Of a stretch of DNA of 64,000 bases, positions 1 to 64,000 are shown in pieces. The notes beneath the pieces are model-generated. The model worked only from the letters and a program-made list of their open reading frames with translations. It did no database searches and was not told the origin of the DNA. Location: positions 1 to 64,000 of the IMG/VR virus record IMGVR_UViG_3300026430_000073. One strand, given 5' to 3'. Source of the DNA: an uncultured virus (IMG/VR IMGVR_UViG_3300026430_000073) (taxonomy: Duplodnaviria; Heunggongvirae; Uroviricota; Caudoviricetes). The translations under genes were made by a program, and so were the position numbers. How positions within the stretch are numbered: the stretch's first letter is position 1; each line of letters opens with the position of its first letter.

Positions 1-660
1 GAAGCGTGCCACTGTTTCCACGACATGGCGATCTGGCTTGGAGATATGATCGCTACGACCAGTCAACCAGAGCGCATCAGCACCTACGTTGATGGTAGCA
101 GCAGGATCCTTCAACTCGCCATCCACGGCCTTGACTCTCTCGGCGACCTTCTTAGCGTACTCCTCCACCGACTTACTGCTGTTGGTGAGGCGTAGCCAGA
201 AGGACTTCATCGATTCGCTGATCGATTGCAGAGCAGCGTGCAGCCAGGTCATGATCCTGGAAATGACATTACCCTTCTGGGTTGCCACTTCGGCGGAGTA
301 ATTACCGGTCACAGATTCGAAGGAAGGAGCGACCATCTCGGCAGGGATGTTTATACCACCTACCTTGAGGATGGATTCCACAGAGATCCTGAGAAGCTCA
401 GCACCCTGTTCGTCGATACCGCCTTCGCCATAAATAGCGATGGTGTTGTCGACTACGTCGGTCAGACTGTCCGCCACGCAAATCCCAGTCGAGATCTCCC
501 CGACATGTTGATTAACCGTAGCGGCAATATCAGACAAACTTTCGATATTGCCGTCCGCGGTGGCAGCAGCCTCGACGATAGCGCTCTCGAGGCTGTGATC
601 AACTTGAGGTTTGTGTGGCGCCGACACTGCCGACAATTGCTTAAGCAGCGAGGCGCCCAT
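1..660 (-). CDS. Inner-head (virion) protein paralogue, partial (runs off window start)
   Basis: Not in ORF track. Open frame from ATG at 660: MGASLLKQLSAVSAP...SLES...YGEGGIDEQGAELLRISVESILKVGGINIPAEMVAPSFES...YSAE...KGNVISRIMTWL, collinear with the 672..2087 protein. Confidence 0.85.
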   Translation of the reverse strand, partial: MGASLLKQLSAVSAPHKPQVDHSLESAIVEAAATADGNIESLSDIAATVNQHVGEISTGICVADSLTDVVDNTIAIYGEGGIDEQGAELLRISVESILKVGGINIPAEMVAPSFESVTGNYSAEVATQKGNVISRIMTWLHAALQSISESMKSFWLRLTNSSKSVEEYAKKVAERVKAVDGELKDPAATINVGADALWLTGRSDHISKPDRHVVETVARF

Positions 661-671
661 TCACCATCCCC

Positions 672-2087
672 TTACTTTCGTTTCTGGTAAGTGGTGCCTT
701 CTTTCTCAGGCTCCTTACCGTTGCCGTAGGAGGTGCTCTTCTTGCCGGTAGCGTCGTAGCCGATGGCCTTGTTGTCATCAGGCTTGATGGTCTTCAGCTC
801 AGGAGCATCTTTGTCCTGACCAGCCGAACCACGGCAGCTGCGGTCAACCCAGGCGGCGTGCGCCTTGACGGAGCGCAGGAACAGAGGAGCTGCCTGTGCC
901 CAGCCTTGAGCCATGACCTGCGAAGCGCCGACGACGGACTTCAGCATGTCGCGGTGACGAAGCTGCTGAGCCTTCATGTGAACGTTATCCTCAACCTTGG
1001 CCAGCATGCTTTGGTTGAAGGCATTCGAGGACGCCCACTTCTGCAGACGCTTGGCATCTTTCAGCCATTCATCGACCTTGGTCTTCATGCCATCCAGGAC
1101 TTTCAGTGCCTTGTCGCACACCTCGATACCGGACTTGCAATCAGACAGCGAAACGCCACGGACTTTGGTGTCCTTCGGCTTTTCCTTACCTTCGACTTTC
1201 AGCTTGGCGCCGATCATCGGGAACTCGTTGTTGGCGCCTTTCGACACCTCGACCGAATAGCCAGGAACGATCTCGAGACCCTTGAGGTGGGTAACGCCGG
1301 ATTCCATCATGCCGCTCATCGCGTTGGTAGCGGAGCTGAAGGTTTCCTGCAGACCACCGACCTTGATATCGGCGATAGGGCCGAAGGTGCTGGTCCAGCG
1401 CTGAACGAACTTCTGGAAGACCTGAACGTTCTTGTTCAGGCTGGCCGAAGGGTTGCCGCCATCGATGAAGAGGATCTCGCCACCCAGGCTGATCTCACCA
1501 GCGCCGCCATCACCCTTCTGGGCGTTGACTTTGTCTTTGACCTTGTCGACGTACTTCTGGACACGACCAGCAGTAACGAAGAAGCGGGTGAAGAAGTTGC
1601 TGATGCCGTCGATCACAGCGTGGTAGGCGTCAGCCAGCCACTTCAGGATGCGGCTGATGACGCCGCCCTTCTTCTCTTCGGCTTCGGTCGAGTAGTCGGT
1701 ACGAGTCATACCGCTTTCGAACGATGGGACGAGCATGGACACCGGGATGTCGAGGCCAGCAGCCTTGAGCACCGATTCCATCGAGGATTGCAGGATGGCT
1801 GCACCTTGTTCGGTGATGCCGTCTTCGCCGTAGGTTTCGATGGTCTGGTCAACCAGATTCTCGATAGCGCCGGAGGCTACGGAAGCCTTGGACACTTCGT
1901 CGGCGGATTTTTCGATGTCGTTACCGATGGCACCGATAACTTCGATGTCGGAGTCGATTTCGTCGGAGAGGGTGATTACTTCACGCTCTTCTTCGGCTGC
2001 TGCGGCTTGGGCTTGGGCTGCGATGACTTCCTCGCTCGGTGCGAGGCTTTCCATCGAGGCGCCAGCCAGTTGCTTGAAGATGCTCAT
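672..2087 (-). CDS. phiKZ-like internal head protein with acidic propeptide
   Basis: Acidic N-terminus; S/A-X-E motifs (ASME, SSME, PSFE, YSTE), then amphipathic 'VISRILKWL' helix typical of phiKZ inner-body paralogues. Confidence 0.8.
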   Translation of the reverse strand: MSIFKQLAGASMESLAPSEEVIAAQAQAAAAEEEREVITLSDEIDSDIEVIGAIGNDIEKSADEVSKASVASGAIENLVDQTIETYGEDGITEQGAAILQSSMESVLKAAGLDIPVSMLVPSFESGMTRTDYSTEAEEKKGGVISRILKWLADAYHAVIDGISNFFTRFFVTAGRVQKYVDKVKDKVNAQKGDGGAGEISLGGEILFIDGGNPSASLNKNVQVFQKFVQRWTSTFGPIADIKVGGLQETFSSATNAMSGMMESGVTHLKGLEIVPGYSVEVSKGANNEFPMIGAKLKVEGKEKPKDTKVRGVSLSDCKSGIEVCDKALKVLDGMKTKVDEWLKDAKRLQKWASSNAFNQSMLAKVEDNVHMKAQQLRHRDMLKSVVGASQVMAQGWAQAAPLFLRSVKAHAAWVDRSCRGSAGQDKDAPELKTIKPDDNKAIGYDATGKKSTSYGNGKEPEKEGTTYQKRK

Positions 2088-2130
2088 GTTTCACTTCCTG
2101 ATCAGGGGAATGGATGGCTATAGAATTTGG

Positions 2131-3297
2131 TTACTCGGCTAGCTCTCGATATTGTTCGAGGTTCGCGCGCACGAAATGCTTGATCGAACCGAGGTAAGTC
2201 AGCCCAGCGAAGTAGGTCTGACTGATCGCACGGCAGTGAGAGTCGATCATGGTGGTCAAGGCGTTGAATACGTTGGCGTCTTGTTCCAGCTTGTCGTAAT
2301 CGACCTGAGGTCCCCGGCGGTTTGCTTCCATCTTCTGCTTCATGGCATCGTAGTGGCGATTGCCCAGCGCTTCGTAATTCTTCTTACGAATAGCCTCGAT
2401 CCGCTGATCGAACTTATTCAGCGACTTGACGGCAGCGGCTTCGCCACTGCTTAGTTCATCGATGGCTTTGAGGGAAGTTTGGCAGGCCTCTTTCATGGCA
2501 GAGGCTGCGAGTACAGCGCCGGTATAAGTGTGGTGCTTCATACCGGAACGGCCCTCAACGTTAACGGTCGCGATGCCGATGTCGAGCTTCATTTCGCCGA
2601 TTAGATTGAATTTGTACTCAAGGCCTAACTTGCTCCGGATCATACCGCCGGTCTCGACTTTGTTCTTGACCGGAGTTACCGATGTCGCGTCGAAGTTCAC
2701 CAACTTCTCGATGTTACTGACGATGGTATTGGTGGCTTTGGCACAAGCGTCCAGACCTGAACGAATGTTCCCCGTACCAACAAACGCGCCACTGGCGTTG
2801 ATCACGTACGGGTCGTTAGGACGGCGACTATCGGAGAATGGCTCGGCTTTATCCTTTGCGATACGACCGATGGCTTCCAGCATCTTCTTGAGGTCGGCCT
2901 CAACGCGGATGAGCTTGGTCTTCTGCAGCCCCATGAACTTGCGAATCATCTTCATCAAGTTGGAAACGGCCGCTTTGATCCATTCCCAGATACGCTTGAG
3001 CATACCCGGAGACTTTTCAGAGGCCTCAGTGCTGTAACCGACGTCCAGCTGCATGAAGTCATAAGTGAGCGCACTTGCGCTCTCCATGCTTTGCTGGTAG
3101 TTGCTGCGGTCGAACTGAGTGGTTGGTAACCAACCATCGGCGAGTTTACGATCGTACCCGCTGACGATGTTGAGAGCCTGAGTCGCTCGATCGATCTGGT
3201 CGTTCAGATGGAGGATCTTTGCAGCCTCGGCCTCGTAGTTATCCGTGGCAACATTAGCGATACAACTGGCCGATAGCTGCTTCAAAATACCTGTCAT
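2131..3297 (-). CDS. Internal head protein paralogue
   Basis: N-terminal LKQL, QSME and YSTE motifs, then 'GMLKRIWEWIKAAV'. Confidence 0.75.
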   Translation of the reverse strand: MTGILKQLSASCIANVATDNYEAEAAKILHLNDQIDRATQALNIVSGYDRKLADGWLPTTQFDRSNYQQSMESASALTYDFMQLDVGYSTEASEKSPGMLKRIWEWIKAAVSNLMKMIRKFMGLQKTKLIRVEADLKKMLEAIGRIAKDKAEPFSDSRRPNDPYVINASGAFVGTGNIRSGLDACAKATNTIVSNIEKLVNFDATSVTPVKNKVETGGMIRSKLGLEYKFNLIGEMKLDIGIATVNVEGRSGMKHHTYTGAVLAASAMKEACQTSLKAIDELSSGEAAAVKSLNKFDQRIEAIRKKNYEALGNRHYDAMKQKMEANRRGPQVDYDKLEQDANVFNALTTMIDSHCRAISQTYFAGLTYLGSIKHFVRANLEQYRELAE

Positions 3298-3378
3298 TTT
3301 ACACGCTCGCCACAGCTATTATAGAAACGGTGGATCGTAGCAAACAGACCCACTCCCATAGGATCTTTTGGAGGCAAT

Positions 3379-3975
3379 GTGGCTACCAAACGAGTTGCCG
3401 TCATCGGCTCGAGGGAAACCCCAGACAATGTATGCCTGCTCGCTAAGAGGTTCACAAACATCCTCGTAGAGCTAGGCTATGCCATTTATTCAGGAGGCTG
3501 TCCTAAAGGGATGGACTACGCAGCGCTAAAGGGCGCTTACGGCCACAAAGCTTCCGATAAGTCAAAGAACCGCATCTATCTCGCATGGGATGGAATGGCT
3601 GATCTCCATCATGATCCAGCTAACGGTTTTTACGACGCTACTAAGTTTGAGAACTACGACATAGCAAAGATCATTGCGGAGCTAGCGCGCGGTAGTTGGC
3701 ACGGCCTCTATGAGAAGGGGATCATGCTGCATTCCAGGAACCCGTACCAGGTCCTAGGAGACGATCTTTGCAGCAACGTGGACTTTGTGCTCACCTGGGC
3801 TATCCCGTCCGGTAAACAAGGTCGGGTGAAAGGCGGTACGGCGACTGCCGTGCGGATTGCCGTAGAGCATTTCATCCCGGTGTACAACCTCTATTACGAA
3901 GATGTATTTAACCGAGTCGATCACTTCGTCAGCTCGGTACTAATGCAAAGGGCGGTAGACAATGCTAAACGGTAA
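3379..3975 (+). CDS. SLOG/DprA-like nucleotide-binding protein
   Basis: VAVIGSRETP, SGGCPKGMD, RNPYQVLG, GGTATAV motifs. Confidence 0.8.
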   Translation: MATKRVAVIGSRETPDNVCLLAKRFTNILVELGYAIYSGGCPKGMDYAALKGAYGHKASDKSKNRIYLAWDGMADLHHDPANGFYDATKFENYDIAKIIAELARGSWHGLYEKGIMLHSRNPYQVLGDDLCSNVDFVLTWAIPSGKQGRVKGGTATAVRIAVEHFIPVYNLYYEDVFNRVDHFVSSVLMQRAVDNAKR

Positions 3976-4711
3976 ACGCGCCGTGGTCACGGACATCGTG
4001 TTCATGACCGCGAGCACTGGTGACGTGAAGCCGGTGATCGTCCTCGACGATAAAGGTCAGGTGGTTCTGCGTAACGTTCACCTGCTCAGTTATCACGCGG
4101 TATTGGTAGGCGACACTATCGAGGTCGACAAGTTCGGTGAGATCACTTCGGTCATTAAATGCGAACGTCCAGTCGATGCTCATCCAACCGCCATACCTGA
4201 CAAATGCCCGTCGTGTAACAGCGCACTGCTGACCTATCCTCGGAAGACCTCTCTTAAGTGCACCAAGTCTCACAGTTGCCGTGACCAGATAATCCCTAGG
4301 ATCGTGCGATACCTCGACCTGATGAAAGCTCCCCTCGAGCAAGTAACCGTGAAGGCCCTTTACGACAAAGGGTTGGTGCGCGGCATCCCTGATCTCTATT
4401 CCCTGCGCGGTCATCATTTGGTCGAGGTGGGTATGTCGATGCGCGATGCACTGGACTGGATGACCATGCTCGACGACCCTCACGCCATCGAGTTTTCCGA
4501 TCATCTCTATGCACTAGGGATTCCTGGGATGTCGAAGAATGCAGCCAAGGACGTCACCAGTGCTCATGGCGACTACGACTCTCTGCTGAAGAAGATGGAA
4601 ACCAGACCTACGGAGATGTTGCAGGTCCACGGATCTCCGGGTCTACTGGAGTATTACGAGAGCATGCACGGTAGAGAGGTCCTTCTAGAGATGCGCGATA
4701 TTCTGAGGTAG
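3962..4711 (+). CDS. NAD-dependent DNA ligase C-terminal-like fragment (OB + C4 Zn finger + HhH), no adenylation domain
   Basis: 'TGDVKPV..L' OB start, VGDTIEV, CPSC...C...C zinc finger, 'DLYSL' and 'LYALGIPGM' HhH; no KxDG. Confidence 0.75.
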   Translation: MLNGKRAVVTDIVFMTASTGDVKPVIVLDDKGQVVLRNVHLLSYHAVLVGDTIEVDKFGEITSVIKCERPVDAHPTAIPDKCPSCNSALLTYPRKTSLKCTKSHSCRDQIIPRIVRYLDLMKAPLEQVTVKALYDKGLVRGIPDLYSLRGHHLVEVGMSMRDALDWMTMLDDPHAIEFSDHLYALGIPGMSKNAAKDVTSAHGDYDSLLKKMETRPTEMLQVHGSPGLLEYYESMHGREVLLEMRDILR

Positions 4712-4715
4712 GACT

Positions 4716-5171
4716 ATGCTTGTCGATATAAAAGGAGACATGCTGAAGCTGGCCCCTAAAGGCTCGCTCGTAGGCATTCCGGTAAACACCGTAGGCGTGG
4801 CTGGTAAAGGCCTTGCCTGTTACATGCGGGAGCGCTGGAAGAAAGCTCACGAGCACTACGTCAAGGCATGTAGACGAGGCCGGATCGCAACGGGCGAACT
4901 CGTAACTTACGAGGTTGATGCATTCACCTTAGCGTTCCTTCCTACCAAGTACCATTGGCCTGATCCATCCGTTCCTGATCTCATCAAGGTAACGCTGGCG
5001 CGGCTCGATAAGTACATGGAGCAGAATCTAATCACGGAGTGTCATATCCCGAGGATCGGATGTGGCGAAACGACGGGGACGTTGGATTACAGGACCGAGG
5101 TCAGGCCTTTGATCGAAGCACGGTTCGGTGATAACAACGTTACCGATACGCTCTACGTGTACGACTGGTAA
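4716..5171 (+). CDS. Macro domain protein (ADP-ribose binding/hydrolase, DarG/Poa1-like)
   Basis: KGDM...PVNTVGVAGKGLA...LPTKYHW...IPRIGCG motifs. Confidence 0.85.
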   Translation: MLVDIKGDMLKLAPKGSLVGIPVNTVGVAGKGLACYMRERWKKAHEHYVKACRRGRIATGELVTYEVDAFTLAFLPTKYHWPDPSVPDLIKVTLARLDKYMEQNLITECHIPRIGCGETTGTLDYRTEVRPLIEARFGDNNVTDTLYVYDW

Positions 5172-5210
5172 CGGCATAGACGGCGGGCGGGAAACCGCCC
5201 GCTTATGCCG
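5172..5210. terminator. Stem-loop terminator with CGGCATA/TATGCCG flanks
   Basis: GCGGGCGG-GAAA-CCGCCCGC hairpin. Confidence 0.7.
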
Positions 5211-5224
5211 CATCTTATCGCATC

Positions 5225-5248
5225 TAAAAAGTTTTCAGTCACACATAG
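5225..5248 (+). promoter_or_regulatory. Putative phage early promoter
   Basis: TAAAAA...TCACACATAG; recurring motif upstream of operons. Confidence 0.6.
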
Positions 5249-5287
5249 TCAGCGCGATAGCACACCTTGAGACCTCGGAGGTCCGCC

Positions 5288-5740
5288 ATGTTTTACGCCA
5301 GTGAAAAAGAAGTGGCTAAAGCGAAGGCCCGCTTTAGCAAGGTACACCCGACGGAACTTGATCACGGCATGCACAGCATCTGCCGAAAGATCAACAAGAT
5401 CCCAACCGTCGCCACGCTCGCCAGCAGCATCGGCGCGCCAGAAGAAGGTAAGGTCCGGTTCTACGTCAGCTTCATCGTCGCGGATGAAGCCGGCGAGCGT
5501 CGGATGAAAGATCTGTACAAACGCTGGTGCATGAACCTCGGCATGGAGCGAGTCACTGAGGAAGTAACCATCCCAGTGGCTAAGAACACCCTGCTGAACG
5601 TGCACCGTACCGAGATGCCGCACGAGGTGGATGACATCATCTGGTTGTGGACTCTCGAGACCATCGTCGATGTTGAACACATCACCCCGATGGTAGCTCG
5701 CGAAATGCTGAGCAATGCCGTAGATTCGATCACACGCTAA
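5288..5740 (+). CDS. Hypothetical protein
   Basis: GGAGG RBS before ATG 5288. Confidence 0.7.
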   Translation: MFYASEKEVAKAKARFSKVHPTELDHGMHSICRKINKIPTVATLASSIGAPEEGKVRFYVSFIVADEAGERRMKDLYKRWCMNLGMERVTEEVTIPVAKNTLLNVHRTEMPHEVDDIIWLWTLETIVDVEHITPMVAREMLSNAVDSITR

Positions 5741-5804
5741 ACCTAGGAAGGGTAGTCAATAGTGACTACCCTAACCCGAACATACAACGACCGCGGAGGT
5801 CAAC

Positions 5805-5948
5805 ATGAAATACAAACCTTTTAAGCTGGCCCTGACTGGTATCATGATTGGCGCACTGTTCGCTAGCATGACTGCCAACAACTTCTTCAACGAATCTGGC
5901 AACGCCCAGGCCGCTCGCGCCGCTTTTGCATCGGTGCAAGGAGAATGA
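5805..5948 (+). CDS. Small membrane/secreted peptide (47 aa)
   Basis: GGAGGT RBS; MKYKPFKLALTGIMIGALFAS...; overlaps the next start. Confidence 0.6.
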   Translation: MKYKPFKLALTGIMIGALFASMTANNFFNESGNAQAARAAFASVQGE

Positions 5949-6325
5949 ACATGGAAGGTCAAGTAAAGGTAACCCACGATGCTGAAGGTCGAGTGTTCTT
6001 CCCTGAGCACTACGAGTTCCATGGGCAGAAGTGCCTGCACTACACACTGCTGCGCAAAGCGGATCTGGCTGAACAAGCCATGCTGCGCAAGACCGTGGAC
6101 GGCAAGCACCACTACGTGAGGATCGTCACTATCATCGACGATCTGAAGTATCGTGACTGGTGCGCATTCGCCCAGTGTCATGACAAGCCATCTCCGCTCT
6201 ACGGAGATAACCGCGCCGATCAATTGGAAGAGATCTATCAACACCTCTCCACTGTGGACGGCATAAAGAAGAGTGCGATCTGGCCGCGCTTGCTGTATGC
6301 GCGTGCGCAGCGAATCGCACTCTAA
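5945..6325 (+). CDS. Hypothetical protein
   Basis: ORF with GGAG RBS, phage-like codon usage. Confidence 0.7.
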   Translation: MNMEGQVKVTHDAEGRVFFPEHYEFHGQKCLHYTLLRKADLAEQAMLRKTVDGKHHYVRIVTIIDDLKYRDWCAFAQCHDKPSPLYGDNRADQLEEIYQHLSTVDGIKKSAIWPRLLYARAQRIAL

Positions 6326-6346
6326 ATTTCCCAAGGCACACATTAC
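6323..6346 (+). promoter_or_regulatory. Putative phage early promoter
   Basis: TAAA...CACACATTAC. Confidence 0.65.
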
Positions 6347-6393
6347 CAGCATAGACATGCGCTGTCTTTTGTCCCTAACCGAGGAGTAACATC

Positions 6394-6489
6394 ATGGCTA
6401 ACTTTCTTCGCAGTGTAGCTGTAGGCGTAACCGTAGTGGTTGTAGCCAACATCGTAATCTCCCAACTCCACAAACGCGGGTACATGTAA
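6394..6489 (+). CDS. Small hydrophobic peptide (31 aa)
   Basis: GAGGAG RBS; MANFLRSVAVGVTVVVVANIVISQLHKRGYM. Confidence 0.55.
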   Translation: MANFLRSVAVGVTVVVVANIVISQLHKRGYM

Positions 6490-6522
6490 CTCGATTCAAC
6501 CATCGACCGAGGAGGTCAACCA

Positions 6523-6810
6523 ATGCTTAACTTCATCGACATCGTTATCGCTATACTTACCGTCGGCGGCGCCACTTTCAGTGTCGGCATCCTGATCTAC
6601 GGGATTGGTTTCAGGGAAGGTGCGCGTTACTTGGTCAGCTACCACCGTGCGCTGGGTAAATGGTCCGCCAGCATCGACGTCGTGAGTTTGGGGCTGTTCT
6701 TGATCGCCTACAACTACTTCGGTATGTCGTGGAGCATCTGGGCCACCGTATACTCGACCTTCATGGTCTATGGCTACACCGCAATCGGCTGCTGCATACG
6801 CGCCGAGTAA
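6523..6810 (+). CDS. Membrane protein
   Basis: GGAGGT RBS; three hydrophobic segments. Confidence 0.7.
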   Translation: MLNFIDIVIAILTVGGATFSVGILIYGIGFREGARYLVSYHRALGKWSASIDVVSLGLFLIAYNYFGMSWSIWATVYSTFMVYGYTAIGCCIRAE

Positions 6811-6875
6811 GGATATGTCAGAGGCGGCCCAGCCGCCTCATTCCTTTCTTTTTTTTTGTCAGCGGAGTGGCAAGT

Positions 6876-7967
6876 ATGCCCAGCAAAAGTAAGGCCCAGT
6901 ACAAGCTTTTCGAGATCGCGTCTTACAACAAGGACTTCGCTGAGGCCCGCCACATAAACCAGGAACAAGCCAGGGAGTGGCACGCCGAAGATAAGAAGAA
7001 ACGCAAGGAAGATCCTAAGTGGTACGAGAATCTGCCGGAGAAAGCAGAAGACGACGACAAGAAGGATAAGAAAGAAAAGAAGAGCGACAAAAAGAAAGAT
7101 GACAAGAAGGGCGATGAATCCATGGAGGCTAAAGGCCTGCTGTGGGATATCGTGGTCGGCTTGACCAACTTCTTCAGCGGCACGAAGAAGAAAGATGAAG
7201 ACAGCAACGAGATCTACGAATCGAAGTGGACCTTCATCCAGAAAGCTGAGAAGACGGTGCAGGGCACCTACACGAACAAGGAATGGCTGTCGCAGATCGA
7301 AGTGACCGACGCCATGATCCCGTTCGGTGACATTGGTCCTCTGCTACGCCTGAAGCCTTGGCCTCAGAACCTGCTCGACGGCATCGAGAAAGGCGTCAAC
7401 GAGATCGAGAAGTTCCTGATCGATTACAGTCGGGAAATGACCAAGTACATGGGCAAGATGGAAACGCTCTGGGGTGAATTCCTCAAAGCCGATGACTACA
7501 CCGAAGCAAAGGTCAAGCTCCTGGCTGAGCAAGCCAAGATCGCAGGACCAATGAATGCGCTGAAAGTGCCGCGCGGTACACTCGGTAACTTCAAGATCGA
7601 AGTCAAACGCGACATCTACCACTCCATCGTACAAGAGCCTCAGAACAGCCCAAGCTACTGGCCAGCCCTTACCGTCAACGGTGTGGAGAAAGCCGGTAAG
7701 CTCATGTTCAGGATCCTTGGTATCCTTGACGATCAGTACGGTCGTCATGAGTGGTGGTACACCGACGTGATGGACGATTTCAAATGGGCTGCTCGCAACG
7801 GTAAGTTCGAGAAGAACGAGAAGAACGAGAACGCGTTCTACTCGGTGACTGAGTTGGTGGATAACTCCTACGACCCCGTCAACTACTATTACGACCAGCC
7901 AATGATCGACCAGCTCGTCAGAACGCTCAAAGCGCTCGACAAGTTGATCTCGGCCTCCGTCAAATAA
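6876..7967 (+). CDS. Probable virion head protein with processed N-terminus
   Basis: Start corrected to MPSKSKAQ (the upstream track ORF crosses a terminator). K/D-rich linker, ESME motif; C-terminal domain resembles the C-terminus of the 60578..64000 protein. Confidence 0.7.
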   Translation: MPSKSKAQYKLFEIASYNKDFAEARHINQEQAREWHAEDKKKRKEDPKWYENLPEKAEDDDKKDKKEKKSDKKKDDKKGDESMEAKGLLWDIVVGLTNFFSGTKKKDEDSNEIYESKWTFIQKAEKTVQGTYTNKEWLSQIEVTDAMIPFGDIGPLLRLKPWPQNLLDGIEKGVNEIEKFLIDYSREMTKYMGKMETLWGEFLKADDYTEAKVKLLAEQAKIAGPMNALKVPRGTLGNFKIEVKRDIYHSIVQEPQNSPSYWPALTVNGVEKAGKLMFRILGILDDQYGRHEWWYTDVMDDFKWAARNGKFEKNEKNENAFYSVTELVDNSYDPVNYYYDQPMIDQLVRTLKALDKLISASVK

Positions 7968-8004
7968 ACATAACGCCCCGGTTGACACCGGGGCTTTATG
8001 CAGT

Positions 8005-8028
8005 TAAATTAACTACGGTCACACATTG
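8005..8028 (+). promoter_or_regulatory. Putative phage early promoter upstream of amrZ-like gene
   Basis: TAAA...TCACACATTG immediately after a terminator. Confidence 0.65.
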
Positions 8029-8084
8029 TAGACCTGCAATACCATACCGACCGTGAAGGTCATTATCTTAAAAGGAAGTTGTAA

Positions 8085-8480
8085 ATGCGTCCAATGAAAC
8101 AAGCTGTATACTCCTCCCGCACTGCTGACAAATTCGTTGTTCGTCTGCCTGATGGCATGCGTGAGCGTATCGCAGAAGTAGCTCGTGAACATCACCGTTC
8201 GATGAACTCTGAAATCATCGCACGTCTGGAACGATCCCTGATTGAAGGCGATCTGGTTGATGAAACCGGACCGACCCCAGTGATCGACGTTACTGATGCG
8301 TGGAGCCCGATTCCAGGCATGGTGGTAACGATGCGTAAAGGCGAATACCGCGGCCAGCCGCTGATCCTCCAGAAGCTGACCATTGATAAGAAGAGCGGTA
8401 AGCTGATGGCAGTCGTCACCGGCCACGCAGGCGGTGGCGAAAATCCAATCGGCGATCTGATGCCGTTCCTCGTTAAGTAA
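8085..8480 (+). CDS. amrZ: AmrZ/AlgZ-like Arc (ribbon-helix-helix) transcription factor
   Basis: [41 protein letters not shown] closely matches the Pseudomonas AmrZ N-terminal domain; C-terminus differs. Confidence 0.9.
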
Positions 8481-8529
8481 AAGATTACAGCCTCCGGTTA
8501 TCATGTAGTACAACCGGAGGCTGTAACCA

Positions 8530-9918
8530 ATGACTCAACAGAAAGGTTATCTGATTGCTCTTGAAGGTACCGACAAGGTAGGCAAGAGTACTCAACGCGC
8601 CAAGATTGGCAAGTTTTACGAAGATGCTGGTTTCCGAGTGCACTACACTCGCGAGCCAGGTGGGACCCCAGCAGGGGAAAAGCTGCGTGAATTTCTTTTT
8701 GCCGAAAGGAAGGACGGGCAGGAGATTTCCGACATCGCCGAGCTCCTGTTGTTCTTCGCAGCACGCGACATTCACATCAACCAGCTCATCAAGCCGCTGC
8801 TGGCTGACGGCTGGATCGTCATTACCGATCGCTATGTCGATTCGAGCTATGCCTACCAGATCGCCGGCGGCGGTGCGCCTGTCGAACTGATCAACATGCT
8901 CGACAAACATGTCGTGGGTGAGGTCGTTCCTGACATGACCTTCCTGCTGACCGCTGATGTGAACACCAAACTCCAGCGCGCTGAAGGTTCCACTCGCGAT
9001 GCGATGGAGCTCAAGGGTTCCGATTACTACGCCCGCGCCGAGCAGGCTTATCTGGACCTCGCTCTCAGCGAGCCTGATCGTTATCGCGTCATTGACGCTA
9101 ACGTCGACGTCGAGCAAGTGTTCGCACAGATCCTCCCAACCCTGGGTGAGATCGATCGTGATCTGCGCAAGCGTCCGACCATGACCATCGACTCGTTGAT
9201 GGCCGAAGGTGCTCACGCAGATATCGAGCCAGGCCGTGCAATGGATCCGGTTAAGCCGATCCCGACCGAAAACTGCCCTGACCTCTGGCTTGCCGGCGGT
9301 GTTGAAGTCCTCCCAGGCTTCATCATTGCTCCTCAGGTCGGTACTGCGATTCAGGAAGGTGCGCCTGCTGGCCATCTATTCGTCGAGTACACCGAAGGCC
9401 TGAACTTCATGAACGCCGTTGTGCCATTCTGGGTCGAGACCACCTGGAATACCGCACAACTGTATTCGCTGAATACCGAAGTCAGCGCGAATGTCATCCG
9501 CAACATGCTGATGGCAATGACCAACAAACCTGATGTCCTCGTCGATGTCATGGTCGTGGTCGACAACTTCGCAACCAACTTCGGCACCCACCATCTTCGT
9601 AAAGGTAGCCGCTACCCGGCTGAACGTTGGTTCGATCTCCCGGAGCCGTCGCGCAGCCTTGACGCCATCATCCCGGCTCGCATCGGCGAAGCTGTTCGCG
9701 GCTGCGCTGCGATCTCGACACCTATCGACGAACATCCTCTCCAGCGTCTGGAAGGCATCGACCGCTCGGTATCGATCAGAACCTTGAACGATGGTCGTAT
9801 CGAACTGCACGTCGTCATCGATGCCAACGATCAGCGTCCGTACGACACGGTCCAATCTATCGCTGAATTCATGCTGCCGCGCAGCCGTGGTTTCGTCGCT
9901 GACGAGAAGGGTGAATAA
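8530..9918 (+). CDS. tmk: Thymidylate kinase fused to an unknown C-terminal domain
   Basis: IALEGTDKVGKST, TREPGGT, DRYVDSSYAYQ in the first ~210 aa. Confidence 0.9.
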   Translation: MTQQKGYLIALEGTDKVGKSTQRAKIGKFYEDAGFRVHYTREPGGTPAGEKLREFLFAERKDGQEISDIAELLLFFAARDIHINQLIKPLLADGWIVITDRYVDSSYAYQIAGGGAPVELINMLDKHVVGEVVPDMTFLLTADVNTKLQRAEGSTRDAMELKGSDYYARAEQAYLDLALSEPDRYRVIDANVDVEQVFAQILPTLGEIDRDLRKRPTMTIDSLMAEGAHADIEPGRAMDPVKPIPTENCPDLWLAGGVEVLPGFIIAPQVGTAIQEGAPAGHLFVEYTEGLNFMNAVVPFWVETTWNTAQLYSLNTEVSANVIRNMLMAMTNKPDVLVDVMVVVDNFATNFGTHHLRKGSRYPAERWFDLPEPSRSLDAIIPARIGEAVRGCAAISTPIDEHPLQRLEGIDRSVSIRTLNDGRIELHVVIDANDQRPYDTVQSIAEFMLPRSRGFVADEKGE

Positions 9919-9920
9919 AC

Positions 9921-10649
9921 ATGTCGCCGATCAACGAAGAATACAAGTACGAGAAGCAGCTTGAGAGCATCTTCGGCCTGGAGATCATGCAGGCAATCGT
10001 CCTGCTGAACACTCCGCGCCAGGGCGTGATCAAGCAAGACGTCGAGAAGTTCTGCCACGACGCACGCTGGGACATCGTCTCGCGTACCCGTAAGCGGATG
10101 GAAGCGTCTCGTACGGAGCTGCACTTCATCCCCTACGGCACCGTGTCGAAGTGGCCAGGTGAAGGTAATAAGAAGTCCACCCTGTCGTACAAGCGCCCTG
10201 ACCAGAACAACGGTGAAGTGCGTCTGTCCGGCAAGCGTTCGGTAGGGTTTGCAGGTCATGTCGATTCCATCGACTACGTCCGTAGCCCGAAAGGCGTGAT
10301 CTACGCCTACCAGACGCTGCGCGCTTCGTTCATCCGTGAGGTAGACGAAGAGCTGCGGTTCTACCACCCAGGTCTTGGCAAGTTCGTAACCATTGCCGAT
10401 GATCCTGAATACTTCTGCGTGGAAGCGCGAGGTTTCATCTATGACACCACGGACGACGTCGGCAAGACTCACCTCGGTGTGTACTTCGATGTTGAAGTAC
10501 AGCCAGTACTTGAAGTCACTTCGGGCGAAGAAGATGCAATCGAAGACGTCAAATGGCAAACCGGCTTTGAGCTGGATGATACCATCGACGTTTACGAAAA
10601 CTGGTCGCAGTTCATCATCAGCGCAGACCTTGCGCCGGTGGTAGGTTGA
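9921..10649 (+). CDS. NUDIX-like hydrolase (YmaB-like)
   Basis: IPY, SVGFAGHVD, REVDEEL, DVGKTHLG, ENWS motifs. Confidence 0.75.
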   Translation: MSPINEEYKYEKQLESIFGLEIMQAIVLLNTPRQGVIKQDVEKFCHDARWDIVSRTRKRMEASRTELHFIPYGTVSKWPGEGNKKSTLSYKRPDQNNGEVRLSGKRSVGFAGHVDSIDYVRSPKGVIYAYQTLRASFIREVDEELRFYHPGLGKFVTIADDPEYFCVEARGFIYDTTDDVGKTHLGVYFDVEVQPVLEVTSGEEDAIEDVKWQTGFELDDTIDVYENWSQFIISADLAPVVG

Positions 10650-10709
10650 TCCACGCCCCGCCAGCAATGGCGGGGCTTTATGTCCCTCAATGTAAGGAAA
10701 TAGAAAAAA

Positions 10710-11198
10710 ATGGCCAACGAAGCAATGCTGTCCCCAATGAATGATTGGACCTCCGATGACTTCACTCAGGTACCGTGGGAGGATTCGTATTTCGCTGAAC
10801 CTATCCATCTCTTCCCGGGCATGAGCATCTGCGTCAGTAACGAAAAAGACCTCGTGAAACTCCCTGATGCTGACGGCTATCTGCACATCCGCATGAAGAC
10901 CGACAAGGGCGAGAAAGACTGGGCGATCTTCTTCAAGTTCGCTCCAGATATCGACTGGGACAAACGTGAATTCGCAGTTCTTGATGTTGTTCGCTTCAGT
11001 AAGCTTATTGCCGAAGAAGTGGTCTACAGCGTACAAGACCCTAATGTGGAACTGAAGCGCGTCTGGTTCATTGACGCTGCCCGCTTCGGGCTTGACTTCA
11101 AGTCGGTGATGTACGGAAGTGCCGATAATCGCAACATCCGTTCGGCTTGGGGTCCTGGTGATGAGCCTAAACAGTCGTCGGCGGTGGTGATCCGCTGA
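10710..11198 (+). CDS. Hypothetical protein
   Basis: AAGGA RBS; coupled to the next gene. Confidence 0.7.
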   Translation: MANEAMLSPMNDWTSDDFTQVPWEDSYFAEPIHLFPGMSICVSNEKDLVKLPDADGYLHIRMKTDKGEKDWAIFFKFAPDIDWDKREFAVLDVVRFSKLIAEEVVYSVQDPNVELKRVWFIDAARFGLDFKSVMYGSADNRNIRSAWGPGDEPKQSSAVVIR

Positions 11199-11605
11199 TG
11201 AGTACGATGACCACATTCCTGGAATCAGGTCTGCTCGGTCTGCTACAGCAAGGCTGGTGGCGGGATAATGTTCTCGCCATCTTCCCTTTCCTGGACGCAC
11301 TCACCAAGGAAGACTATCACCACATCGCAATGGCGATCCTGTATCTTGGCAGCATGCTCACCACGTTTACTGAGGCCTTCCTCAAAGCCTTCCAGTCGCG
11401 AAACATCATGGCAGGCCATTACTGGTCGGCTTGGTTGACATCGTGGCTGGTAACGACGTGTGCTGTGGCTAGTGTATCGTTCATCGTCATGGGCGGCTGG
11501 GTAATCTTACTGACCTCTGGAATAGGTGGGTCATTTGGTTGCATTGCGGCCATGGCGGCTCATGAGCGATTGTTCAAATCAAAACATACAAAACCGGCTA
11601 ATTAG
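11198..11605 (+). CDS. Membrane protein
   Basis: Several hydrophobic helices, small-residue GIGGSFG motif. Confidence 0.7.
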   Translation: MSTMTTFLESGLLGLLQQGWWRDNVLAIFPFLDALTKEDYHHIAMAILYLGSMLTTFTEAFLKAFQSRNIMAGHYWSAWLTSWLVTTCAVASVSFIVMGGWVILLTSGIGGSFGCIAAMAAHERLFKSKHTKPAN

Positions 11606-11630
11606 ATAGAAGACCATTGGGAGCAAACTG

Positions 11631-13451
11631 ATGTCCGATCCAGTAATCCACAACCTTGTTGATGCTCAGTTCGTCGACAAGTATCGCCATTGCCTCGATC
11701 ACGGCTGGTTCCAAGAGGACCGCACCGGGGTGGGTACCTACGCCACTCACGCAGCGGTCATGCGCTTTGACTGCCAGTTCGGTCAGATGCCGATCATCAG
11801 CCTGCGCGGTATCCTACCTGAGAAGTTCCAGCACGAGATGCATTGGTTCGTCTCCGGTAACACCAACATCAAGTACCTGCGCGACAACAAGGTAGGTATC
11901 TGGGACAGCTGGTTCATCAAGGGCACCGACAAGTACGATGAGCCGCGCATCAGGCGCCGCACTTGCCAGCAGCGTATCGACCTGTCGTGCACCACCCTCG
12001 AAAATACCGAGGCGATCCAGAAGTTCATCGAACGTCGCATCGAGATCAGCGGCATTGGTGGTCCCGAAAGACTTTCGCTGCTGCCCGGGCGAAGCTCGAA
12101 GCAGGTGACTTACTCCAATCTGGCCGATGCTGACATCCATGAGATCCACAAGTTCCTTGACCAGTTTGGCGTAGCTCGCGTGTACGAGTTCTGGGACGCT
12201 GTGGAAGGCGACACACTCACCACCCAAGAACGTATCGAGCTGGCTATACAGACGGGGAAGGTCTACATGGTGGTGCCGTTCCTCCATGGGTTCCATCCGG
12301 GCGGTGGTCGTGAGCCGTACGAGTACCTGGACTTCAAGCATCCGAACATCGCCAGTAACTTCGGGTTCGATCGCGACCAGGTCGACGGTTTCAACCACAT
12401 CCTCGACTACAGCGGCATCCCACGCCGCCGTAACGTGCCGAAGCGCCTGTCGCTCAAGCGTCGGTTGGCGCGCCTGTCGAAGAACCGCGAACATGAATGG
12501 AGCCGAATCATTGGCGCTATCATGATGGGTGAGGACGATCCTGCTGAAACCAAGACCGTCCCGGTGGTCGTGTTCCGCAACGGCAAGTTCGAGGACGATA
12601 TCCTCAACAACGCCCAAGTGGAACGGGTAGAGAAACTGCTGGACTTCTTCGGCATCAATGCGTGGCCTCTGCTTGAAGCTGACATCGGTGCGGGTGGTTA
12701 CGGCGCACAGTGGCGCAAATGGCAGGATTGGCAAGTAGTGTCCAATGCTGACAATGCCGTCCCTAGCTTCTCCGACTACATCAAGCAGGGCTACTTGAAG
12801 TGGGGCGAGATTCAGCCAGAGTTCACCACTCTCGGTCACTCGGTCATGCACCGCAGCATCGACCAGTTGCAGAACTGTATCGATACGCTACGCACCAACC
12901 CGGATGACCGTCGGATCATCGTGACTGCTCACAACCCCGGCCGTACCTGGCAGGCAGCGCTTCCTCCATGTCACCTGTACTTCCAGTTCACCTCGCAAGT
13001 GCTCACCATGGCGCAACGCGTGAAGCTGCTGAAGTACAAACATCGCGATGACGTCGAGCTTCCCCAAGGCGGTGCTGGTAGCGTCGATGAATATCTCGAC
13101 AAGCAAGACATTCCGCGTCGTGGCCTGAACTGCTTCGTCCTGTTGCGTTCCAGCGACCTGCCGCTGGGAGCCGTGTTCAACGTAGCTCAGTACGCCTACC
13201 TGCTGCACATGGTAGCTCACGTCACCAACCACGCTCCGATGGAACTCGTAACGGTCGGCGTCAATGCTCACATCTACCTCAACCAGGTCGATGCGATCAA
13301 AGAGCTGATCTGGCGCGACTCCGACGGTGACTTCGATGCCCGCATGGTCATCAACGGTAAGTTCGACAACATCGACGACATCAAGTTCAGCGATGTTGAG
13401 ATCACCGGCTATACCCACGGTCCGTTCATGGACATCCCTGTCGCTGTATAA
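11631..13451 (+). CDS. thyA: Thymidylate synthase with large repeated insertions
   Basis: DRTGVGT, EMHWFVSG, IWDSW, YGAQWR, IDQL, RRIIV, ALPPCH, RSSD, FNVAQYA, AHIYLN. Confidence 0.92.
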   Translation: MSDPVIHNLVDAQFVDKYRHCLDHGWFQEDRTGVGTYATHAAVMRFDCQFGQMPIISLRGILPEKFQHEMHWFVSGNTNIKYLRDNKVGIWDSWFIKGTDKYDEPRIRRRTCQQRIDLSCTTLENTEAIQKFIERRIEISGIGGPERLSLLPGRSSKQVTYSNLADADIHEIHKFLDQFGVARVYEFWDAVEGDTLTTQERIELAIQTGKVYMVVPFLHGFHPGGGREPYEYLDFKHPNIASNFGFDRDQVDGFNHILDYSGIPRRRNVPKRLSLKRRLARLSKNREHEWSRIIGAIMMGEDDPAETKTVPVVVFRNGKFEDDILNNAQVERVEKLLDFFGINAWPLLEADIGAGGYGAQWRKWQDWQVVSNADNAVPSFSDYIKQGYLKWGEIQPEFTTLGHSVMHRSIDQLQNCIDTLRTNPDDRRIIVTAHNPGRTWQAALPPCHLYFQFTSQVLTMAQRVKLLKYKHRDDVELPQGGAGSVDEYLDKQDIPRRGLNCFVLLRSSDLPLGAVFNVAQYAYLLHMVAHVTNHAPMELVTVGVNAHIYLNQVDAIKELIWRDSDGDFDARMVINGKFDNIDDIKFSDVEITGYTHGPFMDIPVAV

Positions 13452-13462
13452 GGAAAGTAATC

Positions 13463-13783
13463 ATGCTGGGAACACTCCTCGTAATCGGGGCCTTTGTCAT
13501 AGGCCTTCTTGCCGGGAGTTTCCTGGCATGCTGGTGGGTTCTCCGTCGCGGCAGACGTATCGCCGAAGAACACAATGCTGACTTGAGAATCCTTCGTCGC
13601 CGGGCGAAACGGTACGGCTTCCTGCTCGACATGAACAATTTAGAAGTCGTGTGTTTCGAATGCGGTAATGCGAAGGGTGATGTCTGTCATGACGAGCAGA
13701 AGCGACTCGCGTTCATCCGTAAAATCAAAGCCCACAAACTACTGTACCTGAACATGCTGATGGAACACTTTGGAGTAAAGTAA
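13463..13783 (+). CDS. Hypothetical membrane-anchored protein
   Basis: N-terminal TM helix, CxxC motif. Confidence 0.65.
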   Translation: MLGTLLVIGAFVIGLLAGSFLACWWVLRRGRRIAEEHNADLRILRRRAKRYGFLLDMNNLEVVCFECGNAKGDVCHDEQKRLAFIRKIKAHKLLYLNMLMEHFGVK

Positions 13784-14640
13784 TGATCAAAGTAATTGCC
13801 ACCATGAACTTCGCCACTGGCGTAATGTCCCGCGACATCGCTGTCAAGATTGGCAAGTTCCCGGGCGGTGAGATCGATGTCAAACTCGATCCATGCGATG
13901 CACCGATGATCCGTCCTGACGTGACCATCGTAGCCCACCTCAGCAGCTCCGACCTGCTGATCGGTCTCATGCTCACCGCTGACGCTGTGCGTCGCCGCTG
14001 GCCGGGCTGTGCAGTACGTCTGTTCATCCCGTACCTGCCGTACGCTCGTCAGGACCGCGTCTGCAACGAAGGCGAGGCTCTGTCGCTGGCAGTGGTTGGG
14101 CAGATGATCAATTCGATCAATGCGGAAACCGTGACCATCGTGGACGCTCACTCCGAAGGCGCCATGACCGGTATCAACAACTGTGTCAACGTCAGCGCCC
14201 TGGAGTACATCGGTAAGCTCCACCTGCCCGAAGGTCTGGTGTTGATCGCTCCTGATGCCGGTGCGCTCAAGAAGACCTACCAGTACGCCAAAGAGCTCAA
14301 GGCGTCTGAAGTCATCGTGGCCAGTAAGCACCGTGACCCAGCTACCGGCAAGATCTCCCACACCGAGATCTACGGTGATGTTGATGGCAAGAATGTCATC
14401 ATCTTCGACGACATCTGTGATGGCGGCCGTACCTTCATGGAGCTTTCCAAGAAGCTGCGTGAGAAAGGCGCTAAGTACATGTCGCTGTTCGTAACCCACG
14501 GCATCTTCAGCCACGGCTACGACGAAATGCCGAAGTATTTCGATGCGATCTACAGCACCAACTCGTTCCACGGTAAAGGACGTGGCCCGCTCTGCCCTGA
14601 CGGCGAAGTGCGCGAAGGCTACCACTGGCTCGAAGTTTAA
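13783..14640 (+). CDS. prs: Ribose-phosphate pyrophosphokinase-like protein (probable NARP1 Adps)
   Basis: FPGGE, PYLPYARQDR, DAHS, APDAGA, DDICDGGRTF, VTHGIFS. Confidence 0.9.
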   Translation: MIKVIATMNFATGVMSRDIAVKIGKFPGGEIDVKLDPCDAPMIRPDVTIVAHLSSSDLLIGLMLTADAVRRRWPGCAVRLFIPYLPYARQDRVCNEGEALSLAVVGQMINSINAETVTIVDAHSEGAMTGINNCVNVSALEYIGKLHLPEGLVLIAPDAGALKKTYQYAKELKASEVIVASKHRDPATGKISHTEIYGDVDGKNVIIFDDICDGGRTFMELSKKLREKGAKYMSLFVTHGIFSHGYDEMPKYFDAIYSTNSFHGKGRGPLCPDGEVREGYHWLEV

Positions 14641-14667
14641 ACACCCACCCGCAAGCAAGGACGTAAC

Positions 14668-16731
14668 ATGTCTCTCAAGAAACTGTTCAAAGCTTTCAAG
14701 ATGTTCGGCCCTACCGGTACCGATGGCTACAAACAAGGCCATGGTCCGATGTATCCCGACGGTTCGTCGTTCCTCTACGCCAACAGCACCGCGCGTAGCG
14801 ACAAGATCTTCGCTCGATCGCCGAGTTGTAGTTCGATGTGGGACCGTAAGATCCTGGTCACCGGTCACGTAGCCGCGCTGCATGAAATCGTCAGCATGTG
14901 GGAAGAGAGCTTCTTCAGCAAGCCGAAGTCCGACGTGCTCTACAAGTTCAAGCGCCGCTGCGACACCTACATCGGCAAAGACAAGGTATCGGCCAAGTCC
15001 CTTGCCAACCTGCACGATATCGGTCACCTGCCGCTGCGTATCCTGGGCGTGGAAGAAGGTACCCGTCTGCCGATTGGCGTGCCTATGTACGTCATCTACG
15101 ACAGCAACGGTAATGTCATCGATGAAGGCTCCGAGTTCTTCTGGCTGGCCGAGTTCCTCGAAACCATCATGTCGAACATGACCTGGAAACAGGTTACCGT
15201 CGGCACCATTGCGTTCGAGTACCGTCGCGTCCTGACCAAGTGGGCCAAGATCACCGGCGTGCCTACCGACTTCGTCAAGTTCCAGGCTCACGACTTCTCG
15301 TACCGTGGCATGTCGGGTATGGAAGATGGCGCTCGTTGCGGCGCGGCTCACCTGCGCGTGTTCACCGGCAGTGATACCATGCCGGCCATCGACTACATCG
15401 AGCAGATGTACAACGGCGATGCCGAGAAGGTGATGATCGCAGGTACCATTCCTGCGACTGAGCACTCGGTGGCAACCGCGAACATCCTGAGTCGGCTGCG
15501 TCAGATGGTCAAGGCTCGTCGAGCCGAAGGCGCTACCGAAGAAGAGCTGCTCTCTGAACTGAAAGGCATGCGCCTGGAAGCAGAGCGTGGCTTCATCAAG
15601 GAAATGTTGACCGTCAAGTTCAAGACCGGCATGCTGGGCCTGGTGTGCGACAGCTTCGACTTCTTTGGCGTACTGACCTCGGTCCTGCCTTCGCTGAAGG
15701 AAGAGATCCTGGCTCGTCTGCCTGACGAGAACGGCATGGCCAAGCTGGTCATCCGTCCTGACTCGGGCGATCCTGTAGAAATCATCTGCGGCGTGGAAAT
15801 CCTGGACCAGCTTGCTGCCGAAGCTCAGATGGTGAACTACAAGCCGGAGTTCGTCTACTTCAAAGATCCGGAAGGCAAGATTCACAAAGCCACCAGTATC
15901 GCCGGTAAAGCGATCTCCCGCACCATCAGTCAGGTCAAGGCCGATCTGCCTGCGGTTGATCACAGCTACTACGACGAACTGATGACCGACGTGATGGGCT
16001 CCGCCGCCCTGTTCGACTACCCGTTCCCGATCAGCGCCGATTGCACCGACCCGGTCCGCTTCAAAGCGTATCGTGAGCTGCATGACCTGCTCGAGCTGCG
16101 CGGTGTCGAAGTCATGGTCATGGGTAAGGGCACTTACCGCAACGGCTACAAGATCGAACAGGTCGAGCTGTCGGCGCAAGAGAAGGGTGCCATCGAGCTG
16201 CTGTGGGAAACCTTCGGCGGTACCGAAACCGAACGCGGCTACAAAGTTCTGCACGAACGCATCGGCCTGATCTACGGCGATTCCATCACCGTACACCGCG
16301 CTGAAGAAATCTGCCGTCGTCTGGCGATCAAAGGTTTCGCATCGTGCAACGTCGTGTTCGGCGTCGGCTCCTACACCTACAACTACCTGACTCGCGATAC
16401 CTTCGGCATTGCCGTTAAGGCTACCGCGACCATGGTCAATGGTGAGATGGTCGAGCTGTACAAAGACCCAGCCACCGGTGACGGTCTGAAGAAGTCGGCC
16501 AAAGGCCTGCTGGCGCTGATCGACAGCGATGAAGGTATCGTGCTCAACCAAGAGCAAGATATGAAGATCGCCGAGATCCACGTCAAGTCTGGTCTGCTGA
16601 AACCGATCTTCATGGATGGCGGTTTCGTGGTTGATCCTAACCACACCGACATCTGTGCGAAGGTCGATCAGCACATCACCGAAACTACTGACCGGTGGTT
16701 CGAACTGCACGGCAATTCGAAAGTCGCGTAA
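14668..16731 (+). CDS. Nicotinamide phosphoribosyltransferase-like protein (probable NARP1 Namat)
   Basis: TDGYKQGH, HDFSYRG, GSDT, PATEHSV, IRPDSGDP, LIYGDSIT, FGVGSYTY, TRDTFG, KKSAKG. Confidence 0.9.
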   Translation: MSLKKLFKAFKMFGPTGTDGYKQGHGPMYPDGSSFLYANSTARSDKIFARSPSCSSMWDRKILVTGHVAALHEIVSMWEESFFSKPKSDVLYKFKRRCDTYIGKDKVSAKSLANLHDIGHLPLRILGVEEGTRLPIGVPMYVIYDSNGNVIDEGSEFFWLAEFLETIMSNMTWKQVTVGTIAFEYRRVLTKWAKITGVPTDFVKFQAHDFSYRGMSGMEDGARCGAAHLRVFTGSDTMPAIDYIEQMYNGDAEKVMIAGTIPATEHSVATANILSRLRQMVKARRAEGATEEELLSELKGMRLEAERGFIKEMLTVKFKTGMLGLVCDSFDFFGVLTSVLPSLKEEILARLPDENGMAKLVIRPDSGDPVEIICGVEILDQLAAEAQMVNYKPEFVYFKDPEGKIHKATSIAGKAISRTISQVKADLPAVDHSYYDELMTDVMGSAALFDYPFPISADCTDPVRFKAYRELHDLLELRGVEVMVMGKGTYRNGYKIEQVELSAQEKGAIELLWETFGGTETERGYKVLHERIGLIYGDSITVHRAEEICRRLAIKGFASCNVVFGVGSYTYNYLTRDTFGIAVKATATMVNGEMVELYKDPATGDGLKKSAKGLLALIDSDEGIVLNQEQDMKIAEIHVKSGLLKPIFMDGGFVVDPNHTDICAKVDQHITETTDRWFELHGNSKVA

Positions 16732-16732
16732 G

Positions 16733-16772
16733 CGGCATAAATCGGCGGGGAGAAATCCCCGCCTTTCTTTTT
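16733..16772 (+). terminator. Intrinsic terminator
   Basis: GGCGGGGA-GAAA-TCCCCGCC + T tract. Confidence 0.8.
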
Positions 16773-16792
16773 GTTAATTGGAGTTGAAGTAA

Positions 16793-17023
16793 GTGGACCT
16801 TAGCATCGCCCTGTCGGCGTTGGTACTTTGTGCAATCATCACTTTCAAAATCGCCGGCGTATGCGCGTCTATCAAAGACATTCGCAAATGGGAAATCCAT
16901 CTCAGCGGTTTTGGTGAGATCGTCGATCACATCAAAGCTTGGGGCTTGATCTACCCTGCGGTAATGCTTGCGGGTTGGGTTGTAGCTCTTCAGATGGCGG
17001 GGTTCAAGATACTTACTCTGTAA
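16793..17023 (+). CDS. Small membrane protein
   Basis: Two hydrophobic segments. Confidence 0.6.
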   Translation: MDLSIALSALVLCAIITFKIAGVCASIKDIRKWEIHLSGFGEIVDHIKAWGLIYPAVMLAGWVVALQMAGFKILTL

Positions 17024-17032
17024 GGAGACGAC

Positions 17033-17299
17033 ATGCTGACGATCCTGTTCTACGATGGTCGAGATGAAGAAGATGGGGCTACCTTCGACTTCACCGCCGA
17101 TGGTTTCAAAGCCCTGATCGCCACCAGGATTTTCCGCACCGCCCACATCGCGACAGATGACGGTAAGCGGGCGATCGATCTGGGCATCTACCAGGTAAAA
17201 GTAGCTCAGTACTTCGAACAGCTGGAGCCGAAGCATCCCCAACACAAAGAGATCCTGCGCTGCTGCAAACAGTTCAGGTATCTCGTAGGAAGTCCTTAA
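17033..17299 (+). CDS. Hypothetical protein
   Basis: AAGGAG RBS. Confidence 0.7.
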   Translation: MLTILFYDGRDEEDGATFDFTADGFKALIATRIFRTAHIATDDGKRAIDLGIYQVKVAQYFEQLEPKHPQHKEILRCCKQFRYLVGSP

Positions 17300-17308
17300 G
17301 GAAAAGCC

Positions 17309-17458
17309 ATGTACGTCAACGTAATCCGCTATAAAGGTCAAGCCATCCAGCGCGGTAGCGATGCGGCCAAGCTGTGGGAAGACAAGAAGTTCGATGAGCT
17401 GGATAAGCATCTAGCAAAACTCGACAAGGCCTGGAGAGATCTGGAGGGGCGTAAGTGA
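17309..17458 (+). CDS. Small hypothetical protein (49 aa)
   Basis: AAGGA RBS; MYVNVIRYKGQAIQRGS...; fills the gap between neighbours. Confidence 0.6.
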   Translation: MYVNVIRYKGQAIQRGSDAAKLWEDKKFDELDKHLAKLDKAWRDLEGRK

Positions 17459-17799
17459 AGGTACTCCCGATCGATGTACGCACCCGTGAAGAACTGGAAG
17501 CCGACTTCCTCGAACTGTTCAAGAAGCACAAGTTCGAATGGAAGAAAGAGAACTGCGTCAGAGCGTTCCGAGTAAGCCATCGGGTTCTCTTCACCGTCCA
17601 GCTGGTCCATTTCCCGAGCGGGAGTATGACCATGCGGTTCGGCAGCACCTCGAAGCTGTACATCCATTACTCGGCCTCCGAAGATAAGATCACGATCGGT
17701 GTACCGGGCATGGATAGCGAAACCCAGTGGCTGATGGCTGGTCAATACTACGTCATGGCAGAAGCATTACTGGCGACGCTCGCCGAGGATCTGCTGTAA
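17455..17799 (+). CDS. Hypothetical protein
   Basis: GGAGG RBS, GTG start overlapping the previous stop. Confidence 0.7.
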   Translation: MKVLPIDVRTREELEADFLELFKKHKFEWKKENCVRAFRVSHRVLFTVQLVHFPSGSMTMRFGSTSKLYIHYSASEDKITIGVPGMDSETQWLMAGQYYVMAEALLATLAEDLL

Positions 17800-17805
17800 T
17801 GAACG

Positions 17806-17848
17806 CCGACAGTACCGAAAGGTACTGTCGGTGCTTTCTTTTTTTTTG
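17806..17848 (+). terminator. Intrinsic terminator
   Basis: CCGACAGTACC-GAAA-GGTACTGTCGG + T tract. Confidence 0.85.
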
Positions 17849-17855
17849 TGCTGTG

Positions 17856-17879
17856 TAAATTAATAAGATACCACATTAT
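17856..17879 (+). promoter_or_regulatory. Putative phage early promoter
   Basis: TAAA...CCACATTAT. Confidence 0.6.
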
Positions 17880-17912
17880 CGGATGGAGATAACATAACCT
17901 GGGGAAAGGTAA

Positions 17913-18134
17913 ATGCGTGGTGCTTTAATCGTAGCTGTAGGTTTGGTCTTGACAGGTCTGGCGATAATCGCCGCCTCTAACGGTCAGTTAGACAAACCGC
18001 AGCGAATGGAAGGCAGTGATGCCATTGTGGTCGCCATGCGCAAGTGTCTTGATGAAGGTGGGGATCAGGCCCTCATCTATCGCCAATGCTGGAATAAAGC
18101 AGAACTCGTAGGTAAACGCAAGGGAGCTAAGTAA
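17913..18134 (+). CDS. Small secreted/membrane protein
   Basis: Signal-like N-terminus. Confidence 0.6.
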   Translation: MRGALIVAVGLVLTGLAIIAASNGQLDKPQRMEGSDAIVVAMRKCLDEGGDQALIYRQCWNKAELVGKRKGAK

Positions 18135-18406
18135 TGCGCAAGTCCAAGATTTACATCGGTCGTAACAAAGGCATCGACAAGTTCGGCCGCAACAAACTCA
18201 AGAAGATGCCGTCGGTTCTCAAGAACTACTTCTTGCTGCAGATCCGCCGTTGGGCTGAGATCCAGCAGCTCAAGATCAACATGAACTCGACGTTCGGCAT
18301 GGCGTCTCAAGCGCTTGAGTCAAAAGGTTACGAAACGGCGCTGGAGCGTCGTATCGGCATCAGTAAGCGCTTTCATTCCGGTAGCTATCACGGGGGCATG
18401 GTTTAA
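18134..18406 (+). CDS. Basic hypothetical protein
   Basis: TAATG coupling at both ends. Confidence 0.65.
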   Translation: MRKSKIYIGRNKGIDKFGRNKLKKMPSVLKNYFLLQIRRWAEIQQLKINMNSTFGMASQALESKGYETALERRIGISKRFHSGSYHGGMV

Positions 18407-19005
18407 TGACGACTGTAGTATTCGATGGCGTCACTCTGGCAGCCGACTCTCAGCGTAGCCGCGGCATGGGCTCGGGCGATCGTCATTGCGTCCATTGTAA
18501 GGAATCGATCAACGCAACTGCGTCGTTCGTTGAGAAGCTTCAAGTACCTAAGAAGGCGGTGTCCTTCCAAGGCGAACGTGTCGTCGCTGTCGCCACTGCC
18601 GGTACGGTGAATCTCACCCAAGGCCTCGTCCACGCCATATTCACCGGGATGGATCTTGATGCGGCTATTGAACTCCTGAAAGCCACCACGACAGAAAATC
18701 AGACTCTGCCCACCGGTACCGTGCTGGTTCTCACCAAGGAGAGTTTCTTCGAACTCAAGATGGGCATCAAGCACAAGTTCACCGTCAAGAAGATCACCAA
18801 GTTCCCGTACTTCGCTGGATCTGGTGCTGACGTGGCTCGTTGCGGCATGGACATGCTCGGCCTCAGCGCGGCTAAGGCGGTTCAGTTGGCCCGCCAGTAC
18901 GACAAGGCTACCGGCGGTGAAGTCCGCTACATCGCCCGTAAGGGCAAAGTCAAGACAATCCCTGTCGATCGCATGATCGAAACGAATCATTCTCGCGGCG
19001 AATGA
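18406..19005 (+). CDS. HslV/proteasome-like Ntn-hydrolase
   Basis: N-terminal M-TT-VV...LAADS; GSG motif; 'A..AV.LA...D..TGG' C-terminus. Confidence 0.75.
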   Translation: MTTVVFDGVTLAADSQRSRGMGSGDRHCVHCKESINATASFVEKLQVPKKAVSFQGERVVAVATAGTVNLTQGLVHAIFTGMDLDAAIELLKATTTENQTLPTGTVLVLTKESFFELKMGIKHKFTVKKITKFPYFAGSGADVARCGMDMLGLSAAKAVQLARQYDKATGGEVRYIARKGKVKTIPVDRMIETNHSRGE

Positions 19006-19211
19006 CCAGGACCCTAGCAGCGTTAAGGGCTAGGGTCTACGCAAAGGTCTACGGCGAATGCTCGGACCCTGAGAGTCTACGACTAAGGGCTGCTGCGTTT
19101 GAAGTGGACCTCAGGGATCTAAGCCATTACAGCAGAGAACGTCGCGAACTGATAAAGAAGGTTCGTGAACTTAACGAATACGCTGATGCGTTAGAACGAT
19201 TGGAGAGATAA
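19002..19211 (+). CDS. Hypothetical protein
   Basis: Overlapping start/stop with neighbours. Confidence 0.55.
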   Translation: MTRTLAALRARVYAKVYGECSDPESLRLRAAAFEVDLRDLSHYSRERRELIKKVRELNEYADALERLER

Positions 19212-19669
19212 TGGAACGTAACAACCTCCACAAGGAAGGTGAGTATTACGTAGTGCTGCTCGGGAATTTCCATACGCCGTCCCCGCATACCGGCTTCACG
19301 TACGAGATCAACAGTAATCTCCACAAGGAGATTGCCCGACTCAACAAAATGCGGACACTCTATTGCACCTTAGGCGGACCGACTCGACGTGCGCACGCCA
19401 CATCGGAAGATGCGATCATTGCATTTCAGAATATCGAGATGGATGACATTTGTGCTCTGGTGCGTAACGTGCATATGCGGTACGAAGACGATCAAGCTTT
19501 CCTGCTCGGCCAACTTCGGTTTGCTGGACCTAAAGGTCAGATCGCCAAAGACATGTTCGCAGAACCGGGCAAAGCGCGTATGGCGATGCGGTCACTTCTA
19601 AAACCGACAGTCAGCACGCACAAAGAAATCGATCGCATCATCACATTCGATTTGGTCTACGGCGAATGA
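19211..19669 (+). CDS. Degenerate prohead-protease-like paralogue (gp175/S80-like)
   Basis: YYVVLLG, LYCTLGGP, LLGQLRFAGPKG, MAMRS, IITFDLV follow the order of phiKZ-type head protease motifs. Confidence 0.5.
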   Translation: MERNNLHKEGEYYVVLLGNFHTPSPHTGFTYEINSNLHKEIARLNKMRTLYCTLGGPTRRAHATSEDAIIAFQNIEMDDICALVRNVHMRYEDDQAFLLGQLRFAGPKGQIAKDMFAEPGKARMAMRSLLKPTVSTHKEIDRIITFDLVYGE

Positions 19670-19950
19670 GTAAGAACTCTCAGCGTGCCAAGCTCTGGTA
19701 CGAGGAAGGTAAACGCGACGCACTATCTGGTAAATGGAAGCTCAAACGAAGGCCACGCCATGGGGTGTTCAAGAACGCAGCCATGTGGTCTTACCGTAAG
19801 GGCTTCCAACACGGCCTCGCGGAATTACATCAGCAAAGGAAGCGCGAGCAATTGGCAACATTCAAAAGGAAAGCCGGGAGGGTCATTCGCGATATCCTGG
19901 TCTTCGGTTCCATCATCGGCTGCGTAGCCTACGTAGCGTTCTTCAAGTAA
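19666..19950 (+). CDS. Hypothetical protein with C-terminal TM helix
   Basis: Basic N-terminus, hydrophobic C-terminus. Confidence 0.6.
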   Translation: MSKNSQRAKLWYEEGKRDALSGKWKLKRRPRHGVFKNAAMWSYRKGFQHGLAELHQQRKREQLATFKRKAGRVIRDILVFGSIIGCVAYVAFFK

Positions 19951-19959
19951 GGAAACCCC

Positions 19960-20733
19960 ATGCCAAAGATTCATTTCATCAGTAAGGAAGCTGCTGTCGC
20001 GCTGACTAAGCCGACGCGACTGATCGGCCTGCGCGGTAGTTACGACTCGCCAGCCGTTTACCACGCTAACCACATTCAGCTCTTGCAGCTGAAGTTCGAT
20101 CCGATGAACATGTCGAAGGTCAAGCCGGAAGGTCAAATCACCGACGAGCACATCCTCTCGATCATCGACTTCGCGTTGGTAGCGTCAGAGTCTCGTAAGG
20201 AGATCATCGTCCATTGTGGCGAAGGCCGTATCCGCTCTCCGGCGGTGGCTCAGTTCATCGAGTACATCCTCGAGTTCATCTACGAGGAAGAGGACGCGGC
20301 TCCTGATGTCGAACCTTACTACATGGCCACTGACCACCCTGGCTGCATCGGCAGCGCTGGCGGTATGGACCGTGAGTTGTTCTTCCGCATGAAGATGTTC
20401 TGGGAGCATCGCGGTAAGAAAGACCCTCTGGTTGAGATGTTCCACAAGAACCGCAAAGCCGGGCACAAGGTCGTGGAGATCTTGCGCGATGCAGGCATGG
20501 TTCGTTACATCCCCAAACATCTTCTCGACAATCGCTACCCCGGCTATGTGTTCTGTCCTGAGGACAGAACCAATACCGAGGAGTTGACGTTCGAGGAGCG
20601 TTACGCCTTGATGTACCCCGGCTGCAAGCCGCCGACGAATGAATTCGAGCTCGGCGACGCGCACTGTGCTGTCGAAAACAACCGCACTCCAACTCACCGC
20701 ATTATCCCAACTATGGACAAGGAAGCTGTATAA
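19960..20733 (+). CDS. Cys-dependent protein/tyrosine phosphatase-like protein
   Basis: IIVHCGEGRIRS (HCx5R). Confidence 0.8.
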   Translation: MPKIHFISKEAAVALTKPTRLIGLRGSYDSPAVYHANHIQLLQLKFDPMNMSKVKPEGQITDEHILSIIDFALVASESRKEIIVHCGEGRIRSPAVAQFIEYILEFIYEEEDAAPDVEPYYMATDHPGCIGSAGGMDRELFFRMKMFWEHRGKKDPLVEMFHKNRKAGHKVVEILRDAGMVRYIPKHLLDNRYPGYVFCPEDRTNTEELTFEERYALMYPGCKPPTNEFELGDAHCAVENNRTPTHRIIPTMDKEAV

Positions 20734-22187
20734 TGACTGCAAAGAAACAAACTGCCCGCGAAGAATTCCTGGCTAAATACCCGACCCTCGACACCGTAGA
20801 TGTCGCCGTTGCCAAACCCGAAGAACTGCCAGCGGGCGAGCGCTTCGTCGTTTACCAATACTTGAACGGTAGCTTCGAGGTACGCGCCATTCAAGAAGTC
20901 GCTGAGCGTCTCATCGACAGCCAGCGGTCTGCCTGGTGGCCAAAGGTGTTCAAAGCCATTGTGGACGGTAAGTACACCAAGCTCAGCGTTACTCCTGATG
21001 TTGCCGATCCACGCGCGCACATCAAGGCCAGATGTAACGAGATGCGCGATAATTACCGTCAACTGTTCCCAGACTTCGAAATGCCGTCGACGCGTAAGCT
21101 CGAGAAGGACCGCTACGGCGTCCCGATCAAAGTCTTCGAAACCGACAATTGTCACTTCTGTGAAGTGTTCGACGACAAGTTGTACGAAGACCTGGTCGGC
21201 GAAAAGGCAGAAGCGCTCATTGAGTTCTACAGCCTCGTAATGCGTGGCGAAGTCACCAAGCTGCGCGAAATCAATCCTGAGACTGACAACATGACTGCAG
21301 AAGCCATGATCAAAGAGCGCGATAAATACGTGGTTGAAGAAGGCGAAATGCAGATCCATGATTGGGGTACCATTACCCTCATCGACCTGCATGCATGGAC
21401 AGCTATCGGCTCTCCAGCTGATCTGCGTCCTACGCACTACGTCAGCCTCACCCACGGTACCAAGCCACTCACTCGTAAGTTCTACTTCCGTGTTGAGCAG
21501 GACTTCTCGTTCACCTCTCGCCATGGCGTTGTCGTCAACCATGCCTTGCTGAACAAGCAGATCAACCTGCTGGCCATCGAGCTGCTCAAAGCGCTGGACT
21601 ATACCGACTGGCTCGCCTACAAGACTGCGGACCGTGTCGGCGCTCTGGGTTCTGCGCGCCGCGAACTCACCGGATTTGAGCTCTCGACGCCGTTTGGTAT
21701 ACTCGGCGCCAGTGTCTTGGACCACTCGGTCGACTCGTTGAGCTCCGTGTTGCGGAAGATGGACTTCAAGCGCAAGCCTACCATGGTGATGACTGCCGCT
21801 GGTAAGGAAGTCGAACTGAGCGACGCCATCACTACGTTCAGCCTGACTACCATCAACGACATCACCAAGCACGAAAACGTGGTCAACGTTGACGTCGATG
21901 AGATTTCGCGCGAGATCAGTGTCGACATCGGCCCGTGGGCGTTCAGCACCAATCGTCATTCCGGCATCAAGGCGGCAATCAACACGCTCTGGCCTGGCGT
22001 GACGATCACCCTGTACGCCAACCCTGGTCACTACCCTGACTCGGCGCTGGTGCAGAAGATCACCGACATCGACTACGAGGCCTTGGAAAGCCAAGTAGGT
22101 CCTAAGCTGCACAACGAGGTCTTCGAGCCTTGTGAGGGCGTCACCATCAGCCTCGAGAACGCCACCTTCCGGTTCGTGTTCGAGTAA
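20733..22187 (+). CDS. Hypothetical protein (484 aa)
   Basis: Long ORF, AAGGA RBS, phage codon bias. Confidence 0.8.
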   Translation: MTAKKQTAREEFLAKYPTLDTVDVAVAKPEELPAGERFVVYQYLNGSFEVRAIQEVAERLIDSQRSAWWPKVFKAIVDGKYTKLSVTPDVADPRAHIKARCNEMRDNYRQLFPDFEMPSTRKLEKDRYGVPIKVFETDNCHFCEVFDDKLYEDLVGEKAEALIEFYSLVMRGEVTKLREINPETDNMTAEAMIKERDKYVVEEGEMQIHDWGTITLIDLHAWTAIGSPADLRPTHYVSLTHGTKPLTRKFYFRVEQDFSFTSRHGVVVNHALLNKQINLLAIELLKALDYTDWLAYKTADRVGALGSARRELTGFELSTPFGILGASVLDHSVDSLSSVLRKMDFKRKPTMVMTAAGKEVELSDAITTFSLTTINDITKHENVVNVDVDEISREISVDIGPWAFSTNRHSGIKAAINTLWPGVTITLYANPGHYPDSALVQKITDIDYEALESQVGPKLHNEVFEPCEGVTISLENATFRFVFE

Positions 22188-22264
22188 CGTTTCACATACC
22201 CGCGCTAGGCTATGTCCTAGCGTGGGACTTCTTCCCCCTGCCAACTTTTTTATTTTGGATTCCT

Positions 22265-22861
22265 ATGTCTCTCGATCTTTCGCGATTCCAACTGGAAATG
22301 GCTGATCCCGTCAAAGGGAAACTCGCCATGATCGTCGCAGCTACTGCAAACGGCGAGATAGGTTACAAGGGCACCATCCCATGGAAACTCGAAGGTGATC
22401 TTCCCCGGTTCAAAGACCTGACCACGGGTAACGTCATCATCTCCGGGCGTAGTACTCACGAATCGATGCCGGCTGTCATGGTCGGTCGTAAGCGTATCGT
22501 CGTCACCCGCTCGCCGGAATACGCTTCCGAGGTGCATGATCCAGAGAACGAAATCTATGGCGTGTCCAGTGTCGATGAAGCTCTGGAACTGGCCCGTACG
22601 TTCGACACCGAGTGGATCTTCTTTGTCGGTGGCGCCAGCATCTACGAAGAAGCCCTCGACATCGTCGGTACTGTGTTCCTGACGCTGGTCCACAAGACAG
22701 CACCGAAGTACGATACTGTCATCAAGAACTTCCGCCTCCCTCAAGATAAGTGGGTGCGGCAGCATCTGCGTGACGTGAAAGAATCAAACCCCAAAGCGCC
22801 GGAGTTCCAGACTCCGTCCCACACCTACTACACCTTCGAGCGAATCGAAGCAACGGAGTAA
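22265..22861 (+). CDS. folA: Dihydrofolate reductase
   Basis: MIVAA..NGEIG..G.IPWK...DL..FK..T, GR.T.ES, VGGASIY. Confidence 0.92.
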   Translation: MSLDLSRFQLEMADPVKGKLAMIVAATANGEIGYKGTIPWKLEGDLPRFKDLTTGNVIISGRSTHESMPAVMVGRKRIVVTRSPEYASEVHDPENEIYGVSSVDEALELARTFDTEWIFFVGGASIYEEALDIVGTVFLTLVHKTAPKYDTVIKNFRLPQDKWVRQHLRDVKESNPKAPEFQTPSHTYYTFERIEATE

Positions 22862-22864
22862 GGC

Positions 22865-23710
22865 ATGAACGTCCCATTCCCTGTATTTGAAGGTATCTAC
22901 GTAGCCTGTAATAACCGCGGTGTAATGCCGATCAAGGCCGCGGTCCATTCGACCGATTACGGCATCAAGAACCACCATCTGGTGCAGTTCCTCTACGCCC
23001 ACCCGCCGGGCAAGTATCAGGGTCTGTCGCGCCCAAGTGCCGACAAGATCGAAATCACCTATGAAGAAGGTGATCTGAAAATCCAGGTGATTGGCTACGA
23101 GATTCTCGACCACTTCCGTAACATCGAGAAGGGCGGTAAGCCGCTCGAGTTCACCTACCCGGAAACTCTCCACTACGGTATCGACCTCGCTCAAGACCTC
23201 TGGGCGAATAGCCCGTTTGTGGAAGACGTGACCTACGCCACCTTCCTGGAGCGCACGGCGAAGAACGTAGCGGCCATCGCCGCAGCGCGCGTCCGTTGCC
23301 TGGTGATGGAATCTCGCTACATCGAAGAACTCACCAGCGCCAACCTGGTCCTGAAAGATCCGAACGTCAACCAGCACTCTGCCGGCCTGTTGCGTAACCT
23401 CCAGTTGGCAGTCCTGTATCCGCTGTTGCGTGCACGCTCCATTCGCGTACATATGTCGCCAATCGTGGCGGTCGAGCGTGCGCTGGAAGCCGTTCCTGCA
23501 CTGATGCGCGACGAGATCATCCACTACCTGACCAGCGACGAACAACCTCGCTCGACGTTCTCCGTCCCGCTCAAGAACTATATCGAACGCGTCATCGAAG
23601 ACGGCGCTCTCGATCAGTCCATGGTCGGCAATGCAATGACCGATGAAGAAGTCGAAGCTACCCTGCGCGACATCTTCTCCGATCTGCGGTTCGGCGCGAC
23701 GTTGAACTAA
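22865..23710 (+). CDS. Hypothetical protein
   Basis: Long ORF in operon. Confidence 0.75.
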   Translation: MNVPFPVFEGIYVACNNRGVMPIKAAVHSTDYGIKNHHLVQFLYAHPPGKYQGLSRPSADKIEITYEEGDLKIQVIGYEILDHFRNIEKGGKPLEFTYPETLHYGIDLAQDLWANSPFVEDVTYATFLERTAKNVAAIAAARVRCLVMESRYIEELTSANLVLKDPNVNQHSAGLLRNLQLAVLYPLLRARSIRVHMSPIVAVERALEAVPALMRDEIIHYLTSDEQPRSTFSVPLKNYIERVIEDGALDQSMVGNAMTDEEVEATLRDIFSDLRFGATLN

Positions 23711-23754
23711 CGACATAAGCGGCGGGGAAACCCGCCGTCTTTTTTTTGCTCAGT

Positions 23755-23779
23755 TAAAGAAATTAGGGTAACACATTAC
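23755..23779 (+). promoter_or_regulatory. Putative phage early promoter
   Basis: TAAA...AACACATTAC directly after terminator 23713-23748. Confidence 0.65.
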
Positions 23780-23814
23780 TGCCCTGGATAACCACCATTA
23801 ATAAGGACAGCAAC

Positions 23815-24375
23815 ATGTTGGCTTTCAATAGCGTCGAACGCTCCCGCATCTACACCGCCATCGGCAAGATGATCAAGAAAGATCGAGGCTTCCCGCACTT
23901 GCGCTTCATGGCATTTAACGAAGTCTTCGCGATCACCAAAGCGCACATGTCGGCCCAAGGTCTAGGTACTCGCGGCGGCGTTTACACGTACGAGAATAGC
24001 TTCGGCCTCGGCGTGATGATTCATGGGGAATATGGCAACGTCGCTATCGAGGTTTCCCACGACTGTAAGGACACCAACATGTTCGTGTCTCCGCAGTACG
24101 TGTTCCACGACCGTCAGGTCGAGGGCCTGGTGGAGATGTCGAAGACGGCAATGAACTTGATGGTTCGCTGCATGTGCGCAGGCTTTAGCCTCGAAGCTGT
24201 CATGCAGTGGTTCGATAGCATCTATCGTCTCCACACCAACCGCCGCACCTCGCCTAACTTCAACCCGCAGCAAACGTTCGACAAGATGTGCACGTTCCTT
24301 GAGCCGGGTTGCCGACTCATCGAAAACAAATACCAAAGTCTCATCAATAACGAGAGACTACATTCCTGGTTCTGA
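23815..24375 (+). CDS. Hypothetical protein
   Basis: AAGGA RBS. Confidence 0.7.
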   Translation: MLAFNSVERSRIYTAIGKMIKKDRGFPHLRFMAFNEVFAITKAHMSAQGLGTRGGVYTYENSFGLGVMIHGEYGNVAIEVSHDCKDTNMFVSPQYVFHDRQVEGLVEMSKTAMNLMVRCMCAGFSLEAVMQWFDSIYRLHTNRRTSPNFNPQQTFDKMCTFLEPGCRLIENKYQSLINNERLHSWF

Positions 24376-24386
24376 GGATAAGTGAA

Positions 24387-24797
24387 ATGCCGCTACGCAA
24401 GCAAACTCAACCCGCTCCAGTCTATAAACCCATCTACGTGGGCGATACCTACACTACCAAGCGTAAAGGGTCACACGCAACCCTAAGCGTATACGTGGTG
24501 GAAGTCAAACGTGATAAGGTGAAGCTCAAGCGCGATCAGTTCTGCGTAGATAGCTTCACCGAATCCCGGGCCAAGATGGACGCCTACTACGTCCGTCAAG
24601 AAGACAAGTCCACCCGTTGCCATGATGAATGCGTAAAGAACATCATCGGCTTCGCAGACGCCAGTCTCGCAATACGTCGAGCAATCGTCGAGCATCGCAT
24701 GAAGCATAACGCCCAGTTCGATGAGTTCGTAAAGAGCACCACCTCCTGTGACGTCAATCACGTCGTCACGGAGTTTTCTCTGCGTACGGCACTCTAA
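24387..24797 (+). CDS. Hypothetical protein
   Basis: GAGGA RBS. Confidence 0.7.
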   Translation: MPLRKQTQPAPVYKPIYVGDTYTTKRKGSHATLSVYVVEVKRDKVKLKRDQFCVDSFTESRAKMDAYYVRQEDKSTRCHDECVKNIIGFADASLAIRRAIVEHRMKHNAQFDEFVKSTTSCDVNHVVTEFSLRTAL

Positions 24798-24845
24798 GCC
24801 TACGCATTAACAATACCGACACCACACGGTGTTTAGGAGAGCCAC

Positions 24846-25769
24846 ATGGCTAGCAATAACATTCACAGCGCAACTTCGACAATCTCGGCCAGACTGATCG
24901 TTCTGGCAATGGAGAGAAGAACCACTACCTACGAAGAGCTCGCAGGTCTCGTGGGCATCCCTAACAGGGGCAACCAGATGGCCAAGACCATCGGCGGTCT
25001 GCTCACCCACATCTTCCACTTCTGCATCGAGAAGAACTGGCCGCACCTGACCTCGCTCGTCGTACGTAAGTCGGGCACCAACGCCGGACTGCCCGGTTCT
25101 GGATTCTGGAATCTGCTGGAAGAAGTGGGGGCTGAAGAAGCCAAGGCCTACACCAGCGGCGCACTATTCTGCGCCCCGAAGAATGTCAGGGCATCTATCG
25201 CAGGGTATCTGCAACTGCGCTGCTACGCTTACTTCGAAAAGCTCAACGGACCATCGGTGTTCGAGGAGTACCACATCGCAGACTCTGGCCGGCTTCAAAG
25301 ACCTCCAAGCGGTTACTCGAAAAACGCAGCTGCCCCTACCGACTCCGAGTTGGCGGAAATCCCTTACTTCAATCTCCTCAAGGAGTGCGAACGTGAGTTC
25401 ATCAAATCTCGGTTTTCGAGATGCGGGATGGATGAGCTTGAGGAATTCATCTCGCTGGTCCTCAATAGATCTGCCGATCTCCCAATGACCCTGCCGTCCA
25501 ACTTGCATCATCTCCGTTCCAGGTTTGCCGGACTCAGAATTCCTGGAGAGGGTGGGAAGACCTACTACGAAGTATCCCAAGAGGTCTGCTGGCACATTAC
25601 CGGCTACAAGGAACTGCGCGTCGATGAACAGCAGTTCCTGATTCGCCACCTGGCGGCGCGTAGTCCGCTGGCTCGTGATCGCGAGATCTCGATCATCAAT
25701 AACCTCGGCTTCAACATCCCAGTCGCGCGCATTCGCCAATACCTCCTCAATGAAGAGAACCCGACCTAA
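24846..25769 (+). CDS. Winged-helix-like N-terminal domain protein
   Basis: TTTYEELA...L..I...C....WPHLTSLVVRK...G.PGSGF pattern. Confidence 0.55.
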   Translation: MASNNIHSATSTISARLIVLAMERRTTTYEELAGLVGIPNRGNQMAKTIGGLLTHIFHFCIEKNWPHLTSLVVRKSGTNAGLPGSGFWNLLEEVGAEEAKAYTSGALFCAPKNVRASIAGYLQLRCYAYFEKLNGPSVFEEYHIADSGRLQRPPSGYSKNAAAPTDSELAEIPYFNLLKECEREFIKSRFSRCGMDELEEFISLVLNRSADLPMTLPSNLHHLRSRFAGLRIPGEGGKTYYEVSQEVCWHITGYKELRVDEQQFLIRHLAARSPLARDREISIINNLGFNIPVARIRQYLLNEENPT

Positions 25770-25987
25770 TGGAAGGCATGAACGTAAACATCGAGCTCAA
25801 TCCCGATGAACCACTCCCTGAGTGGATGTTGGCCAAGAACGCTGAAGAGACTGACTCCGAACGCGTGATTGACCTACTGGAAGAAGCGCTCGGGTCTTAC
25901 GAACGCCTCGGTCGGATACAGCGCCGTGACGTGATGGATCTGATCGCCACTCTGGAAGAGCATGGGTTGAAACTCGAACTCATCTGA
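25769..25987 (+). CDS. Acidic hypothetical protein
   Basis: TAATG coupling. Confidence 0.6.
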   Translation: MEGMNVNIELNPDEPLPEWMLAKNAEETDSERVIDLLEEALGSYERLGRIQRRDVMDLIATLEEHGLKLELI

Positions 25988-26163
25988 GGACGAGCTATGA
26001 AACATAAACCTCCGCTCAAGCCATTCACGGCTAAGCAGAAGAAAGCAATGTGTCGATTGAAGATCATCATGGCAGTTACCATGGCGATCTCCATGTTGAT
26101 GCGTTGATCCACAAGCCGCGGGGCTAACCACCCCGCGTTCTTTTTTTTTGTCGAGAAATCAAA

Positions 26164-26472
26164 ATGACCCGAGAAACCATGGACTTCCGTCAACGTATCG
26201 AGAACGTCATCAAAGACGTGGCCGCAGAGAATAACCTTCCGTTCACTGAGGTAGGTCTGGCCGAACTTACCGAGCTCATGCAGCCTAAGGTTCATGAGAT
26301 CATCTGGGTGCTGCTCGGTCTGGATCCTGAAGATGTCGAGGTGAAGATCGCTATCACCGCATCTCCTGTAGAGCGGGCAACGCATACCTGGAAGACCGAC
26401 ATCAACATCAAGGCCGGTACTCCTCGTCCTGGCTGTAAAGGTTGCCGGAGTTGCTCGAAGGGATCTCATTGA
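26164..26472 (+). CDS. Hypothetical protein with C-terminal CxxCxxC
   Basis: ORF ending GCKGCRSCSKGSH. Confidence 0.65.
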   Translation: MTRETMDFRQRIENVIKDVAAENNLPFTEVGLAELTELMQPKVHEIIWVLLGLDPEDVEVKIAITASPVERATHTWKTDINIKAGTPRPGCKGCRSCSKGSH

Positions 26473-26518
26473 TTTCCGTACATTTTTACGGAACGTGTAG
26501 ATAAGATGTAAGAAAGAT

Positions 26519-26594
26519 AGTGCCGTAGCTCAGCTGGTAGAGCGCACCCCTGATAAGGGTGAGGTCGGTGGTTCAATCCCACTCGGTACTACCA
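26519..26594 (+). tRNA. tRNA-Ile(GAU)
   Basis: AGTGCCG/CGGTACT acceptor, CACCC-CTGATAA-GGGTG anticodon arm, encoded CCA. Confidence 0.95.
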
Positions 26595-26603
26595 CTTGCA
26601 TCT

Positions 26604-26687
26604 GGATGGGTTCCCGAGCGGTCAAAGGGAGCGGCCTGTAAAGCCGCCATTAATTTTTCGAAGGTTCGAATCCTTCCCCATCCACCA
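26604..26687 (+). tRNA. tRNA-Tyr(GUA)
   Basis: GGATGGG/CCCATCC acceptor, GCGGC-CTGTAAA-GCCGC, long variable region, CCA. Confidence 0.95.
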
Positions 26688-26692
26688 TTTAC

Positions 26693-26757
26693 GACCCTTG
26701 CCAGGCAGCGTATTACGCAGCGCGCTTAACTAGCCGTAGATCGGCTGGAGGGTCACC
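26693..26757 (+). ncRNA. Short tRNA-like RNA (acceptor-like stem + T-arm-like hairpin, no anticodon arm)
   Basis: GACCCTT/GAGGGTC stem then A-CC; TAGCCG-TAGAT-CGGCTG hairpin directly before the 3' strand. Confidence 0.5.
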
Positions 26758-26763
26758 CTTTGT

Positions 26764-26839
26764 TCCACGATAACTCAGTCGGTAGAGTAGCGGACTGTTA
26801 ATTCGCCTGTCCCTGGTTCGAGTCCAGGTCGTGGAGCCA
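26764..26839 (+). tRNA. tRNA-Asn(GUU)
   Basis: TCCACGA/TCGTGGA acceptor, GCGGA-CTGTTAA-TTCGC, G73, CCA. Confidence 0.95.
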
Positions 26840-26847
26840 TTTTCAAT

Positions 26848-26925
26848 CGGGGTATAGCTTAGCCTGGCCTAAAGCAGCGGCCTTTGACGCCGCGATCATT
26901 GGTTCGAATCCAATTACCCCTGCCA
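26848..26925 (+). tRNA. tRNA-Gln(UUG)
   Basis: CGGGGTA/TACCCCT (1-72 mismatch), GCGGC-CTTTGAC-GCCGC, G73, CCA. Confidence 0.9.
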
Positions 26926-26933
26926 AATCAGAA

Positions 26934-27100
26934 GCTCGGTACTCCTATGCCAAGCCTAAGATCCTAGCCCCGTGCCCTCCCTACCCGAGGCGCTATAGCT
27001 GCACGTAAGGCTTTGTAGTTACATTAGACCCTACGACGACGAGGAGCCAGTCTGTTGGCTTTGAGTTATCAGGGAAGCGCCAGCGCCGCACATGCCGAGC
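26934..27100 (+). ncRNA. Unknown multi-stem structured RNA
   Basis: Nested pairings GCTCGGTA/TGCCGAGC, CTCCT/AGGAG, AAGCCT/AGGCTT, CGTGC/GCACG; no ORF. Confidence 0.55.
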
Positions 27101-27227
27101 ACTGTTCTAGCATGGTCAGACACTAGCTAGTACCGCGCAAACCTGCCTGAAGCGATATGAAGGCACCTTGGCCACTAGGGTAATTAGTGGCAAGACCTGG
27201 GGAATGTCCTCCCCAGGCGCTTATTCT

Positions 27228-27376
27228 AACTCTGTAGCTCATTGGTAGAGCGTCCTCACCTTCCTGAAAAGGATTGCAGGTTCGAGTCCTGCTTGGCCGG
27301 CACTATCGGCCAATGGCGGAATTGGTAGACGCAAACATGAGGAAGGCAGCGGGTTCGATTCCCTGCTAGAGTTACC
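27228..27376 (+). ncRNA. Double-elbow tRNA-like RNA 1 (permuted class-II tRNA body in place of the anticodon loop)
   Basis: Outer acceptor AACTCTG/TAGAGTT with D and T arms; inner variable arm, T arm, TTGGCCG/CGGCCAA acceptor and Leu-type D arm, in permuted order. Confidence 0.85.
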
Positions 27377-27384
27377 TATTCAAT

Positions 27385-27534
27385 AGCACTGTAGCTCAGT
27401 TTGGTAGAGCGTCGTCCCTCCCTTAAGGTCGCCGGTTCGAGTCCGGCATCGCCCGTATGGGTGATTAGCTCAGTTGGTTAGAGCGTAAGGCCAACTTGAC
27501 GAAGGTCACTGGTTCAATTCCAGTCAGTGCTCCC
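27385..27534 (+). ncRNA. Double-elbow tRNA-like RNA 2 (permuted class-I tRNA body in place of the anticodon loop)
   Basis: Outer AGCACTG/CAGTGCT; inner CCTTA/TAAGG stem, GCCGG-TTCGAGT-CCGGC, ATCGCCC-GTAT-GGGTGAT, D arm. Confidence 0.9.
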
Positions 27535-27552
27535 TATTCAGAGAAACTTGTG

Positions 27553-27828
27553 ATGCGCAATAAGCAACTGAAAGAACTCGAGGTTAGTCCAGAACTGGAA
27601 GCCAAGATAATCAGGCTGCTGCACGTCCACGGGGATCTCTACACCACCGACCTCGTTGCGTTCGATAAGGTCGGTAATTTCTTCAGAAAGCAAACCGAAG
27701 AAAGCATCACCGCTATGGGTAAAGAACCTAAGTGGTGGCGCTGGAAAGGTTTTGCCGGTACCGAAATCCTGTACGATGGTTTCTTTGATGACCTCGAACA
27801 GTTCATGATCTCGGAAGGTTTGCTTTAA
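27553..27828 (+). CDS. Hypothetical protein within the RNA cluster
   Basis: Start moved to ATG 27553 because the track's TTG start lies inside RNA 2. Confidence 0.7.
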   Translation: MRNKQLKELEVSPELEAKIIRLLHVHGDLYTTDLVAFDKVGNFFRKQTEESITAMGKEPKWWRWKGFAGTEILYDGFFDDLEQFMISEGLL

Positions 27829-27835
27829 GCTACAT

Positions 27836-27947
27836 GCTTCCTTAACTCAGTTGGTAGAGTGCCGTCTTCGAGCCTCCTGGCCCCTTAAATGGGGCAGGCT
27901 CACCATACCTGGCGGAAGTCCGAAGTTCGATTCTTCGAGGAAGCCCC
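27836..27947 (+). ncRNA. tRNA-scaffold RNA 3 (hairpin in place of the anticodon loop)
   Basis: GCTTCCT/AGGAAGC acceptor, D arm, CCGTC/GGCGG stem, CGAAG-TTCGATT-CTTCG T arm; ends C-CC-TATT. Confidence 0.85.
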
Positions 27948-27953
27948 TATTCT

Positions 27954-28040
27954 CGTTCCTTAGCTCAGCTGGTTAGAGCGTCGGCCCCTTAGCTAAAAGA
28001 CACGCCGAAGGTCCGTGGTTCAAATCCACGAGGAACGCCC
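27954..28040 (+). ncRNA. tRNA-scaffold RNA 4 (18-nt loop in place of the anticodon loop)
   Basis: CGTTCCT/AGGAACG, TCGGC/GCCGA stem, CGTGG-TTCAAAT-CCACG; ends C-CC-TATT. Confidence 0.85.
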
Positions 28041-28070
28041 TATTCATCCAACCACCCGCAGAGATCTTTC

Positions 28071-28796
28071 ATGACTCAGAACTATCTGGTGAACAAGAAC
28101 GTTACTGTCCTCGCCTGGTCGTCTCAATCCGGCGAAGATGGTAAGCCTGGCTACAACGTCAAAGACGAAGCCGGCAACGTAACCTGGCAATCGGAAGAGC
28201 AGTTCCTGAAAGATCACTTGCCGCTCGGTCACATCGACAGCCGCCCGGCGCATGTCCAGCGCATGATTATCGAGCAAGCGCAACTGACCGCGCGTCACAA
28301 AGGTCTGTGCTCGTTCCTCTACAACGTGGGTCAGGGCGCCAAGCCTGAAGGTCTTTCCGATCTCGATGTAGACATGATGATGCAGCAAGGCGCGTTCATG
28401 GACAAGTACTCCACTGTCCTGCGTCGTCGCATTGGCCGCGCTACCGAGCGTCGCCTCGAAGCCAAGAACCTGCCGTTGGTCGATGGTAAGTTCAACGTGT
28501 TCGGCTTCGGCGATCCCAGCGTGTTGGATCTGACCGACAGCGTCGGCGCTATCCGCTTCAACAACGTCCGCACGGCCGATGGTATCAAGCTGTCCCATGA
28601 CCTCTCTGCTATCAAGCAGATCGAAGGTCAGCGTACTCAGAACTACACCCTCAGCATCCCTGGTGCTGAAGACATCTACCTGAAGGTAGATCCTGAGCGC
28701 GCCTTGCTTTCCATCACCGTGCCGTCCAGCATCAAGACCGAGCTGTTCTTCGACCTCGAGGTTGTTCTCGAGAACCCGAACTACCGCTGCGCGTAA
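28071..28796 (+). CDS. Phage protein with 'GY.V....G...W' N-terminal domain and crAss001_48-like helical domain
   Basis: GYNVKDEAGNVTWQSEEQF; HVQRMIIEQAQL..R...L..F...Q...M..Y..VL.RRI. Confidence 0.55.
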   Translation: MTQNYLVNKNVTVLAWSSQSGEDGKPGYNVKDEAGNVTWQSEEQFLKDHLPLGHIDSRPAHVQRMIIEQAQLTARHKGLCSFLYNVGQGAKPEGLSDLDVDMMMQQGAFMDKYSTVLRRRIGRATERRLEAKNLPLVDGKFNVFGFGDPSVLDLTDSVGAIRFNNVRTADGIKLSHDLSAIKQIEGQRTQNYTLSIPGAEDIYLKVDPERALLSITVPSSIKTELFFDLEVVLENPNYRCA

Positions 28797-28803
28797 GTTT
28801 TAT

Positions 28804-28929
28804 CTCCGCCTAGCTCAGATGGTAGAGCGCACTCTTTCGGTTCGATTCCGAACATGCCCATCCCTTCGGGGTTCGGCGTGGATCAGGTACATGAGTGAGG
28901 TCCGTGTCTCGAAAACACGGGTGGAGACC
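28804..28929 (+). ncRNA. tRNA-scaffold RNA 5 (degenerate double-elbow)
   Basis: CTCCGCC/GGTGGAG, D arm, CACTC/GAGTG; insert contains TTCGG-TTCGATT-CCGAA and CATGCC/GGCGTG capped by a UUCG hairpin; ends A-CC-TATT. Confidence 0.8.
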
Positions 28930-28933
28930 TATT

Positions 28934-29083
28934 TTCCAACGTGGTATCGCTAAAGTGTCGCAATCGTCCAAAACGCTACATCAGGACATCGCCCAGCAAT
29001 GGGGAAAATTTAGGTACGACCCGAAATCCTAACTGCGACCGCTCAACAATACAATAGGCGATACACTGGGTATGTTGGAGACC
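28934..29083 (+). ncRNA. Unknown structured RNA with tRNA-like 3' end
   Basis: TTCCAACGT/ATGTTGGAG, GTATCGC/GCGATAC, GTCGCA/TGCGAC stems; ends A-CC-TATT. Confidence 0.6.
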
Positions 29084-29100
29084 TATTAGGAGAGAGTGCA

Positions 29101-29304
29101 ATGCTTGAGTCGTATGAAGAAGGAGTGGATTACAAGTCTCCTAGCGGACTGCGATTCAAAGTCCTGTATAAGGCGCAACATGGGCAAGATTGCTCTTGGC
29201 CGATGGTGGTCTACACAAATGTGGAGCCTACCCATGATGCACCGGCAGGGAAGATCTGGACCATTGCTGAGTCCATCTTCATGCGCACCTTCTCCGATTT
29301 CTAA
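29101..29304 (+). CDS. DUF1653-like small beta-barrel protein
   Basis: Y...SG..FKVL..A.H......MVVY...IW......F...F pattern; AGGAG RBS. Confidence 0.55.
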   Translation: MLESYEEGVDYKSPSGLRFKVLYKAQHGQDCSWPMVVYTNVEPTHDAPAGKIWTIAESIFMRTFSDF

Positions 29305-29322
29305 ACAATACAGGATACCGGC

Positions 29323-29511
29323 ATGAGCGAAGCTACCAAGTTCGAACCAGGTGATGTCGTCTACCTCAAAAGCGGTTCTCCGGAACTGACCGTCGAGCGT
29401 TATGATGAGGAAGACGAGCACACGGTGGTTCGTTGGATGGCCGATGGTGAAGTTCGCGCTACCGGCTTCCCGGCGGCTTGCCTGACTAAGGAAAAGCCCA
29501 AGTTCCTGTAA
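29323..29511 (+). CDS. YodC/DUF2158 family protein
   Basis: FEPGDVVYLKSGSPELTV...V.W...G......FP...L. Confidence 0.8.
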   Translation: MSEATKFEPGDVVYLKSGSPELTVERYDEEDEHTVVRWMADGEVRATGFPAACLTKEKPKFL

Positions 29512-29518
29512 CGATCAT

Positions 29519-29649
29519 CCCTGGCTAGCGGCTGGCGCTACTCCGGCGAACTGCGATACGATATACTGGAAAGGGTTTCATGCCTGACGCACTTTCCCGT
29601 GTCCGTCGTTTATTAGTTGGTGGGGAGTTCAAATCTCCCGCTCGGGGCC
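29519..29649 (+). ncRNA. tRNA-like RNA with canonical T arm and long internal region
   Basis: GGGAG-TTCAAAT-CTCCC, imperfect acceptor CCCTGGC/GCTCGGG, G-CC-T end, followed by a terminator. Confidence 0.55.
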
Positions 29650-29653
29650 TAAA

Positions 29654-29687
29654 CATACTGCCGGGATAGATCCCGGCTTTATGCCGT
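29654..29687. terminator. Terminator closing the RNA cluster
   Basis: GCCGGGA-TAGA-TCCCGGC-TTTATGCCG. Confidence 0.75.
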
Positions 29688-29738
29688 AAACTTTCATTTA
29701 TGCTGGCAAATGTATGTCAGAGAATACCGGAGCTTAGC

Positions 29739-30119
29739 ATGGCCTTTTGGACAGCGCAGATTAGCCAGTGGAGACTGGTGCAGGATAGGGGAATCATCCT
29801 GGCCGATACCACGGTAAAGTCAGCTGTGGAGTACGAGTTTCTCGCACCCACTTGGACGATGGTCATGAACCACAAGGGCGAGCTCATAACCGACGAGATG
29901 TATACCGAACAATACCTAGCGCTATTACGCGATCGGTACGGTAGTTGGCGTCGGTCTTTCTACGATCTGCTCGAATTGGGACGAGACAGTGAGGTGGCCA
30001 TTGCGTGCTATTGTAGTCCCGGTAAGTTCTGTCACCGACACTTAAGCATAAACGTTTTACGGAAGATCGCTGAGAAGGCGAACTTACCGTTTGAATATAA
30101 AGGCGAGATTACAAGATGA
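29739..30119 (+). CDS. DUF488-like protein
   Basis: LAPTW, Y...Y...L, ACYC....FCHRH motifs; GGAG RBS before ATG 29739. Confidence 0.7.
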   Translation: MAFWTAQISQWRLVQDRGIILADTTVKSAVEYEFLAPTWTMVMNHKGELITDEMYTEQYLALLRDRYGSWRRSFYDLLELGRDSEVAIACYCSPGKFCHRHLSINVLRKIAEKANLPFEYKGEITR

Positions 30120-30643
30120 GTAAGAAAACGGTCTCACAACCTCCCTTCAATCCGAAGGAGATGGTACAGAGCCTGCTGGCGCCATTCCACGCCGAACAGG
30201 AGTGGTTCGAGGAACAGTACAGAAGGGCAGCTCCTCCAGACGACATCTGGTTGCGTGACTGGAAGACTGTGGGGTTCTTCGTCCCACGTCAGACCGGCCG
30301 TACCAGAGCTTTGGCTCAGATCTTCAACCTGGTAGGTGAGGCGCTCTACATCGTACCGAACCTCAGGATCAAGAAGATGCTGATCCAGAACTGTGCGAAC
30401 GAGAACCCTGATTTCATCGGGTATCCCCGTGCAGAATTAGAAAGCGTTCGTGTGTGTACGCCATACGAAGTAAAGCGCTCGATCCTGCATCGGAAGAAAG
30501 GTCTGCCCGATCCTATTCCCCCAGCAAAGCTCATCATCGTCGACGATGCCAGTTACTTCTTCTGCAATATGAAGTATACGCAGTTCTACGAATGGCTGGC
30601 TCAACGCGGTGGTCGTGATCAAGTGATCCTTCGGGTCAACTGA
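30116..30643 (+). CDS. Small degenerate P-loop NTPase-like protein
   Basis: VPRQTGRT (Walker A-like, K to R) and IIVDDA (Walker B-like). Confidence 0.5.
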   Translation: MSKKTVSQPPFNPKEMVQSLLAPFHAEQEWFEEQYRRAAPPDDIWLRDWKTVGFFVPRQTGRTRALAQIFNLVGEALYIVPNLRIKKMLIQNCANENPDFIGYPRAELESVRVCTPYEVKRSILHRKKGLPDPIPPAKLIIVDDASYFFCNMKYTQFYEWLAQRGGRDQVILRVN

Positions 30644-30646
30644 CTG

Positions 30647-30670
30647 TAACTAATCACAACCACACATTAC
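30647..30670 (+). promoter_or_regulatory. Putative phage early promoter
   Basis: TAAC...CACACATTAC. Confidence 0.65.
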
Positions 30671-30710
30671 CGTATAGAGCAACACCAACCCAACTGCAAT
30701 GGAGCTTCAC

Positions 30711-30986
30711 ATGCAACTGACCGCTGAACAAATCGCCAAGCTATCCACCGAGAACGGCGAAACCTACGCTACTCTGGCGCATCTGAGCGACCAAGGCGCC
30801 AGCCTGGTATTCGGTGACAATTCCATGGAATCGGTCCTGGTCGGCGATACCGCCATCACCGAAACCATCGGCACCCGTATCTACTTCGGCACCGACGGCA
30901 AAGTGACCCGCAGCACCGCACCGACCTACAAGGCACCGGCTCCGAAGCAGGGTCAAGGTTCGACGGCACTGCGCCCGGACCTTTAA
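30711..30986 (+). CDS. Hypothetical early protein
   Basis: GGAG RBS; monocistronic between promoter and terminator. Confidence 0.7.
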   Translation: MQLTAEQIAKLSTENGETYATLAHLSDQGASLVFGDNSMESVLVGDTAITETIGTRIYFGTDGKVTRSTAPTYKAPAPKQGQGSTALRPDL

Positions 30987-31055
30987 GCAGCACAAGCGAG
31001 AGCAGGGTCGAAAGACCCTGCTCTTTATGTCGTTTTATTTTGTAAGGAGATAGAT

Positions 31056-31646
31056 GTGTCGTTGATCATTTACAAGGATGGAGTCCTCGGCGCTGATCGC
31101 TGTGGTGTTGTCCAGCCTTACACCACCTATTCCAACCTTCAGGAAATGCGGAAGCTGTACGTCTGCAAGACCAAGCGCATGGCTGTAGCTTTCTGTGGGG
31201 ACAACATCCATCCTGAAAGCGTTCAGATTGCGATGGATATATTCAGCATCGTACTGATGGGCTGGGAAGCGGCTGAGAAGAACGTCGGCCCTGAGTTCAC
31301 CGAGGAACAGCGGGAAGCATTCCTGGGCGACCGCACTTATTTCGTAATGACCACCACTGACGCGTGGTGCGTTGATGGTTACCGCTGGACCCATCTGAAC
31401 GAAACCACCCAATGTCGAGGTAACGGTGCATGGATGGGATACGTCGGCTTGGCCCACGGCCTGTCAGTCACAGACACGATCATCTCAGTAGGTGAGCTCA
31501 ACCCTGAGGTAGGTACGGTGGTTGATGTCATCGGCCAGAGCGACCTGTTGCCGCTGATCACTCCACCTGCGAAGCCAGCGCCGGTAGAAGTAGCGCCTAC
31601 CCGTAAACGTGCCCGTAAGCCTCGAGTCCCAAGGATCGCTAAGTAA
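31056..31646 (+). CDS. Divergent Ntn-hydrolase (HslV-like) paralogue
   Basis: MSLIIYKDGVLGADR...K...AVAFCG...GNG pattern. Confidence 0.55.
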   Translation: MSLIIYKDGVLGADRCGVVQPYTTYSNLQEMRKLYVCKTKRMAVAFCGDNIHPESVQIAMDIFSIVLMGWEAAEKNVGPEFTEEQREAFLGDRTYFVMTTTDAWCVDGYRWTHLNETTQCRGNGAWMGYVGLAHGLSVTDTIISVGELNPEVGTVVDVIGQSDLLPLITPPAKPAPVEVAPTRKRARKPRVPRIAK

Positions 31647-32284
31647 TGGCAAACGTAACTGTATTCAAAGACAACGAGATCTTCCTCCAGACCGGCATCT
31701 TGAAACCTAACGATCTATACACCAAGGTGTCGATCGATTCGCTGATTACCAAGTACGGGTTAATCATCCCGCTGGAATGCAACTGGCCGGTGATCTACGA
31801 TTACTTCGATGGCACTATCGATGAGATCCGCCAGGCTGAAGTCGCCAACGTCTGCAATATCCTGACGCCTAGCGGAAAGCTCTACGAGTTCCGCGTACCC
31901 AACAAAAGCGAAGAACACAAGACGTACATGCTGCGCCGCCGCGTACATTACGGGCAAGGCGTTACCTACGTCCGCGGAGCTGCCAGTAAGCTTGAAGAAC
32001 AGATGACCATGGCTGTTCACATCACAAAGAGCCTTGACGAAGCGGGTCAACTGCTGCGCAAGTGTTCGCTCGGCGGCTTACCGCCTTACGAGATCTGGAA
32101 GGTCGAAGATATCTTGGCGCTGCTGCATGCCAAAGGTTTCACGGAGGACCACAACCTCAAGCCTCCCATCCGCAAGATCACTACCGAAGAAAGGCGCGAA
32201 CGCATGACCGATCGGTTGCAATCTGAAGTTGATGAGAGCATGGGTTACGCGGAACCCATGAACCAAGCGACCGATAACGGTTAA
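31646..32284 (+). CDS. Hypothetical protein
   Basis: Translationally coupled to the previous gene. Confidence 0.7.
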   Translation: MANVTVFKDNEIFLQTGILKPNDLYTKVSIDSLITKYGLIIPLECNWPVIYDYFDGTIDEIRQAEVANVCNILTPSGKLYEFRVPNKSEEHKTYMLRRRVHYGQGVTYVRGAASKLEEQMTMAVHITKSLDEAGQLLRKCSLGGLPPYEIWKVEDILALLHAKGFTEDHNLKPPIRKITTEERRERMTDRLQSEVDESMGYAEPMNQATDNG

Positions 32285-32334
32285 AATCTAACCCAATGCC
32301 TTATGTTCTGACATAAGGCAAACTGGAGACTGTA

Positions 32335-33177
32335 ATGCTTGTAATCTACCACGCTGACTGTTTCGACGGCGTCGTTGCCGCATGGGCAGCTCGCAACAAG
32401 TACGGTGATGATGCCGACTACATCGCCGCAGCTTATGGTGATAACCCACCCGACGTTACCGACCGTACGGTCATCATCCTCGACTTCTCCTATCCGCCGA
32501 ACGTCCTCGCTGAGATGTGCGATAAGGCGAAGATGGTCACTGTGCTCGATCATCACGAGACGGCCATCGAACGTATCGACGAATACTTCGAGAAGGCGGG
32601 CTATCCGAACAACCTCGACCTGCGTCTTGACATGACCCGGTCTGGTGCAGGTCTGGCGTGGGACATCATCTTCCCCAATCAGCCGCGGCCGACGATTGTC
32701 GACCTTGTGGAAGACCACGACCTGTGGAACTACAAGCTGCCTGATACCCGAGCTTTCATCGCAGGCTTTGCCACCTTGCCTATCGAAATCGATTCGGTGA
32801 CTTACGCTCATGCGTATACCGAACATCTGATTGATGTAGGGCAGCCGCTGGTGGCGATGGAAGATCAGCAGATCGGCCGACATCTGGAAGAAAGCTTCCT
32901 GGTCAGCTTCGCTGGCTATGAGAACATTCCGATGTCGAACGTGCCGCGCTACAACGGCAGCCGCGTCGGTGAAGAGTTGATCAAGAAGTACAACTCGCCG
33001 TTCTCGATCACTTGGTACGAAGACGCCAAGTTCCGTTACTACCGTCTGCGTTCGCTCAAGAGCTCTGACGTTAACGTCGCCACCATTGCCGAACAACACG
33101 GCGGCGGCGGTCACACTAACGCGGCAAGCTTCAAGCGTAACCGCATCGATCATCTCGATATCGTCGAACTCGTGTAA
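32335..33177 (+). CDS. DHH/DHHA1 family phosphoesterase
   Basis: YHADCFDG, LDFS, LDHH, D.DLW, GGGGH..AA.F. Confidence 0.88.
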   Translation: MLVIYHADCFDGVVAAWAARNKYGDDADYIAAAYGDNPPDVTDRTVIILDFSYPPNVLAEMCDKAKMVTVLDHHETAIERIDEYFEKAGYPNNLDLRLDMTRSGAGLAWDIIFPNQPRPTIVDLVEDHDLWNYKLPDTRAFIAGFATLPIEIDSVTYAHAYTEHLIDVGQPLVAMEDQQIGRHLEESFLVSFAGYENIPMSNVPRYNGSRVGEELIKKYNSPFSITWYEDAKFRYYRLRSLKSSDVNVATIAEQHGGGGHTNAASFKRNRIDHLDIVELV

Positions 33178-33186
33178 GGAAACAAG

Positions 33187-34353
33187 ATGCCAACCATTCT
33201 GGCCGATGAAGGCCCATACGTAACGCTCAGCAATATCAACCTGCACAACAAGATCGACGCAGTCGCTCCAATGGTCTACCGTGTAGGGACCAAGGATGAA
33301 GAAGTCATCCTGATCAAGGACCGCGAAAAGTTCAAGGTTCCGACCAAGCGCTATGGTCAGCACGATGCTTACAAGACCAGCTTCATCAGAACCTACGGTG
33401 AGGCCAAGGGCACCACCGGTATCTTGCTGACCGGTCTGAAAGGTGCGGGTAAGTCGTTGCTGGCTGAAGACACCATCAACTCGGTGATCGAGAAGTTCAA
33501 GCGGCCGTGTCTCATGATTACCAGCGCCATCCCGGCCTCGGTGATCAAGCGCCTGATCCTGGCGATGGGTAAGTGCGTCGTCTACTTCGATGAGTTCGGT
33601 AAGTACTACGAAGAAGAAGCTCGCGATAAGATGCTGACGTTGTTCAGCGACTCGGATCTGGAAGGGGTGATGTTCATCGTTACCTCCAACCATGTCCACG
33701 AGCTCAGCGACTACATGATCCACCGCCCTGGCCGCTTCCTGTACAAGATCAACTACGAAGGCATGCAGGAAGATGCCATCCTCGAAGTGATCGAAGAGCT
33801 TCAGCTCAAGCCGGCTATCCTGGCATACATCCTCGACTACTGCAAGTGTCACCGCATCAGCTTTGACATGCTGCGAGTGGTAGCGAAGGTGGCCACCGGC
33901 GCCAAGGATCTGAAGGCCTTCAAGCAAGAGCTCAAGATCCACAACGTACCTGACGAAGTGTACGCGAACTACAACCTGCGTGAGATCCTGCACAACGGTG
34001 AGGCGTTCAAAGGCGACAGTCGTTTCGTGCATGAGGATGATGGCACTATCGTTCTCGAACTGCGCGATCCGAAGTCCAACGAGATCGTCGACAGTGGTAA
34101 GTTCGAATGGCTCACGGCCTCCAAGGTCGAGACTGCCGCTGATGAAAGCGAATGGCGTGTGGTGATCAGCCCAACCATCACCATCAAGGTCAATCGCAAT
34201 CTGTCGCCGTATAAACAGCGCGCAACCAATTCGTCGAAGATGAAGCGTTACCGTCATGACGATGATGAACCGCACCTGCACAGTGACCCAAACGATCCAT
34301 GGGGCGCTCCACCGCCCGGTCAGCATCGTCGTTTTAAAGGAGGTGGTAAATGA
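33187..34353 (+). CDS. AAA+ ATPase
   Basis: GLKGAGKS Walker A, VVYFDE Walker B, TSN sensor 1, RPGR arginine finger. Confidence 0.88.
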   Translation: MPTILADEGPYVTLSNINLHNKIDAVAPMVYRVGTKDEEVILIKDREKFKVPTKRYGQHDAYKTSFIRTYGEAKGTTGILLTGLKGAGKSLLAEDTINSVIEKFKRPCLMITSAIPASVIKRLILAMGKCVVYFDEFGKYYEEEARDKMLTLFSDSDLEGVMFIVTSNHVHELSDYMIHRPGRFLYKINYEGMQEDAILEVIEELQLKPAILAYILDYCKCHRISFDMLRVVAKVATGAKDLKAFKQELKIHNVPDEVYANYNLREILHNGEAFKGDSRFVHEDDGTIVLELRDPKSNEIVDSGKFEWLTASKVETAADESEWRVVISPTITIKVNRNLSPYKQRATNSSKMKRYRHDDDEPHLHSDPNDPWGAPPPGQHRRFKGGGK

Positions 34354-35051
34354 TTGCAGAACTGTTTGATACGCCAGACAAGCTGCCGCGCCTGATGGTG
34401 CAATACAGCGATGGTAATATCGAGCGTCGCGACGCGATGTTGCGTTTCCAGTTCAATAATGCTGGACCGCTGGCTTACGATTCAATCGATAGGCTGGTGT
34501 TCGATTTCTCTACCGAATTCGCCGATGCTCGCCGTCGTGGCGAACGCCGTCAGATCGTCACGATTACTTCGCTGGTGGTCGAGCCGTTGAAAGACCCGCT
34601 GGTCTGGGTTCTCCCAAACGGTCTGGGCGGTAAAGCGCTGGACTATGCGGTGGCCGTAGCGCTGAATTGGACCGAGCCGTATTACGGCCGGGGTACGATT
34701 CGTCTACATGAGGATCGCGAAGGTGAACCTCCGTTCATCTCCTACGATGCGCCGGACCCGGATGAGGAAGAACTTGAGTTCAACCACACCTACGGCTTCA
34801 ATCCATCCCGCAGTGTGAACATGGCGGCACACATCGCCATCAATAACAACATCAACACGCAGTTCCGCACTCGCCGGGATCCGGAAGGCCAGTACACGCG
34901 GGCTTGGATCGACGATGAAACTCGCTTTGCTGAAAACTGCCAATCGTATTCGGTGGCCGTATGTAGAGCGTTGGTAGCGTACAGGTTCCCTAACGGGATG
35001 GCGATCCCACTTTCGTTCATCCGTGCTGACGAAGCCCCGGCCGAGAAGTAA
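34350..35051 (+). CDS. Phage protein with NinX/ABA-sandwich-like C-terminal domain
   Basis: ALDYAVAVA...FNPS...AVCRALVA pattern. Confidence 0.55.
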   Translation: MIAELFDTPDKLPRLMVQYSDGNIERRDAMLRFQFNNAGPLAYDSIDRLVFDFSTEFADARRRGERRQIVTITSLVVEPLKDPLVWVLPNGLGGKALDYAVAVALNWTEPYYGRGTIRLHEDREGEPPFISYDAPDPDEEELEFNHTYGFNPSRSVNMAAHIAINNNINTQFRTRRDPEGQYTRAWIDDETRFAENCQSYSVAVCRALVAYRFPNGMAIPLSFIRADEAPAEK

Positions 35052-35093
35052 TTGATGCGGGGCTCTTGCCCCGCTTCTTTTTTTTTGCCTATC

Positions 35094-35117
35094 TAAGAAT
35101 TAGATAGTCACACATTT
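35094..35117 (+). promoter_or_regulatory. Putative phage early promoter
   Basis: TAAG...TCACACATTT after terminator. Confidence 0.6.
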
Positions 35118-35158
35118 TGGAAGTGAATAACCAAACCAACCACTAGGATCAGGACTAC

Positions 35159-35530
35159 ATGAAAGTTGCAATCTTTTCGGCATTGATGCTGACCGCTGTT
35201 ATCGCTAACGCCATGCCGCACTATGACGATAGCCTTCCGGAATTCGAATACCACAGAGTCACCACTGAGGATTGTAAGATGGTGGCTGACATCAGTAAGG
35301 GCGCAGTAGCTGCTCGTGCTGAGAACGCAGGTATGGACTCGGTGCTGCTGGGTTTGATGAAGCCCGAACATCTGCAAGATGACGGCTACCGCGCAATGGT
35401 ACCGATGGCTATCGCCAACGTGACCAAGATCTTCAACTCGCCAGCGGCTGCCAAAGCCGAAGTGGTGGGTGAAAGTGACTACGCGGACTGCGTGCTCTAC
35501 ATCGGCTTCGATATGCCGTACCAGAAGTAG
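35159..35530 (+). CDS. Secreted protein (Sec signal peptide)
   Basis: MKVAIFSALMLTAVIANA signal. Confidence 0.7.
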   Translation: MKVAIFSALMLTAVIANAMPHYDDSLPEFEYHRVTTEDCKMVADISKGAVAARAENAGMDSVLLGLMKPEHLQDDGYRAMVPMAIANVTKIFNSPAAAKAEVVGESDYADCVLYIGFDMPYQK

Positions 35531-35587
35531 TCGTGTTTCTTTACTGGGCATTTACTTGGTATGGGCAACCCAATCAGGAGATTCATC

Positions 35588-35827
35588 ATGCCAGCTTGTA
35601 AGTATACTCCCGGGCAGATTCTCAAACACTACAAAGGACAGGAGTACGTGATCGTTACTACTCCTGAACTGCATCATGTCCGACTCGAACAAACCGGTGA
35701 ATGGGCCTATGGCTACGCCAAGCCTGGTCTGCCGGTCGATGACGAGAACCCACTCTGGCAACGCGGCCAGGCGGAGATCGAGGACGAAACTCGCTTCGCT
35801 CCCGTCCCTAAAGAAGGAATCAGCTGA
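35588..35827 (+). CDS. DUF1653-like protein
   Basis: PG....HYKG..Y.I...E.TGE....Y...W.R; AGGAG RBS before ATG 35588. Confidence 0.65.
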   Translation: MPACKYTPGQILKHYKGQEYVIVTTPELHHVRLEQTGEWAYGYAKPGLPVDDENPLWQRGQAEIEDETRFAPVPKEGIS

Positions 35828-36099
35828 TGAGCATCGTCGTCTGGTACTTTGTCCTCGGCGGTGACGATAAGCCTCGTGAACCGTCTATCGACTGCGAGCC
35901 CGTCTTGAAGAAAGTGCCAACGACGAGCACCAGCATCGCTGACATCAAGCAATACAACTATTGTCGTGACATCGAGATAGCCAACAGGGAGTTCCATGAA
36001 CGCGCCTGGCTGTACTTGATCGTCATCGCAATAATCATCGGTTTCATCACCCTAGTCGTACGTGACGTACGACACCCCAAACGGAGAAAGTCCCCATGA
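35827..36099 (+). CDS. Membrane protein
   Basis: C-terminal TM helix. Confidence 0.6.
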   Translation: MSIVVWYFVLGGDDKPREPSIDCEPVLKKVPTTSTSIADIKQYNYCRDIEIANREFHERAWLYLIVIAIIIGFITLVVRDVRHPKRRKSP

Positions 36100-36455
36100 G
36101 CAACGCCGAAACCAAAGTCTATTCCGTCGACTGCCTGCTGGCTCTGGCTACCGCTGTTACTCACGATATCGTGGACAACGGCAAGAAGGTCATCACCAAG
36201 GTGATCATCGGCGGTCAAACCAGCCAGTGCGAGGGCGACGTCATCACTACCGGCCAGACCATCAGTTCCCTGATGGACAACAACCTGGACATCGCTCTCA
36301 ACGCTGCTGTCGAAGCGATCGAGAACGGTGCCGACGTGTTCGTCAATGGCAGCAAGATCGTCATCGCTACTGAAGAAGAGCAACACGCCTTCAAGCAGGA
36401 GCGTGATGACGCTCAGATCGCTCGCATCGCACGCGGCGAAGAAACCCTGTCGTGA
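36096..36455 (+). CDS. Hypothetical protein
   Basis: Codon bias, overlap coupling. Confidence 0.7.
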   Translation: MSNAETKVYSVDCLLALATAVTHDIVDNGKKVITKVIIGGQTSQCEGDVITTGQTISSLMDNNLDIALNAAVEAIENGADVFVNGSKIVIATEEEQHAFKQERDDAQIARIARGEETLS

Positions 36456-36706
36456 GTAAAGGTGACGAGGCATTCAAGCAATGCCTCGAAGCCGCATGCT
36501 GTATCCCGTACAGCCCTAAGTACGTAACGTCGATCCAACGACCTGCGTGGGACGGTTGTGTTGATAAGCATCATCCGAAGTTTGACACCAGCGAGGCTAT
36601 GGCTGCAATCCTCCTGTCGTTCTTCCTGATGATGCTTGTCGGGTATGGGGTGATCTTGGCAAGTCGTAGTCATTTCAGGAGAAACACCCGTGACAGTAAT
36701 CGCTAG
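36452..36706 (+). CDS. Small membrane protein
   Basis: Cys-containing N-terminus, TM helix. Confidence 0.55.
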   Translation: MSKGDEAFKQCLEAACCIPYSPKYVTSIQRPAWDGCVDKHHPKFDTSEAMAAILLSFFLMMLVGYGVILASRSHFRRNTRDSNR

Positions 36707-37298
36707 CACGGATCGCTTCCAGAAGAAACGCGAAGTCGACACAGCCGGTAAAACGCAGCTCGACTATGCGGTCGCTTTTGAAGAAGCAGTTGAGTTGTTC
36801 CCGGATAATCCGCTTTGGTCGATCGCCGGCAAGATTCAGCGCGAGTTTGCTGATGGGAAGTATCGTGAGCAGCATGCGATCTATACCGCAATAATCTCCC
36901 GTGATTCGGATACTACCGGCAAGTTGGAGAACGTCGGCGAAAGCGTAGCTGTTCTGTGGCGTACTAAAGTTCGTCCAGAGCACGATTGCTTCATGGCGCT
37001 TCAAGCCACCCGTCAGAATCGTCCAGATGACGTCGAAGCCATGCCGGATTACAGCATGCTGGAAGAGCTGCTGGCCGATCTGCTCGAAGACTACGGACGG
37101 CTCAATCCGGCCGTGGCGATGTTCATCGAGAGCAGTGTCAGACTGTTCATCGAGAACGAACTCGATGTTGTCTACGTCGACGTCGAAGAGGGCGGGGGCA
37201 TGTTCGACATCCAGGGGTACGTCAAAGGGCGAGACTTGCTCATCGACGTGCAGTTCGATATCAACGCACTGGTGGAGGATTGCGATGTCTCGTCGTGA
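36690..37298 (+). CDS. Acidic hypothetical protein
   Basis: AGGAG RBS, GTG start. Confidence 0.7.
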   Translation: MTVIASTDRFQKKREVDTAGKTQLDYAVAFEEAVELFPDNPLWSIAGKIQREFADGKYREQHAIYTAIISRDSDTTGKLENVGESVAVLWRTKVRPEHDCFMALQATRQNRPDDVEAMPDYSMLEELLADLLEDYGRLNPAVAMFIESSVRLFIENELDVVYVDVEEGGGMFDIQGYVKGRDLLIDVQFDINALVEDCDVSS

Positions 37299-37422
37299 TC
37301 ACGTCTACTGCTGCGAATGTAAACGCCAGCCGTGCCAATGCGTTTTGCAAGGCTGGCTTTTCACCGCTGGCCTAGTCATCGTCTGCTTGGCGGTGTACGG
37401 CGCTTACAAGCTTTTCAATTAA
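37285..37422 (+). CDS. Small Cys-rich membrane peptide
   Basis: GGAGG RBS; MSRRDHVYCCECKRQPCQC + TM helix. Confidence 0.6.
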   Translation: MSRRDHVYCCECKRQPCQCVLQGWLFTAGLVIVCLAVYGAYKLFN

Positions 37423-37452
37423 CCCACCCGCAGTACCACTCGAGAGTAAAAC

Positions 37453-38343
37453 ATGAAGAAGATGCTCGTCGCCGCACTGGCCATGATGGCCATGTCGTTC
37501 AACGCCCTCGCTATCGAAGGCAAAACCCTCAACTTCTGCGGCGGTGCAGAAGGCGGCTTCTACGAGTCGTTTGCCAAGCAGATCGCCAATGATGTCGCCA
37601 AAGCAGCCAAGGTCCAGGTTGAGGTGCTGTCGACTGAAGGCTCGGTGTCCTCGGCCCAGATGCTGAAGGACGGCGACTGCGATGTCGCCATTCTGCAAGC
37701 TGACGCCGTGATCTCCCGTCCCCTGCCGTCTGACATCGCCGTCAGCGACGCCCACAAGGAAGCCATCTACTGGCTGTTCGGTAAGGGTGGCGTGAGCGAC
37801 TTCGGTGACATGTCCGACAAGGAACACAAGAACAAAGGCATCGCCGTTGTTGAAGGTTCCGGTGCTGAAGTGACCCTGCGTAACTTCGGTAACGTCGACA
37901 AGGACTTCAAAGACCTGAACATCATCGTCTTCGACGACTGGTTCTCGGCTGCGAAGGCTGCTGCTGACGGCAAGGTGCGTCGTGCCAAGAACGACATCCC
38001 AATCGCTGGCATGGTCTACATTGGTCGCCCTGGCAACATCAGCTCTGAAATCACTGGCGAGTTCAAAGAAGACCTGACCATCGGCGAGATCGATGTCTCG
38101 AGCTTCAAGGGCGTGAAAGACGCCATCGGTGGTCAGCTGTACTCCACCTGTGAACTGACCGACAAGCAGACCAACGGCCTGAAGACCTCCACCCGTCTGA
38201 AGCCCGATACCTACTGCGTCAATGCTCAGATCGTCTACAACAACGAGCTGTTCGACGGTCTGGACAAGAAAGATGTTCGCCTCCTGCGCAAGTCGCTGGA
38301 TAAGGCCATCGTGCAAAACGTGCGTCAACAGCGCGTTCAGTAA
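37453..38343 (+). CDS. TAXI-type periplasmic solute-binding protein
   Basis: Signal peptide; GG.EGG.Y, TEGSV..A.ML..G..D.AILQAD, GSG motifs. Confidence 0.75.
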   Translation: MKKMLVAALAMMAMSFNALAIEGKTLNFCGGAEGGFYESFAKQIANDVAKAAKVQVEVLSTEGSVSSAQMLKDGDCDVAILQADAVISRPLPSDIAVSDAHKEAIYWLFGKGGVSDFGDMSDKEHKNKGIAVVEGSGAEVTLRNFGNVDKDFKDLNIIVFDDWFSAAKAAADGKVRRAKNDIPIAGMVYIGRPGNISSEITGEFKEDLTIGEIDVSSFKGVKDAIGGQLYSTCELTDKQTNGLKTSTRLKPDTYCVNAQIVYNNELFDGLDKKDVRLLRKSLDKAIVQNVRQQRVQ

Positions 38344-38345
38344 CA

Positions 38346-38386
38346 CGGCATAAAGCGGGGGAGAAATCCCCCGCCTTTTATTTTTT
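38346..38386 (+). terminator. Intrinsic terminator
   Basis: GCGGGGGA-GAAA-TCCCCCGC + T tract. Confidence 0.8.
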
Positions 38387-38420
38387 GTAAGCAGCACTTT
38401 TTCTTAAAGAAGGAACTCGC

Positions 38421-38714
38421 ATGAAAACTCTCATCGTATCCGTTAACACTAAGGGCGTTAACTTCGTAGCTGGCTTCTTCGACGTATTCCCTGTCGCGGT
38501 TACGTCCCTGTCGCCAGAGGCGCTGACCAAACGTCCGCAGCATCTGAGCATCGTAGTCACCCCTAAGGTCGGCGAAACCGCTGCCGAGTGGGCTGCCCGC
38601 GTAAAGGCCGATGACCGCTACGGTCCTCTGGTCAAAGACTATCTCGAACTCGGCCGCGTACATCTCGCGTTCAGCGATGACGGCAAACCACCATTCTCCC
38701 ACCTCGACGTATAA
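38421..38714 (+). CDS. Hypothetical protein
   Basis: AAGGA RBS. Confidence 0.7.
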   Translation: MKTLIVSVNTKGVNFVAGFFDVFPVAVTSLSPEALTKRPQHLSIVVTPKVGETAAEWAARVKADDRYGPLVKDYLELGRVHLAFSDDGKPPFSHLDV

Positions 38715-38724
38715 GGAAACAATC

Positions 38725-39144
38725 ATGAGCAACTACGAAAAGAAACTTGGCGACATCAACATTACCGTGTTCACTGACTCCTTCAATCCGAAGGGTAAGT
38801 GCATCTACACCAAAGGCGCTGACGACGTCACCATCATCTTCAACTTCAGCACTGACAAGCCGGTCAGTCCAAAGGTGCTGAAGAAGCTCTGGAACGAAGA
38901 CAAGGAAACACGCGCTATCTTCGGTGTTCTGGAGAACGTGGTCGAGAGCACGCCTTACTGCCACCCAATGCCGAAAGAAGTCCAATTCGGCAGCTGGAAC
39001 TTCCAGGTCTATTCGACTCGTCGAGAAGGTAAGCGTCTTCAGAAAATCAACGAAGTGTTGGGCGGCCTTGCCTTCGCACCAAAGAACCCGACCGAAGACG
39101 AAACTCTCCCTAACCGCATCATCAAGTTGGGTGAGTCTGCATGA
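38725..39144 (+). CDS. Hypothetical protein
   Basis: AAGGA RBS before ATG 38725. Confidence 0.7.
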   Translation: MSNYEKKLGDINITVFTDSFNPKGKCIYTKGADDVTIIFNFSTDKPVSPKVLKKLWNEDKETRAIFGVLENVVESTPYCHPMPKEVQFGSWNFQVYSTRREGKRLQKINEVLGGLAFAPKNPTEDETLPNRIIKLGESA

Positions 39145-39662
39145 TCGCCATTGATCTGATCCGTACGAAAGACGGTGAGACCTACAAGTCGAAGAAGACC
39201 GATCAGCCTTGGGGTGCGTTGAGTCAGTTGCTCGAATGCGATATCGGCTGGAATAGCGAAATCCTCGAACTCACCGAAACCCGGCTGGTCAATCGCGTCA
39301 AGGTATTGGGCTGCATCGACGACACCGTTTACACCGGTACTGAAGAAGAAATGAAGTACCTGGTCAAGGCGGCTGGCTATGCGGCGTTACTGCAAGCCAA
39401 GCAGCTACAGCCGGAATATCGAGACGCGCTGGTAAGTAAAGTACAGCATCTCTCTGGCGGTAATGCTCGCGTCATCGACATGGGCCTGCCGATGTTCCTC
39501 GGTAGCGGCGTCAAGCGTGGCGCCATCATCGGCATCATCTGCGAAGGTCACGAAGGCGACATCGAGAAAGTCAAGCAACTCGATTACTCGCGTCTCATCA
39601 CGCTCCTTGAATGGAAGGTGGAAGGCGCTGATCACGAAACACTAATGTCTACTATCGCATAA
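39141..39662 (+). CDS. Hypothetical protein
   Basis: ATGA overlap. Confidence 0.7.
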   Translation: MIAIDLIRTKDGETYKSKKTDQPWGALSQLLECDIGWNSEILELTETRLVNRVKVLGCIDDTVYTGTEEEMKYLVKAAGYAALLQAKQLQPEYRDALVSKVQHLSGGNARVIDMGLPMFLGSGVKRGAIIGIICEGHEGDIEKVKQLDYSRLITLLEWKVEGADHETLMSTIA

Positions 39663-39674
39663 AGGAATTTGCAC

Positions 39675-39806
39675 ATGAACAATCTGGTTCGTCGACTGTT
39701 TCTCACTCTCTGCCTGGTAGCTGGCCTGTACGGTATCTCCGAATTAGGCAAACAGGAACCGCTCGGCGACCGGATTGCTGAGCAGATCATCAAGCGTACG
39801 AATTAA
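39675..39806 (+). CDS. Small membrane peptide (43 aa)
   Basis: AAGGA RBS; MNNLVRRLFLTLCLVAGLYG... Confidence 0.55.
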   Translation: MNNLVRRLFLTLCLVAGLYGISELGKQEPLGDRIAEQIIKRTN

Positions 39807-39810
39807 GGGG

Positions 39811-40302
39811 ATGATGATGGCTGAACAACAAATGGAGTTGGAGTTGGATTGGCAAACAGCTCTATCAGTGCTGAAGCATCACATCAGCGCAACCCAGTTA
39901 CGAATGGACCGTCTCGAGAAGGCGTTCCGAGAAGCTCCTGAAGTGACCAGACCTAAAGCCCGCCGACAGTTCAGCGGTAATGTTGACGCTGCCGTTGCCA
40001 TGAACTTCGGGATCAAGCTGACCGTCGTCGAAGTTAATGGCGGTCCTTGGCATTACGTGTTACGTGATTTCAATGACCAAGTCCTCGCCTTAGGCAATGC
40101 TTACATGATCGTAGGACGACAGTCCGATGGATATTGCGAAAGTGTGACCATCGCTATGCTGCGTCGAGCCGATTATAAAATCGTCGTGACCATCCACCTT
40201 GAGACATCCAGGTGTTTCGCTGCATTGTTTTACAAAGGCGGCAAAATGCTTGAAACCGAATTGAAGGAGGTGCGTGATGCGCCGGGAAGTATTGACCGCT
40301 AA
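39811..40302 (+). CDS. Hypothetical protein
   Basis: ORF; exact start among three tandem ATGs uncertain. Confidence 0.65.
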   Translation: MMMAEQQMELELDWQTALSVLKHHISATQLRMDRLEKAFREAPEVTRPKARRQFSGNVDAAVAMNFGIKLTVVEVNGGPWHYVLRDFNDQVLALGNAYMIVGRQSDGYCESVTIAMLRRADYKIVVTIHLETSRCFAALFYKGGKMLETELKEVRDAPGSIDR

Positions 40303-41002
40303 GAACCTCTCCAGAAACCTTAAGGAACATGAGGAGGCGTTCAAGTCCCGCAATGGGTACGAGGTAGAACCTCCGCCCGAAGTAGATGGTGACGTAAGCG
40401 GTATCATCGCTCAGATCGTCTTACTGGAAAAGGTCTCTGAGAGGGTTATCAACGAGGCTGCTCGAAAGATCCGCGATCTGTCTGAACGCAAGATCAAATA
40501 CATGAGAGCATCATTGATGATCTATCAGGCGATGGGTTATAAGGACAGGCAGGAAGCTGCTGCCTTCAACTCAGATCCTGATTTCATCGCCAATCGTAAC
40601 TTCGGCCGTAAAGACCCAGGTGTTCTGGCTGATGAAATCACAGCCGAACGTTTGAAGCGACTTGCGCGGGCGAAGGAGCTACTGACGCCATTCTTCGATG
40701 AAGTAAAGTCGTGGGATAACTTTGGCTGGTTCGGTGCATTTGCTTCTGTTCCTGATTCTAAAGCTCGGTTCCTCGCTGCGGCCATTCAATACGTTGCAGA
40801 GCGTCTACCCGATGCCGAGCATGAATACAGACTCGGCATCGTCTGTGCTCTGTCGTGGCGGTTCCGACCGATGCGTCCAGAACGTCGCAAATGCGCGCGA
40901 GTTTTCTGGATCGGCACTGGCGCAGATGTCTACCAAGTGGCTCAGGAACTAGGTGACGTATACTGGCCGAAAACCAAAGGTGAAACTCCACCTGAGCAAT
41001 AA
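40277..41002 (+). CDS. Hypothetical protein
   Basis: AAGGAGGT RBS. Confidence 0.7.
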   Translation: MRREVLTAKNLSRNLKEHEEAFKSRNGYEVEPPPEVDGDVSGIIAQIVLLEKVSERVINEAARKIRDLSERKIKYMRASLMIYQAMGYKDRQEAAAFNSDPDFIANRNFGRKDPGVLADEITAERLKRLARAKELLTPFFDEVKSWDNFGWFGAFASVPDSKARFLAAAIQYVAERLPDAEHEYRLGIVCALSWRFRPMRPERRKCARVFWIGTGADVYQVAQELGDVYWPKTKGETPPEQ

Positions 41003-41059
41003 ACGATTTGTATCCCTGCCTGGGTAACCGGGCAGGTTTTTTATTTTGTCGAGGTGGTT

Positions 41060-41557
41060 ATGAATGCAGCAAAGATTCAGGAACTGATCAAAGCCCTCAC
41101 CTCTAGCGGAAGTTGTCGAATCATCCTGACAGGTCCGGGCGCTGAGGGTCGTCGCTACATCGCGAACACTATCCTCGATGAGTTGGCGCTCGAAAGTAAG
41201 TCAGTCCAAGACATCGTGATCGTAGTCGAGGAAGAGAAGCACCTCGACGCCATGGTGAACATGCAGCAGATCCTAGCTCTGCATCGCGGGCGGAAGTATC
41301 CTGGCCTGATCGCTCCACCTGACGTCGACGACATGATAGATGCGCTGGACGGGCTGACCAGGGATCCGATGGAAGGCTTCAAGCAACTCATCGATTCCAT
41401 CAACCCGGACTCGAAGCAATTCGTACTCGGCATTCCCAGTAAACGGAATTCTGGTCGTACATTGTTGACTGGAGAAACCGGTAGCGAGCGTAAAGCTCAT
41501 GCCAAGAAGGGTTCTGCTAAAGCCCACGATCCGCGCGTTAGACGTCGCGGCTATTAA
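41060..41557 (+). CDS. Hypothetical protein
   Basis: GAGGT RBS; basic tail. Confidence 0.65.
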   Translation: MNAAKIQELIKALTSSGSCRIILTGPGAEGRRYIANTILDELALESKSVQDIVIVVEEEKHLDAMVNMQQILALHRGRKYPGLIAPPDVDDMIDALDGLTRDPMEGFKQLIDSINPDSKQFVLGIPSKRNSGRTLLTGETGSERKAHAKKGSAKAHDPRVRRRGY

Positions 41558-41583
41558 TTGACATTCCACATTAGGAGAGTTAC

Positions 41584-42153
41584 ATGATCGATCGATTGCA
41601 CCACGAGCAAAAGAATACTGACTTCGTTGACGTACGCGTCGCTGAAGGCGTAGCGATGACTCCAGGCACCATCCCTGAGTTCACCGGCGATGGTTACGTG
41701 CAGAGCAACCTTGCCCACGGCTGGCATGCGCTGTTCCGTGATCCGTCCAACAAAGACTTCCCGGTCATGGACCACCTGTACCTGGTGAACCAACACACCG
41801 GCCAGCAGCTGATCCTGCGCCTTGGTCTGGCTAAGCCTACCCGCCGCATGCTGGTGCCTATCGAGTCTGAGTTCGATACCGTAGAGCAGCAGCTCAACGC
41901 GATTCTCCACAGCTGTGATACCGGGGGGTTCCAGCTTTACTGGAGAGCGCGTGACGTCGAGTTCAAGGACAGTAAGTCTCTCGGCGATGAACTCCTGTAC
42001 ACCAACATCGGCGGTGTCATGGTCCATATTGCAGCTCTGGCAGACCCGCGCCTGAGCTACTACTGGGCTCGCGATCTGCCAAACCACGACTTCCCCGGAC
42101 AGGAAGCTGTGATTGAACGCCTGAAGGCCATCAAAGACCTGATCGGCAATTGA
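41584..42153 (+). CDS. Hypothetical protein
   Basis: AGGAG RBS. Confidence 0.7.
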   Translation: MIDRLHHEQKNTDFVDVRVAEGVAMTPGTIPEFTGDGYVQSNLAHGWHALFRDPSNKDFPVMDHLYLVNQHTGQQLILRLGLAKPTRRMLVPIESEFDTVEQQLNAILHSCDTGGFQLYWRARDVEFKDSKSLGDELLYTNIGGVMVHIAALADPRLSYYWARDLPNHDFPGQEAVIERLKAIKDLIGN

Positions 42154-42212
42154 TGTAAAAAGATAAGCAGCAAGACCATTAGATGTAAATCCCGCAAACA
42201 AGGACTGTAATA

Positions 42213-43874
42213 ATGACTCAAGAAGTAGTTGGTAACTCCGTAGCCGAGGTTCTGTCGGCCTCCGGTGCTGATTTCCACAAGGCCCAAGCTCTGGCGATCC
42301 AGACCTTCAAGGAAAACTTCGCAAGCTTCGGCCCGCATCTGTACTCCACCCGCGGCAAAGGTCTGTCGACTGTCTACCGTCAGGCCTTCCCGGAAGAGCT
42401 CCAGAAGCACAACAAGTGCACCAGCTGCCGTCTGTTCTTCGAACGCTTCGGCCACCTGGTCTTCATCACTCCGGAAGGCCGTACCGTTCCGGCATTCTGG
42501 GACTCCAACGCCGTGCCTGAAGAATACCGCGCCTCGACCAAGGCTGTGGAAACCTTCGTACGTCGTCAGGGCGTTGCCGGTTACTTCTGGACCGAGCACG
42601 CCAGCTGGGGCGAAGAACTGACCGACGGTCAGCAGAACGGCGAAGCGGTGAAGTGGTCGCACTACTTCCTGCCGAAAGATCTGGTGCGTCAGGTGTGTTC
42701 CGAAAGCAACGTTGCCGAGAACATCGGCCGTTACGCTGAGAACTTCACCCTGCTGGAAAACGCGATCAAGAACTACCCGCTGAAAGCTATCGCTGCCGCG
42801 GTCGTGATCTCCGAATCCTGCGGTCAGATCGCTCTCAAGCACACCGAACTGTTGAAGTGGTTCCACGGCGTGGTCAAGGCGAAAGACGACCTGGGTCTGA
42901 AGGACACCCTGCTGCGCAACTACATCTGGCGTGCAGTGGCTGAAGGCATGGCCATCAACCCAACCTTCCCGCGCGTCGGCACCAACGTCGTGGCTTCCAT
43001 GCTCCTGGATCCGATCGTCAACGGTCGCTCCACCGAGATGGCCAAGCGTGCGTTCATCAAGCAGATCGATCCGGTCAACTACCGTCAGCAGACCGCTGCT
43101 CCTTCCGAAGGTAACGTCGAGCGTGCTCGTCAGATCTTCGAAGAGCTGGGCCTGGGCGAAGAAGACCTGCTGCGCCGCCTGGCGAAGATCGACGAAGTGG
43201 CCAATCGTTTCACCTGGTCGCCAAACCCGATCGAAGTCAAGCAGCCTGAGAAGAAGCTGTTCGGCAGCCTGACCACCAAGCAGGAAGAAGCCAAGCCGCA
43301 GATCAAGGAACACATCGCTCCGGCGGTGACCATGACCTGGGAGAAGTTCTGCGAGAAGGTTCTGCCTAACGCTCGCACCATGCAGGCTCGTCCCGCCATC
43401 GTCCAAGGTAACTTCTTCTGCGTTACCGCGCCGGTGAAGGAAGACTCTGGTCGTATCTTCTTCTACGACCACGAGGACAACCGCAACCCGTTCTGCTGGT
43501 ACACCAGCTCCGAAATGGTCGACATGCGTCAGTACAACATGGCTCCTAACGTGTTCCATGACGTGGCTGGCGTCCTGCCGATCCCTGGTACCTGGACTGG
43601 CGGTGAGGCTGCTGCGAAGTACGCCGGTGACATCATCGTGCTGGAAGGCCTGAAAGAACGCAACCCCCGCAAGCTCTGCCTCTTCAACGAACTGCTGCGT
43701 CGCGAGTTCAAGGAAGTGGAGCGTGTGATCAGCGCGTTCTCTGACGGCGGTTCGCTGGAACTTGACGTAGAGCGTCCGGCCATCGGCCTGCGCCCTGCAC
43801 AAGGCGCACCGTTCATCATCCGTGTCGAGACTGAATTCGGTAAAGCCGATTACATCATCGACCGTCCAGAGTGA
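42213..43874 (+). CDS. Large phage protein with N-terminal H..C..C motif
   Basis: HNKCTSCRLFFERFG; strong codon bias suggesting high expression. Confidence 0.75.
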   Translation: MTQEVVGNSVAEVLSASGADFHKAQALAIQTFKENFASFGPHLYSTRGKGLSTVYRQAFPEELQKHNKCTSCRLFFERFGHLVFITPEGRTVPAFWDSNAVPEEYRASTKAVETFVRRQGVAGYFWTEHASWGEELTDGQQNGEAVKWSHYFLPKDLVRQVCSESNVAENIGRYAENFTLLENAIKNYPLKAIAAAVVISESCGQIALKHTELLKWFHGVVKAKDDLGLKDTLLRNYIWRAVAEGMAINPTFPRVGTNVVASMLLDPIVNGRSTEMAKRAFIKQIDPVNYRQQTAAPSEGNVERARQIFEELGLGEEDLLRRLAKIDEVANRFTWSPNPIEVKQPEKKLFGSLTTKQEEAKPQIKEHIAPAVTMTWEKFCEKVLPNARTMQARPAIVQGNFFCVTAPVKEDSGRIFFYDHEDNRNPFCWYTSSEMVDMRQYNMAPNVFHDVAGVLPIPGTWTGGEAAAKYAGDIIVLEGLKERNPRKLCLFNELLRREFKEVERVISAFSDGGSLELDVERPAIGLRPAQGAPFIIRVETEFGKADYIIDRPE

Positions 43875-43929
43875 TGCCTGAGCCGGGTGGGAAACCACCC
43901 GGCCTTTATTCCGCAAACAGGAGATTACC

Positions 43930-44430
43930 GTGAAGCTCTTCGGACTCATCGAAATCAACTGGGCAAAGAAAGAACCGCCCCTAGATAAAGATACAACCGT
44001 GGCCGATGTCTTCCAAGCGTTACAGGCCATGGGCCGTATCGCAGCACCTGAACCGGGTCAGCATCGGCGGGTAAGGACAATCGGCCGTGCGCGCATTACC
44101 GACCAGATTGTCTTCCCGGAACCGAACGACCATAATGACGTTTGGGAAGTCCAGCGCCTGACTAACTTGGTTCAAAACGTCGATAAGATGTTTACCAGGG
44201 GATGGATAGATATCTGTGAATTAGACAAAGCGGTCACCGAGTTCAAACTGTGTCAGCCGCCTAGGGCGAAAGCTGCTTATGAGAAGCTCCGCCTGCTCCA
44301 CTGCGTCAGTTTCAATAAATACCTGCCGGGTATCTTTGAGCAAGTACCTGACTTGATGACCTGCGTCTTCAGCGAAGGACGTCTACCAGCCCAACCGGTA
44401 AGCGATAGCTTACGAATCACCCAGGAGTGA
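43930..44430 (+). CDS. Hypothetical protein
   Basis: GGGAG RBS, GTG start. Confidence 0.7.
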   Translation: MKLFGLIEINWAKKEPPLDKDTTVADVFQALQAMGRIAAPEPGQHRRVRTIGRARITDQIVFPEPNDHNDVWEVQRLTNLVQNVDKMFTRGWIDICELDKAVTEFKLCQPPRAKAAYEKLRLLHCVSFNKYLPGIFEQVPDLMTCVFSEGRLPAQPVSDSLRITQE

Positions 44431-44434
44431 CACG

Positions 44435-44968
44435 ATGTCCACAGAAGCCCTCCCAAGCAATAACGAAGATTCCCACGTAGTCGTACTCGATGCGGGAATC
44501 GCCTCACGCGACAAGATGGTGCAGAAGCATCGCGATGTTCTACAGAACGCCAGACTCTTCATGTTGCGTGTCTACCTGATGGTCACCATTGCTGGGATCA
44601 TCATGATTGGCGCTATCGGCTGGATCGGCTGGGATACCAAGAAGACTGGTTATCTGTCGTACCCAGTGGACTGCAAGATTACCAAGAATGACGCCACCGT
44701 CAACGGCACCAGAACATTCGGTCAGCCCTTCATCGACTTCTACGGCGCGTACCGTCACATGAACAAGCTGGAGACTACCGAGAAGACCACTATCAAACTC
44801 ACAGGCGATGATACCGAAGTCATCGGTCTGATGAAAGATGGGTCATGGTGGTGGAAGAATGCAAGTAAGGGAGAGTTCGGTAATCTCCCTATCGAACACG
44901 CCGATCAGTATGTAATCATGGTCGGTAATAAGCGAACGGTATTCACCGATCGCGAATTCTGTAAGTAG
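44435..44968 (+). CDS. Single-pass membrane protein
   Basis: TM helix at aa ~45-65. Confidence 0.7.
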   Translation: MSTEALPSNNEDSHVVVLDAGIASRDKMVQKHRDVLQNARLFMLRVYLMVTIAGIIMIGAIGWIGWDTKKTGYLSYPVDCKITKNDATVNGTRTFGQPFIDFYGAYRHMNKLETTEKTTIKLTGDDTEVIGLMKDGSWWWKNASKGEFGNLPIEHADQYVIMVGNKRTVFTDREFCK

Positions 44969-44980
44969 GAGGTAATCGCT

Positions 44981-45184
44981 ATGTCTGAAGTAATTCGTGG
45001 GGCTAAGCAGATCAATGATCGTCTCCTCGAGTTGCTCGAGGAACAGGCGATCACCCCTGATCAGTTCACGGACGCCGAATCGATCATTATCGCCACGCCA
45101 GATGTGGAGATGATCCTCACCTATTTTAACGGCAGTCCAATAATCAACATCAAGGCCGGCGGCATAGACCTCGGCTTCTTCTAA
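44981..45184 (+). CDS. Hypothetical protein
   Basis: AGGAGGT RBS. Confidence 0.65.
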   Translation: MSEVIRGAKQINDRLLELLEEQAITPDQFTDAESIIIATPDVEMILTYFNGSPIINIKAGGIDLGFF

Positions 45185-45193
45185 GGAGTCCTC

Positions 45194-45532
45194 GTGGATA
45201 TTCTCGAATTCCTCTCTGCGAAGTTCAGCGGTGAGTTGCTGGAACGTTTCAAATACCTCACTGAGAAGCAGAAGGTTCCGCTGGATCTGTTTCGTGATGA
45301 AGCTAACCAGGAAGTGCTTGCGCGCTACCTGATGGGCGAGATTGCTGAACTGATCAGCAAGCATGACAGCGAGAACGCTTGGATCGATATCTCGATCTAC
45401 TCGTTCATGCTCCACATCCTCGGTGCTGAAACCGCGGGTGAAATCATCAGTACCTATCAGCGGGCAGCCTCGGAGGTCCCAGCAGTGGGTATCGCCCAGG
45501 CTCACGCTATCGACATCAGCAGTTTGGAATAG
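45194..45532 (+). CDS. Hypothetical protein
   Basis: AAGGAG RBS. Confidence 0.65.
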   Translation: MDILEFLSAKFSGELLERFKYLTEKQKVPLDLFRDEANQEVLARYLMGEIAELISKHDSENAWIDISIYSFMLHILGAETAGEIISTYQRAASEVPAVGIAQAHAIDISSLE

Positions 45533-45541
45533 GAGTACACC

Positions 45542-45637
45542 ATGGCTACATTTGTAGGCTGGGTTGTAATCATTGGACTGGGTCTTTACGGACTCAAAGC
45601 CCTGTACGATAAATACGGTAATAACGACAAGGGCTAA
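45542..45637 (+). CDS. Small membrane peptide (31 aa)
   Basis: AGGAG RBS; MATFVGWVVIIGLGLYGLKALYDKYGNNDKG. Confidence 0.55.
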   Translation: MATFVGWVVIIGLGLYGLKALYDKYGNNDKG

Positions 45638-45737
45638 CAGCATAGATGCCGGGGCTTAATCGCCCCGGCATTTTGATCTCTTTTATTTTGTTACAGTGAC
45701 ACATTATAGAATAGATGTCAACTTAGGAATTCGTGTC

Positions 45738-46313
45738 ATGGCTTACGATCCACTCGACGCGTTACTGCGCATGGCGCTGATAGTCGAATACGTAAAAGAT
45801 AAGAAGGAACAGAAGAAGAAACTCATCAAGTTATCCAAACGCTGCACCCGCTCTGTCCAGGAAGCGATGGTCAATAAAGTCATCGACGCCCCTGGCCGTA
45901 AAGAGATGGTCTATTTCCTTGCCGACGGCCTGCTCGATCTGTATGAATGCTCGACCGAGATCTCGAAGATGGGGCGACCTGGCTTTGTGATCTATGAGGG
46001 CGAAGCTATCCCTCTGGACATACAGCTGCGGGACCCTAAGGTAATGCGAGAACAGGATGGTAACAAGCATCCCGTCGAACACTACCGCAAGGACGTCGTC
46101 GAGGACAGGGCGTGGATAATTGCAAACGAGCATGAGATGGTGGCAGCCGCCGCTCACGCTCTGATGAACTTCCTTAACATAGAGCGAGTTGCATGCGAAG
46201 TCGTCCTGTTCAAGACCAGGGGCTTCTCAGGCACTCGTCAAAGCATCGAGGTAGAACGTGGTGTCGCAGGGAAATTCAACAAACGCATCGGTAAGTCGAA
46301 CTACTACTTCTAA
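45738..46313 (+). CDS. Hypothetical protein
   Basis: AGGA RBS before ATG 45738; GACACATTAT promoter-like motif at 45698. Confidence 0.7.
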   Translation: MAYDPLDALLRMALIVEYVKDKKEQKKKLIKLSKRCTRSVQEAMVNKVIDAPGRKEMVYFLADGLLDLYECSTEISKMGRPGFVIYEGEAIPLDIQLRDPKVMREQDGNKHPVEHYRKDVVEDRAWIIANEHEMVAAAAHALMNFLNIERVACEVVLFKTRGFSGTRQSIEVERGVAGKFNKRIGKSNYYF

Positions 46314-46325
46314 TAGGGGATACGG

Positions 46326-47012
46326 ATGTTGATTCGTCACTTCGGTAGAAATAAGTTTGGTCGCGATATTGCGATCGGCGATATCCACGGTTGCTGGGAC
46401 CGTGTCGAGCGGGGACTCGAAGAGATCGGCTTCGATAAGCAGTACGATCGTCTGTTCAGCGTCGGCGACCTGGTAGACCGTGGACCCCAGAGCAGCCAAT
46501 CGCTCTGGTGGTTGTCTCAGCCATGGTTCTTCGCTGTACGCGGCAACCATGATCAGTACGTCGTCGACTGGCGTCAACGCCCTGTAGACAAGTGGGTCTC
46601 TGAAGGTGGTTCGTGGTTCCAGAACTTCAAAGAAGAGCACAAAGATGAATGGGCTGCCGCGTTCGGCAAGCTGCCCATCGGGATGGAGATCGAGACTGAA
46701 GAAGGTCTGGTCTGCATCGTCCACGCTGACGTGATGTTCGATACCTGGGAAACCTTCAAGGAGTACCTCCACTCGAAGGATCACCGCATCGCATGGCTTG
46801 TGCGTAACGCCGTGCAGGGTTCTCGCAACCGCTACCAGATCCGTGATGAGCGCCCAGTGCGCGATATCCGCGCCTTGGTGGTCGGTCACTGCAAAGTAGC
46901 AGAGCCGCTGATCGTAGCGAACATCCACCACATCGACACCGAGGGTTGGAAGAAGGGTTACTTCACCTTCTACGACCTCGCTACCTTGGAGCCTATCCGT
47001 GCGCAAGCTTAA
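46326..47012 (+). CDS. Ser/Thr protein phosphatase (PphA/NinI-like metallophosphoesterase)
   Basis: GDIHG, GDLVDRGP, RGNHD, HA, GH, IDT motifs. Confidence 0.9.
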   Translation: MLIRHFGRNKFGRDIAIGDIHGCWDRVERGLEEIGFDKQYDRLFSVGDLVDRGPQSSQSLWWLSQPWFFAVRGNHDQYVVDWRQRPVDKWVSEGGSWFQNFKEEHKDEWAAAFGKLPIGMEIETEEGLVCIVHADVMFDTWETFKEYLHSKDHRIAWLVRNAVQGSRNRYQIRDERPVRDIRALVVGHCKVAEPLIVANIHHIDTEGWKKGYFTFYDLATLEPIRAQA

Positions 47013-47316
47013 GCACTACTTCGGCGGTAACCGCAAGCTCACCAAGCGTGCGCTGGGTTACCAGCTGCGCCAAGCGTACAATCTCCTTGAGGCTGAGGTC
47101 CGTACCGTGACCGCCGCTGCTCTGGGCGATACGCCGTTCCGCGTCATCATGGGCAGCAATTACGGCCCCGCTGACTGGGCCATCGAGGTGAAGACCTTCG
47201 AAGGCTATGCGTGGATCGAGGGCACTGACCCTAACTTCGAGAAACGCATCCTCCAATACTCCAGCCATCCGCTTGAGGAGTTGGCGCCTCTACATCTGTT
47301 GGAGGGTCTTCGTTGA
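46999..47316 (+). CDS. Hypothetical protein
   Basis: GGAG RBS, GTG start. Confidence 0.6.
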   Translation: MRKLKHYFGGNRKLTKRALGYQLRQAYNLLEAEVRTVTAAALGDTPFRVIMGSNYGPADWAIEVKTFEGYAWIEGTDPNFEKRILQYSSHPLEELAPLHLLEGLR

Positions 47317-47528
47317 TCACTCTGACCTATGGGGAGCTCTGGCTCCTCATTTACCTAGTCGGCGGCGTAATCACCGTCATGTGGGGAAACCTCCTGAAGG
47401 ATCCCCGCTATGCGGAAGCCTGGATTCCGTTCGGGTGCGCCGTACTCTGGCCGATCTACCTCTTCTGCGGCATCATCTGGTGCGTCTGCAAATTCTTCTA
47501 CGTCGTCTTCGATCTATTAAGGGACTAA
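47313..47528 (+). CDS. Small membrane protein
   Basis: Hydrophobic; 'LWPI' motif common in phage membrane peptides. Confidence 0.6.
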   Translation: MITLTYGELWLLIYLVGGVITVMWGNLLKDPRYAEAWIPFGCAVLWPIYLFCGIIWCVCKFFYVVFDLLRD

Positions 47529-47529
47529 C

Positions 47530-47910
47530 ATGATCATTCCATTCCGCTACAAATTCAGCATCGGCGTTCTAGTGTTTGTTCTTCTGGGTGCGATGTTGTT
47601 CGCCATGGGTGTGATCAATGACACCATCATGCTCGCGATCCCAGAGTTCCCGGCCACGGCCATGTTCTATATCGCTGTCTACAGCGCCGCCATTGCGTTC
47701 CCGATCGGCAAGTGCATCCAACGCTTCAGCGACAAGCTCGAAGCCATGTCCCGCACTCGACATGAACGCATCACCAGGATGCTGATGTCACAGTGGCTGA
47801 GTCAGAACATGCACCAGCTTCACCCTGGTCAGTACAAGCGCGGCGATAACGTTAAGATCTCTCTGACGTTCACCGTGGATGAATGGAAGACGATCAGGAA
47901 TATGGCCTGA
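47530..47910 (+). CDS. Membrane protein
   Basis: Two N-terminal TM helices. Confidence 0.65.
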   Translation: MIIPFRYKFSIGVLVFVLLGAMLFAMGVINDTIMLAIPEFPATAMFYIAVYSAAIAFPIGKCIQRFSDKLEAMSRTRHERITRMLMSQWLSQNMHQLHPGQYKRGDNVKISLTFTVDEWKTIRNMA

Positions 47911-48026
47911 TGTGTCGGTGTGGGAAGACTTGTAACTGTATCGACTGGACTGAAGCCAAGGGCGCATTGATCGCCTTTGGCATCGTCGCAGTCATCGTAG
48001 GCTTTGCCTGGTTAAGGAGCTGCTGA
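47910..48026 (+). CDS. Small Cys-rich membrane peptide (38 aa)
   Basis: MCRCGKTCNCIDW...TM; TGATG coupling on both sides. Confidence 0.6.
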   Translation: MCRCGKTCNCIDWTEAKGALIAFGIVAVIVGFAWLRSC

Positions 48027-48463
48027 TGTTTAGTGACGATGGTGGTGGTCCTTATTACCCCTCGGCGACATTCGAGGTGACCCCACCACCTCCGCCAGCA
48101 TTAACGAGCTGGGAAGACAAGCAGAATATGTTTGACGCCGCATTAGGGCGGATGCTGGGTGCGCATCGACAACTGGCTTCCCAATTCGGCTACGTCGCCG
48201 GGATCTCAGCGATCGTACCGAAAGGCATGAAGGTTGGGGATAACTCGGTAATCCACCCTAATGTGAAGATCCCTCTCAAAAGCGATGGCGAGTTCTGCTA
48301 CGGCAGGAAGCGCTTCGAAGCGGGCGGTCGGTGGTACGAAGCTGCGGTTGTCGTACATATCGCGACAGGCGACACCAAATGGTGGTGGTTGGATAACACA
48401 GAGCCGGAAGCATCTTCCCGACATGTGATCAACAACATCGGTTGGGGAACTAAGGTAGGGTAG
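48026..48463 (+). CDS. Hypothetical protein
   Basis: AAGGAG RBS. Confidence 0.65.
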   Translation: MFSDDGGGPYYPSATFEVTPPPPPALTSWEDKQNMFDAALGRMLGAHRQLASQFGYVAGISAIVPKGMKVGDNSVIHPNVKIPLKSDGEFCYGRKRFEAGGRWYEAAVVVHIATGDTKWWWLDNTEPEASSRHVINNIGWGTKVG

Positions 48464-48527
48464 TCCGTAACTTTTTACTGGCACATTGCCTTATATGTAA
48501 AGCACTGCCGCCGCATTAAGGGTTTGG

Positions 48528-48791
48528 ATGTTCGGATCCTTCAGCGCCTTAGGTCTCGCATTCCGGCTCCTCGAACTCTCCGTCAAACGCTTCAACCGCT
48601 ACCTCCAGATACCCACCTACGAGGAAGAGGATTGCTGCACTGACGGGGAGGAAGATGACGATTACCTCGAATACGTTCTCCGCATGATCGGCGGATGTTC
48701 GTGGTCGTGGCAATCATCGGGGCGATTCCTTGGCACCCACAGTCACGCCGCCGAGATCTGGACTCGGTTTGGCATGGCCCAGACTCCCTGA
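48528..48791 (+). CDS. Small acidic hypothetical protein (in a highly structured transcript)
   Basis: Third-position C bias supports coding; weak RBS. Confidence 0.45.
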   Translation: MFGSFSALGLAFRLLELSVKRFNRYLQIPTYEEEDCCTDGEEDDDYLEYVLRMIGGCSWSWQSSGRFLGTHSHAAEIWTRFGMAQTP

Positions 48792-48854
48792 CGCCTTTGG
48801 GACTTTAATCACCCACCCCACTGATAAGCGTAGATAGTCAACCAAGAGACGGGA

Positions 48855-49090
48855 TGACCGCTCAAATTAGGCGTCTGTGTGATGCCGCGATACCACGGCG
48901 ACAATCTGTTGGGTAGCGGGAGATGAAGCAACACTCTGGCTTGCGCTCACAGACCGTCGAGTATAGAAGCACCGTCACCTCCTAAATATGAAGGCGTAAC
49001 TGGGATCGCCGCTATTCCTTGATCAAGGATAGTGGGACCGCCAGAGCGGGTTTCAGAATAGGAGGTGGCACGTTTCTACCTCTATGCCGC
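48855..49090 (+). ncRNA. Candidate structured non-coding RNA
   Basis: ORF-free; GTCTGTG/CACAGAC, GTCACCTCCTA/TAGGAGGTGGC, TAGAAGC/GTTTCTA, CTCTGGC/GCCAGAG pairings. Confidence 0.5.
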
Positions 49091-49125
49091 CAATAACATG
49101 AAACCTAATTCAAAGGACTCTCGTC

Positions 49126-49662
49126 ATGGCGTCATGGAACCCTAAGTTTACACCAAGTTTTACGCCGCAAGAGATGCTCGAGAAGGGCGTCTTCGAAGGC
49201 AAATACATCAATAGCGTCAAAGGGGTACCTGAGGCTTGGAAGAAATATCCGAGAGTATTAGGTCCCAAAGATAGTCCGGACATAAGCCTGAACTTCTACG
49301 GCGTCAAATCCAGACAACCTCTTTCTGTCTGGCGCGCTAACGGTTGGATCAAGACCGATAAGTCTGGTTGGTTCGAATGGTACTGCCATTACTTCATGGG
49401 TCGTCGCCTAGGTAAGGAAGACGATTGGCAGATCGGTCGATGGAATAGCTTTGTAGCCAGGCACATGGGGCAGATCAAAGCTAACTGTACGCTGGCCGAT
49501 AAGAACTGCCGGCCTGTGCAGAGACAAGGCCTGCTGCAATGGGCGTGGGATTCGAACACCGCATTTACTGATGAGCAGCGTGAGAAGAACCTCGCAAGAA
49601 TTTTGAGTAAGTCTGGGACTAAGGTGGGTCTATCCACTGAGTCCAAGATGCTGACCTGGTAA
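49126..49662 (+). CDS. Conserved hypothetical protein
   Basis: F.P..TP.EML..GVF.G.Y, GWFEWYC.Y..GRR, QI.RW, RQ.LL.WA motifs. Confidence 0.7.
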   Translation: MASWNPKFTPSFTPQEMLEKGVFEGKYINSVKGVPEAWKKYPRVLGPKDSPDISLNFYGVKSRQPLSVWRANGWIKTDKSGWFEWYCHYFMGRRLGKEDDWQIGRWNSFVARHMGQIKANCTLADKNCRPVQRQGLLQWAWDSNTAFTDEQREKNLARILSKSGTKVGLSTESKMLTW

Positions 49663-49713
49663 ATTGGGCGGGAGTAATCCCGCCTTTATGCCGCACCTGA
49701 ATAAGGATTTAGG

Positions 49714-50064
49714 ATGATTAAAGAGACATTTCGGATTGAACTGATCGTGCCTGATGAGGAGAAGTTGAAGGTATTCTCGGAGAAGCTGGTTCCGAGGATT
49801 GTCAATACACTCGTCACATTGGGAATGAGCACGGCAGATCAGTTCAGCGAGCAGGAAGAACAATTCGTGCGCGTGCTGCGCGATGAGTTCAAACTACAGT
49901 TCGGTAAACAGTTCGGCCTATTCTCAGGAAAGTACCACCAAGCATTCGACGACATGGGACCTCGCTACGACTTGGGCCTTAAGGTCGGCGAAGGTGAGGC
50001 TGGAATGTATCCAATTCGGGTCGAACTGATCATCGTCCCAGAAGAAAAGACAACCCTGCACTAA
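49714..50064 (+). CDS. Hypothetical protein
   Basis: AAGGA RBS. Confidence 0.65.
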   Translation: MIKETFRIELIVPDEEKLKVFSEKLVPRIVNTLVTLGMSTADQFSEQEEQFVRVLRDEFKLQFGKQFGLFSGKYHQAFDDMGPRYDLGLKVGEGEAGMYPIRVELIIVPEEKTTLH

Positions 50065-50074
50065 GGAGAGCATC

Positions 50075-50329
50075 ATGACACTGCAACAAGCATTCAAAGT
50101 AACCAGCATGACTATCAGTTTCCCAGTTGGTCATGAAGGTTCCATCGACGTCAAAGCCCATCTGGTTGCGACTGGCCACTTCAACGAAGATGTCGAAATC
50201 GAAATCGACGAGAAGCTCGTTTGCGAAGAGAACGAGTTCGCAGATGTAGAAGTTGAAGGCACCACCATCAACTATAAGGCCCAGGCTGCCCACAACAAAA
50301 TGCTCGAAGTCACCATCTATATTCACTAA
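50075..50329 (+). CDS. Acidic hypothetical protein
   Basis: AAGGAG RBS. Confidence 0.65.
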   Translation: MTLQQAFKVTSMTISFPVGHEGSIDVKAHLVATGHFNEDVEIEIDEKLVCEENEFADVEVEGTTINYKAQAAHNKMLEVTIYIH

Positions 50330-50339
50330 GGAGAGTTGC

Positions 50340-50912
50340 ATGCAAGTAGTAGAAGTAGCGGCCCTGTTCAACCTCGCAGGTTACGAGCCCACTGAGTTCC
50401 AGAAGATCGAGAACGATTACTGGCCCGACCATCCGAACTACGACGACATGCGTAAGCAGTATCCGTGGTATCTCGTCAGCACTGAAGAGGGCCAGATCCG
50501 CATCGGCTGGCGGAAGCGCGTCATCTCGATTGATTGGTCGAAGACTTCCCGTCGCGGCAGCGTCACTGACGATGATGTCACCAAGAGCGATCACATGGTT
50601 CACGCCTGGAGTCTACCGAAAGCTCTGGAATACCTCACGGCCATTCGGCGTCTACCGGTCGTTGAGAATCCGACAGCCGAGGTGGAGTGTTATCAATACT
50701 CCGGCGTTGCCAAAGTTCGCGAAGGCATCAAGTTACTGGCGCTGAATGCCGACAATGGTCAGCTCGAGAAGATGCTGGCTTGGGTGGACCTCTTGCCGGA
50801 AACTGATGAGATCACTCTCACCGTTACCAGAAACCGCGCCTACCGCGGTCTGGAAGGCATGGCGTTCCACATCAACTACTACGGCGTCGACGTCCGTTTC
50901 GAAAGCAAGTAA
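50340..50912 (+). CDS. Phage hypothetical protein
   Basis: AAGGAG RBS before ATG 50340; PWYLV.T..G.I.IGWRKRVI.IDW motif. Confidence 0.7.
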   Translation: MQVVEVAALFNLAGYEPTEFQKIENDYWPDHPNYDDMRKQYPWYLVSTEEGQIRIGWRKRVISIDWSKTSRRGSVTDDDVTKSDHMVHAWSLPKALEYLTAIRRLPVVENPTAEVECYQYSGVAKVREGIKLLALNADNGQLEKMLAWVDLLPETDEITLTVTRNRAYRGLEGMAFHINYYGVDVRFESK

Positions 50913-50974
50913 TTCCCAGCAATACAAAACCCCGGCGGTGAGAGTCTCACCGCCACTAACTAATTAGGAGTGAC

Positions 50975-51385
50975 ATGATGTCCTACCGTCCACAAGTTAC
51001 CGAAGCAAACTTCCAGAAGAAACGCGTCCTGATCGATCCCCGCAAGAAGTTCGTAGGTGCGTTCAAGAACCCTAACATCAAACTGTTCCTGCCAACTGAT
51101 CAACTCGGTAACGCGACTTGCCCTACCAAGGCATGCCGTATGGAATGCTGGACTCCTGATTTCGAAGCTGCTAACCCGCGCATGCCTGGCGTGTTCGAAA
51201 GCAGCGGCGTGGGCCTGAGCAATGCAGTCATTAAGCTCGAAGGCGATGACGTTTACGCCTCCCTGGTGCAGAGCGTCGCTCTGAGCGGCTTGACCGTTCT
51301 CAATGGCTGGCTCAAGACCATGAAGCGTACGCCTGAAGGCGACATTCACTCCTTCGAAGTATTCATCGGTCAGGGTGGTCTGTAA
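50975..51385 (+). CDS. Hypothetical protein
   Basis: AGGAG RBS. Confidence 0.65.
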   Translation: MMSYRPQVTEANFQKKRVLIDPRKKFVGAFKNPNIKLFLPTDQLGNATCPTKACRMECWTPDFEAANPRMPGVFESSGVGLSNAVIKLEGDDVYASLVQSVALSGLTVLNGWLKTMKRTPEGDIHSFEVFIGQGGL

Positions 51386-52284
51386 TGGCTAAGCGTGCAC
51401 TCGTCCTCTTCTCTGGTGGGATGGACTCCACTTACCTCATGTGGGAAATGGCAGAGGCAGGAACTCAGGTCGACTACATCTACGCTGACGGCGCCCAGGG
51501 TCGCAATAAGTCTTCCGTCGAAGAGGACTCCCGCGGGGAGATCATCAGCCTGATCAAAGAGTATTGGCCAGGCTGGTATCCGCATGGCGGCGGGCGTGTG
51601 TTGTCGAAGGTCAATCTGTCGGCGACGCCTAAAGCCAAGTGGCGTCAAGCGCTACCTTGGATGGTAGCTGCAATCGAGATGGTCGATCCCGATGTCCACA
51701 CCTCGGTCAACATCGGCTATTGCGCTGACGATGACACGCTGCAAGAGATGCACTCGATGATCGAGGCGTGGAATGCCATGTGGCGTTTCACCAAGAAAGG
51801 TGATGTCGTCCCCTTGAAGTTCCCGTTGCGACACACTACCAAGTTCGCCATGATGCGCGATCTCCCACCAGAGATCTACGCTGCTACCTGGGTCTGTGAA
51901 CTACCGACTACCAATGCCCGTAAGGGCGCTACAGCGTGCGGGCGTTGCGAGCCGTGCATGACGCGTGAAGTGGAGAAGTTCCGCTTCAAGCTGAAGACGC
52001 ACAAGACTCTGGAAGAACATCACGAGTCCATCGCCAAACGCTGCGAAGATCTCAAGGAGCGTAACCGCAACAAGTGGCGACAGGCAGTGGAATCGGAGCA
52101 CACCTCCTCCGCACCGCAAGAAGTCAAACAACTCACTGCGCCTGTCGAGCGTACCGTCACCGGCGGTGAGGTGATTCGGATTCCGATCAGCAAGACTCCC
52201 GTAACGGATCAGATGCGCCAGCTTCTCGATGAGAACCCCGACATGGAGATGGAAGACGCTATCCATCGTCTGGCTGAGATGTAA
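51385..52284 (+). CDS. QueC-like PP-loop ATPase
   Basis: LVLFSGGMDST; TWVC...CGRCEPC zinc site. Confidence 0.75.
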   Translation: MAKRALVLFSGGMDSTYLMWEMAEAGTQVDYIYADGAQGRNKSSVEEDSRGEIISLIKEYWPGWYPHGGGRVLSKVNLSATPKAKWRQALPWMVAAIEMVDPDVHTSVNIGYCADDDTLQEMHSMIEAWNAMWRFTKKGDVVPLKFPLRHTTKFAMMRDLPPEIYAATWVCELPTTNARKGATACGRCEPCMTREVEKFRFKLKTHKTLEEHHESIAKRCEDLKERNRNKWRQAVESEHTSSAPQEVKQLTAPVERTVTGGEVIRIPISKTPVTDQMRQLLDENPDMEMEDAIHRLAEM

Positions 52285-52348
52285 ACGATTGGGTCGGGAA
52301 ACCGACCCTTTCTTTTTTGTGTACTTAAATACCAAGAGCAATGAAAGT

Positions 52349-52831
52349 ATGGAAACTTACGACGTTCAGATCGAACTGTATCATAAGTCCATCGGCCTGA
52401 AAATCACCCGACTGGTTAAGCATCCGTCCGGCGAACAGATGGAGAAGATGGAAGACCAGCATTTCATGGCTGCCATGATGCACGTCTGCGGCACGCTGGA
52501 AGTGCTGGACGGTGACTACCCTGTCAAAGTCGCCAGGCGGTTAAACGAGGCTGTCGATAGCGTCCCCAATCTGGCAGCGCTAGTTCGCCACATTGGTTGT
52601 GATGGTATCGTTGTATCCTATCGCCGCCGTAACCGGAACTACAATCCTAATCAGGTTGTTATGTCCACTGAGGCTTATTTCAAGCTCAAGAACATTGCTA
52701 CCAAGCACGTAATCACAATGACCGATGCGAAAGAGCTGGTCAAAATATTCAGACACGTCCGTCATTGGAACGAGCATATCGCAAACATGTTTGCGAAGAT
52801 CAATCCCAATAAACGGCATAGAAAACCTTAA
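52349..52831 (+). CDS. Hypothetical protein
   Basis: Start after terminator 52291-52318. Confidence 0.65.
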   Translation: METYDVQIELYHKSIGLKITRLVKHPSGEQMEKMEDQHFMAAMMHVCGTLEVLDGDYPVKVARRLNEAVDSVPNLAALVRHIGCDGIVVSYRRRNRNYNPNQVVMSTEAYFKLKNIATKHVITMTDAKELVKIFRHVRHWNEHIANMFAKINPNKRHRKP

Positions 52832-52840
52832 GGATAACCG

Positions 52841-53584
52841 ATGCTGCTGTCCGATCGTCAAATTCAGGCGCGTTGCATGCGCCCTAACCACTTCATGCGT
52901 CGCGATGGTTTCTGGGAACCGATCATTCCGGGCGTCACCCATACGCCAGAGATCGTGGCGAATATGGAGAAGCGTCGCTGGATGGGGTTGGAGACTCCAA
53001 AGGATGACGAGGACTGCTCCCGCTTCGGTTGGCGGCCCATGATCTGGCCGTTCTCTCCAGAGGCTAACCGCTTCAACGAGAAGGGTACCAAGATCATCAG
53101 CTGGGGCACCAGCTCCTACGGCTACGACATTCGCATCAAGGCCGACGGTATCAAGCTGTTCACCAACCTCACCGGTGAGATCGTCGATCCGATGCGGCCG
53201 TATGGCGACCAGCTCATGGACCCGGTGATCCACTTCGATGAAGAGTTCGGTCTGCACTACTTCATCCTGCCGCCTAACAGTCTGGCGCTGGCCCACACCG
53301 TCGAATACTTCGTTATTCCGCGTGACCTGCTGGTGACCTGCCTTGGCAAGTCCACCTATGCCCGCGTTGGCCTGTCTCAGCTAGTTACCCCGCTGGAGCC
53401 GGAATGGGAAGGCGAGCTGGTTCTCGAGATCGCTTCGATGACCAACAGCCCAACCCGCGTGTACCTCGGCTGCGGTATCGCTCAGCTGCTGTTCCACACT
53501 GTCTCTGAAGTCTGCAGAATCAGCTACAAAGACAAAGGCGGTAAATACCAAGGGCAGCGCGGAACCACACTCGCAAGGACTTGA
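52841..53584 (+). CDS. dcd: dCTP deaminase with N-terminal insertion
   Basis: ISWGTSSYGYDIR, GKSTYARVG, TPLEPEWEG, SYKDKGGKYQGQ. Confidence 0.92.
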   Translation: MLLSDRQIQARCMRPNHFMRRDGFWEPIIPGVTHTPEIVANMEKRRWMGLETPKDDEDCSRFGWRPMIWPFSPEANRFNEKGTKIISWGTSSYGYDIRIKADGIKLFTNLTGEIVDPMRPYGDQLMDPVIHFDEEFGLHYFILPPNSLALAHTVEYFVIPRDLLVTCLGKSTYARVGLSQLVTPLEPEWEGELVLEIASMTNSPTRVYLGCGIAQLLFHTVSEVCRISYKDKGGKYQGQRGTTLART

Positions 53585-53585
53585 C

Positions 53586-53756
53586 ATGCGTCCACGTAAG
53601 TTCAAGGTCTACAACAAGACCACTAACCAGTGGTCTAAGGTAGAGGGCGAAGAAGCCCTCGCCAAACTCGTCAACTTACCCGTCTCGGATATCCCGCGCC
53701 TAGCCATCTTCAAGATGACTGTCGGTGAATGGCAGATTTACGAGACCTCTCTGTGA
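53586..53756 (+). CDS. Small hypothetical protein (56 aa)
   Basis: AAGGA RBS; MRPRKFKVYNKTT... Confidence 0.55.
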   Translation: MRPRKFKVYNKTTNQWSKVEGEEALAKLVNLPVSDIPRLAIFKMTVGEWQIYETSL

Positions 53757-53765
53757 GGTAAAGGA

Positions 53766-54083
53766 ATGTCCCACACTGAACGACTCGACAGTGAAATCAA
53801 CGCTTGCATTGACGTATCGATCAACCTGTGCAGTAAGACAGGTCAGGTAGAACGCAAGTTCAGGCTGGGTGCTGATTCTCTGTGCTTCAAACGCGTCACT
53901 GACCAACTGCGCAATGCCGTCAAGCGTTACTGCGGTATGCGCAAGGTCTTAGTCGAGTATTCGCCTATAACTCGAGAGTTTATGGTTACGATCAATCTGG
54001 ATACGGTGGCCATGACCCTCGACCAATCGCAGCGCTATGTCGCTGCGATGGCACAATTAAACCAACAAGCCTTGGCGTGTTAG
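53766..54083 (+). CDS. Hypothetical protein
   Basis: GAGGT RBS. Confidence 0.65.
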   Translation: MSHTERLDSEINACIDVSINLCSKTGQVERKFRLGADSLCFKRVTDQLRNAVKRYCGMRKVLVEYSPITREFMVTINLDTVAMTLDQSQRYVAAMAQLNQQALAC

Positions 54084-54085
54084 CT

Positions 54086-54367
54086 ATGAAACATTTCATC
54101 TACGCTTTATCGGTCACTGCGATCACCTACGTGATCGGCATGTTTGTCGCAGCCACTCCCGACATCAGTCAGTGGGATGGGTTCGGGAAGATGACGCTCG
54201 CCCTACTCTGGGTGATTGGCTTGGCGTTCGTCTTCTTCGACCATCGTCGCCAACAGTCGATCGACGATTACAACGAGTTTCAGCGCCTGAAGCGTGAGAA
54301 CAAACACCTCAAGTCAGTGTCGCCAGCGCCTGGAAAGGTAGTGCCTATCCGTAAGGAGCACAAATGA
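54086..54367 (+). CDS. Two-TM membrane protein
   Basis: Two hydrophobic helices. Confidence 0.65.
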   Translation: MKHFIYALSVTAITYVIGMFVAATPDISQWDGFGKMTLALLWVIGLAFVFFDHRRQQSIDDYNEFQRLKRENKHLKSVSPAPGKVVPIRKEHK

Positions 54368-54573
54368 AACTGTTAAGCGTATTGTTCGCCTGGGCAATCG
54401 TCTTCCTGGTCGAAGGGTTCATCCTCGGCACGCACCACATCCGCGAATGGTCGTGGATCGCGATTACCATCATGATCGTGATTGATATCATCATCGCCGT
54501 CATCGCTTACGCACCGGGCGGCGTTGGCGAAGCGATGGATGGTCTGGGCGATGCGTTCGACGGCTTCGACTGA
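54364..54573 (+). CDS. Two-TM membrane protein (possible paralogue of upstream gene)
   Basis: Same TM-(I..W)-TM layout. Confidence 0.65.
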   Translation: MKLLSVLFAWAIVFLVEGFILGTHHIREWSWIAITIMIVIDIIIAVIAYAPGGVGEAMDGLGDAFDGFD

Positions 54574-54599
54574 TCTCTACTGTAAGGTGGCACATCGCT

Positions 54600-55217
54600 A
54601 TGAAAGCATTGAAAGACATCTGGGCTACCGCGACCAGGCTCCTTAACCGTCCATTGTTCCGAGCCACTGTGACGTTTCTCCCAACCGTACCTCCGGAACC
54701 AGAACCTGAACCTGCAATCAAGCGGGTACAGCGCCCGCTGATTATGGCACGGATAGGTATCGATGGGGAGGAGCAAGAAACCTCTCCTCAGTTCCTGGCT
54801 TACGGCTGGAGTAAGGGTACTTTCAACCATCTGTCAGAGCCTGTCTACACGATGATCCGGGACTTGCTCAACAAGCCGAATCTAGAGTGGAAGGTCAGCA
54901 ACAACTCGATGGACTTCCAAGGCGGACTCAGCGTTCGTACGATCGAAGTCACGCATGTCGACGGCTACGAGTTCTATGGCGATCCACATGTCGCCATGTT
55001 CTTTCCAGTAGCTCCGATTCCGAACACTAATAGTCTGTTCGGCGGACCCTCCGCGGGTCTGTTGCAACTGCTGCAAGAAATCGCCTTCAAGCTTGAGTGT
55101 AGGATCGTGACCATCGAGACCGCCACCGACGACACAGTGCTCGTCATCTTCAAGGCGTGGGGAACAGAATTTTCACCAACCGCTATTGCGGAACATTACA
55201 ACAGCAGCCTGACTTAA
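54600..55217 (+). CDS. Hypothetical protein
   Basis: ORF with PEPEPEP linker. Confidence 0.65.
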   Translation: MKALKDIWATATRLLNRPLFRATVTFLPTVPPEPEPEPAIKRVQRPLIMARIGIDGEEQETSPQFLAYGWSKGTFNHLSEPVYTMIRDLLNKPNLEWKVSNNSMDFQGGLSVRTIEVTHVDGYEFYGDPHVAMFFPVAPIPNTNSLFGGPSAGLLQLLQEIAFKLECRIVTIETATDDTVLVIFKAWGTEFSPTAIAEHYNSSLT

Positions 55218-55239
55218 GGCTGCTTTAGGAGTATGGGGC

Positions 55240-55917
55240 ATGAATATGTTGCAGGCAGCAAAGAAAACAGCGATCAAGGTGATCTATATTCCCGTAGAGG
55301 AAACCGCCGGTCACCGTGAAATCGCCATCGCGAACAGCAGTGTGTTCGAAGTGCTGCGCAAGAAGAAGTCTGCAGAGATTTCTTACTGGGGTCTGCCCGA
55401 CAATAAGTCCGACGTGATGCGCCGCCGCATTCGTGTAGTCAGGCAAGAGAAGAAGACGGCAGCAGGTAGCTTAGAGGATATCCCAGATCTTGAAGACGTC
55501 CATTACTCCGACCTGCCGTGGATCGGCAACGTCACCTTCAACCAGGCGCCACGACAGTTCCGGTCGAAGCACGTACTGGCGGTGGTGGCTGAGGTCGTTC
55601 GTGAGATCGATGGTTATCTGTTTAGTATTCGGATCGACAGCGACAAGATGTTCGAACCACAGCCGCCAATGATCCTCTGCCGCTTGTACAAGGCAGGACC
55701 ACTGGAACTGAACCATCGCATCGACGTTCACCTCGAACCTACTGAAGAGCAGATTAAAGCCATGAAAGCGCCATGGGACGTACCACCGTCTCTGATCGCT
55801 GAAATGGCTGCTCTCGATTACCAGCTGCGGGGCAACACGTTTGTCCACCCTCTGCTGGATTCGCAAGGCCACAGGCTGGTATGCGAACAGTACGGTAAGC
55901 TCGTCATCGAACAGTGA
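55240..55917 (+). CDS. Hypothetical protein
   Basis: AGGAG RBS. Confidence 0.7.
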   Translation: MNMLQAAKKTAIKVIYIPVEETAGHREIAIANSSVFEVLRKKKSAEISYWGLPDNKSDVMRRRIRVVRQEKKTAAGSLEDIPDLEDVHYSDLPWIGNVTFNQAPRQFRSKHVLAVVAEVVREIDGYLFSIRIDSDKMFEPQPPMILCRLYKAGPLELNHRIDVHLEPTEEQIKAMKAPWDVPPSLIAEMAALDYQLRGNTFVHPLLDSQGHRLVCEQYGKLVIEQ

Positions 55918-55926
55918 GGTAACGTC

Positions 55927-56382
55927 ATGAAGTTGGAACTGATTCCCAAGTGGGTCTGGCTACTCTTACTTGCGGCGGTACTGGGCGGTGCCTATTTCGG
56001 CATCGGCTATGCGGTGGATACCTACCGCAACATGACCACGGAGTTGGCTGAGGAAAAGGCGAAGGTCGCCAACTTGCTCGAGATCAACGCCAGTGTCAAC
56101 CAGGAACTCATCAGACGCGTCAAGGACGATGAGGACCGCAGGAAGACCGAGGAAGCAATCGATCAGCAAACCACTGATCTGCTGGGCTCGGTTGATGAGT
56201 TAGGCGTCAAGCTAGCCAAAGCGGTGGCTGAACGGAAGAAACTGGAAAGCAAACTGGCTGATCAGTCCAACGGATCGAATCCGAATACCTTCAGGGGTAT
56301 CCCGGTAGAGATCGAAATCACATGGCAGGCTTACTGCAAGGTAGCTCCATCCGACCCGCGGTGTGAGCCTAAGGAGAAGTAG
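55927..56382 (+). CDS. Rz-like inner-membrane spanin
   Basis: N-terminal TM, coiled coil, C-terminal Cys pair; followed by a lipoprotein gene. Confidence 0.75.
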   Translation: MKLELIPKWVWLLLLAAVLGGAYFGIGYAVDTYRNMTTELAEEKAKVANLLEINASVNQELIRRVKDDEDRRKTEEAIDQQTTDLLGSVDELGVKLAKAVAERKKLESKLADQSNGSNPNTFRGIPVEIEITWQAYCKVAPSDPRCEPKEK

Positions 56383-56385
56383 CAA

Positions 56386-56718
56386 GTGTTCAGGATTCTG
56401 TCCGTAGCGTGTTTCTCGATCTTGATCACAGGTTGTGCTCCCAAGGTCAAAGAGGTCATCGTAGAGCGTACCGTCACCAAGTACGCTGTCATCGACGATC
56501 GGTGGTTGAAAGACTGTCCGGTACTCTCTCCGGCAGAACCTGATGAATACCGTCAGATGTCTCTCCAGGAGCAGGTGGACTTCTGGAGCGGTCTGTACAT
56601 CAAACAGATCGGTCTGGTGGGTGCGTGCAACATCCGCTTGGATAATACGCGCAACTACAACGCCCTCAAGAAAGATGAGGTCAACATCCTCACCTGTAAG
56701 GAAGGCGTTTGCAAATGA
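56386..56718 (+). CDS. Rz1-like outer-membrane spanin lipoprotein
   Basis: Lipobox LITG-C; 'CN..L' C-terminal motif. Confidence 0.75.
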   Translation: MFRILSVACFSILITGCAPKVKEVIVERTVTKYAVIDDRWLKDCPVLSPAEPDEYRQMSLQEQVDFWSGLYIKQIGLVGACNIRLDNTRNYNALKKDEVNILTCKEGVCK

Positions 56719-56753
56719 CATATAGGCCGGGTAATCCCCGGCCTATATGCTGT

Positions 56754-56778
56754 TAAAGTTTATTCGGTCATACATAAT
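56754..56778 (+). promoter_or_regulatory. Putative phage early promoter
   Basis: TAAA...TCATACATAAT after terminator. Confidence 0.55.
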
Positions 56779-56810
56779 CGACAGGATGAACCGTGATAAT
56801 AGGTGGCCCT

Positions 56811-57260
56811 ATGTTCTACCATGTGATAACACATAATGCCGCCGCTGCAGAGAGCCTAGGACCTTTGCCGAAGTATGCGGACAAGGAAGATAATTGTTTC
56901 ATTTGGCGGTGCGGTCATTGGACTGTAAGCGACAAAGTGCTCGAGCCCCAAGTCGCTGGAAAGCCAACAACCGTTTCAGAAGGCGTCCTTCTGATGAAGC
57001 TGCTGGATGTTGACGCTCTCGCTATCGCGAAGTGCATCACTGCTGCACAACGCTTCAGACGCTGGTACTACTTCCGCAAGGCTGGAGACAGCGAGCAAAT
57101 CAAGATCGTCCGATTAGAGGACAGGCTGTGCTTTAAGTACAGCTGCATCGCAGATGCGATTCCTGAACACGCCTACTTTGAGCACAATCTGGAATTCGCA
57201 CTTAACCAAACCACTACAGATGAGAGTGAGCTTTATCTATGTCACATGTTAACCAGGTAG
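56811..57260 (+). CDS. Hypothetical protein
   Basis: AGGT RBS before ATG 56811. Confidence 0.65.
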   Translation: MFYHVITHNAAAAESLGPLPKYADKEDNCFIWRCGHWTVSDKVLEPQVAGKPTTVSEGVLLMKLLDVDALAIAKCITAAQRFRRWYYFRKAGDSEQIKIVRLEDRLCFKYSCIADAIPEHAYFEHNLEFALNQTTTDESELYLCHMLTR

Positions 57261-57532
57261 TCAGCTACGACGAAGACTTCGTACAACAAAGCGTAGACTA
57301 CGGCCGTGCCGTAGCGGACCTGCGTAGTCGTCGTTTGGCTCTGGATGCTAAATACGGGCAGTTGTCGACTGAACGTCAGGAAATGCAAATGCGCCACGAA
57401 GATACGACCGAGATTACCGATCGTATCCGCGAGGTCATGGGTAAGATGCGCGAGATTTCTGACTCCATCGATATACTGCTCGAGAAACAGTTAGTCCATC
57501 TCAATACTTGCCAGCATCGGCAGCGTGCCTGA
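57239..57532 (+). CDS. Coiled-coil hypothetical protein
   Basis: Heptad-like pattern. Confidence 0.6.
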   Translation: MSHVNQVVSYDEDFVQQSVDYGRAVADLRSRRLALDAKYGQLSTERQEMQMRHEDTTEITDRIREVMGKMREISDSIDILLEKQLVHLNTCQHRQRA

Positions 57533-57540
57533 AATCGCAT

Positions 57541-57565
57541 TAAAAAGAATTTCAGTCATACATAC
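57541..57565 (+). promoter_or_regulatory. Putative phage early promoter
   Basis: TAAAAAGAATTTCAGTCATACATAC, a near copy of the 5225 site. Confidence 0.6.
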
Positions 57566-57634
57566 TCAGCGTGAGTTGTGCAACATGACGGCTCAAGGAA
57601 CACCAATCGCATAACACCGAAGGAGGTAATCGCG

Positions 57635-57814
57635 ATGCTTAATTTCCTGTTTGGTAACACCCGCAGCAACGAAGTCACCGATTCCCTCCTGAGGGAAAAG
57701 CGGATGGCTGAGAAGCTGTTCGAACGCGCCATGCGTAACCACGGCGTTAACTCTGACGAAGCTAACCACTGGTCTGCAAAGATCGATGAGGCCGAAGCCG
57801 CCTTGGCAGCATAA
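57635..57814 (+). CDS. Small hypothetical protein
   Basis: AAGGAGGT RBS before ATG 57635. Confidence 0.65.
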   Translation: MLNFLFGNTRSNEVTDSLLREKRMAEKLFERAMRNHGVNSDEANHWSAKIDEAEAALAA

Positions 57815-57825
57815 AGGAAAATGTG

Positions 57826-58077
57826 ATGGCAGAGTTATTCAAGATAAGTCACTACCGAGGTGACGTAGATGACGAGGACCCGGACGAGTTCTTCAACAAC
57901 TTGCTCGAAGAGGCACAGGAGTTGAGCTATAAAGCCGATGCGTTGAAACGTTTCGGCACGAGTCCGCACGTTCAAGTCGACTACATCGACATGCGCCGTA
58001 AGGAGCTGTTGGGTATGCAGGGTGACATCTACAAATTCGTAGTGAATGAACTCGGCCGTCAAGGCCAAGTACTTTAG
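57826..58077 (+). CDS. Hypothetical protein
   Basis: AAGGA RBS. Confidence 0.65.
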   Translation: MAELFKISHYRGDVDDEDPDEFFNNLLEEAQELSYKADALKRFGTSPHVQVDYIDMRRKELLGMQGDIYKFVVNELGRQGQVL

Positions 58078-58178
58078 CGACCGAAAGGTCAGACTGGACA
58101 TCCCCTTTAGGGGCGGGAAACCGCCCTCTTTTTTTTTGTTACAAAACCGCCCTGTGCTATAACTACAAGGAGACTACC

Positions 58179-58640
58179 ATGCTTGGGAAGAATAAAAAGA
58201 TGTATTGGGTGGACTGCATTTATGCGATTCTGCTCGTTGGGTTCATCTGGCTGACTAATTACGCCGACGGTAAATCAAGTTATCCGACCGAACGGGTTGT
58301 GCGCTCCGCGGAACTGACTCAAGCGTGGAGCTACTTGAGCGGTTCCAAGAGTCATCTAGAAGAAAACTGGATGGGCTACTTCGTCGATAAGAAGACCAAA
58401 GCGGGCTTCGAACATCCGATAAGCGGCGGTGTCTATCAGACGTACAAGTCAGGTAAACGTGGGATCGTTTACGACATCAACGTAGTGCGCTATAAGTTCG
58501 ACCCTAACGTCACCAGTACCCCATGGTGGTTTGTAGCCGTTATAGTTTCGGCGATCTGTACCGTTCTCGTCGGGTTCCTTTGGTTCTGTTGGGTCATGGA
58601 CCGGAAGAAGGAAAACACCCCACATCCTGACTTCCGGTGA
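58179..58640 (+). CDS. Two-TM membrane protein
   Basis: TM helices at both ends; AAGGAG RBS. Confidence 0.7.
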   Translation: MLGKNKKMYWVDCIYAILLVGFIWLTNYADGKSSYPTERVVRSAELTQAWSYLSGSKSHLEENWMGYFVDKKTKAGFEHPISGGVYQTYKSGKRGIVYDINVVRYKFDPNVTSTPWWFVAVIVSAICTVLVGFLWFCWVMDRKKENTPHPDFR

Positions 58641-58680
58641 TATTCGTATGCCCACTATAGGGCATTGACGGATCATCACC

Positions 58681-59103
58681 ATGGCTAAGCTGTTCAGTAA
58701 CTTCGACACACGTCAACTGAGTCGTCAGGAAAATCTGCTCCTCGATGACTTCAGCTTCAACGACCAGAGTGGTCTGGGTCTCATCACTGCGAGGAAAGGT
58801 TTCGTTACCGACTACGCTTCGATCGATGCCCTGTACAACATCCTCACGTTCTTGTTCTACGCTCTGCTCATGAGTTACGGGGACAAGAGCGCCACCATCC
58901 ACGACTGGCTGTATAGCGGGTACGGGATTGAGGTGGAGCCTGGTCGGTTCTATTACCCAACCCGTAAGGAGTGTGATCAGATCTTCTATCGCGCTCTACG
59001 GGCTGAGGGTATCGCTAAATGGCGGGCATGGATCTTCTACGCCGGTGTTCGCCTCTTCGCCAAACGTAACTTCTCGACCACCTCTGAGAAGTTTGCTGTA
59101 TAG
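58681..59103 (+). CDS. DUF1353 family protein
   Basis: GFVTDYASI, A.IHDWLY, R.ECD.IF, A...YAGVRLF. Confidence 0.8.
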   Translation: MAKLFSNFDTRQLSRQENLLLDDFSFNDQSGLGLITARKGFVTDYASIDALYNILTFLFYALLMSYGDKSATIHDWLYSGYGIEVEPGRFYYPTRKECDQIFYRALRAEGIAKWRAWIFYAGVRLFAKRNFSTTSEKFAV

Positions 59104-59113
59104 AGAGGATTAG

Positions 59114-59404
59114 ATGAGAAAGCTGCACCTAAAGACAGACATGGATGTGCCGGGCTTCTTCGTTATCGAGATGGTCGATACCGGAAAGGTCTACACCGGT
59201 ACGTCCACTCAGATGCAAACCGCCTTACTCAAGATCAAGCGTGATCTGGAAGACGGCAAGATGAACTGTCCTAGGTTGCAGCGCGTCTATGGGCCGAGGG
59301 AGGACATCAAGGTGAGGTTCTACCCTGCCGTAGATGTGAGTGAGGCGAAGAAAGAAGAACGTAAGTTCCGGAAGGATCGGCCTAGTTGGTTACTTCTGAA
59401 TTGA
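59114..59404 (+). CDS. Small degenerate GIY-YIG-like protein
   Basis: GFFVI....TGKVYTG.S...E...LLN pattern. Confidence 0.5.
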   Translation: MRKLHLKTDMDVPGFFVIEMVDTGKVYTGTSTQMQTALLKIKRDLEDGKMNCPRLQRVYGPREDIKVRFYPAVDVSEAKKEERKFRKDRPSWLLLN

Positions 59405-59406
59405 CG

Positions 59407-59450
59407 ACATAGAGCCCCGGCGTTTGCCGGGGCCTTATGCTGTTTTTTTT
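59407..59450. terminator. Bidirectional terminator at the convergent junction
   Basis: GCCCCGGC-GTTT-GCCGGGGC with CATA/TATG flanks and T tract. Confidence 0.75.
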
Positions 59451-60528
59451 AGGCGAGGATGCCCTTCAGCCATTTCAGTACCAACGCTGGGCGCATGATG
59501 ATGCGGTCAGCGGCAGCAACTGCCATGCTGAATACCTGGATGTCGTCCAGGATTTGCTTCTTCTCCTCAGGCTTCATCTCGCGACCTTGGGACTCGAAGC
59601 GCGCGATGCGTTTCTCCATCCCTTTGATGGTACCTTGCAGGTCTTCGGACTGGCCGTGGATGCTGACGATGCACGCGGTGAACTTGCCGATGTACTCCGC
59701 GATTTTCGGAATATCCACTTCGTACTCTTGCTTGTTGTCGTCGCCATTGCCGTTGGCTGGGAACGAGGCCATGATGTGGCCGATCTCGGTCCGGAAGTGA
59801 TCAGGAGTACCGCCCTTCACTTCGCCCTGCATCAGGTTCTTGACCTGAGTGCCATTGCAAACGGCGATGATCTTGTCCAGCTCACCCCAGTTGATCTGGT
59901 CGCCTTTGACCATCCAGCCCGGCAGGCGCTTCATCGACTTGACCTTGACGCCCGAACCTTCCTGCGATTTGTACTTCTCGGCGAAGCCGTCAGAAGCCAG
60001 GCGCTTGATGCCATCGTCGGAGTACTTCTTCGCGTACGCTTTTGCGTCTTCCTCGGCCTTCTTCGCTTCTTCGGCCTTGGCTTTGGTCTTGGCGCTACCG
60101 CGAGTGAACAGGGCAAGCAGCGCCTTGACCTTTTCGCGGATCCATTTGATGGCAGCGTCGATGGCGCCTTTGACTTTCTGACCCACGGTCTTCTTGTCGG
60201 CTTCCGCCGCTTCGAACGAAGGGGCAATCAGGTCAACCGGGATACCCAGGCCGCTGGAGCGCAGCAAACATTCCAAGTTGAAGCGATAGCTTTCCATCGC
60301 AGCTTCGGTGATGTCGCCAGCTTCCACTCGCTCGGACATCGAGTCGAGCGACTGCACCAGCGCCACGCCGCGATCGATCTCGTTAGCGCTGTGCTCGATC
60401 AGCTGAGACAGGTCGCCGTCGATGGTGTCGTTGTCATCAGGCGGGATCTCGACAACGGCGGGTTCTGGAGTGATCAGACCCGACTCGACGCCGTAGGTAT
60501 TCAGGATATCGCTCAGGAGAGTTTGCAT
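59449..60528 (-). CDS. Internal head protein paralogue
   Basis: Acidic N-terminus, GVES, AMES, 'GLGIPVDLIAPSFE', then an 'AIKWIREKV' helix as in 672..2087. Confidence 0.8.
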   Translation of the reverse strand: MQTLLSDILNTYGVESGLITPEPAVVEIPPDDNDTIDGDLSQLIEHSANEIDRGVALVQSLDSMSERVEAGDITEAAMESYRFNLECLLRSSGLGIPVDLIAPSFEAAEADKKTVGQKVKGAIDAAIKWIREKVKALLALFTRGSAKTKAKAEEAKKAEEDAKAYAKKYSDDGIKRLASDGFAEKYKSQEGSGVKVKSMKRLPGWMVKGDQINWGELDKIIAVCNGTQVKNLMQGEVKGGTPDHFRTEIGHIMASFPANGNGDDNKQEYEVDIPKIAEYIGKFTACIVSIHGQSEDLQGTIKGMEKRIARFESQGREMKPEEKKQILDDIQVFSMAVAAADRIIMRPALVLKWLKGILA

Positions 60529-60577
60529 GTTGATACTCGCTGTTGTTAAGGTTGGCGGACCGTAGTCCGCCCCTATA

Positions 60578-63500
60578 TTACTTGATACTGCGTTCCATCC
60601 AGGCCATCAACGCAATGATGACATCACCACCAACAGAGGAAGAATCAGGGAACCCTTCGACGATGGCTTGCCCTACGGTCTGGTGGTAGTATTGATCGTA
60701 GTAATCCATGTACAGCATTTCGTCGTACTCATGGATTACATTCGAGAAATCACTACCATCTTCGAAGTCCAGCCATGACTGATAGAAGTCACTGCTTTCG
60801 CGCATCTTCAAGCACTCGCGGATGATCTTAACCGCAGCGATAAAGCCGTTGCGATCGAGTGCCGGAATGCGGGCAGGGGACTTGACCTCAGTTTCCTTAC
60901 CCTCAACGTTACCGCCAAACATCCAGCGGTCGTTCTTGTCGAAGTAGACCTCGACACTGCCGATCACCTTGACGGGAGTCATCTTGGCCATCGGCACCGG
61001 GATGTCGTCGTAGGCCTTGACCGCTTCTCTGATCAGCTCTTCAAACTTGTCGTGCTGATCAGCCTTGGCAGCGGCGATGAGTGGTTTCTCATACTTGCCG
61101 TAAACCCGCTGCACCGCACTGTCCATCTCTTTGAGTTGGGACGCAAACTTGGCAGCCTTCGTCTTGTAGTCATTGAGATGACCATTGATAGCCGACATCG
61201 GATTGGTGGTCGTGAACTTACCGTCGTACGACAACGCCTGGATGATGCCGTTACTTGGGACGTCGACGTTGAACTGTTGTTTAGACAGCCAGGAATCGTT
61301 GCCGAAGTAATCATCGATGTATTCAAGCAGCGCTTTAATTTCCTTGGTGCTCATCCAAGGTTTAGTCGGTAGGTGTTTCTTCTTGTCTTCGCGATTATCG
61401 CCGAAGATCATCTTCTTCAGGTTACTCATCACCTGCGAGAAGCTTTCGGTCGAGTATTCCGCTTTCGACTTGACGATCTCGAGACGGTAGTTGGCGAGCA
61501 CCTTACTGATATCGACTTGCTCGGTCTTGATGATCGATTCATCGATAGTGTTCTGGGTCTTATACTCGTTCTCGATGCCGTTCTGCTGATTGAAGTTCGG
61601 CAGCCACTCGTCAGAGTTCTCACCCTTGATGGTGTACAGGAAGACCTGGGCCTTTCTGACGTCAGCGGGAGTGATGTTGTCCGGCGAGGTAATGACCAGC
61701 TTACGAGTCTTGGCATCGTACGAATATCGATCGACACGGAACTCTTTCTCAAGAGCCGAGCCAATCCCCAACATGATCGCATCTTCACGATCGGTGGTTG
61801 CGTACAGCCACTCGTTCGACTCCACGCCATCCCAACGAACCAGCTCACCGGAGCGCTGGAAGCCAGGCATGAGTTCGCCCTGCTTATACATCGAGCCGTG
61901 GTACAGGTAATGCGGGACATCAAAGCCCACACTCTCTTTCGAGTAAGCTTCGTTACCCCAACCTGTCCGGCCTTGGTTAGTCAAGTTCGTACGAGCCCCG
62001 ATGCGGTCAAGGAACTTGTCAATACCGAGGATTTGTGCGAGCAGGTCACCAGCGTCGACAAGCAGATCGAACACCTCAGTCGAGTACTCATCAACGGACG
62101 CGGATTCCAATGCCAGCGTATCCACGTCGACGTTATTCACGCCAAGGATCTGCGACACTTGGTTCTGACTCCAGAGCAGGATGTCATTACTGCGCGTCGA
62201 GATGTTCGGCATGTCGCCAGTGTCGAGCAGGAAGTCGAACACGTAGACGTTCTTGTCCTGACCAAGACGGTTTGCACGAGCGATGGTCTGTGTACGGATA
62301 GCGTCACGGAACGGCTGGTTGATCATGAGGATCGTGTTGGCCGCAGTGAGAGGTACCGCAGTCGAGAGTGACTGGTAGGTAGCGCACAGCGGATTGAGGT
62401 CTTCGTCTTTGTAGAACTGACCCACGATCGATGCCAAGTCTTTGTTGGTAGCGCCGTAGACGCGCCCAGACTTATAGCCGTTGCTGTCGACGATATCAGC
62501 CACCGACTCGAGGACCTCGACGTAGCTGGTGAAGATCAGCGTCTTCTTCTCAGCGTCGTCGATGTACTTGTTGAAGTCGATGTGCTTGACCATCTCGACG
62601 TGACACTTCGAGCGCATACCGCCAACGATGGTGCCGAGTGCCTCGCCCATGATCTTGAGGTCGACGTACTTGATAACCGAACGAGCACCTTTGAAGTTGT
62701 TCTTCAGCGGATTGTTCAGGACCGGGATGATGGTCTTGAGCTCGTACTGGTTACAGAGCTGTGCTTCAGCCTTCATCGTCTGCGGATCAAAACGACCGGC
62801 GATGACTTTGAATGCAGACTGGTACGCTTCGAACTGACGCTTCTGCTGGTCAGTCTTGAGCGTCTGCTTGAAGACCTTCAGGCCATCCTCGTAGAACTTG
62901 ACATAGTCCAGTCGGTGTTTGGCGTAATGCTCACGACGCTTGTCGATGAACTCACGCAGCAGCTTACCGATGTTCTCGAGGGTGTAATCCTTCGCGTTAG
63001 GCATCGAGACTTTGACGGTCTCAACGATAACCTCGGTATGGACCACGTCCTGTTGAGGTACGTGATACTTGAGGTGACCGATGCGGTTACGCAGGATGTC
63101 GTTAGCGCGCTTAGCGTCACGACCGTAGATCTTACGGAAGGCTTCTTCGCAGTAGCTGTCAAACAGCGGGTCAACACACTTCAGGAACGGGATGCACTCA
63201 GTGCCCAGCGCCTGGATCGGGGTACCAGAAGCCCAGAGGTTGTAGGTAACCTGAGGGAGGTTGCACAGCTCGATGAAGAACTGGGTACGGTCCGATGCGA
63301 TGCGGTTGAAGTTGTGCGACTCGTCAAGGATGACGAAAGTGTTCTTGAACGCCTGTGGGTTTGCCTTGACAAACGCCAGCATCTGCTCGAGCGACTCGTA
63401 GTGGCAGATGAAGTAGTAGTCGTTGACGCTAGGCGGCTTGTTACCCACCGACAGCCAGTAGGGTTGCTTCTTCAGGACGATGTCCTTGATGGTAGCTTCC

Positions 63501-64000
63501 CAGACGCGCTCTGCGGCGTTCTTTGGCGTGACGATGATTACCTTGTTGGCATGCAGGGACGCTGCGATAACGAGGTCTGTGACGGTCTTACCGGTACCTG
63601 CACCTGCATCGAGCATGTAGCCCTTCAGACGGTAGGCTGGGACCATCTTCCCGAACACTTCCACGAACTCACGCTGGAATGGCTTCAGGGTGAAGCTTAC
63701 GGTCTTGTCGGCTACACTGATGTCAGTGATCGGAGTGATGTCCTTACCGACTTGGCCGAGCCAGGTCTTCTCTTCGAGCTCCTCGATGATCTTACCCAGG
63801 ATACGCTTTGGCATGCTGGTGTATTTCTCGTCGTAGAGGCGACGGCAGATGTAGAGGAAGTCGAGGCCGAAGAAGTGTCGCAGCTTGAATTCGCTCGACC
63901 GTACTTGAGAGAACATGTACTTGGCGATGGTGTTGTTACCCCATACGCGATACATGTCCTTGGTGAACGATAAGGTACTGAATCCTTCCACCACGATATA
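60578..64000 (-). CDS. SF2 helicase fused to ART-like and head-protein-like domains (5' end probably outside window)
   Basis: GTGKT, DESH, SGTP, 'QTIARANRLGQ'; then LYHGS...WLYAT domain; then a C-terminal domain. Domains are separated by S/A-X-E motifs. Confidence 0.8.
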   Translation of the reverse strand, partial: YIVVEGFSTLSFTKDMYRVWGNNTIAKYMFSQVRSSEFKLRHFFGLDFLYICRRLYDEKYTSMPKRILGKIIEELEEKTWLGQVGKDITPITDISVADKTVSFTLKPFQREFVEVFGKMVPAYRLKGYMLDAGAGTGKTVTDLVIAASLHANKVIIVTPKNAAERVWEATIKDIVLKKQPYWLSVGNKPPSVNDYYFICHYESLEQMLAFVKANPQAFKNTFVILDESHNFNRIASDRTQFFIELCNLPQVTYNLWASGTPIQALGTECIPFLKCVDPLFDSYCEEAFRKIYGRDAKRANDILRNRIGHLKYHVPQQDVVHTEVIVETVKVSMPNAKDYTLENIGKLLREFIDKRREHYAKHRLDYVKFYEDGLKVFKQTLKTDQQKRQFEAYQSAFKVIAGRFDPQTMKAEAQLCNQYELKTIIPVLNNPLKNNFKGARSVIKYVDLKIMGEALGTIVGGMRSKCHVEMVKHIDFNKYIDDAEKKTLIFTSYVEVLESVADIVDSNGYKSGRVYGATNKDLASIVGQFYKDEDLNPLCATYQSLSTAVPLTAANTILMINQPFRDAIRTQTIARANRLGQDKNVYVFDFLLDTGDMPNISTRSNDILLWSQNQVSQILGVNNVDVDTLALESASVDEYSTEVFDLLVDAGDLLAQILGIDKFLDRIGARTNLTNQGRTGWGNEAYSKESVGFDVPHYLYHGSMYKQGELMPGFQRSGELVRWDGVESNEWLYATTDREDAIMLGIGSALEKEFRVDRYSYDAKTRKLVITSPDNITPADVRKAQVFLYTIKGENSDEWLPNFNQQNGIENEYKTQNTIDESIIKTEQVDISKVLANYRLEIVKSKAEYSTESFSQVMSNLKKMIFGDNREDKKKHLPTKPWMSTKEIKALLEYIDDYFGNDSWLSKQQFNVDVPSNGIIQALSYDGKFTTTNPMSAINGHLNDYKTKAAKFASQLKEMDSAVQRVYGKYEKPLIAAAKADQHDKFEELIREAVKAYDDIPVPMAKMTPVKVIGSVEVYFDKNDRWMFGGNVEGKETEVKSPARIPALDRNGFIAAVKIIRECLKMRESSDFYQSWLDFEDGSDFSNVIHEYDEMLYMDYYDQYYHQTVGQAIVEGFPDSSSVGGDVIIALMAWMERSIK

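Follow-up and report, generated by a model that had tools for sequence, protein, structure and literature searches.

A giant soil phage of the phiKZ-like jumbo type carries, beside its ordinary tRNA genes, seven small tRNA-shaped RNA genes (E1 to E7), which are interpreted here, with about an even chance of being correct, as working non-decoding 'tRNA-chassis' RNAs whose working part is the module held in the anticodon position. The window, a stretch of 64,000 nucleotides, comes from the same phage as a metagenome contig of 248 kb that is 99.84% identical to it. The stretch is present in 22 soil 'RNA' libraries, and the four that were examined gave contigs of up to 242 kb with flat depth, possibly representing DNA. 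E1 to E7, the phage tRNAs and a few small ORFs constitute a single block on the + strand. The head of this array is formed by the genes for tRNA-Ile-GAU, Tyr-GUA, Asn-GUU and Gln-UUG (26519..26925, + strand), which were called by ARAGORN, score 54.7-66.5 bits with the Rfam tRNA model and, as tabulation of their tails showed, all encode CCA, in agreement with an earlier reading of this DNA from sequence only. The positions given there for the seven elements were likewise confirmed in full by reading the sequence directly and tabulating the coordinates.

E1 to E5 each form a complete tRNA chassis, composed of the acceptor, the D arm, the anticodon stem and the T arm, without an anticodon loop. 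All 21 chassis pairs are formed in each of 14 sequences (E2 to E5 of the window, their orthologues and an extra element, E0, of two relatives), and in these the cloverleaf-constrained energy lies no more than 2.7 kcal/mol from the free MFE. The cargo types distinguished by the sequence-only reading (a permuted tRNA in E1 and E2, a hairpin in E3, an 18-nt loop in E4, and a T arm plus stem in E5) were all recovered. E1 (27228..27376, + strand) is an outer tRNA chassis around a permuted inner body, and its nested fold has 41/41 pairs, a single T being bulged out of the outer T stem. A 6-bp anticodon stem is common to the chassis and the inner body, which runs in the order variable hairpin, T arm, 7-bp acceptor capped by a 7-nt loop, and D arm, and which looks tRNA-Leu-like on the authors' own reading of its D arm rather than from any tool. 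E1 scores 78.1 bits with model R1, which is not specific below ~100 bits (ordinary and tandem tRNAs reach 40-75 bits), and score and length were used jointly. E2 (27385..27534, + strand) is a nested double tRNA with 42/42 pairs in the window, in which the outer chassis leads through an internal loop (4 nt / 7 nt) into an inner 5-bp anticodon stem, a T arm, a capped 7-bp acceptor and a D arm.

Simpler modules are found in the next three elements. The 44-nt cargo of E3 (27836..27947, + strand) consists of a bulged hairpin, the 6-nt loop of which is conserved, and an unpaired 3' junction, and the free MFE structure is the cloverleaf carrying this cargo. In E4 (27954..28040, + strand), the 18-nt 'anticodon loop' makes a 3-bp mini-hairpin whose pairing is kept through a two-sided change in two close relatives, L006 and L008. 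E5 (28804..28929, + strand) holds an inner T-arm hairpin and an interrupted stem under a tetraloop cap, and its constrained fold equals the free MFE. E6 (28934..29083, + strand) is a rod-like RNA (fold z -2.21) with an acceptor-like terminal stem and neither a D nor a T arm, which bears out the earlier statement that five of the first six elements keep the acceptor, D and T arms. It is a lineage-specific insertion of 154 nt, missing from L006 and L008 and flanked by a 12-nt direct repeat of the E5 3' end (28922-28933 and 29076-29087). E7 (29519..29649, + strand) has an acceptor-like stem with one bulge, a D-like hairpin, a cargo of ~75 nt and a canonical T arm; its fold energy lies in the ordinary range (z -1.08) and gives no support alone, and the same applies to the 300-nt region upstream (z -0.78). 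Compared with the Rfam tRNA family (RF00005), a cloverleaf is thus formed by E1, apart from its bulged T, and by E2 to E5, partly by E7 and not by E6, and in place of a readable 7-nt anticodon loop there is a structured cargo of 18-81 nt.

The description of these RNAs as non-decoding was upheld by the search programs. ARAGORN found no anticodon over the scaffold elements: E4 alone was called, as a tRNA-??? with a 2-nt 'anticodon', and E1 to E3 and E5 to E7 were uncalled. Neither intron nor tmRNA families occurred among the 18 Rfam matches at E up to 10, and ARAGORN reported no tmRNA. The possibility that the elements are true decoders that pass through a splicing or editing step, or else pseudo-tRNAs in decay, is considered highly improbable. 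In its favour, E3 and E4 exceed the Rfam tRNA gathering score with the cargo treated as an insert (48.0 bits with a 41-nt insert, and 54.7 bits, respectively). Against decoding, no intron family was matched, the cargoes are themselves covarying structures, and no excision that would leave a 7-nt loop with U33 was found by eye.

Decay is contradicted by the comparison with relatives, which were located with the 241-aa ORF at 28071..28796 as anchor. In L006, whose neighbouring protein is 76% identical to that of the window, 67 of the 84 chassis pairs are unchanged, 2 show one-sided and 15 two-sided compensatory changes (four of the latter in E3 and seven in E5), and none is broken; the corresponding numbers for L008 are 66, 4, 14 and 0. 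The erosion without stem conservation that the sequence-only reading had named as a test was not seen, and the absence of broken pairs between the window and L006 excludes decaying pseudogenes. The nested fold of E2 was followed over four phages, including the cultured Xanthomonas phage RTH11: 166 of the 168 cells of the 42-pair fold are paired (98.8%), against 30-42% in slid controls, and two-sided changes affect 21/42 pairs, a number reached in 0/500 shuffles, with the caveat that the A6 alignment was fitted to the model. The inner stems (helices 4-7 of the nested-fold alignment) also covary. E1 orthologues in L006 and L008 keep 39/41 pairs and have lost the variable hairpin; three lineages share an identical E1 inner body. 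The sequence of the cargo is frozen in other elements: 53/59 positions are identical in E5 (0.90, versus 49/69 or 0.71 in its chassis), and all 132 positions of E7 are identical in L006 and L008, compared with 79-82% DNA identity in the flanking ORFs. A general rule of 'cargo conserved, chassis free' was rejected, since it is true of E5, E7 and the E1 inner body and false for E2 to E4, where the chassis is conserved above the cargo (0.84-0.93 versus 0.72-0.82). Because the close orthologues represent three lineages only, and the arrays of L006/L007 and L008 closely resemble each other, the ortholog counts stand for few events. The comparison supports the view that E1 to E5 are under selection for structure, and the elements are regarded as working RNAs because relatives preserve their folds.

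The organisation of the block suggests another explanation, in which the tRNA-like bodies serve mainly as RNase P/Z cut signals and stabilising ends for interleaved small mRNAs, the cargo being incidental. Indeed, the elements bracket ORFs of the same strand: one of 92 aa between E2 and E3 (27550..27828), with no family match; the anchor ORF of 241 aa between E4 and E5 (28071..28796), with a crAss001_48-related domain (Pfam PF21825, 1.9e-12); and two, of 67 aa and 62 aa, between E6 and E7 (29101..29511), the second of which was assigned to DUF2158 by sequence-family search. Further, no sigma-70-like promoter was predicted inside the E1 to E7 block. A G+C-rich hairpin lies just 3' of E7 (29660..29677); the terminator-like prediction concerns the minus strand only, the + strand tail carries four T, and the hairpin could possibly mark the end of the transcription unit. 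Contrary to this explanation, E1-E2 and E3-E4 are tandem pairs that enclose no ORF, and two of the four ORFs (the 92-aa ORF and the DUF2158 ORF) are missing from L006 and L008, where the elements remain. In addition, plain tRNAs would suffice for punctuation, and neither the covariation of inner stems nor the frozen cargo of E5 and E7 is expected of it. This explanation is judged unlikely.

Each of the first six elements ends, as read directly, with a 7-nt 3' acceptor strand followed by one base, CC and TATT, the CC ending at 27376, 27534, 27947, 28040, 28929 and 29083. The one base is A in E1, E5 and E6 and C in E2, E3 and E4, and E7 ends at 29649 with G-CC-TAAA. The three elements with a C discriminator lack G at -1, as had been remarked, and have T there; T occupies -1 in 21/21 scaffold copies, all of which keep CC. 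Over the whole window, CCTATT is found at chance level (17 copies versus 15.6 +/- 3.5 expected), whereas six of its 11 + strand copies are crowded into 1,713 bases (P ~3e-5, placement simulation). Position 76 is T in 18/18 copies of E0 to E6, in contrast to A in 9/9 canonical tRNAs, and the trailers of these copies in the clade read TATT, TATC or TAGC; the end of E7 is G-CC-T in the window and G-CCA in both relatives. The N-CC-TATT signature put forward by the sequence-only reading therefore stands for this clade, but it is not a mark of the family, because the homologous types in cultured phages have 3' tails of CCA, ACA or UCA. The five complete cultured-phage genomes searched yielded no phage-encoded CCA-adding enzyme.

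Elements of these types also occur in cultured phages. The E2 type is found in Xanthomonas phage RTH11 (135.8 bits with model R1), the E1 type has a homologue in Burkholderia phage FLC9, E3-like elements occur in Ralstonia phages RP12 and FLC1-1B and in FLC9, and a free-standing permuted tRNA-mimic module of similar design is present in Erwinia phage Deimos-Minion. The elements of FLC9, RP12 and FLC1-1B are unannotated and uncalled by ARAGORN, and in all the cultured records examined the elements are either unannotated or lie under hypothetical ORFs, so genome annotation misses these genes. The full-text literature search found no paper on them. More distant relatives were sought through a DUF488-like neighbour gene, which led to five loci without a tRNA or an Rfam match, and model R1 had no match in the four large IMG/VR records covering four of those five loci. 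A DHH-like protein of the window was considered as a relative of the annotated 3'-5' exoribonuclease near the RTH11 array and proved to be unrelated. The combination of covariation and cultured-phage orthologues gives comparative handles on frozen parts, pairing-only parts and kept ends.

How such RNAs could mature is suggested by the rules known for bacterial RNase P, RNase E and RNase T. RNase P reads in pre-tRNAs a 7-bp acceptor stacked on the T arm, a T at -1, and C74 C75. These features are kept in the scaffold elements, except that E6 is without a T arm and the acceptor-like stem of E7 is bulged, while two needs of decoding are missing from the elements of the window, namely an anticodon loop of 7 nt and an A76 present in the DNA. 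The 5' ends would be cut by the host RNase P. At the 3' side, an RNase E-type activity would cleave the A/U-rich trailer and exonucleases would then trim it to CC or CCU, an end to which the host CCA-adding enzyme may supply A. The tRNA body would provide folding, excision and nuclease resistance, and the working part would be the module in the anticodon position, which E1 and E2 fill with a second, capped tRNA body and E5 with a capped acceptor-T minihelix. The mode of action would most likely be tRNA mimicry, the elbow or minihelix surfaces of the RNAs being used to bind, and not to serve, a factor that recognises tRNAs. A conserved component of the RNA-processing or translation machinery is a possible though rather doubtful candidate for this factor, and a tRNA-targeting defence enzyme is rated slightly lower.

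The defence enzyme as partner leads to a reading of the elements as counter-defence decoys, in which bodies devoid of A76 and of an anticodon soak up tRNA-targeting enzymes, such as anticodon nucleases and CCA-modifying toxins, that can neither cleave nor modify them. The location in a phage tRNA array is in line with this, such arrays having been read as a counter to tRNA-cleaving defences in a review (PMC7824862). Likewise, neither the anticodon loop nor A76, at which such enzymes usually act, is present, and elements turn over between close relatives (E0 and a tRNA-His in L006 and L008 only, E6 in the window only). Nevertheless, the cargo hairpin loops are of 6 nt and do not copy a 7-nt anticodon loop, and the same types persist in Xanthomonas, Burkholderia and Ralstonia phages, a persistence that a conserved partner fits better than a patchy, strain-specific defence. 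Decoys are thus held to be possible and rather improbable. Should the elements prove to act on tRNA-handling enzymes, either as decoys or by regulating them, phage takeover or counter-defence would gain an RNA-based component.

For E1 and E2, the mimic proposal can be taken one step further, to an unlikely but specific form. These elements may be 'two-headed' tRNAs, two full L-shaped bodies joined end to end by their anticodon stems into a bivalent mimic. RNase P would open the capped 7-bp inner acceptor, as in the YrlA RNA of M. smegmatis, and the resulting particle, in two pieces, would present a pair of acceptor ends and a pair of elbows. In nucleus-forming phages it might serve to connect or block two tRNA-binding sites at a time (of the ribosome, RNase P or a defence enzyme), and the conserved CC-U end would prevent charging. 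If true, this would represent a class of RNA effector undescribed for any virus.

The inner bodies of E1 and E2 share with YrlA, a tRNA-mimicking Y RNA of bacteria and phages, the order T arm, capped acceptor and D arm, entered through the position of the anticodon stem. Their capped acceptor of 7 bp is the form found in M. smegmatis YrlA, which, according to PMC4201824, is an RNase P substrate and acquires CCA in vivo. The E2 inner module matches model positions 23-85 of 114 of Rfam YrlA (RF02553) with 37.7 bits (E 6.6e-6), under the gathering score of 69, and relatives score 28.5-30.5 bits, also under that threshold, with a model that scores tandem tRNAs as well. These similarities raise the question of Y RNA-like tethers, in which the inner bodies would dock a host-encoded Ro60-type ring to an exonuclease, like YrlA, an idea that is regarded as very unlikely. 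A TROVE (Ro60) gene is absent from the 74-kb record, which covers ~30% of the genome, and from the three complete cultured genomes with tRNA-like elements (RTH11, FLC9 and SPFM4). The Ro60-helix motif, searched by eye, occurs in the window only at E2 and E4, on the wrong strand in both, and is lost in L006. Moreover, the YrlA module sits on a Ro60-binding helix, whereas that of E1 and E2 is carried by a second, open tRNA at its anticodon position.

The kind of element described here is already known, since tRNA-like stable RNAs have long been annotated in the tRNA clusters of phages T5 and T4. Their stability reportedly goes back to old experiments. The likeness begins with location, the elements lying, as do T5 RNA1-3 and T4 RNAC/RNAD, on the same strand inside a block of phage tRNA genes. 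The T5 record (NC_005859) annotates RNA1, RNA2 and RNA3 within the tRNA cluster as 'tRNA-like stable RNA with unknown functions'. According to PMC3014915, the T4 RNAs originate in the tRNA region and have an unexplained function. T5 RNA1 and RNA2 fold as a chassis with cargo, in which the acceptor stem and T arm are retained and a long structured insert replaces the anticodon arm; a T-arm-like hairpin lies inside RNA2, whose tail comes close to CCA. Over the part of T5 that was searched, model R1 did not match RNA1 and matched, apart from canonical tRNAs, one T-arm-sized piece of RNA2 (15 nt, 6.8 bits), and the likeness is one of design rather than of demonstrated descent. Cultured Xanthomonas, Burkholderia and Ralstonia phages now offer systems for testing the decades-old T4/T5 question.

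The engineered tRNA scaffold for recombinant RNA, a laboratory design attributed to Ponchon and Dardel, reportedly also places a cargo in place of the anticodon arm, with a chassis that is said to aid processing and stability. Unlike it, E1 to E7 are natural, diversified and conserved, and some hold another tRNA body. The array also differs from those of T5 and T4 in having up to seven types, a uniform CC-U end and a phiKZ-like phage as carrier, and the T5 folds are without the complete nested second tRNA body of E1 and E2. In conclusion, the T4/T5-type design is here diversified into seven types within a phiKZ-like phage, including a nested tRNA-in-tRNA form.

The seven tRNA-shaped elements E1 to E7, which lie on the + strand between positions 27228 and 29649, downstream of four canonical tRNA genes, are real and conserved features, and the sequence-only reading described them correctly. 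CCA is encoded after each of the upstream tRNAs (Ile, Tyr, Asn and Gln, 26519–26925), as that reading had noted, and six elements end exactly where it had placed them (CC ending at 27376, 27534, 27947, 28040, 28929 and 29083), each closing with a 3′ acceptor strand of 7 nt, a single base, CC and TATT. The end of E7 (29649) likewise matches its description, G-CC-TAAA. The motif CCTATT occurs at chance level in the window (17 copies against 15.6 expected), and 6 of the 11 copies on the + strand fall within 1,713 bases (P ~3e-5 under random placement). Two further stretches adjoin these genes. A non-coding stretch of about 300 nt (26926–27227) separates tRNA-Gln from E1, shares 87% identity with the related locus L006 over its 3′ 200 nt and ends with a terminator-like hairpin (27196–27217) followed by a TTATTC trailer. 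It has no Rfam match and a fold z of only −0.78, and it may be a further RNA gene in the array. Between tRNA-Tyr and tRNA-Asn lies a 76-nt spacer (26688–26763) that by eye resembles the sequence after tRNA-Asn in L006 (~3830–3905); it is able to close on itself and is possibly a small structured RNA.

The term tRNA scaffold, proposed from the sequence, proved sound, the elements having a conserved tRNA chassis (acceptor, D arm, anticodon stem and T arm) that lacks an anticodon. E2 to E5 each form the full 21 chassis pairs (7 in the acceptor, 4 in the D arm, 5 in the anticodon stem and 5 in the T arm), and constraining them to a cloverleaf costs at most 2.7 kcal/mol relative to the free optimum, and nothing for E3 and E5. 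In E1 all 41 pairs of the fold are formed, a single T being bulged out of the outer T stem. ARAGORN found an anticodon in none of E1 to E7 and called only E4 among them, as tRNA-???; E3 and E4 fit the Rfam tRNA model only if inserts of 41 and 17 nt, respectively, are passed over.

The cargo, the module in the anticodon-loop position, differs from element to element. E2 is a tRNA inside a tRNA: its outer anticodon stem leads to an internal loop of 4/7 nt, from which the inner body continues in the order second 5-bp anticodon stem, variable loop, T arm, 7-bp acceptor stem with a 4-nt loop and D arm. All 42 pairs of this nested fold are formed in the window and in the related loci L006 and L008. 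E1 is built likewise, with a single 6-bp stem common to both bodies, and from its D arm and variable-arm hairpin we read the inner body, manually, as class II and tRNA-Leu-like. In E3 the cargo consists of a bulged hairpin, its loop 6 nt long, and a 3′ junction that is single-stranded; the 18-nt 'loop' of E4 forms a 3-bp mini-hairpin; and the cargo of E5 combines an inner T-arm hairpin with an interrupted, tetraloop-capped stem. E6 is a rod in which only the terminal stem is acceptor-like, and it constitutes a 154-nt insertion flanked by a 12-nt direct repeat of the E5 3′ end. In E7 an acceptor-like stem with a bulge is found together with a D-like hairpin and a canonical T arm, and the cargo measures about 75 nt.

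Conservation was examined in relatives found with the 241-aa protein encoded inside the array. Among the six IMG/VR loci recovered, three represent the same phage (100% identity in this protein), L006 and L007 share 76% identity and L008 67%; the arrays of L006 and L007 match exactly in two of three compared stretches. The L006 and L008 arrays possess tRNA-Asp, tRNA-His and a further cargo element, E0, in addition to what the window holds, and lack tRNA-Gln, E6 and two small ORFs. Of the 84 chassis pairs of E2 to E5, 67 are unchanged, 2 changed on one side and 15 on both sides between the window and L006; for L008 the figures are 66, 4 and 14. Relatives carrying eroding pseudo-tRNAs, the outcome that the sequence-only reading had set against its own proposal, were not what was seen: no chassis pair is broken in either comparison, and the elements are therefore maintained structures. 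A covariance model of E2, R1, was built and used to align the window, L006, L008 and the homologue in the cultured Xanthomonas phage RTH11, which scores 135.8 bits. In this alignment, which comprises only four sequences and was fitted to the model, 166 of 168 cells are paired and 21 of 42 pairs show two-sided changes, a result reached in 0 of 500 shuffles; sliding the partners by 1–3 columns lowers pairing to 30–42%. E7 is identical at 132 of 132 positions across the window, L006 and L008, where the flanking ORFs are 79–82% identical at the DNA level. In E5 the cargo is more conserved than the chassis (0.90 vs 0.71), and the inner body of E1 is unchanged between lineages. The reverse holds for E2 to E4, whose chassis is more conserved (0.84–0.93) than the cargo (0.72–0.82), and a frozen cargo on a free chassis was therefore rejected as a general rule.

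The 3′ ends set the elements apart from the canonical tRNAs. Across the window, L006 and L008, E0 to E6 are present in 18 copies, all of which have T at position 76, vs A in 9 of 9 canonical tRNAs; T also precedes the acceptor in each of the 21 scaffold copies. Their trailers read TATT, TATC (E1 of L008) or TAGC (E0), and E7 ends in CCT in the window and in CCA in L006 and L008. Outside this clade the tails are CCA in the RTH11 elements, ACA, CCA and ACA in the three of the Burkholderia phage FLC9, and UCA and CCA in the Ralstonia phages RP12 and FLC1-1B. The N-CC-TATT signature, put forward as common to the family, thus holds as a mark of the clade but not of the family. An RTH11 tRNA-His gene (L015 2664–2739) is, by our own scan, followed by CCT, not CCA, which suggests that maturation of a CC-U end can give a functional tRNA end. 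Neither the 74-kb record nor any of five complete cultured genomes yielded a phage CCA-adding enzyme, so that any A76 would be host-supplied.

The source is a phiKZ-like jumbo phage. The IMG/VR record comprises 74,030 bases (~30% complete by CheckV), and a 248-kb metagenome contig has the same stretch at 99.84% identity. The window encodes a phiKZ-type internal head protein, an S80 prohead protease and a 1,139-aa helicase with 36–42% identity to those of phiKZ-like jumbo phages, including pPa_SNUABM_DT01, LucasX, RAY, Noxifer, RTH11, FLC9, RP12 and Goslar. The soil 'metatranscriptome' runs X4, X9, X13 and X19 yield contigs of up to 242 kb over window positions 26400–29800, with a word depth of up to ~7,300, and the phage, or else its DNA, is very abundant in these samples. 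A strain that is otherwise identical differs at two positions of the first tRNA (L003 3449–3524; window 26519–26594). One of the two changes the anticodon from GAT to GTT, and with it the ARAGORN call from Ile to Asn, an anticodon-switch polymorphism inside one phage population.

When 50,697 phage records were searched at the DNA level, RTH11 gave a match to E2 and FLC9 one to E1, and SPFM-type Salmonella phages with their close relatives (16 records) matched the first half of E2. Each of these matches either lacks annotation or is overlaid by a hypothetical ORF. Of 12 cultured phiKZ-like genomes, 4 (RTH11, FLC9, FLC1-1B and RP12) carry chassis RNAs with cargo. SPFM4 has a 72-nt tRNA-model match without an ARAGORN call. 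The Erwinia phage Deimos-Minion, whose genome has no tRNA-model match, carries in an unannotated gap a free-standing permuted module of T arm, capped acceptor and D arm (L051 1501–1571; KU886225.1 168724–168794) that matches the inner part of R1 with 47.2 bits. Under stricter filters, by which weak matches are lost, R1 found none in phiKZ, Goslar, Eowyn, Noxifer, LucasX and DT01, nor in four large IMG/VR records. In FLC9 (L016 2995–3453) all three cargo elements have, by eye, a 9-nt 3′ acceptor strand that either accommodates two additional bases between pairs 5 and 6 or, in another register, forms two G-U pairs, an irregular acceptor stem that recurs among them. Non-coding stretches of ~0.4–1 kb adjoin the tRNA arrays of FLC9, SPFM4, RP12, FLC1-1B and DT01 (L016 4240–4730; L017 1960–3000; L037 1340–1750; L038 and L039, 3′ of the last tRNA-like element), and those of RP12 and FLC1-1B have a short motif near the start in common; these stretches may be large structured RNAs.

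RNase P recognises the acceptor–T minihelix, favours U at −1 and base-pairs with C74 and C75, and A/U-rich trailers are cut by RNase E, with RNase T stalling at CC. The array elements combine a conserved tRNA chassis, CC without an encoded A76, T at −1 and the same strand as the tRNAs. From this we infer that every RNase P determinant has been kept and that the two features required for decoding and charging have been dropped, and the elements are therefore read as excised, stabilised RNAs. The tRNA pathway would excise and stabilise them, and the modules in the anticodon position, including a capped minihelix and second tRNA bodies, would act by binding a factor that recognises tRNAs. A candidate role as decoys for a defence system is still in play, because E0 and E6 are gained or lost between relatives and the elements are set in a tRNA array; the persistence of the same types in phages of three host genera makes us lean towards a conserved partner instead.

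Known RNAs offer two comparisons. The inner body of E2 matches the Rfam model of YrlA, a tRNA-mimicking Y RNA (RF02553), over positions 23–85 with 37.7 bits and an E value of 6.6e-6, below the gathering score of 69. YrlA carries a permuted tRNA-like module, and the M. smegmatis form, whose capped acceptor has 7 bp, undergoes RNase P cleavage and acquires CCA in vivo (PMC4201824). No gene for a TROVE (Ro60) protein was found in the 74-kb record, RTH11, FLC9 or SPFM4, and full-text literature searches yielded no description of nested or cargo tRNAs of jumbo phages. The tRNA block of the T5 record (NC_005859) includes RNA1, of 144 nt, and RNA2, of 125 nt, both annotated as 'tRNA-like stable RNA with unknown functions'; RNA3 and five other stable RNAs are annotated as well. 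When folded, RNA1 and RNA2 consist of chassis and cargo like the array elements, and RNA2 has an inner T-arm-like hairpin; homology of either to E2 was not found by R1. RNAs of this kind have been known for decades from T4 and T5, with no function assigned, and the array adds new variants, a tRNA nested within a tRNA and uniform ends in CC-U.

What the first reader, a model, noticed from the sequence alone, without database searches (positions are those of the whole stretch)
27385..27534. tRNA within a tRNA: a complete circularly permuted tRNA body replaces the anticodon loop (double-elbow RNA 2)
Seen, outer tRNA: acceptor AGCACTG(27385)/CAGTGCT(27531), D arm GCTC-AGTTTGGTA-GAGC, anticodon stem TCGTC/GACGA, variable AGGTC, T arm ACTGG-TTCAATT-CCAGT. 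Seen, inner tRNA in place of the 7-nt loop, in 3'-half-first order: CCTTA, AGGTC, GCCGG-TTCGAGT-CCGGC, ATCGCCC, a GTAT loop, then GGGTGAT-TA-GCTC-AGTTGGTTA-GAGC-G-TAAGG. The inner acceptor stem is sealed by a tetraloop. The two anticodon stems meet head-to-head through a CCTC/CCAACTT internal loop. Every stem pairs, so this is not random decay. Inference: a dumbbell RNA with two D/T elbows, one free 3' end and no anticodon. I do not know this architecture from bacteria or phages. Permuted tRNA genes are known from red algae and Thermofilum, but those are spliced to decoding tRNAs. Possible roles are a bivalent decoy for tRNA-targeting defence effectors, or a ligand for elbow-binding factors.
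Basis: partly seen in the sequence, partly recalled or inferred. Interest (0 to 1): 0.96.

Follow-up and report, generated by a model that had tools for sequence, protein, structure and literature searches.

The report
Two-bodied anticodon-less phage tRNA mimic
A giant phage's tRNA gene row holds a conserved 150-base RNA gene that folds into two tRNA-shaped bodies joined where the anticodons should be, so it cannot read codons and most likely works by imitating tRNA; a cultured Xanthomonas phage carries one too, so it can be tested.

Summary
Window 27385-27532 pairs in all 42 proposed base pairs. Four variants of the same phage clade keep 168 of 168 pair cells, with 8 compensatory double changes. 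Across 8 sequences from 5 lineages, 28 of 34 stem pairs covary.

ARAGORN calls a tRNA body for the outer part with the insert removed, and for the re-permuted insert, but not for the units as they lie.

The inner part (T arm, sealed acceptor hairpin, D arm) has a precedent. It is the tRNA-like head of YrlA Y RNAs (Rfam RF02553, 37.7 bits, below the cut-off of 69). The Ro60-binding handle is missing. No Ro60 gene lies in the window's contig or in three complete carrier genomes.

The host is a phiKZ-like jumbo phage. Its tRNA cluster holds five tRNA bodies without an anticodon loop, each ending N-CCT-ATT.

Best reading: a natural tRNA scaffold carrying a second tRNA head, which acts by mimicry and not by decoding. 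The function is untested.

I found no such nested design in Rfam or in four literature searches. Earlier notes of this scan report the same design on other phage DNA. Xanthomonas phage RTH11 carries an unannotated copy.

The parts
27385..27391 (+). outer acceptor stem, 5' strand (AGCACTG)
   Evidence: Pairs 7/7 with 27525-27531. An A-T to G-C double change occurs in L007/L008. The sequences are wholly different but complementary in G006, RTH11, G007 and L331.
27394..27410 (+). outer D arm (GCTC-AGTTTGGTA-GAGC)
   Evidence: 4 bp, invariant in the clade. Carries the GG of the D loop. U8 and A14 are present.
27412..27416 (+). outer anticodon stem, 5' strand (TCGTC)
   Evidence: Pairs with 27498-27502. 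Two pairs change on both sides in L007-L009.
27417..27420 (+). 5' side of the internal loop (CCTC)
   Evidence: Unpaired. CCAC in L009, 1 nt in RTH11, absent in L331.
27421..27490 (+). inner YrlA-type permuted tRNA module: closing stem CCTTA/TAAGG, AGGTC, T arm 27431-27447, sealed 7-bp acceptor hairpin 27448-27465 (loop GTAT), TA, D arm 27468-27484
   Evidence: Rfam YrlA positions 23-85 of 114, 37.7 bits, E 3.4e-6. Three inner acceptor pairs change on both sides. The closing stem covaries across lineages. The re-permuted module is called a tRNA by ARAGORN.
27491..27497 (+). 3' side of the internal loop (CCAACTT)
   Evidence: Unpaired. CAACTA in RTH11, different in G006.
27498..27502 (+). outer anticodon stem, 3' strand (GACGA)
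   Evidence: helix 3.
27503..27524 (+). outer variable loop AGGTC and outer T arm (ACTGG-TTCAATT-CCAGT)
   Evidence: Two T-stem pairs change on both sides.
27525..27532 (+). outer acceptor stem, 3' strand (CAGTGCT) plus discriminator C
   Evidence: helix 1.
27533..27539 (+). CCTATTC trailer: CCT stands where the canonical tRNAs of this cluster encode CCA
   Evidence: The same motif, in the same register, follows all 5 odd RNAs of the cluster (27375, 27533, 27946, 28039, 28928). G006, RTH11 and L331 have N-CCA here.
27228..27381 (+). sister RNA 1: the same nested design, with a Leu-type inner D arm and an extra small hairpin
   Evidence: Model R1 scores 85.4 bits. Alignment A3. The inner module is identical in 3 clade variants.
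27836..27952 (+). tRNA body with a 41-nt hairpin in place of the anticodon loop (RNA 3)
   Evidence: Rfam tRNA 48 bits with a 41-nt insert. Covaries in L007-L009. Similar RNAs occur in Ralstonia phages RP12 and FLC4-3B.
27954..28045 (+). tRNA body with a 17-nt anticodon loop (RNA 4)
   Evidence: ARAGORN gives tRNA-???. Rfam tRNA 54.7 bits with a 17-nt insert.
28804..28934 (+). RNA 5: tRNA body with a degenerate inner T arm and hairpin
   Evidence: R1 scores 49.1 bits. Sequence read. Counterparts in G006 (L270:5124-5253) and RTH11 (L415:1347-1488).
26519..26925 (+). four canonical tRNA genes (Ile, Tyr, Asn, Gln) at the head of the same-strand cluster, each with an encoded CCA

Best explanation
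RNA 2 is a real, conserved, non-decoding RNA gene of about 148-151 nt in the tRNA cluster of a phiKZ-like jumbo phage. It folds into two tRNA-like L-shaped bodies joined through their anticodon stems.

Shown: the secondary structure, its covariation, the elements needed for both D/T elbows, and its recurrence in 5 lineages, 3 of them phiKZ-like jumbo phages (window clade, G006, RTH11).

Inferred mechanism: the outer body (acceptor stem, D arm, T arm, N-CC(A/U) end) works as a natural tRNA scaffold. It lets the host's tRNA-processing enzymes cut the RNA out of the cluster transcript and protects it, as in engineered tRNA-scaffold fusions. The payload in the anticodon position is a YrlA-type tRNA head with a sealed acceptor end. 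The molecule therefore acts by binding proteins that recognise tRNA shape (elbow, acceptor-T minihelix), as a sponge or a tether. It does not act in decoding and does not need a phage Ro60. Which protein it binds is unknown.
For: Structure and covariation. The inner module matches YrlA in topology and in D/T stem sequence, at a score (37.7 bits) inside the range of classical-looking phage YrlA RNAs (32.5-44 bits, hits in 11 of 12 loci).

Scaffold reading: five RNAs of the same cluster keep the tRNA body but replace the anticodon loop with different inserts, namely two YrlA-type heads, a 41-nt hairpin, a 17-nt loop and a degenerate head. All end N-CCT-ATT in one register. The engineered tRNA scaffold uses the same parts and the same insertion site, and is processed and protected in E. 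coli (PMC3753655, passages).

What varies and what is kept: stem sequences differ freely between lineages, while the tertiary-structure elements of both bodies (U8, A14, the D-loop GG, T loop TTCRANT, AGGTC) are kept. This fits selection on shape.

Other support: RNA 2 is 94% identical across clade variants whose neighbouring protein is 67-76% identical. G-U pairs fit only the + strand. No Ro60, RtcB or CCA-adding enzyme is encoded in three complete carrier genomes.
Against: No expression, end-mapping or binding data exist. The RNA-library runs held only contigs, and these cover the whole phage evenly, so they do not show transcription.

No conserved protein neighbour points to a partner. A host Ro60 cannot be excluded, because the host is unknown.

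A pure scaffold reading does not explain why the payload is itself a full tRNA head. The G007 copy stands alone, with no tRNA in the 5.8 kb I read. My collection scans needed exact motifs and three were capped, so the distribution is a lower bound.
Confidence: 0.55

Rival explanations
1. It is processed into two pieces. RNase P cuts the loop of the 7-bp inner acceptor stem, as it does in M. smegmatis YrlA. The 3' ends are trimmed and receive CCA. The product is a strand-swapped heterodimer of two tRNA-length RNAs with two open acceptor ends. This can hold together with the mimic reading.
For: RNA 2 reads as two tandem tRNA-length units (71 and 74 nt) whose acceptor and anticodon-stem strands are swapped. 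In L331 the inner loop reads G-CCA-CTT, which is a discriminator, CCA and a 3-nt spacer, and the outer end is also G-CCA. The inner acceptor stem is 7 bp in the window clade and in L331. M. smegmatis YrlA, with a 7-bp stem, is cut by RNase P RNA in vitro and gains CCA in vivo (PMC4201824, passages).
Against: The inner stem is 6 bp in G006, 5 bp plus a mismatch in RTH11 and 5 bp in G007. By the YrlA authors' reasoning these are poor RNase P substrates. Only 1 of 5 lineages has CCA in the inner loop. No read data exist.
Confidence: 0.15
2. It is a true Y RNA: the central helix and internal loop bind a host Ro60/Rsr, and the RNA gates or tethers that protein.
For: The inner head is YrlA-like. Phage YrlA-type RNAs are common: 48 distinct sealed T-hairpin-D modules appeared in a capped scan, most with GGCGAAG-type handles. 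Some Pseudomonas species and one Ralstonia species carry Ro60 (supplement of PMC4201824).
Against: Rfam model positions 1-22 and 86-114 (the handle) do not align. No GNCGAA motif lies on the 5' strand. GNCGAAG on the 3' strand is present in 3 of 5 lineages only and overlaps the generic stem/AGGTC junction. There is no TROVE gene in the 74-kb contig, in 5 relatives' fragments, or in 3 complete carrier genomes. No Xanthomonas appears among the Ro60 carriers in the searched supplement files; file 6 was not searched.
Confidence: 0.12
3. It has no function in trans. The tRNA-like bodies serve only as punctuation, giving RNase P and 3'-processing sites that cut the polycistronic transcript around the small ORFs.
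For: The odd RNAs flank ORFs 27544-27828 and 28071-28796. A shared trailer motif follows each of them.
Against: One tRNA body would be enough. The second head is conserved and covaries. ORF 27544-27828 is absent in L007-L009 while both nested RNAs stay. The inner module of RNA 1 is invariant.
Confidence: 0.1
4. It is a precursor of decoding tRNAs (a permuted or split gene that is spliced), or a decayed tandem tRNA pair.
For: It lies in a tRNA cluster. The linear order D-T-D-T is that of two tandem tRNAs, and partial Rfam tRNA hits of 25.2 and 27.0 bits lie on the two units.
Against: Only 11, 7 or 0 unpaired bases lie at the junction, which cannot make two anticodon loops. The acceptor strands of each linear unit do not pair, and ARAGORN finds no tRNA in either unit. 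Every stem substitution in the clade keeps pairing, which decay would not do.
Confidence: 0.03

Closest known systems
YrlA (Y RNA-like A; Rfam RF02553; Chen et al. 2014, PMC4201824; structure preprint 10.1101/312249)
   Same: The order closing stem, variable region, T arm, sealed acceptor-like hairpin, D arm. Conserved GCUC/GAGC D stem and GC-rich T stem. tRNA tertiary elements. No anticodon loop. Often encoded beside tRNAs. Present in phages.
   Different: Here the 5'/3' Ro60-binding handle is replaced by a complete second tRNA body with an open acceptor end. The score is 37.7 bits against a cut-off of 69. No Ro60 gene is present in the carrier genomes.
M. smegmatis YrlA (same paper)
   Same: A 7-bp sealed acceptor stem, as in the window clade. 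It is cut by RNase P and given CCA, which is the model for the two-piece rival.
   Different: It is bound by Rsr and has a handle. It has one tRNA-like head only.
Engineered tRNA scaffold for recombinant RNA (Ponchon et al., PMC3753655)
   Same: Acceptor stem, D arm and T arm are kept, and the anticodon stem-loop is turned into an insertion site. The fusion is processed and shielded from nucleases.
   Different: It is man-made. This is a likeness of working principle only, not of descent.
Phage T4 stable RNAs rnaC and rnaD (species 1 and 2; NC_000866 70908-71171)
   Same: Non-decoding stable RNAs of 139 and 119 nt at the end of a phage tRNA cluster. rnaC ends in a T arm plus an acceptor-like stem.
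   Different: They have no nested second tRNA head. Model R1 gives no match on them.
Circularly permuted tRNA genes of red algae and Thermofilum
   Same: The 3' half is encoded before the 5' half.
   Different: Those mature into decoding tRNAs with an anticodon loop. This RNA has none and sits inside another tRNA body.

Membership tests
YrlA / bacterial Y RNA (RF02553) | tRNA-like domain in the order T arm, closed acceptor-like stem-loop, D arm, closed by a stem | tested here: met
   cmscan alignment to model positions 23-85. Pairing and covariation.
YrlA / bacterial Y RNA (RF02553) | Reaches Rfam's gathering score over the full model | tested here: not met
   37.7 bits against 69, and a local match only. 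Classical-looking phage YrlA RNAs also fail it, at 32.5-44 bits.
YrlA / bacterial Y RNA (RF02553) | Handle formed by the 5' and 3' ends, with GNCGAAN0-1G on the 5' strand (the Ro60 site) | tested here: not met
   The ends form a tRNA acceptor stem instead. No such motif lies on the 5' strand.
YrlA / bacterial Y RNA (RF02553) | Encoded near a Ro60/TROVE gene | tested here: not met
   PF05731 is absent from G000 (74 kb), from 5 relatives' fragments, and from G006, G007 and RTH11 (all complete).
YrlA / bacterial Y RNA (RF02553) | Bound by Ro60/Rsr | not testable with these tools
   Needs immunoprecipitation or a binding assay.
tRNA (RF00005) | Cloverleaf with a 7-nt anticodon loop | tested here: not met
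   ARAGORN makes no call at 27385-27534. Rfam gives only partial hits of 25.2 and 27.0 bits, below the cut-off of 29.
tRNA (RF00005) | 7-bp acceptor stem, D arm and T arm with elbow-forming loops | tested here: met
   Met twice over, by the outer and the inner body.
tRNA (RF00005) | 3' CCA end and aminoacylation | tested here: inconclusive
   The window clade encodes CCT. G006, RTH11 and L331 encode CCA, and G007 encodes neither. The acceptor identity bases are not conserved. Charging cannot be tested here.
Permuted tRNA genes that mature into decoding tRNAs | The mature product carries an anticodon loop | tested here: not met
   The junction has 11, 7 or 0 unpaired bases.

The most novel reading that the evidence does not exclude
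These nested RNAs are a distinct, Ro60-independent class of phage non-coding RNA: bivalent tRNA mimics. The tRNA body is used as a modular carrier, and the two heads, sealed or opened by RNase P, engage a host tRNA-handling or tRNA-targeting factor. Such factors matter for nucleus-forming jumbo phages, whose translation stays exposed in the cytoplasm. The class is already present in a cultured phage, Xanthomonas phage RTH11.
Probability: 0.4. Interest if true: 0.85.

Novelty: new variant of a known kind. Interest (0 to 1): 0.72.

Why it matters
Phage tRNA clusters are read almost only as codon-usage or anti-defence supplies of decoding tRNAs. This window has five conserved genes that keep the tRNA body and discard the anticodon. 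Two of them carry a whole second tRNA head. tRNA finders miss them: ARAGORN makes no call on RNA 2, and the RTH11 copy is unannotated.

If the mimic reading holds, it would show Y-RNA-type tRNA mimicry working without Ro60. It would give a natural precedent for the tRNA-scaffold trick. It would also point to a so far unknown host factor that phages address through tRNA shape. Because a cultured phage carries a copy, the question can be tested at the bench.

Tried and rejected
1. Assembly artefact: rejected. Contigs of 4 other libraries span the locus with 0 differences.

2. Evidence of transcription from the 21 RNA-labelled runs: not usable. Only contigs are kept, they cover the whole phage in pieces of up to 234-243 kb, and DNA carry-over cannot be excluded. 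The joints in table 5c of that call are other organisms' tRNAs.

3. Scan for the CCTATTC trailer in viral contigs (capped at 117 loci). Model R1 on 100 of those loci gave 48 hits. The 7 long hits I examined were tandem tRNAs, single tRNAs, or one tRNA with a large insert. None was nested. In the window as a whole the motif is not enriched, with 13 found against 9.1 expected. Only its register after the five RNAs is notable.

4. L263, L303 and L353 passed my script's filter but are tandem anticodon-less tRNA-like units with their own acceptor stems, so I dropped them. L034, L069 and L087 are tandem tRNAs of giant viruses.

5. T4 rnaC and rnaD as homologues: no R1 match.

6. Four cultured relatives (FLC4-3B, RP12, HPP-Temi, D6): no nested RNA at E <= 0.001.

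7. Conserved protein neighbour: none. The ORF beside the G006 copy is an alginate lyase, unrelated to the window's neighbour.

8. Own-scan notes by place and by sequence gave nothing on this genome.

9. The Ro60-site motif on the 3' strand (GACGAAG) is judged chance. It is absent in L007-L009.

Full report
**What is there.** The window is the first 64 kb of a 74-kb viral contig, estimated about 30% complete. It comes from a phiKZ-like jumbo phage. Among 75 ORFs scanned, Pfam finds phiKZ internal head protein, peptidase S80, thymidylate synthase and DHFR. The closest cultured relatives by one long protein are Ralstonia phages of the RP12 group (about 35% identity) and Pseudomonas jumbo phages.

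On the + strand, 26519-28934 is an RNA gene row. It starts with four canonical tRNAs (Ile, Tyr, Asn, Gln), each with an encoded CCA. Five tRNA-like genes without a normal anticodon loop follow:
- RNA 1, 27228-27381
- RNA 2, 27385-27539 (the finding)
- RNA 3, 27836-27952
- RNA 4, 27954-28045
- RNA 5, 28804-28934

ARAGORN and Rfam at gathering thresholds call nothing here. A single-sequence fold is better than 200 of 200 shuffles (z -2.82). However, the MFE (-53.4 kcal/mol) misses both anticodon stems and the inner D arm, and the proposed fold scores -49.8. Thermodynamics alone is therefore only mild support.

Built inside a script, the outer body without the insert and the re-permuted insert are each called a tRNA by ARAGORN, and the two units as they lie are not. 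The anticodon labels of those calls mean nothing.

**Relatives and covariation.** The neighbouring protein (28071-28796) brought in six viral loci: three identical, two at 76% and one at 67% identity. All those with enough upstream DNA carry RNA 1 and RNA 2.

On the four distinct RNA 2 sequences, 168 of 168 pair cells are standard pairs. Eight pairs change on both sides: outer acceptor 1, outer anticodon stem 2, inner acceptor 3, outer T stem 2. No shuffle of 500 reaches this, and slid controls pair in 25-38% of cells. The inner anticodon stem, the inner T stem and both D stems do not vary in this clade.

RNA 2 is 94% identical across these variants, while the neighbouring protein has drifted to 67-76%. 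The inner acceptor loop grows from 4 to 9 nt.

**More lineages.** I scanned with a pattern that demands a shortened spacing from D arm to T arm, then a T arm, 14-34 nt, and a D arm. It gave 24 viral loci and 120 metagenome loci (capped).

A parsing script found 147 matches. Of these, 91 had a downstream T arm, and 15 passed the filter of outer acceptor at least 6 of 7 pairs and inner hairpin at least 5 of 7 pairs. After removing duplicates and three tandem pairs (L263, L303, L353), these lineages remain:
- the window clade
- G006, a complete 253,921-bp phiKZ-like phage with terminal repeats (R1 119.2 bits)
- G007, a complete 61.8-kb phage without phiKZ head proteins (78.2 bits)
- L331, a metagenome contig

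BLAST of RNA 2 against 50,697 phage records found 61 records. Only one covers at least 80% of the query: Xanthomonas phage RTH11 (OQ790161.1, 312 kb, phiKZ-like). Its record positions 75849-76002 score 100.6 bits with R1, lie inside its tRNA cluster, and carry no annotation.

Over the 8 sequences of these 5 lineages, 28 of 34 stem pairs (D stems left out) change on both sides, and 261 of 272 cells pair. Some misses come from my fixed-register split of L331's central helix, which is a continuous 14-bp duplex. The outer acceptor strands are AGCACTG, ACTTCTA, GCGAATG, GGGGTGC and GCACTGG, each with its complement about 140 nt away. What is kept everywhere is what a tRNA needs for its L-shape, twice over: U8, A14, the D-loop GG, T loop TTCRANT, and an AGGTC-type variable loop.

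**What it is like.** In a permissive Rfam scan, 27423-27488 matches YrlA (RF02553) at model positions 23-85 of 114, with 37.7 bits and E 3.4e-6. The gathering score is 69. YrlA is the Y RNA of Ro60-bearing bacteria and phages. Its effector module is a tRNA-like domain in the order T arm, sealed acceptor-like hairpin, D arm, and its 5' and 3' ends form a Ro60-binding handle with a GNCGAAN0-1G motif (PMC4201824, passages). The structure paper calls most YrlA RNAs likenesses of circularly permuted tRNAs with closed acceptor stems (10.1101/312249, passages). So the inner tRNA is a known design.

A capped scan of viral contigs (117 loci) held 48 distinct sealed T-hairpin-D modules. Nearly all have GGCGAAG..GGTTACTTC-type handles. 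Only the window's clade has a full tRNA around the module. Those classical-looking phage RNAs score 32.5-44 bits (hits in 11 of 12 loci), so 37.7 bits is typical for them.

Membership in YrlA nevertheless fails on three defining features:
- The cut-off is not reached.
- The handle is absent.
- No Ro60 gene is present in the 74-kb contig, in five relatives' fragments, or in the complete genomes G006, G007 and RTH11.

RtcB and a CCA-adding enzyme are also absent. The supplement tables of the YrlA paper list no Xanthomonas among Ro60 carriers, though one file could not be searched.

**How it most likely works.** The five odd RNAs share the outer body and differ in what replaces the anticodon loop. 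This is the logic of the engineered tRNA scaffold, in which acceptor stem, D arm and T arm secure processing and protection and the anticodon stem carries the insert (PMC3753655, passages).

All five end N-CCT-ATT(C/T) in one register. In G006, RTH11 and L331 the nested RNA ends N-CCA. I therefore infer that the outer body serves maturation and stability, and that the two tRNA-shaped heads are the working surface that binds proteins recognising tRNA shape. This is inference. No expression or binding data could be obtained.

RNA 2 can also be read as two tandem tRNA-length units with swapped acceptor and anticodon-stem strands. In L331 the inner loop is G-CCA-CTT. An RNase P cut, as in M. smegmatis YrlA, could therefore yield a two-piece dimer. 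The 5- and 6-bp inner stems of other lineages argue that this is not general.

**Rejected readings.**
- A precursor of decoding tRNAs is excluded by the junction, which has 11, 7 or 0 unpaired bases.
- Decay is excluded by covariation.
- A DNA-level element is unlikely, because the G-U pairs fit only the + strand.
- Transcript punctuation alone does not explain a conserved second head. ORF 27544-27828 is dispensable, while the RNAs are kept.

**Novelty.** Rfam 15 has no family for the nested RNA. Four full-text searches turned up no description of a tRNA-in-tRNA or double-elbow phage RNA: YrlA/phage/tRNA-like; tRNA-like/bacteriophage/anticodon/decoy; tRNA mimic/phage/elbow/Y RNA; permuted tRNA/bacteriophage. 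A search for RTH11 found no paper. [quoted passage not shown] The jumbo-phage survey PMC7824862 (passages read) notes TROVE proteins with a tRNA-like partner in a few non-phiKZ groups only.

Earlier notes of this scan describe the same nested design on other phage and archaeal-virus DNA, also with YrlA as the closest known family. These are unchecked AI notes, not independent evidence. They suggest the design recurs.

I rate this a new variant of a known kind. It is real, conserved and testable, and its function is unknown.

Noticed in passing
window 27228-27381: Sister RNA 1 has the same nested design. Its inner module (T arm, 7-bp hairpin with loop GCACTAT, Leu-type D arm GCGGAATTGGTAGACGC) is identical in three clade variants. 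In the window copy the outer T stem has two mismatches or a bulge, and a small extra hairpin replaces the inner closing stem seen in L007.
   Followed up: partly
window 27836-27952; Ralstonia phages FLC4-3B 128301-128416 (-) and RP12 131861-131972 (-): A tRNA body whose anticodon loop is replaced by a GC-rich hairpin followed by ACCAUACC-like bases. Similar unannotated RNAs exist in two cultured Ralstonia jumbo phages, and ARAGORN finds no gene there.
   Followed up: partly
window 28804-28934; L270:5124-5253; L415:1347-1488: RNA 5 type: a tRNA body with a short inner T arm plus a long hairpin. It is conserved in G006 and in Xanthomonas phage RTH11.
   Followed up: partly
window 27375, 27533, 27946, 28039, 28928: Every odd RNA ends N-CCT-ATT(C/T), while the four canonical tRNAs of the cluster encode N-CCA. 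In G006 the canonical tRNAs end CCA-TATTC. This may be a shared 3' processing signal.
   Followed up: partly
window 26957-27222: An ORF-free stretch of about 270 nt between tRNA-Gln and RNA 1. It is 83% identical to L007. RNAalifold on two sequences gives 75 pairs, 5 of them with compensatory changes. It ends in a GC hairpin. No Rfam family matches it.
   Followed up: partly
window 28935-29090: Another candidate structured RNA: a long-range stem (CCAAC..GTATCGC with GCGATAC..GTTGG) that ends AGACCTATT, just before the next start codon.
   Followed up: no
L331 about 250-325: Next to its nested RNA, this metagenome contig has a tRNA with anticodon loop TTCTAAC (anticodon CUA, an amber reader). 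This hints at stop-codon recoding or suppression in that phage.
   Followed up: no
L263 282-436; L260, L267, L269, L262, L246: Other anticodon-less designs in viral contigs. Some are tandem tRNA-like units whose anticodon stems are capped by tetraloops. Others are chains in which D arm, short linker, T arm and sealed hairpin repeat.
   Followed up: no
window 13687-16710 (-): One 1007-aa ORF matches two adjacent genes of relatives (nicotinamide phosphoribosyltransferase and ribose-phosphate pyrophosphokinase), which suggests a fusion here. Pfam gave no hit at E 0.001.
   Followed up: no
window 23000-31000 in runs X4, X6, X11, X22: Soil libraries labelled as metatranscriptomic hold this phage in contigs of up to 234-243 kb at word depths of 150 to 7000. 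This looks like whole-genome cover and not like transcripts.
   Followed up: no

Follow-up and report, generated by a model that had tools for sequence, protein, structure and literature searches.

The 64,000-nt stretch of uncultured-virus DNA that we analysed (hereafter the window) belongs to a giant phage of soil and contains an element, e1, that has the body of a tRNA and a second tRNA-like hairpin at the site of the anticodon, and that therefore cannot read codons; its RNA is probably a tRNA look-alike. The element has no anticodon and its structure is conserved in related phages. We moderately favour the reading that e1 encodes a non-decoding tRNA mimic made of two nested tRNA parts, which would act by mimicry. 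The structural comparison was performed on four sequences of three lineages, namely the window phage, L012, L014 and the complete 310-kb phage G005. The e1-type element is kept in three related phage variants, and G005 holds a fuller form of it. Coordinates of e1, its parts and its surroundings can be seen in Table 1.

Table 1 Features of e1 and of its surroundings. Column Positions denotes positions in the window. Basis denotes the evidence for the assignment. The 4/4 sequences are those of the structural comparison.
Feature	Positions	Strand	Basis
tRNA-Ile-GAT, Tyr-GTA, Asn-GTT and Gln-TTG; ordinary, CCA encoded in each; head of the array	26519..26925	+	ARAGORN, Rfam
Two upstream 'dumbbell' modules (27228-27374, 27385-27532)	27228..27532	+	sequence reading, partial Rfam matches
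Upstream ORF	27553-27828		
e1, whole element: tRNA-like outer shell and insert, to discriminator C27945	27836..27945	+	Rfam RF00005, fold, covariation
Outer acceptor stem, 5' strand GCTTCCT (partner 27938-27944)	27836..27842	+	pairs 7/7 kept in 4/4 sequences
D arm ACTC-AGTTGGTA-GAGT; U8, A14, G18G19 and A21 present	27845..27860	+	Rfam match, sequence
Anticodon-stem equivalent, 5' strand CCGTC (partner GGCGG, 27911-27915)	27862..27866	+	alignment of relatives
5' linker TTC; CCC in three relatives	27867..27869	+	alignment of relatives
Inner minihelix	27870..27901	+	both helices paired in 4/4 sequences
Inner acceptor-like helix GAGCCT/AGGCTC, 6 bp	27870-75 with 27896-901	+	also GAACCC, GATCCCT in relatives
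Bulge CCTG of the inner minihelix	27876-79	+	
T-arm-like hairpin GCCCC-TTAAAT-GGGGC of the inner minihelix	27880-95	+	
ACCA (discriminator A and CCA) directly 3' of the inner acceptor helix	27902..27905	+	kept in 4/4 sequences
3' linker TACCT; relatives GACCT, ACCT, TCCAA	27906..27910	+	alignment of relatives
Outer T arm CGAAG-TTCGATT-CTTCG	27921..27937	+	Rfam match, alignment of relatives
Outer acceptor stem, 3' strand AGGAAGC	27938..27944	+	alignment of relatives
Trailer CC-TATTC, forming CCCTATTC with C27945; CC encoded, A76 not	27946..27952	+	motif count in window
e2, companion shell; 18-nt 'loop' with 3-bp hairpin	27954..28038	+	Rfam tRNA 54.7 bits; ARAGORN tRNA-???
Downstream ORF	28071-28796		

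Positions 27836-27947 read GCTTCCT-TA-ACTC-AGTTGGTA-GAGT-G-CCGTC-(insert)-GGCGG-AAGTC-CGAAG-TTCGATT-CTTCG-AGGAAGC-C-CC, which is exactly the tRNA body with acceptor, D and T arms given in a preliminary description of this DNA. The tRNA model of Rfam (RF00005, model positions 1-71) matched e1 end to end with 48.0 bits (gathering score 29; E-value 1.1e-08 for the 2 kb searched and 3.5e-07 for the whole window), and the 41 unmatched nucleotides are all in the anticodon loop. The element is absent both from the 5 genes that ARAGORN called in the window in default mode and from the 5 Rfam matches of the window obtained with gathering thresholds and fast filters. Its 3' end in the gene is C73-C-C followed by TATTC. 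The minimum-free-energy fold of the single sequence is a cloverleaf with a two-tier hairpin (-42.8 kcal/mol, z = -2.48), and 4 of 200 shuffles folded as well.

The 5-bp anticodon stem encloses 44 nt (TTC GAGCCT CCTG GCCCC TTAAAT GGGGC AGGCTC ACCATACCT) versus the 7-nt loop of a normal tRNA. The minimum-free-energy fold and RNAalifold agree on a two-tier hairpin within CCGTC/GGCGG, so that the hairpin previously described in place of an anticodon was recovered by both methods. The inner unit has neither a D arm nor an anticodon arm. No Rfam family matched the 44 nt, intron families being absent at E-values up to 10, which together with their length bears out the earlier remark that the insert is too short for a group I intron. 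We interpret the insert as a reduced inner tRNA (6-bp acceptor helix, CCUG bulge, T-arm-like hairpin and ACCA), because G005 has a whole tRNA-like gene ending in ACCA at that site. Between the same CCC linker and the ACCA with its linker, G005 has a full cloverleaf that scores 58.9 bits as a tRNA, with T loop TTCAAAT and a 7-bp acceptor stem. This inner unit is complete, but the loop at its anticodon position is CCAATAC with C33. As judged from these sequences, the two-tier hairpin is not an arbitrary cargo; it appears to be a tRNA-derived minihelix of acceptor/T type with ACCA, homologous to the inner gene of G005. The homology of its apical hairpin to the inner T arm of G005 is suggested by position, not by sequence.

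The exact insert was found in 2 stretches of IMG/VR, both contigs of the same phage, and no second copy was found within the window or in IMG/VR outside this phage; the insert does not appear to be mobile. The preliminary description had also proposed a search for complements to the unpaired segments. For the unpaired 3' linker AGGTATGGTG this search did not lead to a target: with up to one mismatch there were 7 matches versus 2.27 expected, the only perfect one being e1 itself, and none of the targets was common to the relatives.

In the alignment with two relatives, 32 pairs were 100% paired (92 cells) and 5 pairs had changed on both sides; this pairing and compensation was reached by 4 of 500 shuffles. 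Control structures slid by 1-3 columns had 40-51% pairing and zero compensatory pairs. RNAalifold independently predicted the same structure, with 31 pairs, 5 of them compensatory. When G005 was compared, six of six helices were paired in 4/4 sequences although most stem letters differ, and compensatory changes were present in four of four outer-shell helices. The outer acceptor stem has 2 compensated pairs relative to L012/L014 and 5 relative to G005, pair 10:25 of the D arm is A-U in e1, G-C in L012 and G-U in G005, and the anticodon-stem equivalent keeps 5/5 pairs as CCGTC/GGCGG, CCACC/GGTGG and TCCGT/ACGGA. The loops and the ACCA are invariant. The copy of L012 is 80.9% identical to e1; for the neighbouring gene the identity is 79.5% over all positions and 69.7% over third codon positions. 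According to our reading of the per-pair tables, each of the stem changes between e1 and L012 preserves pairing. These comparisons point to purifying selection on the structure of e1, on shell and insert both.

Conservation of this kind bears on the possibility that e1 is a dead gene, i.e. a tRNA gene broken by a selfish hairpin or by a tRNA-carrying insertion element and now drifting without function. The plasticity of the region, where one ORF and two modules are present in some relatives and absent from others, would fit such decay. However, both shell and insert keep every helix via many compensatory changes, with loops and ACCA invariant, and further copies of the insert are absent from the window and, beyond this phage, from IMG/VR. 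We find a drifting remnant highly improbable.

The signature of D arm, stem, YYC and GANCC was found in 6 stretches of IMG/VR, corresponding to 4 distinct variants that belong to these phages only. A peptide pattern of the neighbouring protein matched 36 metagenome stretches, of which only 2 encode a relative; these are the same phage on a 248-kb contig and the contig of L012. A blastn search against 50,697 phage records returned only ordinary tRNAs, covering at most 10% of the query.

We then considered whether the insert could be an intron that is excised, the two halves being joined into a decoding tRNA as proposed for Lak megaphage introns. Position 33 is U in e1 and C in L012, L014 and G005 (C in 3/4 sequences). 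We read all prefix and suffix combinations of the 44 nt, and none restores a loop of 7 nt in which both U33 and a purine at 37 are present. With introns allowed (-i), ARAGORN returned Ser(cga) for e1 and Leu(taa) for the orthologue, i.e. different anticodons. Sequence reading of e1 revealed no bulge-helix-bulge motif; the one-strand bulges TTC and CCTG that flank the 6-bp helix in the fold differ from a 3-4-3 bulge-helix-bulge. The 44 nt are also far below group I size. Neither RtcB nor an RNA ligase was found in the complete G005, where the PF09511 search is a weak one as the control genomes had no match either.

No joint across the insert was present in the contigs of three metatranscriptome runs or one DNA run, contigs being a form of data that drops rare forms. 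The contigs of the three RNA libraries are colinear across the insert, which is weak evidence as the libraries may hold phage DNA: they cover the whole phage at near-flat depth (e.g. 4079-5537 in X22) with contigs of up to 234 kb, and may therefore contain it. In favour of an intron, short inserts are common in phage tRNA genes, with at least 115 loci in a pattern scan of IMG/VR, and the passages on tRNAs in Devoto et al. 2019 (PMC6784885) describe Lak phage tRNAs with introns, one of which may encode a tRNA. Of 118 listed entries, 77 were given an insert by ARAGORN in its intron-allowing mode; the insert is right after the anticodon in 19 of these 77, and 12 of the 19 are Tyr(gta). We nevertheless think that e1 is not an intron-bearing decoding tRNA, and consider excision into one very improbable.

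A different possibility is that the inner module is itself the product of a nested precursor, released by cuts before G27870 (RNase P) and after the ACCA at 27905 (3' nuclease). The product would be a 36-nt minihelix ending in CCA and, in G005, a whole tRNA-like RNA, while what is left of the shell would be two halves that the acceptor and anticodon stems hold together, or the shell would be a mere scaffold for folding and processing. Acceptor/T minihelices with 3'-RCCA are good substrates of RNase P. The ACCA is strictly kept after an acceptor-type helix in 4/4 sequences, whereas the window-type outer 3' end encodes only NCC; this has the look of a substrate for RNase P and 3' processing and therefore favours the nested precursor, as does the inner unit of G005, a full cloverleaf with 7-bp acceptor stem and ACCA. 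In addition, M. smegmatis YrlA is cut by RNase P and given CCA in vivo, according to the sections of PMC4201824 on its processing. On the other side, four of four outer-shell helices are kept by compensatory changes, and a conserved shell is hard to explain as a mere wrapper, given that the array also has tRNA-like units that stand alone and are processed unwrapped. In e1 the inner acceptor helix is 6 bp rather than 7, and TTAAAT, the inner loop, is without the C that a T loop has. No contig of the RNA libraries ends or has a joint at 27869/27870 or 27905/27906, although such contigs are poor at showing ends. Overall, we regard release of the inner module as rather unlikely.

Two other details of these contigs are given for completeness. 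A low-depth joint from 27414 to 27831 (depth 2.6, 1 contig) connects D arms that resemble each other and has the look of a chimera. In X22, one contig stops at 28036 and is followed by adapter letters, weakly suggesting that an RNA stops at the 3' end of e2.

The element lies in an array of about 1.5 kb composed of tRNAs and anticodon-less tRNA-like RNAs, the latter ending in NCC-UAUUC. Four true tRNAs, two dumbbells, e1 and e2 are on one strand, and there is no strong terminator-like site (hairpin followed by a T run) within the array. In each dumbbell the cargo of the tRNA shell is a tRNA-like body in circularly permuted order, and a homologue of these modules is present in G005. They have the plan of shell, linker, cargo and linker in common with e1, together with a C/A-rich 3' linker, in agreement with the likeness to an upstream 'RNA 2' noted in the preliminary description. 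In Rfam the dumbbells have partial tRNA matches of 25-27 bits. In e2 there is one compensatory pair (CUU/AAG versus CGU/ACG), equalled by 172 of 500 shuffles and thus not significant alone. Inverted repeats in 26400-28100 were rejected as a feature, being at the level expected by chance for 1.7 kb. In one of them a dumbbell loop is perfectly complementary to the 5' end of tRNA-Ile over 10 nt, and in another a stretch of 15 nt has 87% complementarity to the anticodon arm of tRNA-Ile; both are at chance level and the latter is not kept in L012.

The window has 3 exact CCCTATTC sites, each directly after the 3' end of a tRNA-like module. Of 100 shuffles, 11 attained a count of 3; the motif alone marks nothing, and what is informative is solely where the sites lie. 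The pattern occurs in 17 stretches of IMG/VR. Rfam was run on 15 of the 17, two loci of the element's own type being set apart, and two unrelated contigs (L024 and L031) had tRNA matches with large inserts of 39.2 and 47.8 bits, respectively; for seven of the IMG/VR stretches, L024 and L031 apart, tRNA-likeness was judged by reading and ARAGORN. We rejected CCCTATTC as a wider signature: among the matches listed, the 80 cellular-genome loci consist of 31 ordinary tRNAs and 49 loci without a tRNA. Some of these 49 are coding sequence.

The dumbbells also have the permuted order of YrlA (T arm, closed acceptor, D arm), and raise the possibility that e1 is a Y-RNA-type partner of Ro60 (Rsr), whose tRNA-like fold would tether Ro60 to an exonuclease as in YrlA. 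Their YrlA match is 37.7 bits and sub-threshold (gathering score 69), the full-length match to YrlA of a free-standing permuted module of another phage has 36.6 bits, and some jumbo phages encode Ro60/TROVE proteins, as stated in the part of PMC7824862 on such phages. However, the topology of e1 is opposite to that of YrlA, with the acceptor end open and the distal end closed, and the best YrlA match that touches e1 has 25.0 bits (27913-27983). No TROVE gene was found in the 74-kb contig, four related fragments, the complete G005 or the 90%-complete G006; these searches cover phage sequences, the window's own phage being 30% covered, and a Ro60 might be encoded by the host. A Ro60 partner is therefore not what we expect e1 to be, and we give this reading very little credence. 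Letters in the variable loop and T stem of the L012 copy resemble the Ro-binding motif GGUCCGA; we treated this as coincidence because they are base-paired T-stem letters common in tRNAs.

The position of e1 and e2 between two genes could also mean that they are processing punctuation or cis elements, in which the tRNA-like folds would be cut sites for RNase P and RNase E or 5'-UTR structures that separate and tune the flanking mRNAs. The upstream ORF ends with its stop codon 7 nt before e1, and 32 nt separate the end of e2 from the start codon of the downstream ORF. The order of e1, e2 and gene is kept in every variant that has the downstream gene, and the UTR 3' of e2 is nearly invariant. 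On the other hand, L012 and L014 have no ORF preceding e1, and G005 has the nested element without the downstream gene. Furthermore, a plain tRNA fold would be sufficient for punctuation, and therefore the conserved cargo and ACCA would stay unexplained. We consider this role improbable.

We return to the favoured reading, a non-decoding mimic. The outer part is a complete tRNA shell in which a tRNA-derived module replaces the 7-nt loop via linkers of 3 pyrimidines and 4-5 nt, and the 4-nt bulge of the inner module marks the place at which a tRNA would have its D and anticodon arms. The RNA would be transcribed within the array of about 1.5 kb; host RNase P would cut its 5' end, and an endonuclease with subsequent trimming would form its 3' end at the NCC-UAUUC trailer. 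It could then offer a tRNA elbow and two acceptor-type ends to a factor that recognises tRNA bodies or ends. Candidates for this factor are RNase P, CCA-adding or modification enzymes, and a host tRNA-directed defence nuclease or toxin. We think that a decoy or sponge is the most likely of the proposed roles, with a stable ribonucleoprotein scaffold next. Neither TROVE, RtcB, an RNA ligase nor a CCA-adding enzyme was found in the 74-kb contig or the complete G005 genome.

A broader reading, which we put forward as speculative and somewhat doubtful, is that some jumbo phages have a modular 'tRNA chassis' system. Cargo-bearing tRNA shells would serve as multivalent baits for enzymes that grip tRNA elbows and CCA ends; in infected cells they would neutralise host immunity directed at tRNAs, or adjust RNase P and 3'-end processing. 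The cargo would be a CCA-ending minihelix in e1, a whole tRNA-like RNA in G005 and permuted tRNA bodies in the dumbbells. Under this reading, self-dicing driven by RNase P might yield a free minihelix and a tRNA look-alike nicked in the anticodon loop.

Phage tRNA genes are now seen as counter-measures to tRNA-cutting host nucleases, as put in the parts of recent reports that deal with phage tRNAs (eLife 2023 PMC10264068; Nature 2024 PMC11464382; Nat Commun 2024 PMC11555353). The element would be a different phage use of the tRNA fold, in which structural hallmarks are under selection, decoding is given up and a second acceptor-type end is present. If e1 and its neighbours are decoys or scaffolds, they would form a new class of RNA-based tools of host takeover or anti-defence, and a natural counterpart of engineered tRNA scaffolds. 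Insert-bearing tRNA-like genes may be widely overlooked because default finders miss them, one scan of IMG/VR having given at least 115 loci.

In the literature we found no phage tRNA shell with a minihelix or permuted tRNA in the anticodon loop; Table S6 of Devoto et al. may list comparable cases. The nearest likeness is to the 'enigmatic' tRNA introns of Lak megaphages, one of which maybe encodes a tRNA itself, as described in the tRNA passages of Devoto et al. 2019 (PMC6784885). Both these introns and e1 are short conserved inserts, not of group I, in the anticodon region of a phage tRNA-type gene, and both the Lak case and the G005 homologue possibly have a tRNA inside a tRNA. As far as those passages describe them, the anticodons of the Lak genes can be recognised (Thr-TGT, Tyr-GTA) and the genes are interpreted as tRNAs with introns, whereas e1 has no anticodon in either layer and its inner unit has been reduced to an acceptor/T minihelix with ACCA at the end. 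In M. smegmatis YrlA, which is a tRNA-like RNA, the 7-bp acceptor stem is closed (Chen et al. 2014, PMC4201824). From what that paper says on its structure, YrlA (RF02553) has in common with e1 that it is non-decoding, that its acceptor stem, D arm and T arm are truly tRNA-like, and that phages encode it as well. Unlike YrlA as described there, e1 is not permuted, is below threshold and is without the 5' GNCGAAN0-1G motif in the terminal stem; furthermore, no Ro60 gene was found nearby or in the complete relative G005.

Phage T4 rnaC and rnaD (species 1 and 2) are, like e1, small non-tRNA RNAs inside a phage tRNA cluster, and rnaC carries a T arm and an acceptor-like end. They differ from e1 in having no sequence similarity, no full cloverleaf shell and no nested minihelix, and we rejected them as kin since there is no real likeness, rnaC having only a 17.5-bit tRNA-Sec match. 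To our knowledge, no function has been assigned to rnaC or rnaD. The use of a tRNA body as a chassis is what e1 has in common with engineered 'tRNA scaffold' RNAs and with the tRNA-linked small RNAs of murine gammaherpesvirus 68. In those systems a cargo located at the anticodon arm or next to it is processed and stabilised by virtue of the tRNA body, and the cargos are aptamers or miRNA hairpins. In e1, by contrast, the cargo is itself a piece of tRNA, and the whole is natural and phage-encoded.

The sequence at 27836-27947 (+) is identical to that transcribed in the preliminary description, which had proposed a tRNA body displaying an extended hairpin in place of an anticodon. The Rfam tRNA model matches this element, denoted e1, over 27836-27945 (model positions 1-71) with 48.0 bits (gathering score 29; E = 3.5e-07 over the whole window), leaving 41 unmatched nucleotides in the anticodon loop. 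It was missed by default ARAGORN (5 genes) and by the filtered Rfam gathering run (5 matches). Its single-sequence fold is a cloverleaf with a 5-bp anticodon stem, CCGUC/GGCGG, around the insert, having an energy of -42.8 kcal/mol (z = -2.48; equally good folds in 4 of 200 shuffles). The letters of the tRNA tertiary contacts are present, namely U8, A14, G18G19, A21 and the T loop UUCGAUU.

Features of the RNA array and other ORFs of the window. Positions are those of the window unless a locus is named.
Feature	Position	Strand	Description
Thymidylate synthase ORF	11631-13451	+	606 aa
tRNAs Ile-GAT, Tyr-GTA, Asn-GTT, Gln-TTG	26519-26925	+	First in array; CCA encoded in all four
Conserved non-coding stretch	26930-27225	+	About 300 nt, between tRNAs and dumbbells; 81% identity to L012; terminates in GC-rich hairpin (27196-27217), then CGCTTATTC
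Two dumbbells	27228-27374, 27385-27532	+	tRNA shell, anticodon loop replaced by circularly permuted tRNA-like body
ORF	27553-27828	+	91 aa, between second dumbbell and e1; no family match
e1	27836-27945	+	tRNA shell with insert
e1 insert (fold, 5' to 3')			UUC; 6-bp helix GAGCCU/AGGCUC; CCUG bulge on 5' strand only; 5-bp helix GCCCC/GGGGC with loop UUAAAU; ACCAUACCU
e2	27954-28038	+	Anticodon-less shell, tRNA 54.7 bits; 18-nt 'loop' with 3-bp hairpin, loop AGCUAA
e3	L012 3281-3415; L014 about 55-185		Third tRNA-like shell, absent from window
Trailers	27375-27381, 27532-27539, 27945-27952, 28038-28045		tRNA-like units end NCC-UAUUC
QueC-like ORF	51385-52284

The proposed replacement of the anticodon holds: 44 nt are enclosed, and none of the joinings of a prefix and a suffix of these into a 7-nt loop restores U33 with a purine at position 37. 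Position 33 is C in three of the four sequences compared, i.e., the window, the IMG/VR loci L012 and L014 of related phages, and G005, a distant relative with a complete genome (310,882 bp, completeness 100). With introns allowed, ARAGORN reads e1 as Ser(cga) in the window versus Leu(taa) in L012, and the companion shell e2 as Lys(ctt) versus Thr(cgt). In e2, the middle 'anticodon' base and a base nine positions further on change together (CUU/AAG to CGU/ACG), which places the former in a helix. e1 is not a decoding tRNA.

It is probably not an intron-bearing gene either. The remark that the insert is too short for a group I intron agrees with our results, 44 nt being far below the needed size and no Rfam intron family matching, and the bulge-helix-bulge motif is absent from e1. 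We found no splice joint across the insert in the contigs from one DNA run and three metatranscriptome runs, all of them colinear; this is a weak negative, given that rare forms are lost from contigs and that depth is flat, as if the RNA libraries contained DNA. The complete G005 genome has no RtcB and no PF09414 RNA ligase. The PF09511 ligase had no match in G005 nor in the control genomes, so that this search proves little. Readings of e1 as a pseudogene, an intron, a Y-RNA or pure punctuation were each contradicted by at least one test.

With the 241-aa protein encoded downstream as search seed, we obtained six IMG/VR loci, three of the same phage, two at 76% identity and one at 67%. e1 occurs at the same place in L012 (L013 is of the same type) and L014. 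In the three-way alignment, its 32 pairs are 100% paired over 92 cells, and the per-pair tables indicate that each stem change preserves pairing. In five pairs both bases differ between sequences; two of these pairs belong to the acceptor stem and one each to the D stem, the anticodon stem and the lower insert helix. This level of pairing and compensation was reached by 4 of 500 shuffles, while structures slid along the alignment gave 40-51% pairing and 0 compensatory pairs. RNAalifold independently recovers the same structure. Between the window and L012, identity is 80.9% for e1, compared to 79.5% for the neighbouring gene and 69.7% for its third codon positions. As evidence of selection on the structure, an alignment of three sequences (two lineages) is suggestive but not decisive.

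G005 surfaced in an IMG/VR pattern scan for insert-bearing tRNA-like genes. Its array is homologous to that of the window (blastn 73% identity with the dumbbell region); the 241-aa neighbour gene is absent from its complete genome. The tRNA shell of G005, GCGAUAG ... UCCGU / ACGGA ... CUAUCGC-U-CCA, carries as cargo a complete inner cloverleaf ending AGGGGUC-A-CCA, flanked by CCC and UCCAA linkers, and this inner unit scores 58.9 bits as a tRNA. We then compared the four sequences using hand-chosen helix coordinates, and all six helices are paired in all four.

Helices and linkers of e1 and its G005 homologue.
Segment	Window	L012/L014	G005
Outer acceptor stem	GCTTCCT	ACTTCTT	GCGATAG
Anticodon stem	CCGTC	CCACC	TCCGT
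5' linker	TTC	CCC	CCC
Inner acceptor helix	GAGCCT	GAACCC	GATCCCT
3' of inner acceptor helix	ACCA + TACCT	ACCA + GACCT / ACCT	ACCA + TCCAA

Judged by this comparison with the full inner cloverleaf of G005, the two-tier hairpin of e1 is a reduced inner tRNA. It retains an acceptor-type helix, a 4-nt bulge, a T-arm-like hairpin, the discriminator A and CCA. On the same grounds the bulge occupies the point at which the D and anticodon arms would branch off, and the apical hairpin, from its position, would correspond to the inner T arm of G005 (loop UUAAAU in e1 versus UUCAAAU in G005). The signature of a D arm, G, 5 nt, YYC and GANCC is limited in IMG/VR to these phages, in which 6 stretches represent 4 distinct variants.

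The RNA genes of the window lie on one strand at 26519-28045, e1 being counted as the sixth of seven. Read from sequence, the permuted body of the dumbbells consists, in this order, of a T arm, a loop-closed 7-bp acceptor hairpin and a D arm. In Rfam the dumbbells match the tRNA model in part and YrlA with 37.7 bits, and in their G005 homologue (L280, about 175-325) both connecting helices are rebuilt with other letters. A free-standing permuted module lies between genes of a third phage (L300 1480-1581; YrlA 36.6 bits, gathering score 69). The non-coding stretch matches no Rfam family. In L012 and L014 the 91-aa ORF is missing and the RNA genes adjoin each other. All three variants retain e2 immediately 5' of the 241-aa gene, and its single compensatory pair is not significant alone. 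e3 has a 6-bp anticodon stem around three small hairpins, ending CACCAACGU, a 3' linker similar to those found in e1 (ACCAACCU in L014) and in the dumbbell (CCAACUU).

The four true tRNAs terminate in NCCA, as do the G005 units, in which (N)GUUUCA comes next. All three exact CCCTATTC sites of the window are at ends of tRNA-like units, plus one ACCTATTC, and insert-bearing tRNA-like genes are followed by CCCTATTC in two unrelated IMG/VR contigs (L024 and L031). The UAUUC trailer may be a 3'-processing signal; placed just after CC, it resembles what we take to be an RNase E-type site. A contig of RNA-library run X22 (26701-28036) stops at 28036, 2 nt before the e2 discriminator, and continues into Illumina adapter letters, which hints weakly at an RNA end at this position. 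We detected no sigma-70-like promoter within 26000-29000, and the sole array-internal terminator-like site with a real T run is within tRNA-Tyr.

The source contig has 74 kb in IMG/VR, with an estimated completeness of 30%; the window is its first 64 kb. The phage is a phiKZ-like jumbo phage. Its genes include those for an internal head protein of the phiKZ type, an S80 prohead protease and many proteins of nucleotide metabolism. The phage is present in sequencing runs labelled soil metagenome. The Pfam match of the thymidylate synthase ORF covers only the C-terminal part in two stretches (best 349-606), which suggests that the protein is extended or fused at its N terminus and has an internal insertion. 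A QueC-like ORF is also present.

e1 is a real, conserved element. Its anatomy, its conservation, the absence of any anticodon, the tRNA-derived cargo and the retained ACCA are established by the sequences, while the following most likely function is our inference. Its RNA would be cut from a polycistronic transcript by host tRNA-processing enzymes and act by mimicry. Of no use to the ribosome, it would present two acceptor-type ends and one tRNA elbow to a factor that recognises tRNA shape. Most of the true tRNAs have GUN anticodons (the queuosine group), namely Tyr and Asn in the window and, in L012 (2492-3278), Asp, Tyr, Asn and His; Ile and Gln are also present. GUN anticodons are presumably what colicin-E5-type anticodon nucleases target. 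The presence of such tRNAs beside e1 would fit an island devoted to tRNA-directed conflict, which we regard as a lead. The strongest rival explanation is that e1 is a nested precursor, its CCA-ending minihelix being released by RNase P together with a 3' nuclease, much as Mycobacterium smegmatis YrlA is cut (PMC4201824). Against this rival, the outer shell of e1 is itself kept through compensatory change.

Insert-bearing phage tRNA-like genes as a kind are not new, since the IMG/VR pattern of a canonical D arm, 55-85 nt and a T loop gave at least 115 loci (L163-L277). Among the matches listed (118 ARAGORN entries, or 117 by a separate count), ARAGORN called inserts in 77, a complete tRNA beginning at least 35 nt past the D arm in 14, and ordinary tRNAs with an extra downstream T loop in 12; 15 had no call. 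In the same listed matches, a family having a hairpin with ACAGCAA after it recurs, and many tRNA-Tyr(GTA) genes contain inserts of 13-42 nt directly 3' of the anticodon. A 2023 survey contains many viral tRNA-like candidates, the e1 layout not being described in its accessible part (PMC10690425), and a 2026 preprint adds three further, unrelated bacterial tRNA-mimic families. The literature searched gave no description of a nested ACCA minihelix shell or of a permuted-companion array. What is new in e1 is the nested minihelix and ACCA within a selected anticodon-less shell, together with the array of permuted companions. Among the closest cases are the Lak megaphage tRNAs, whose 'enigmatic' introns include one with a possible tRNA inside (PMC6784885), and the YrlA-type tRNA mimics (PMC4201824), as well as the stable RNAs located in the T4 tRNA cluster and engineered tRNA scaffolds.
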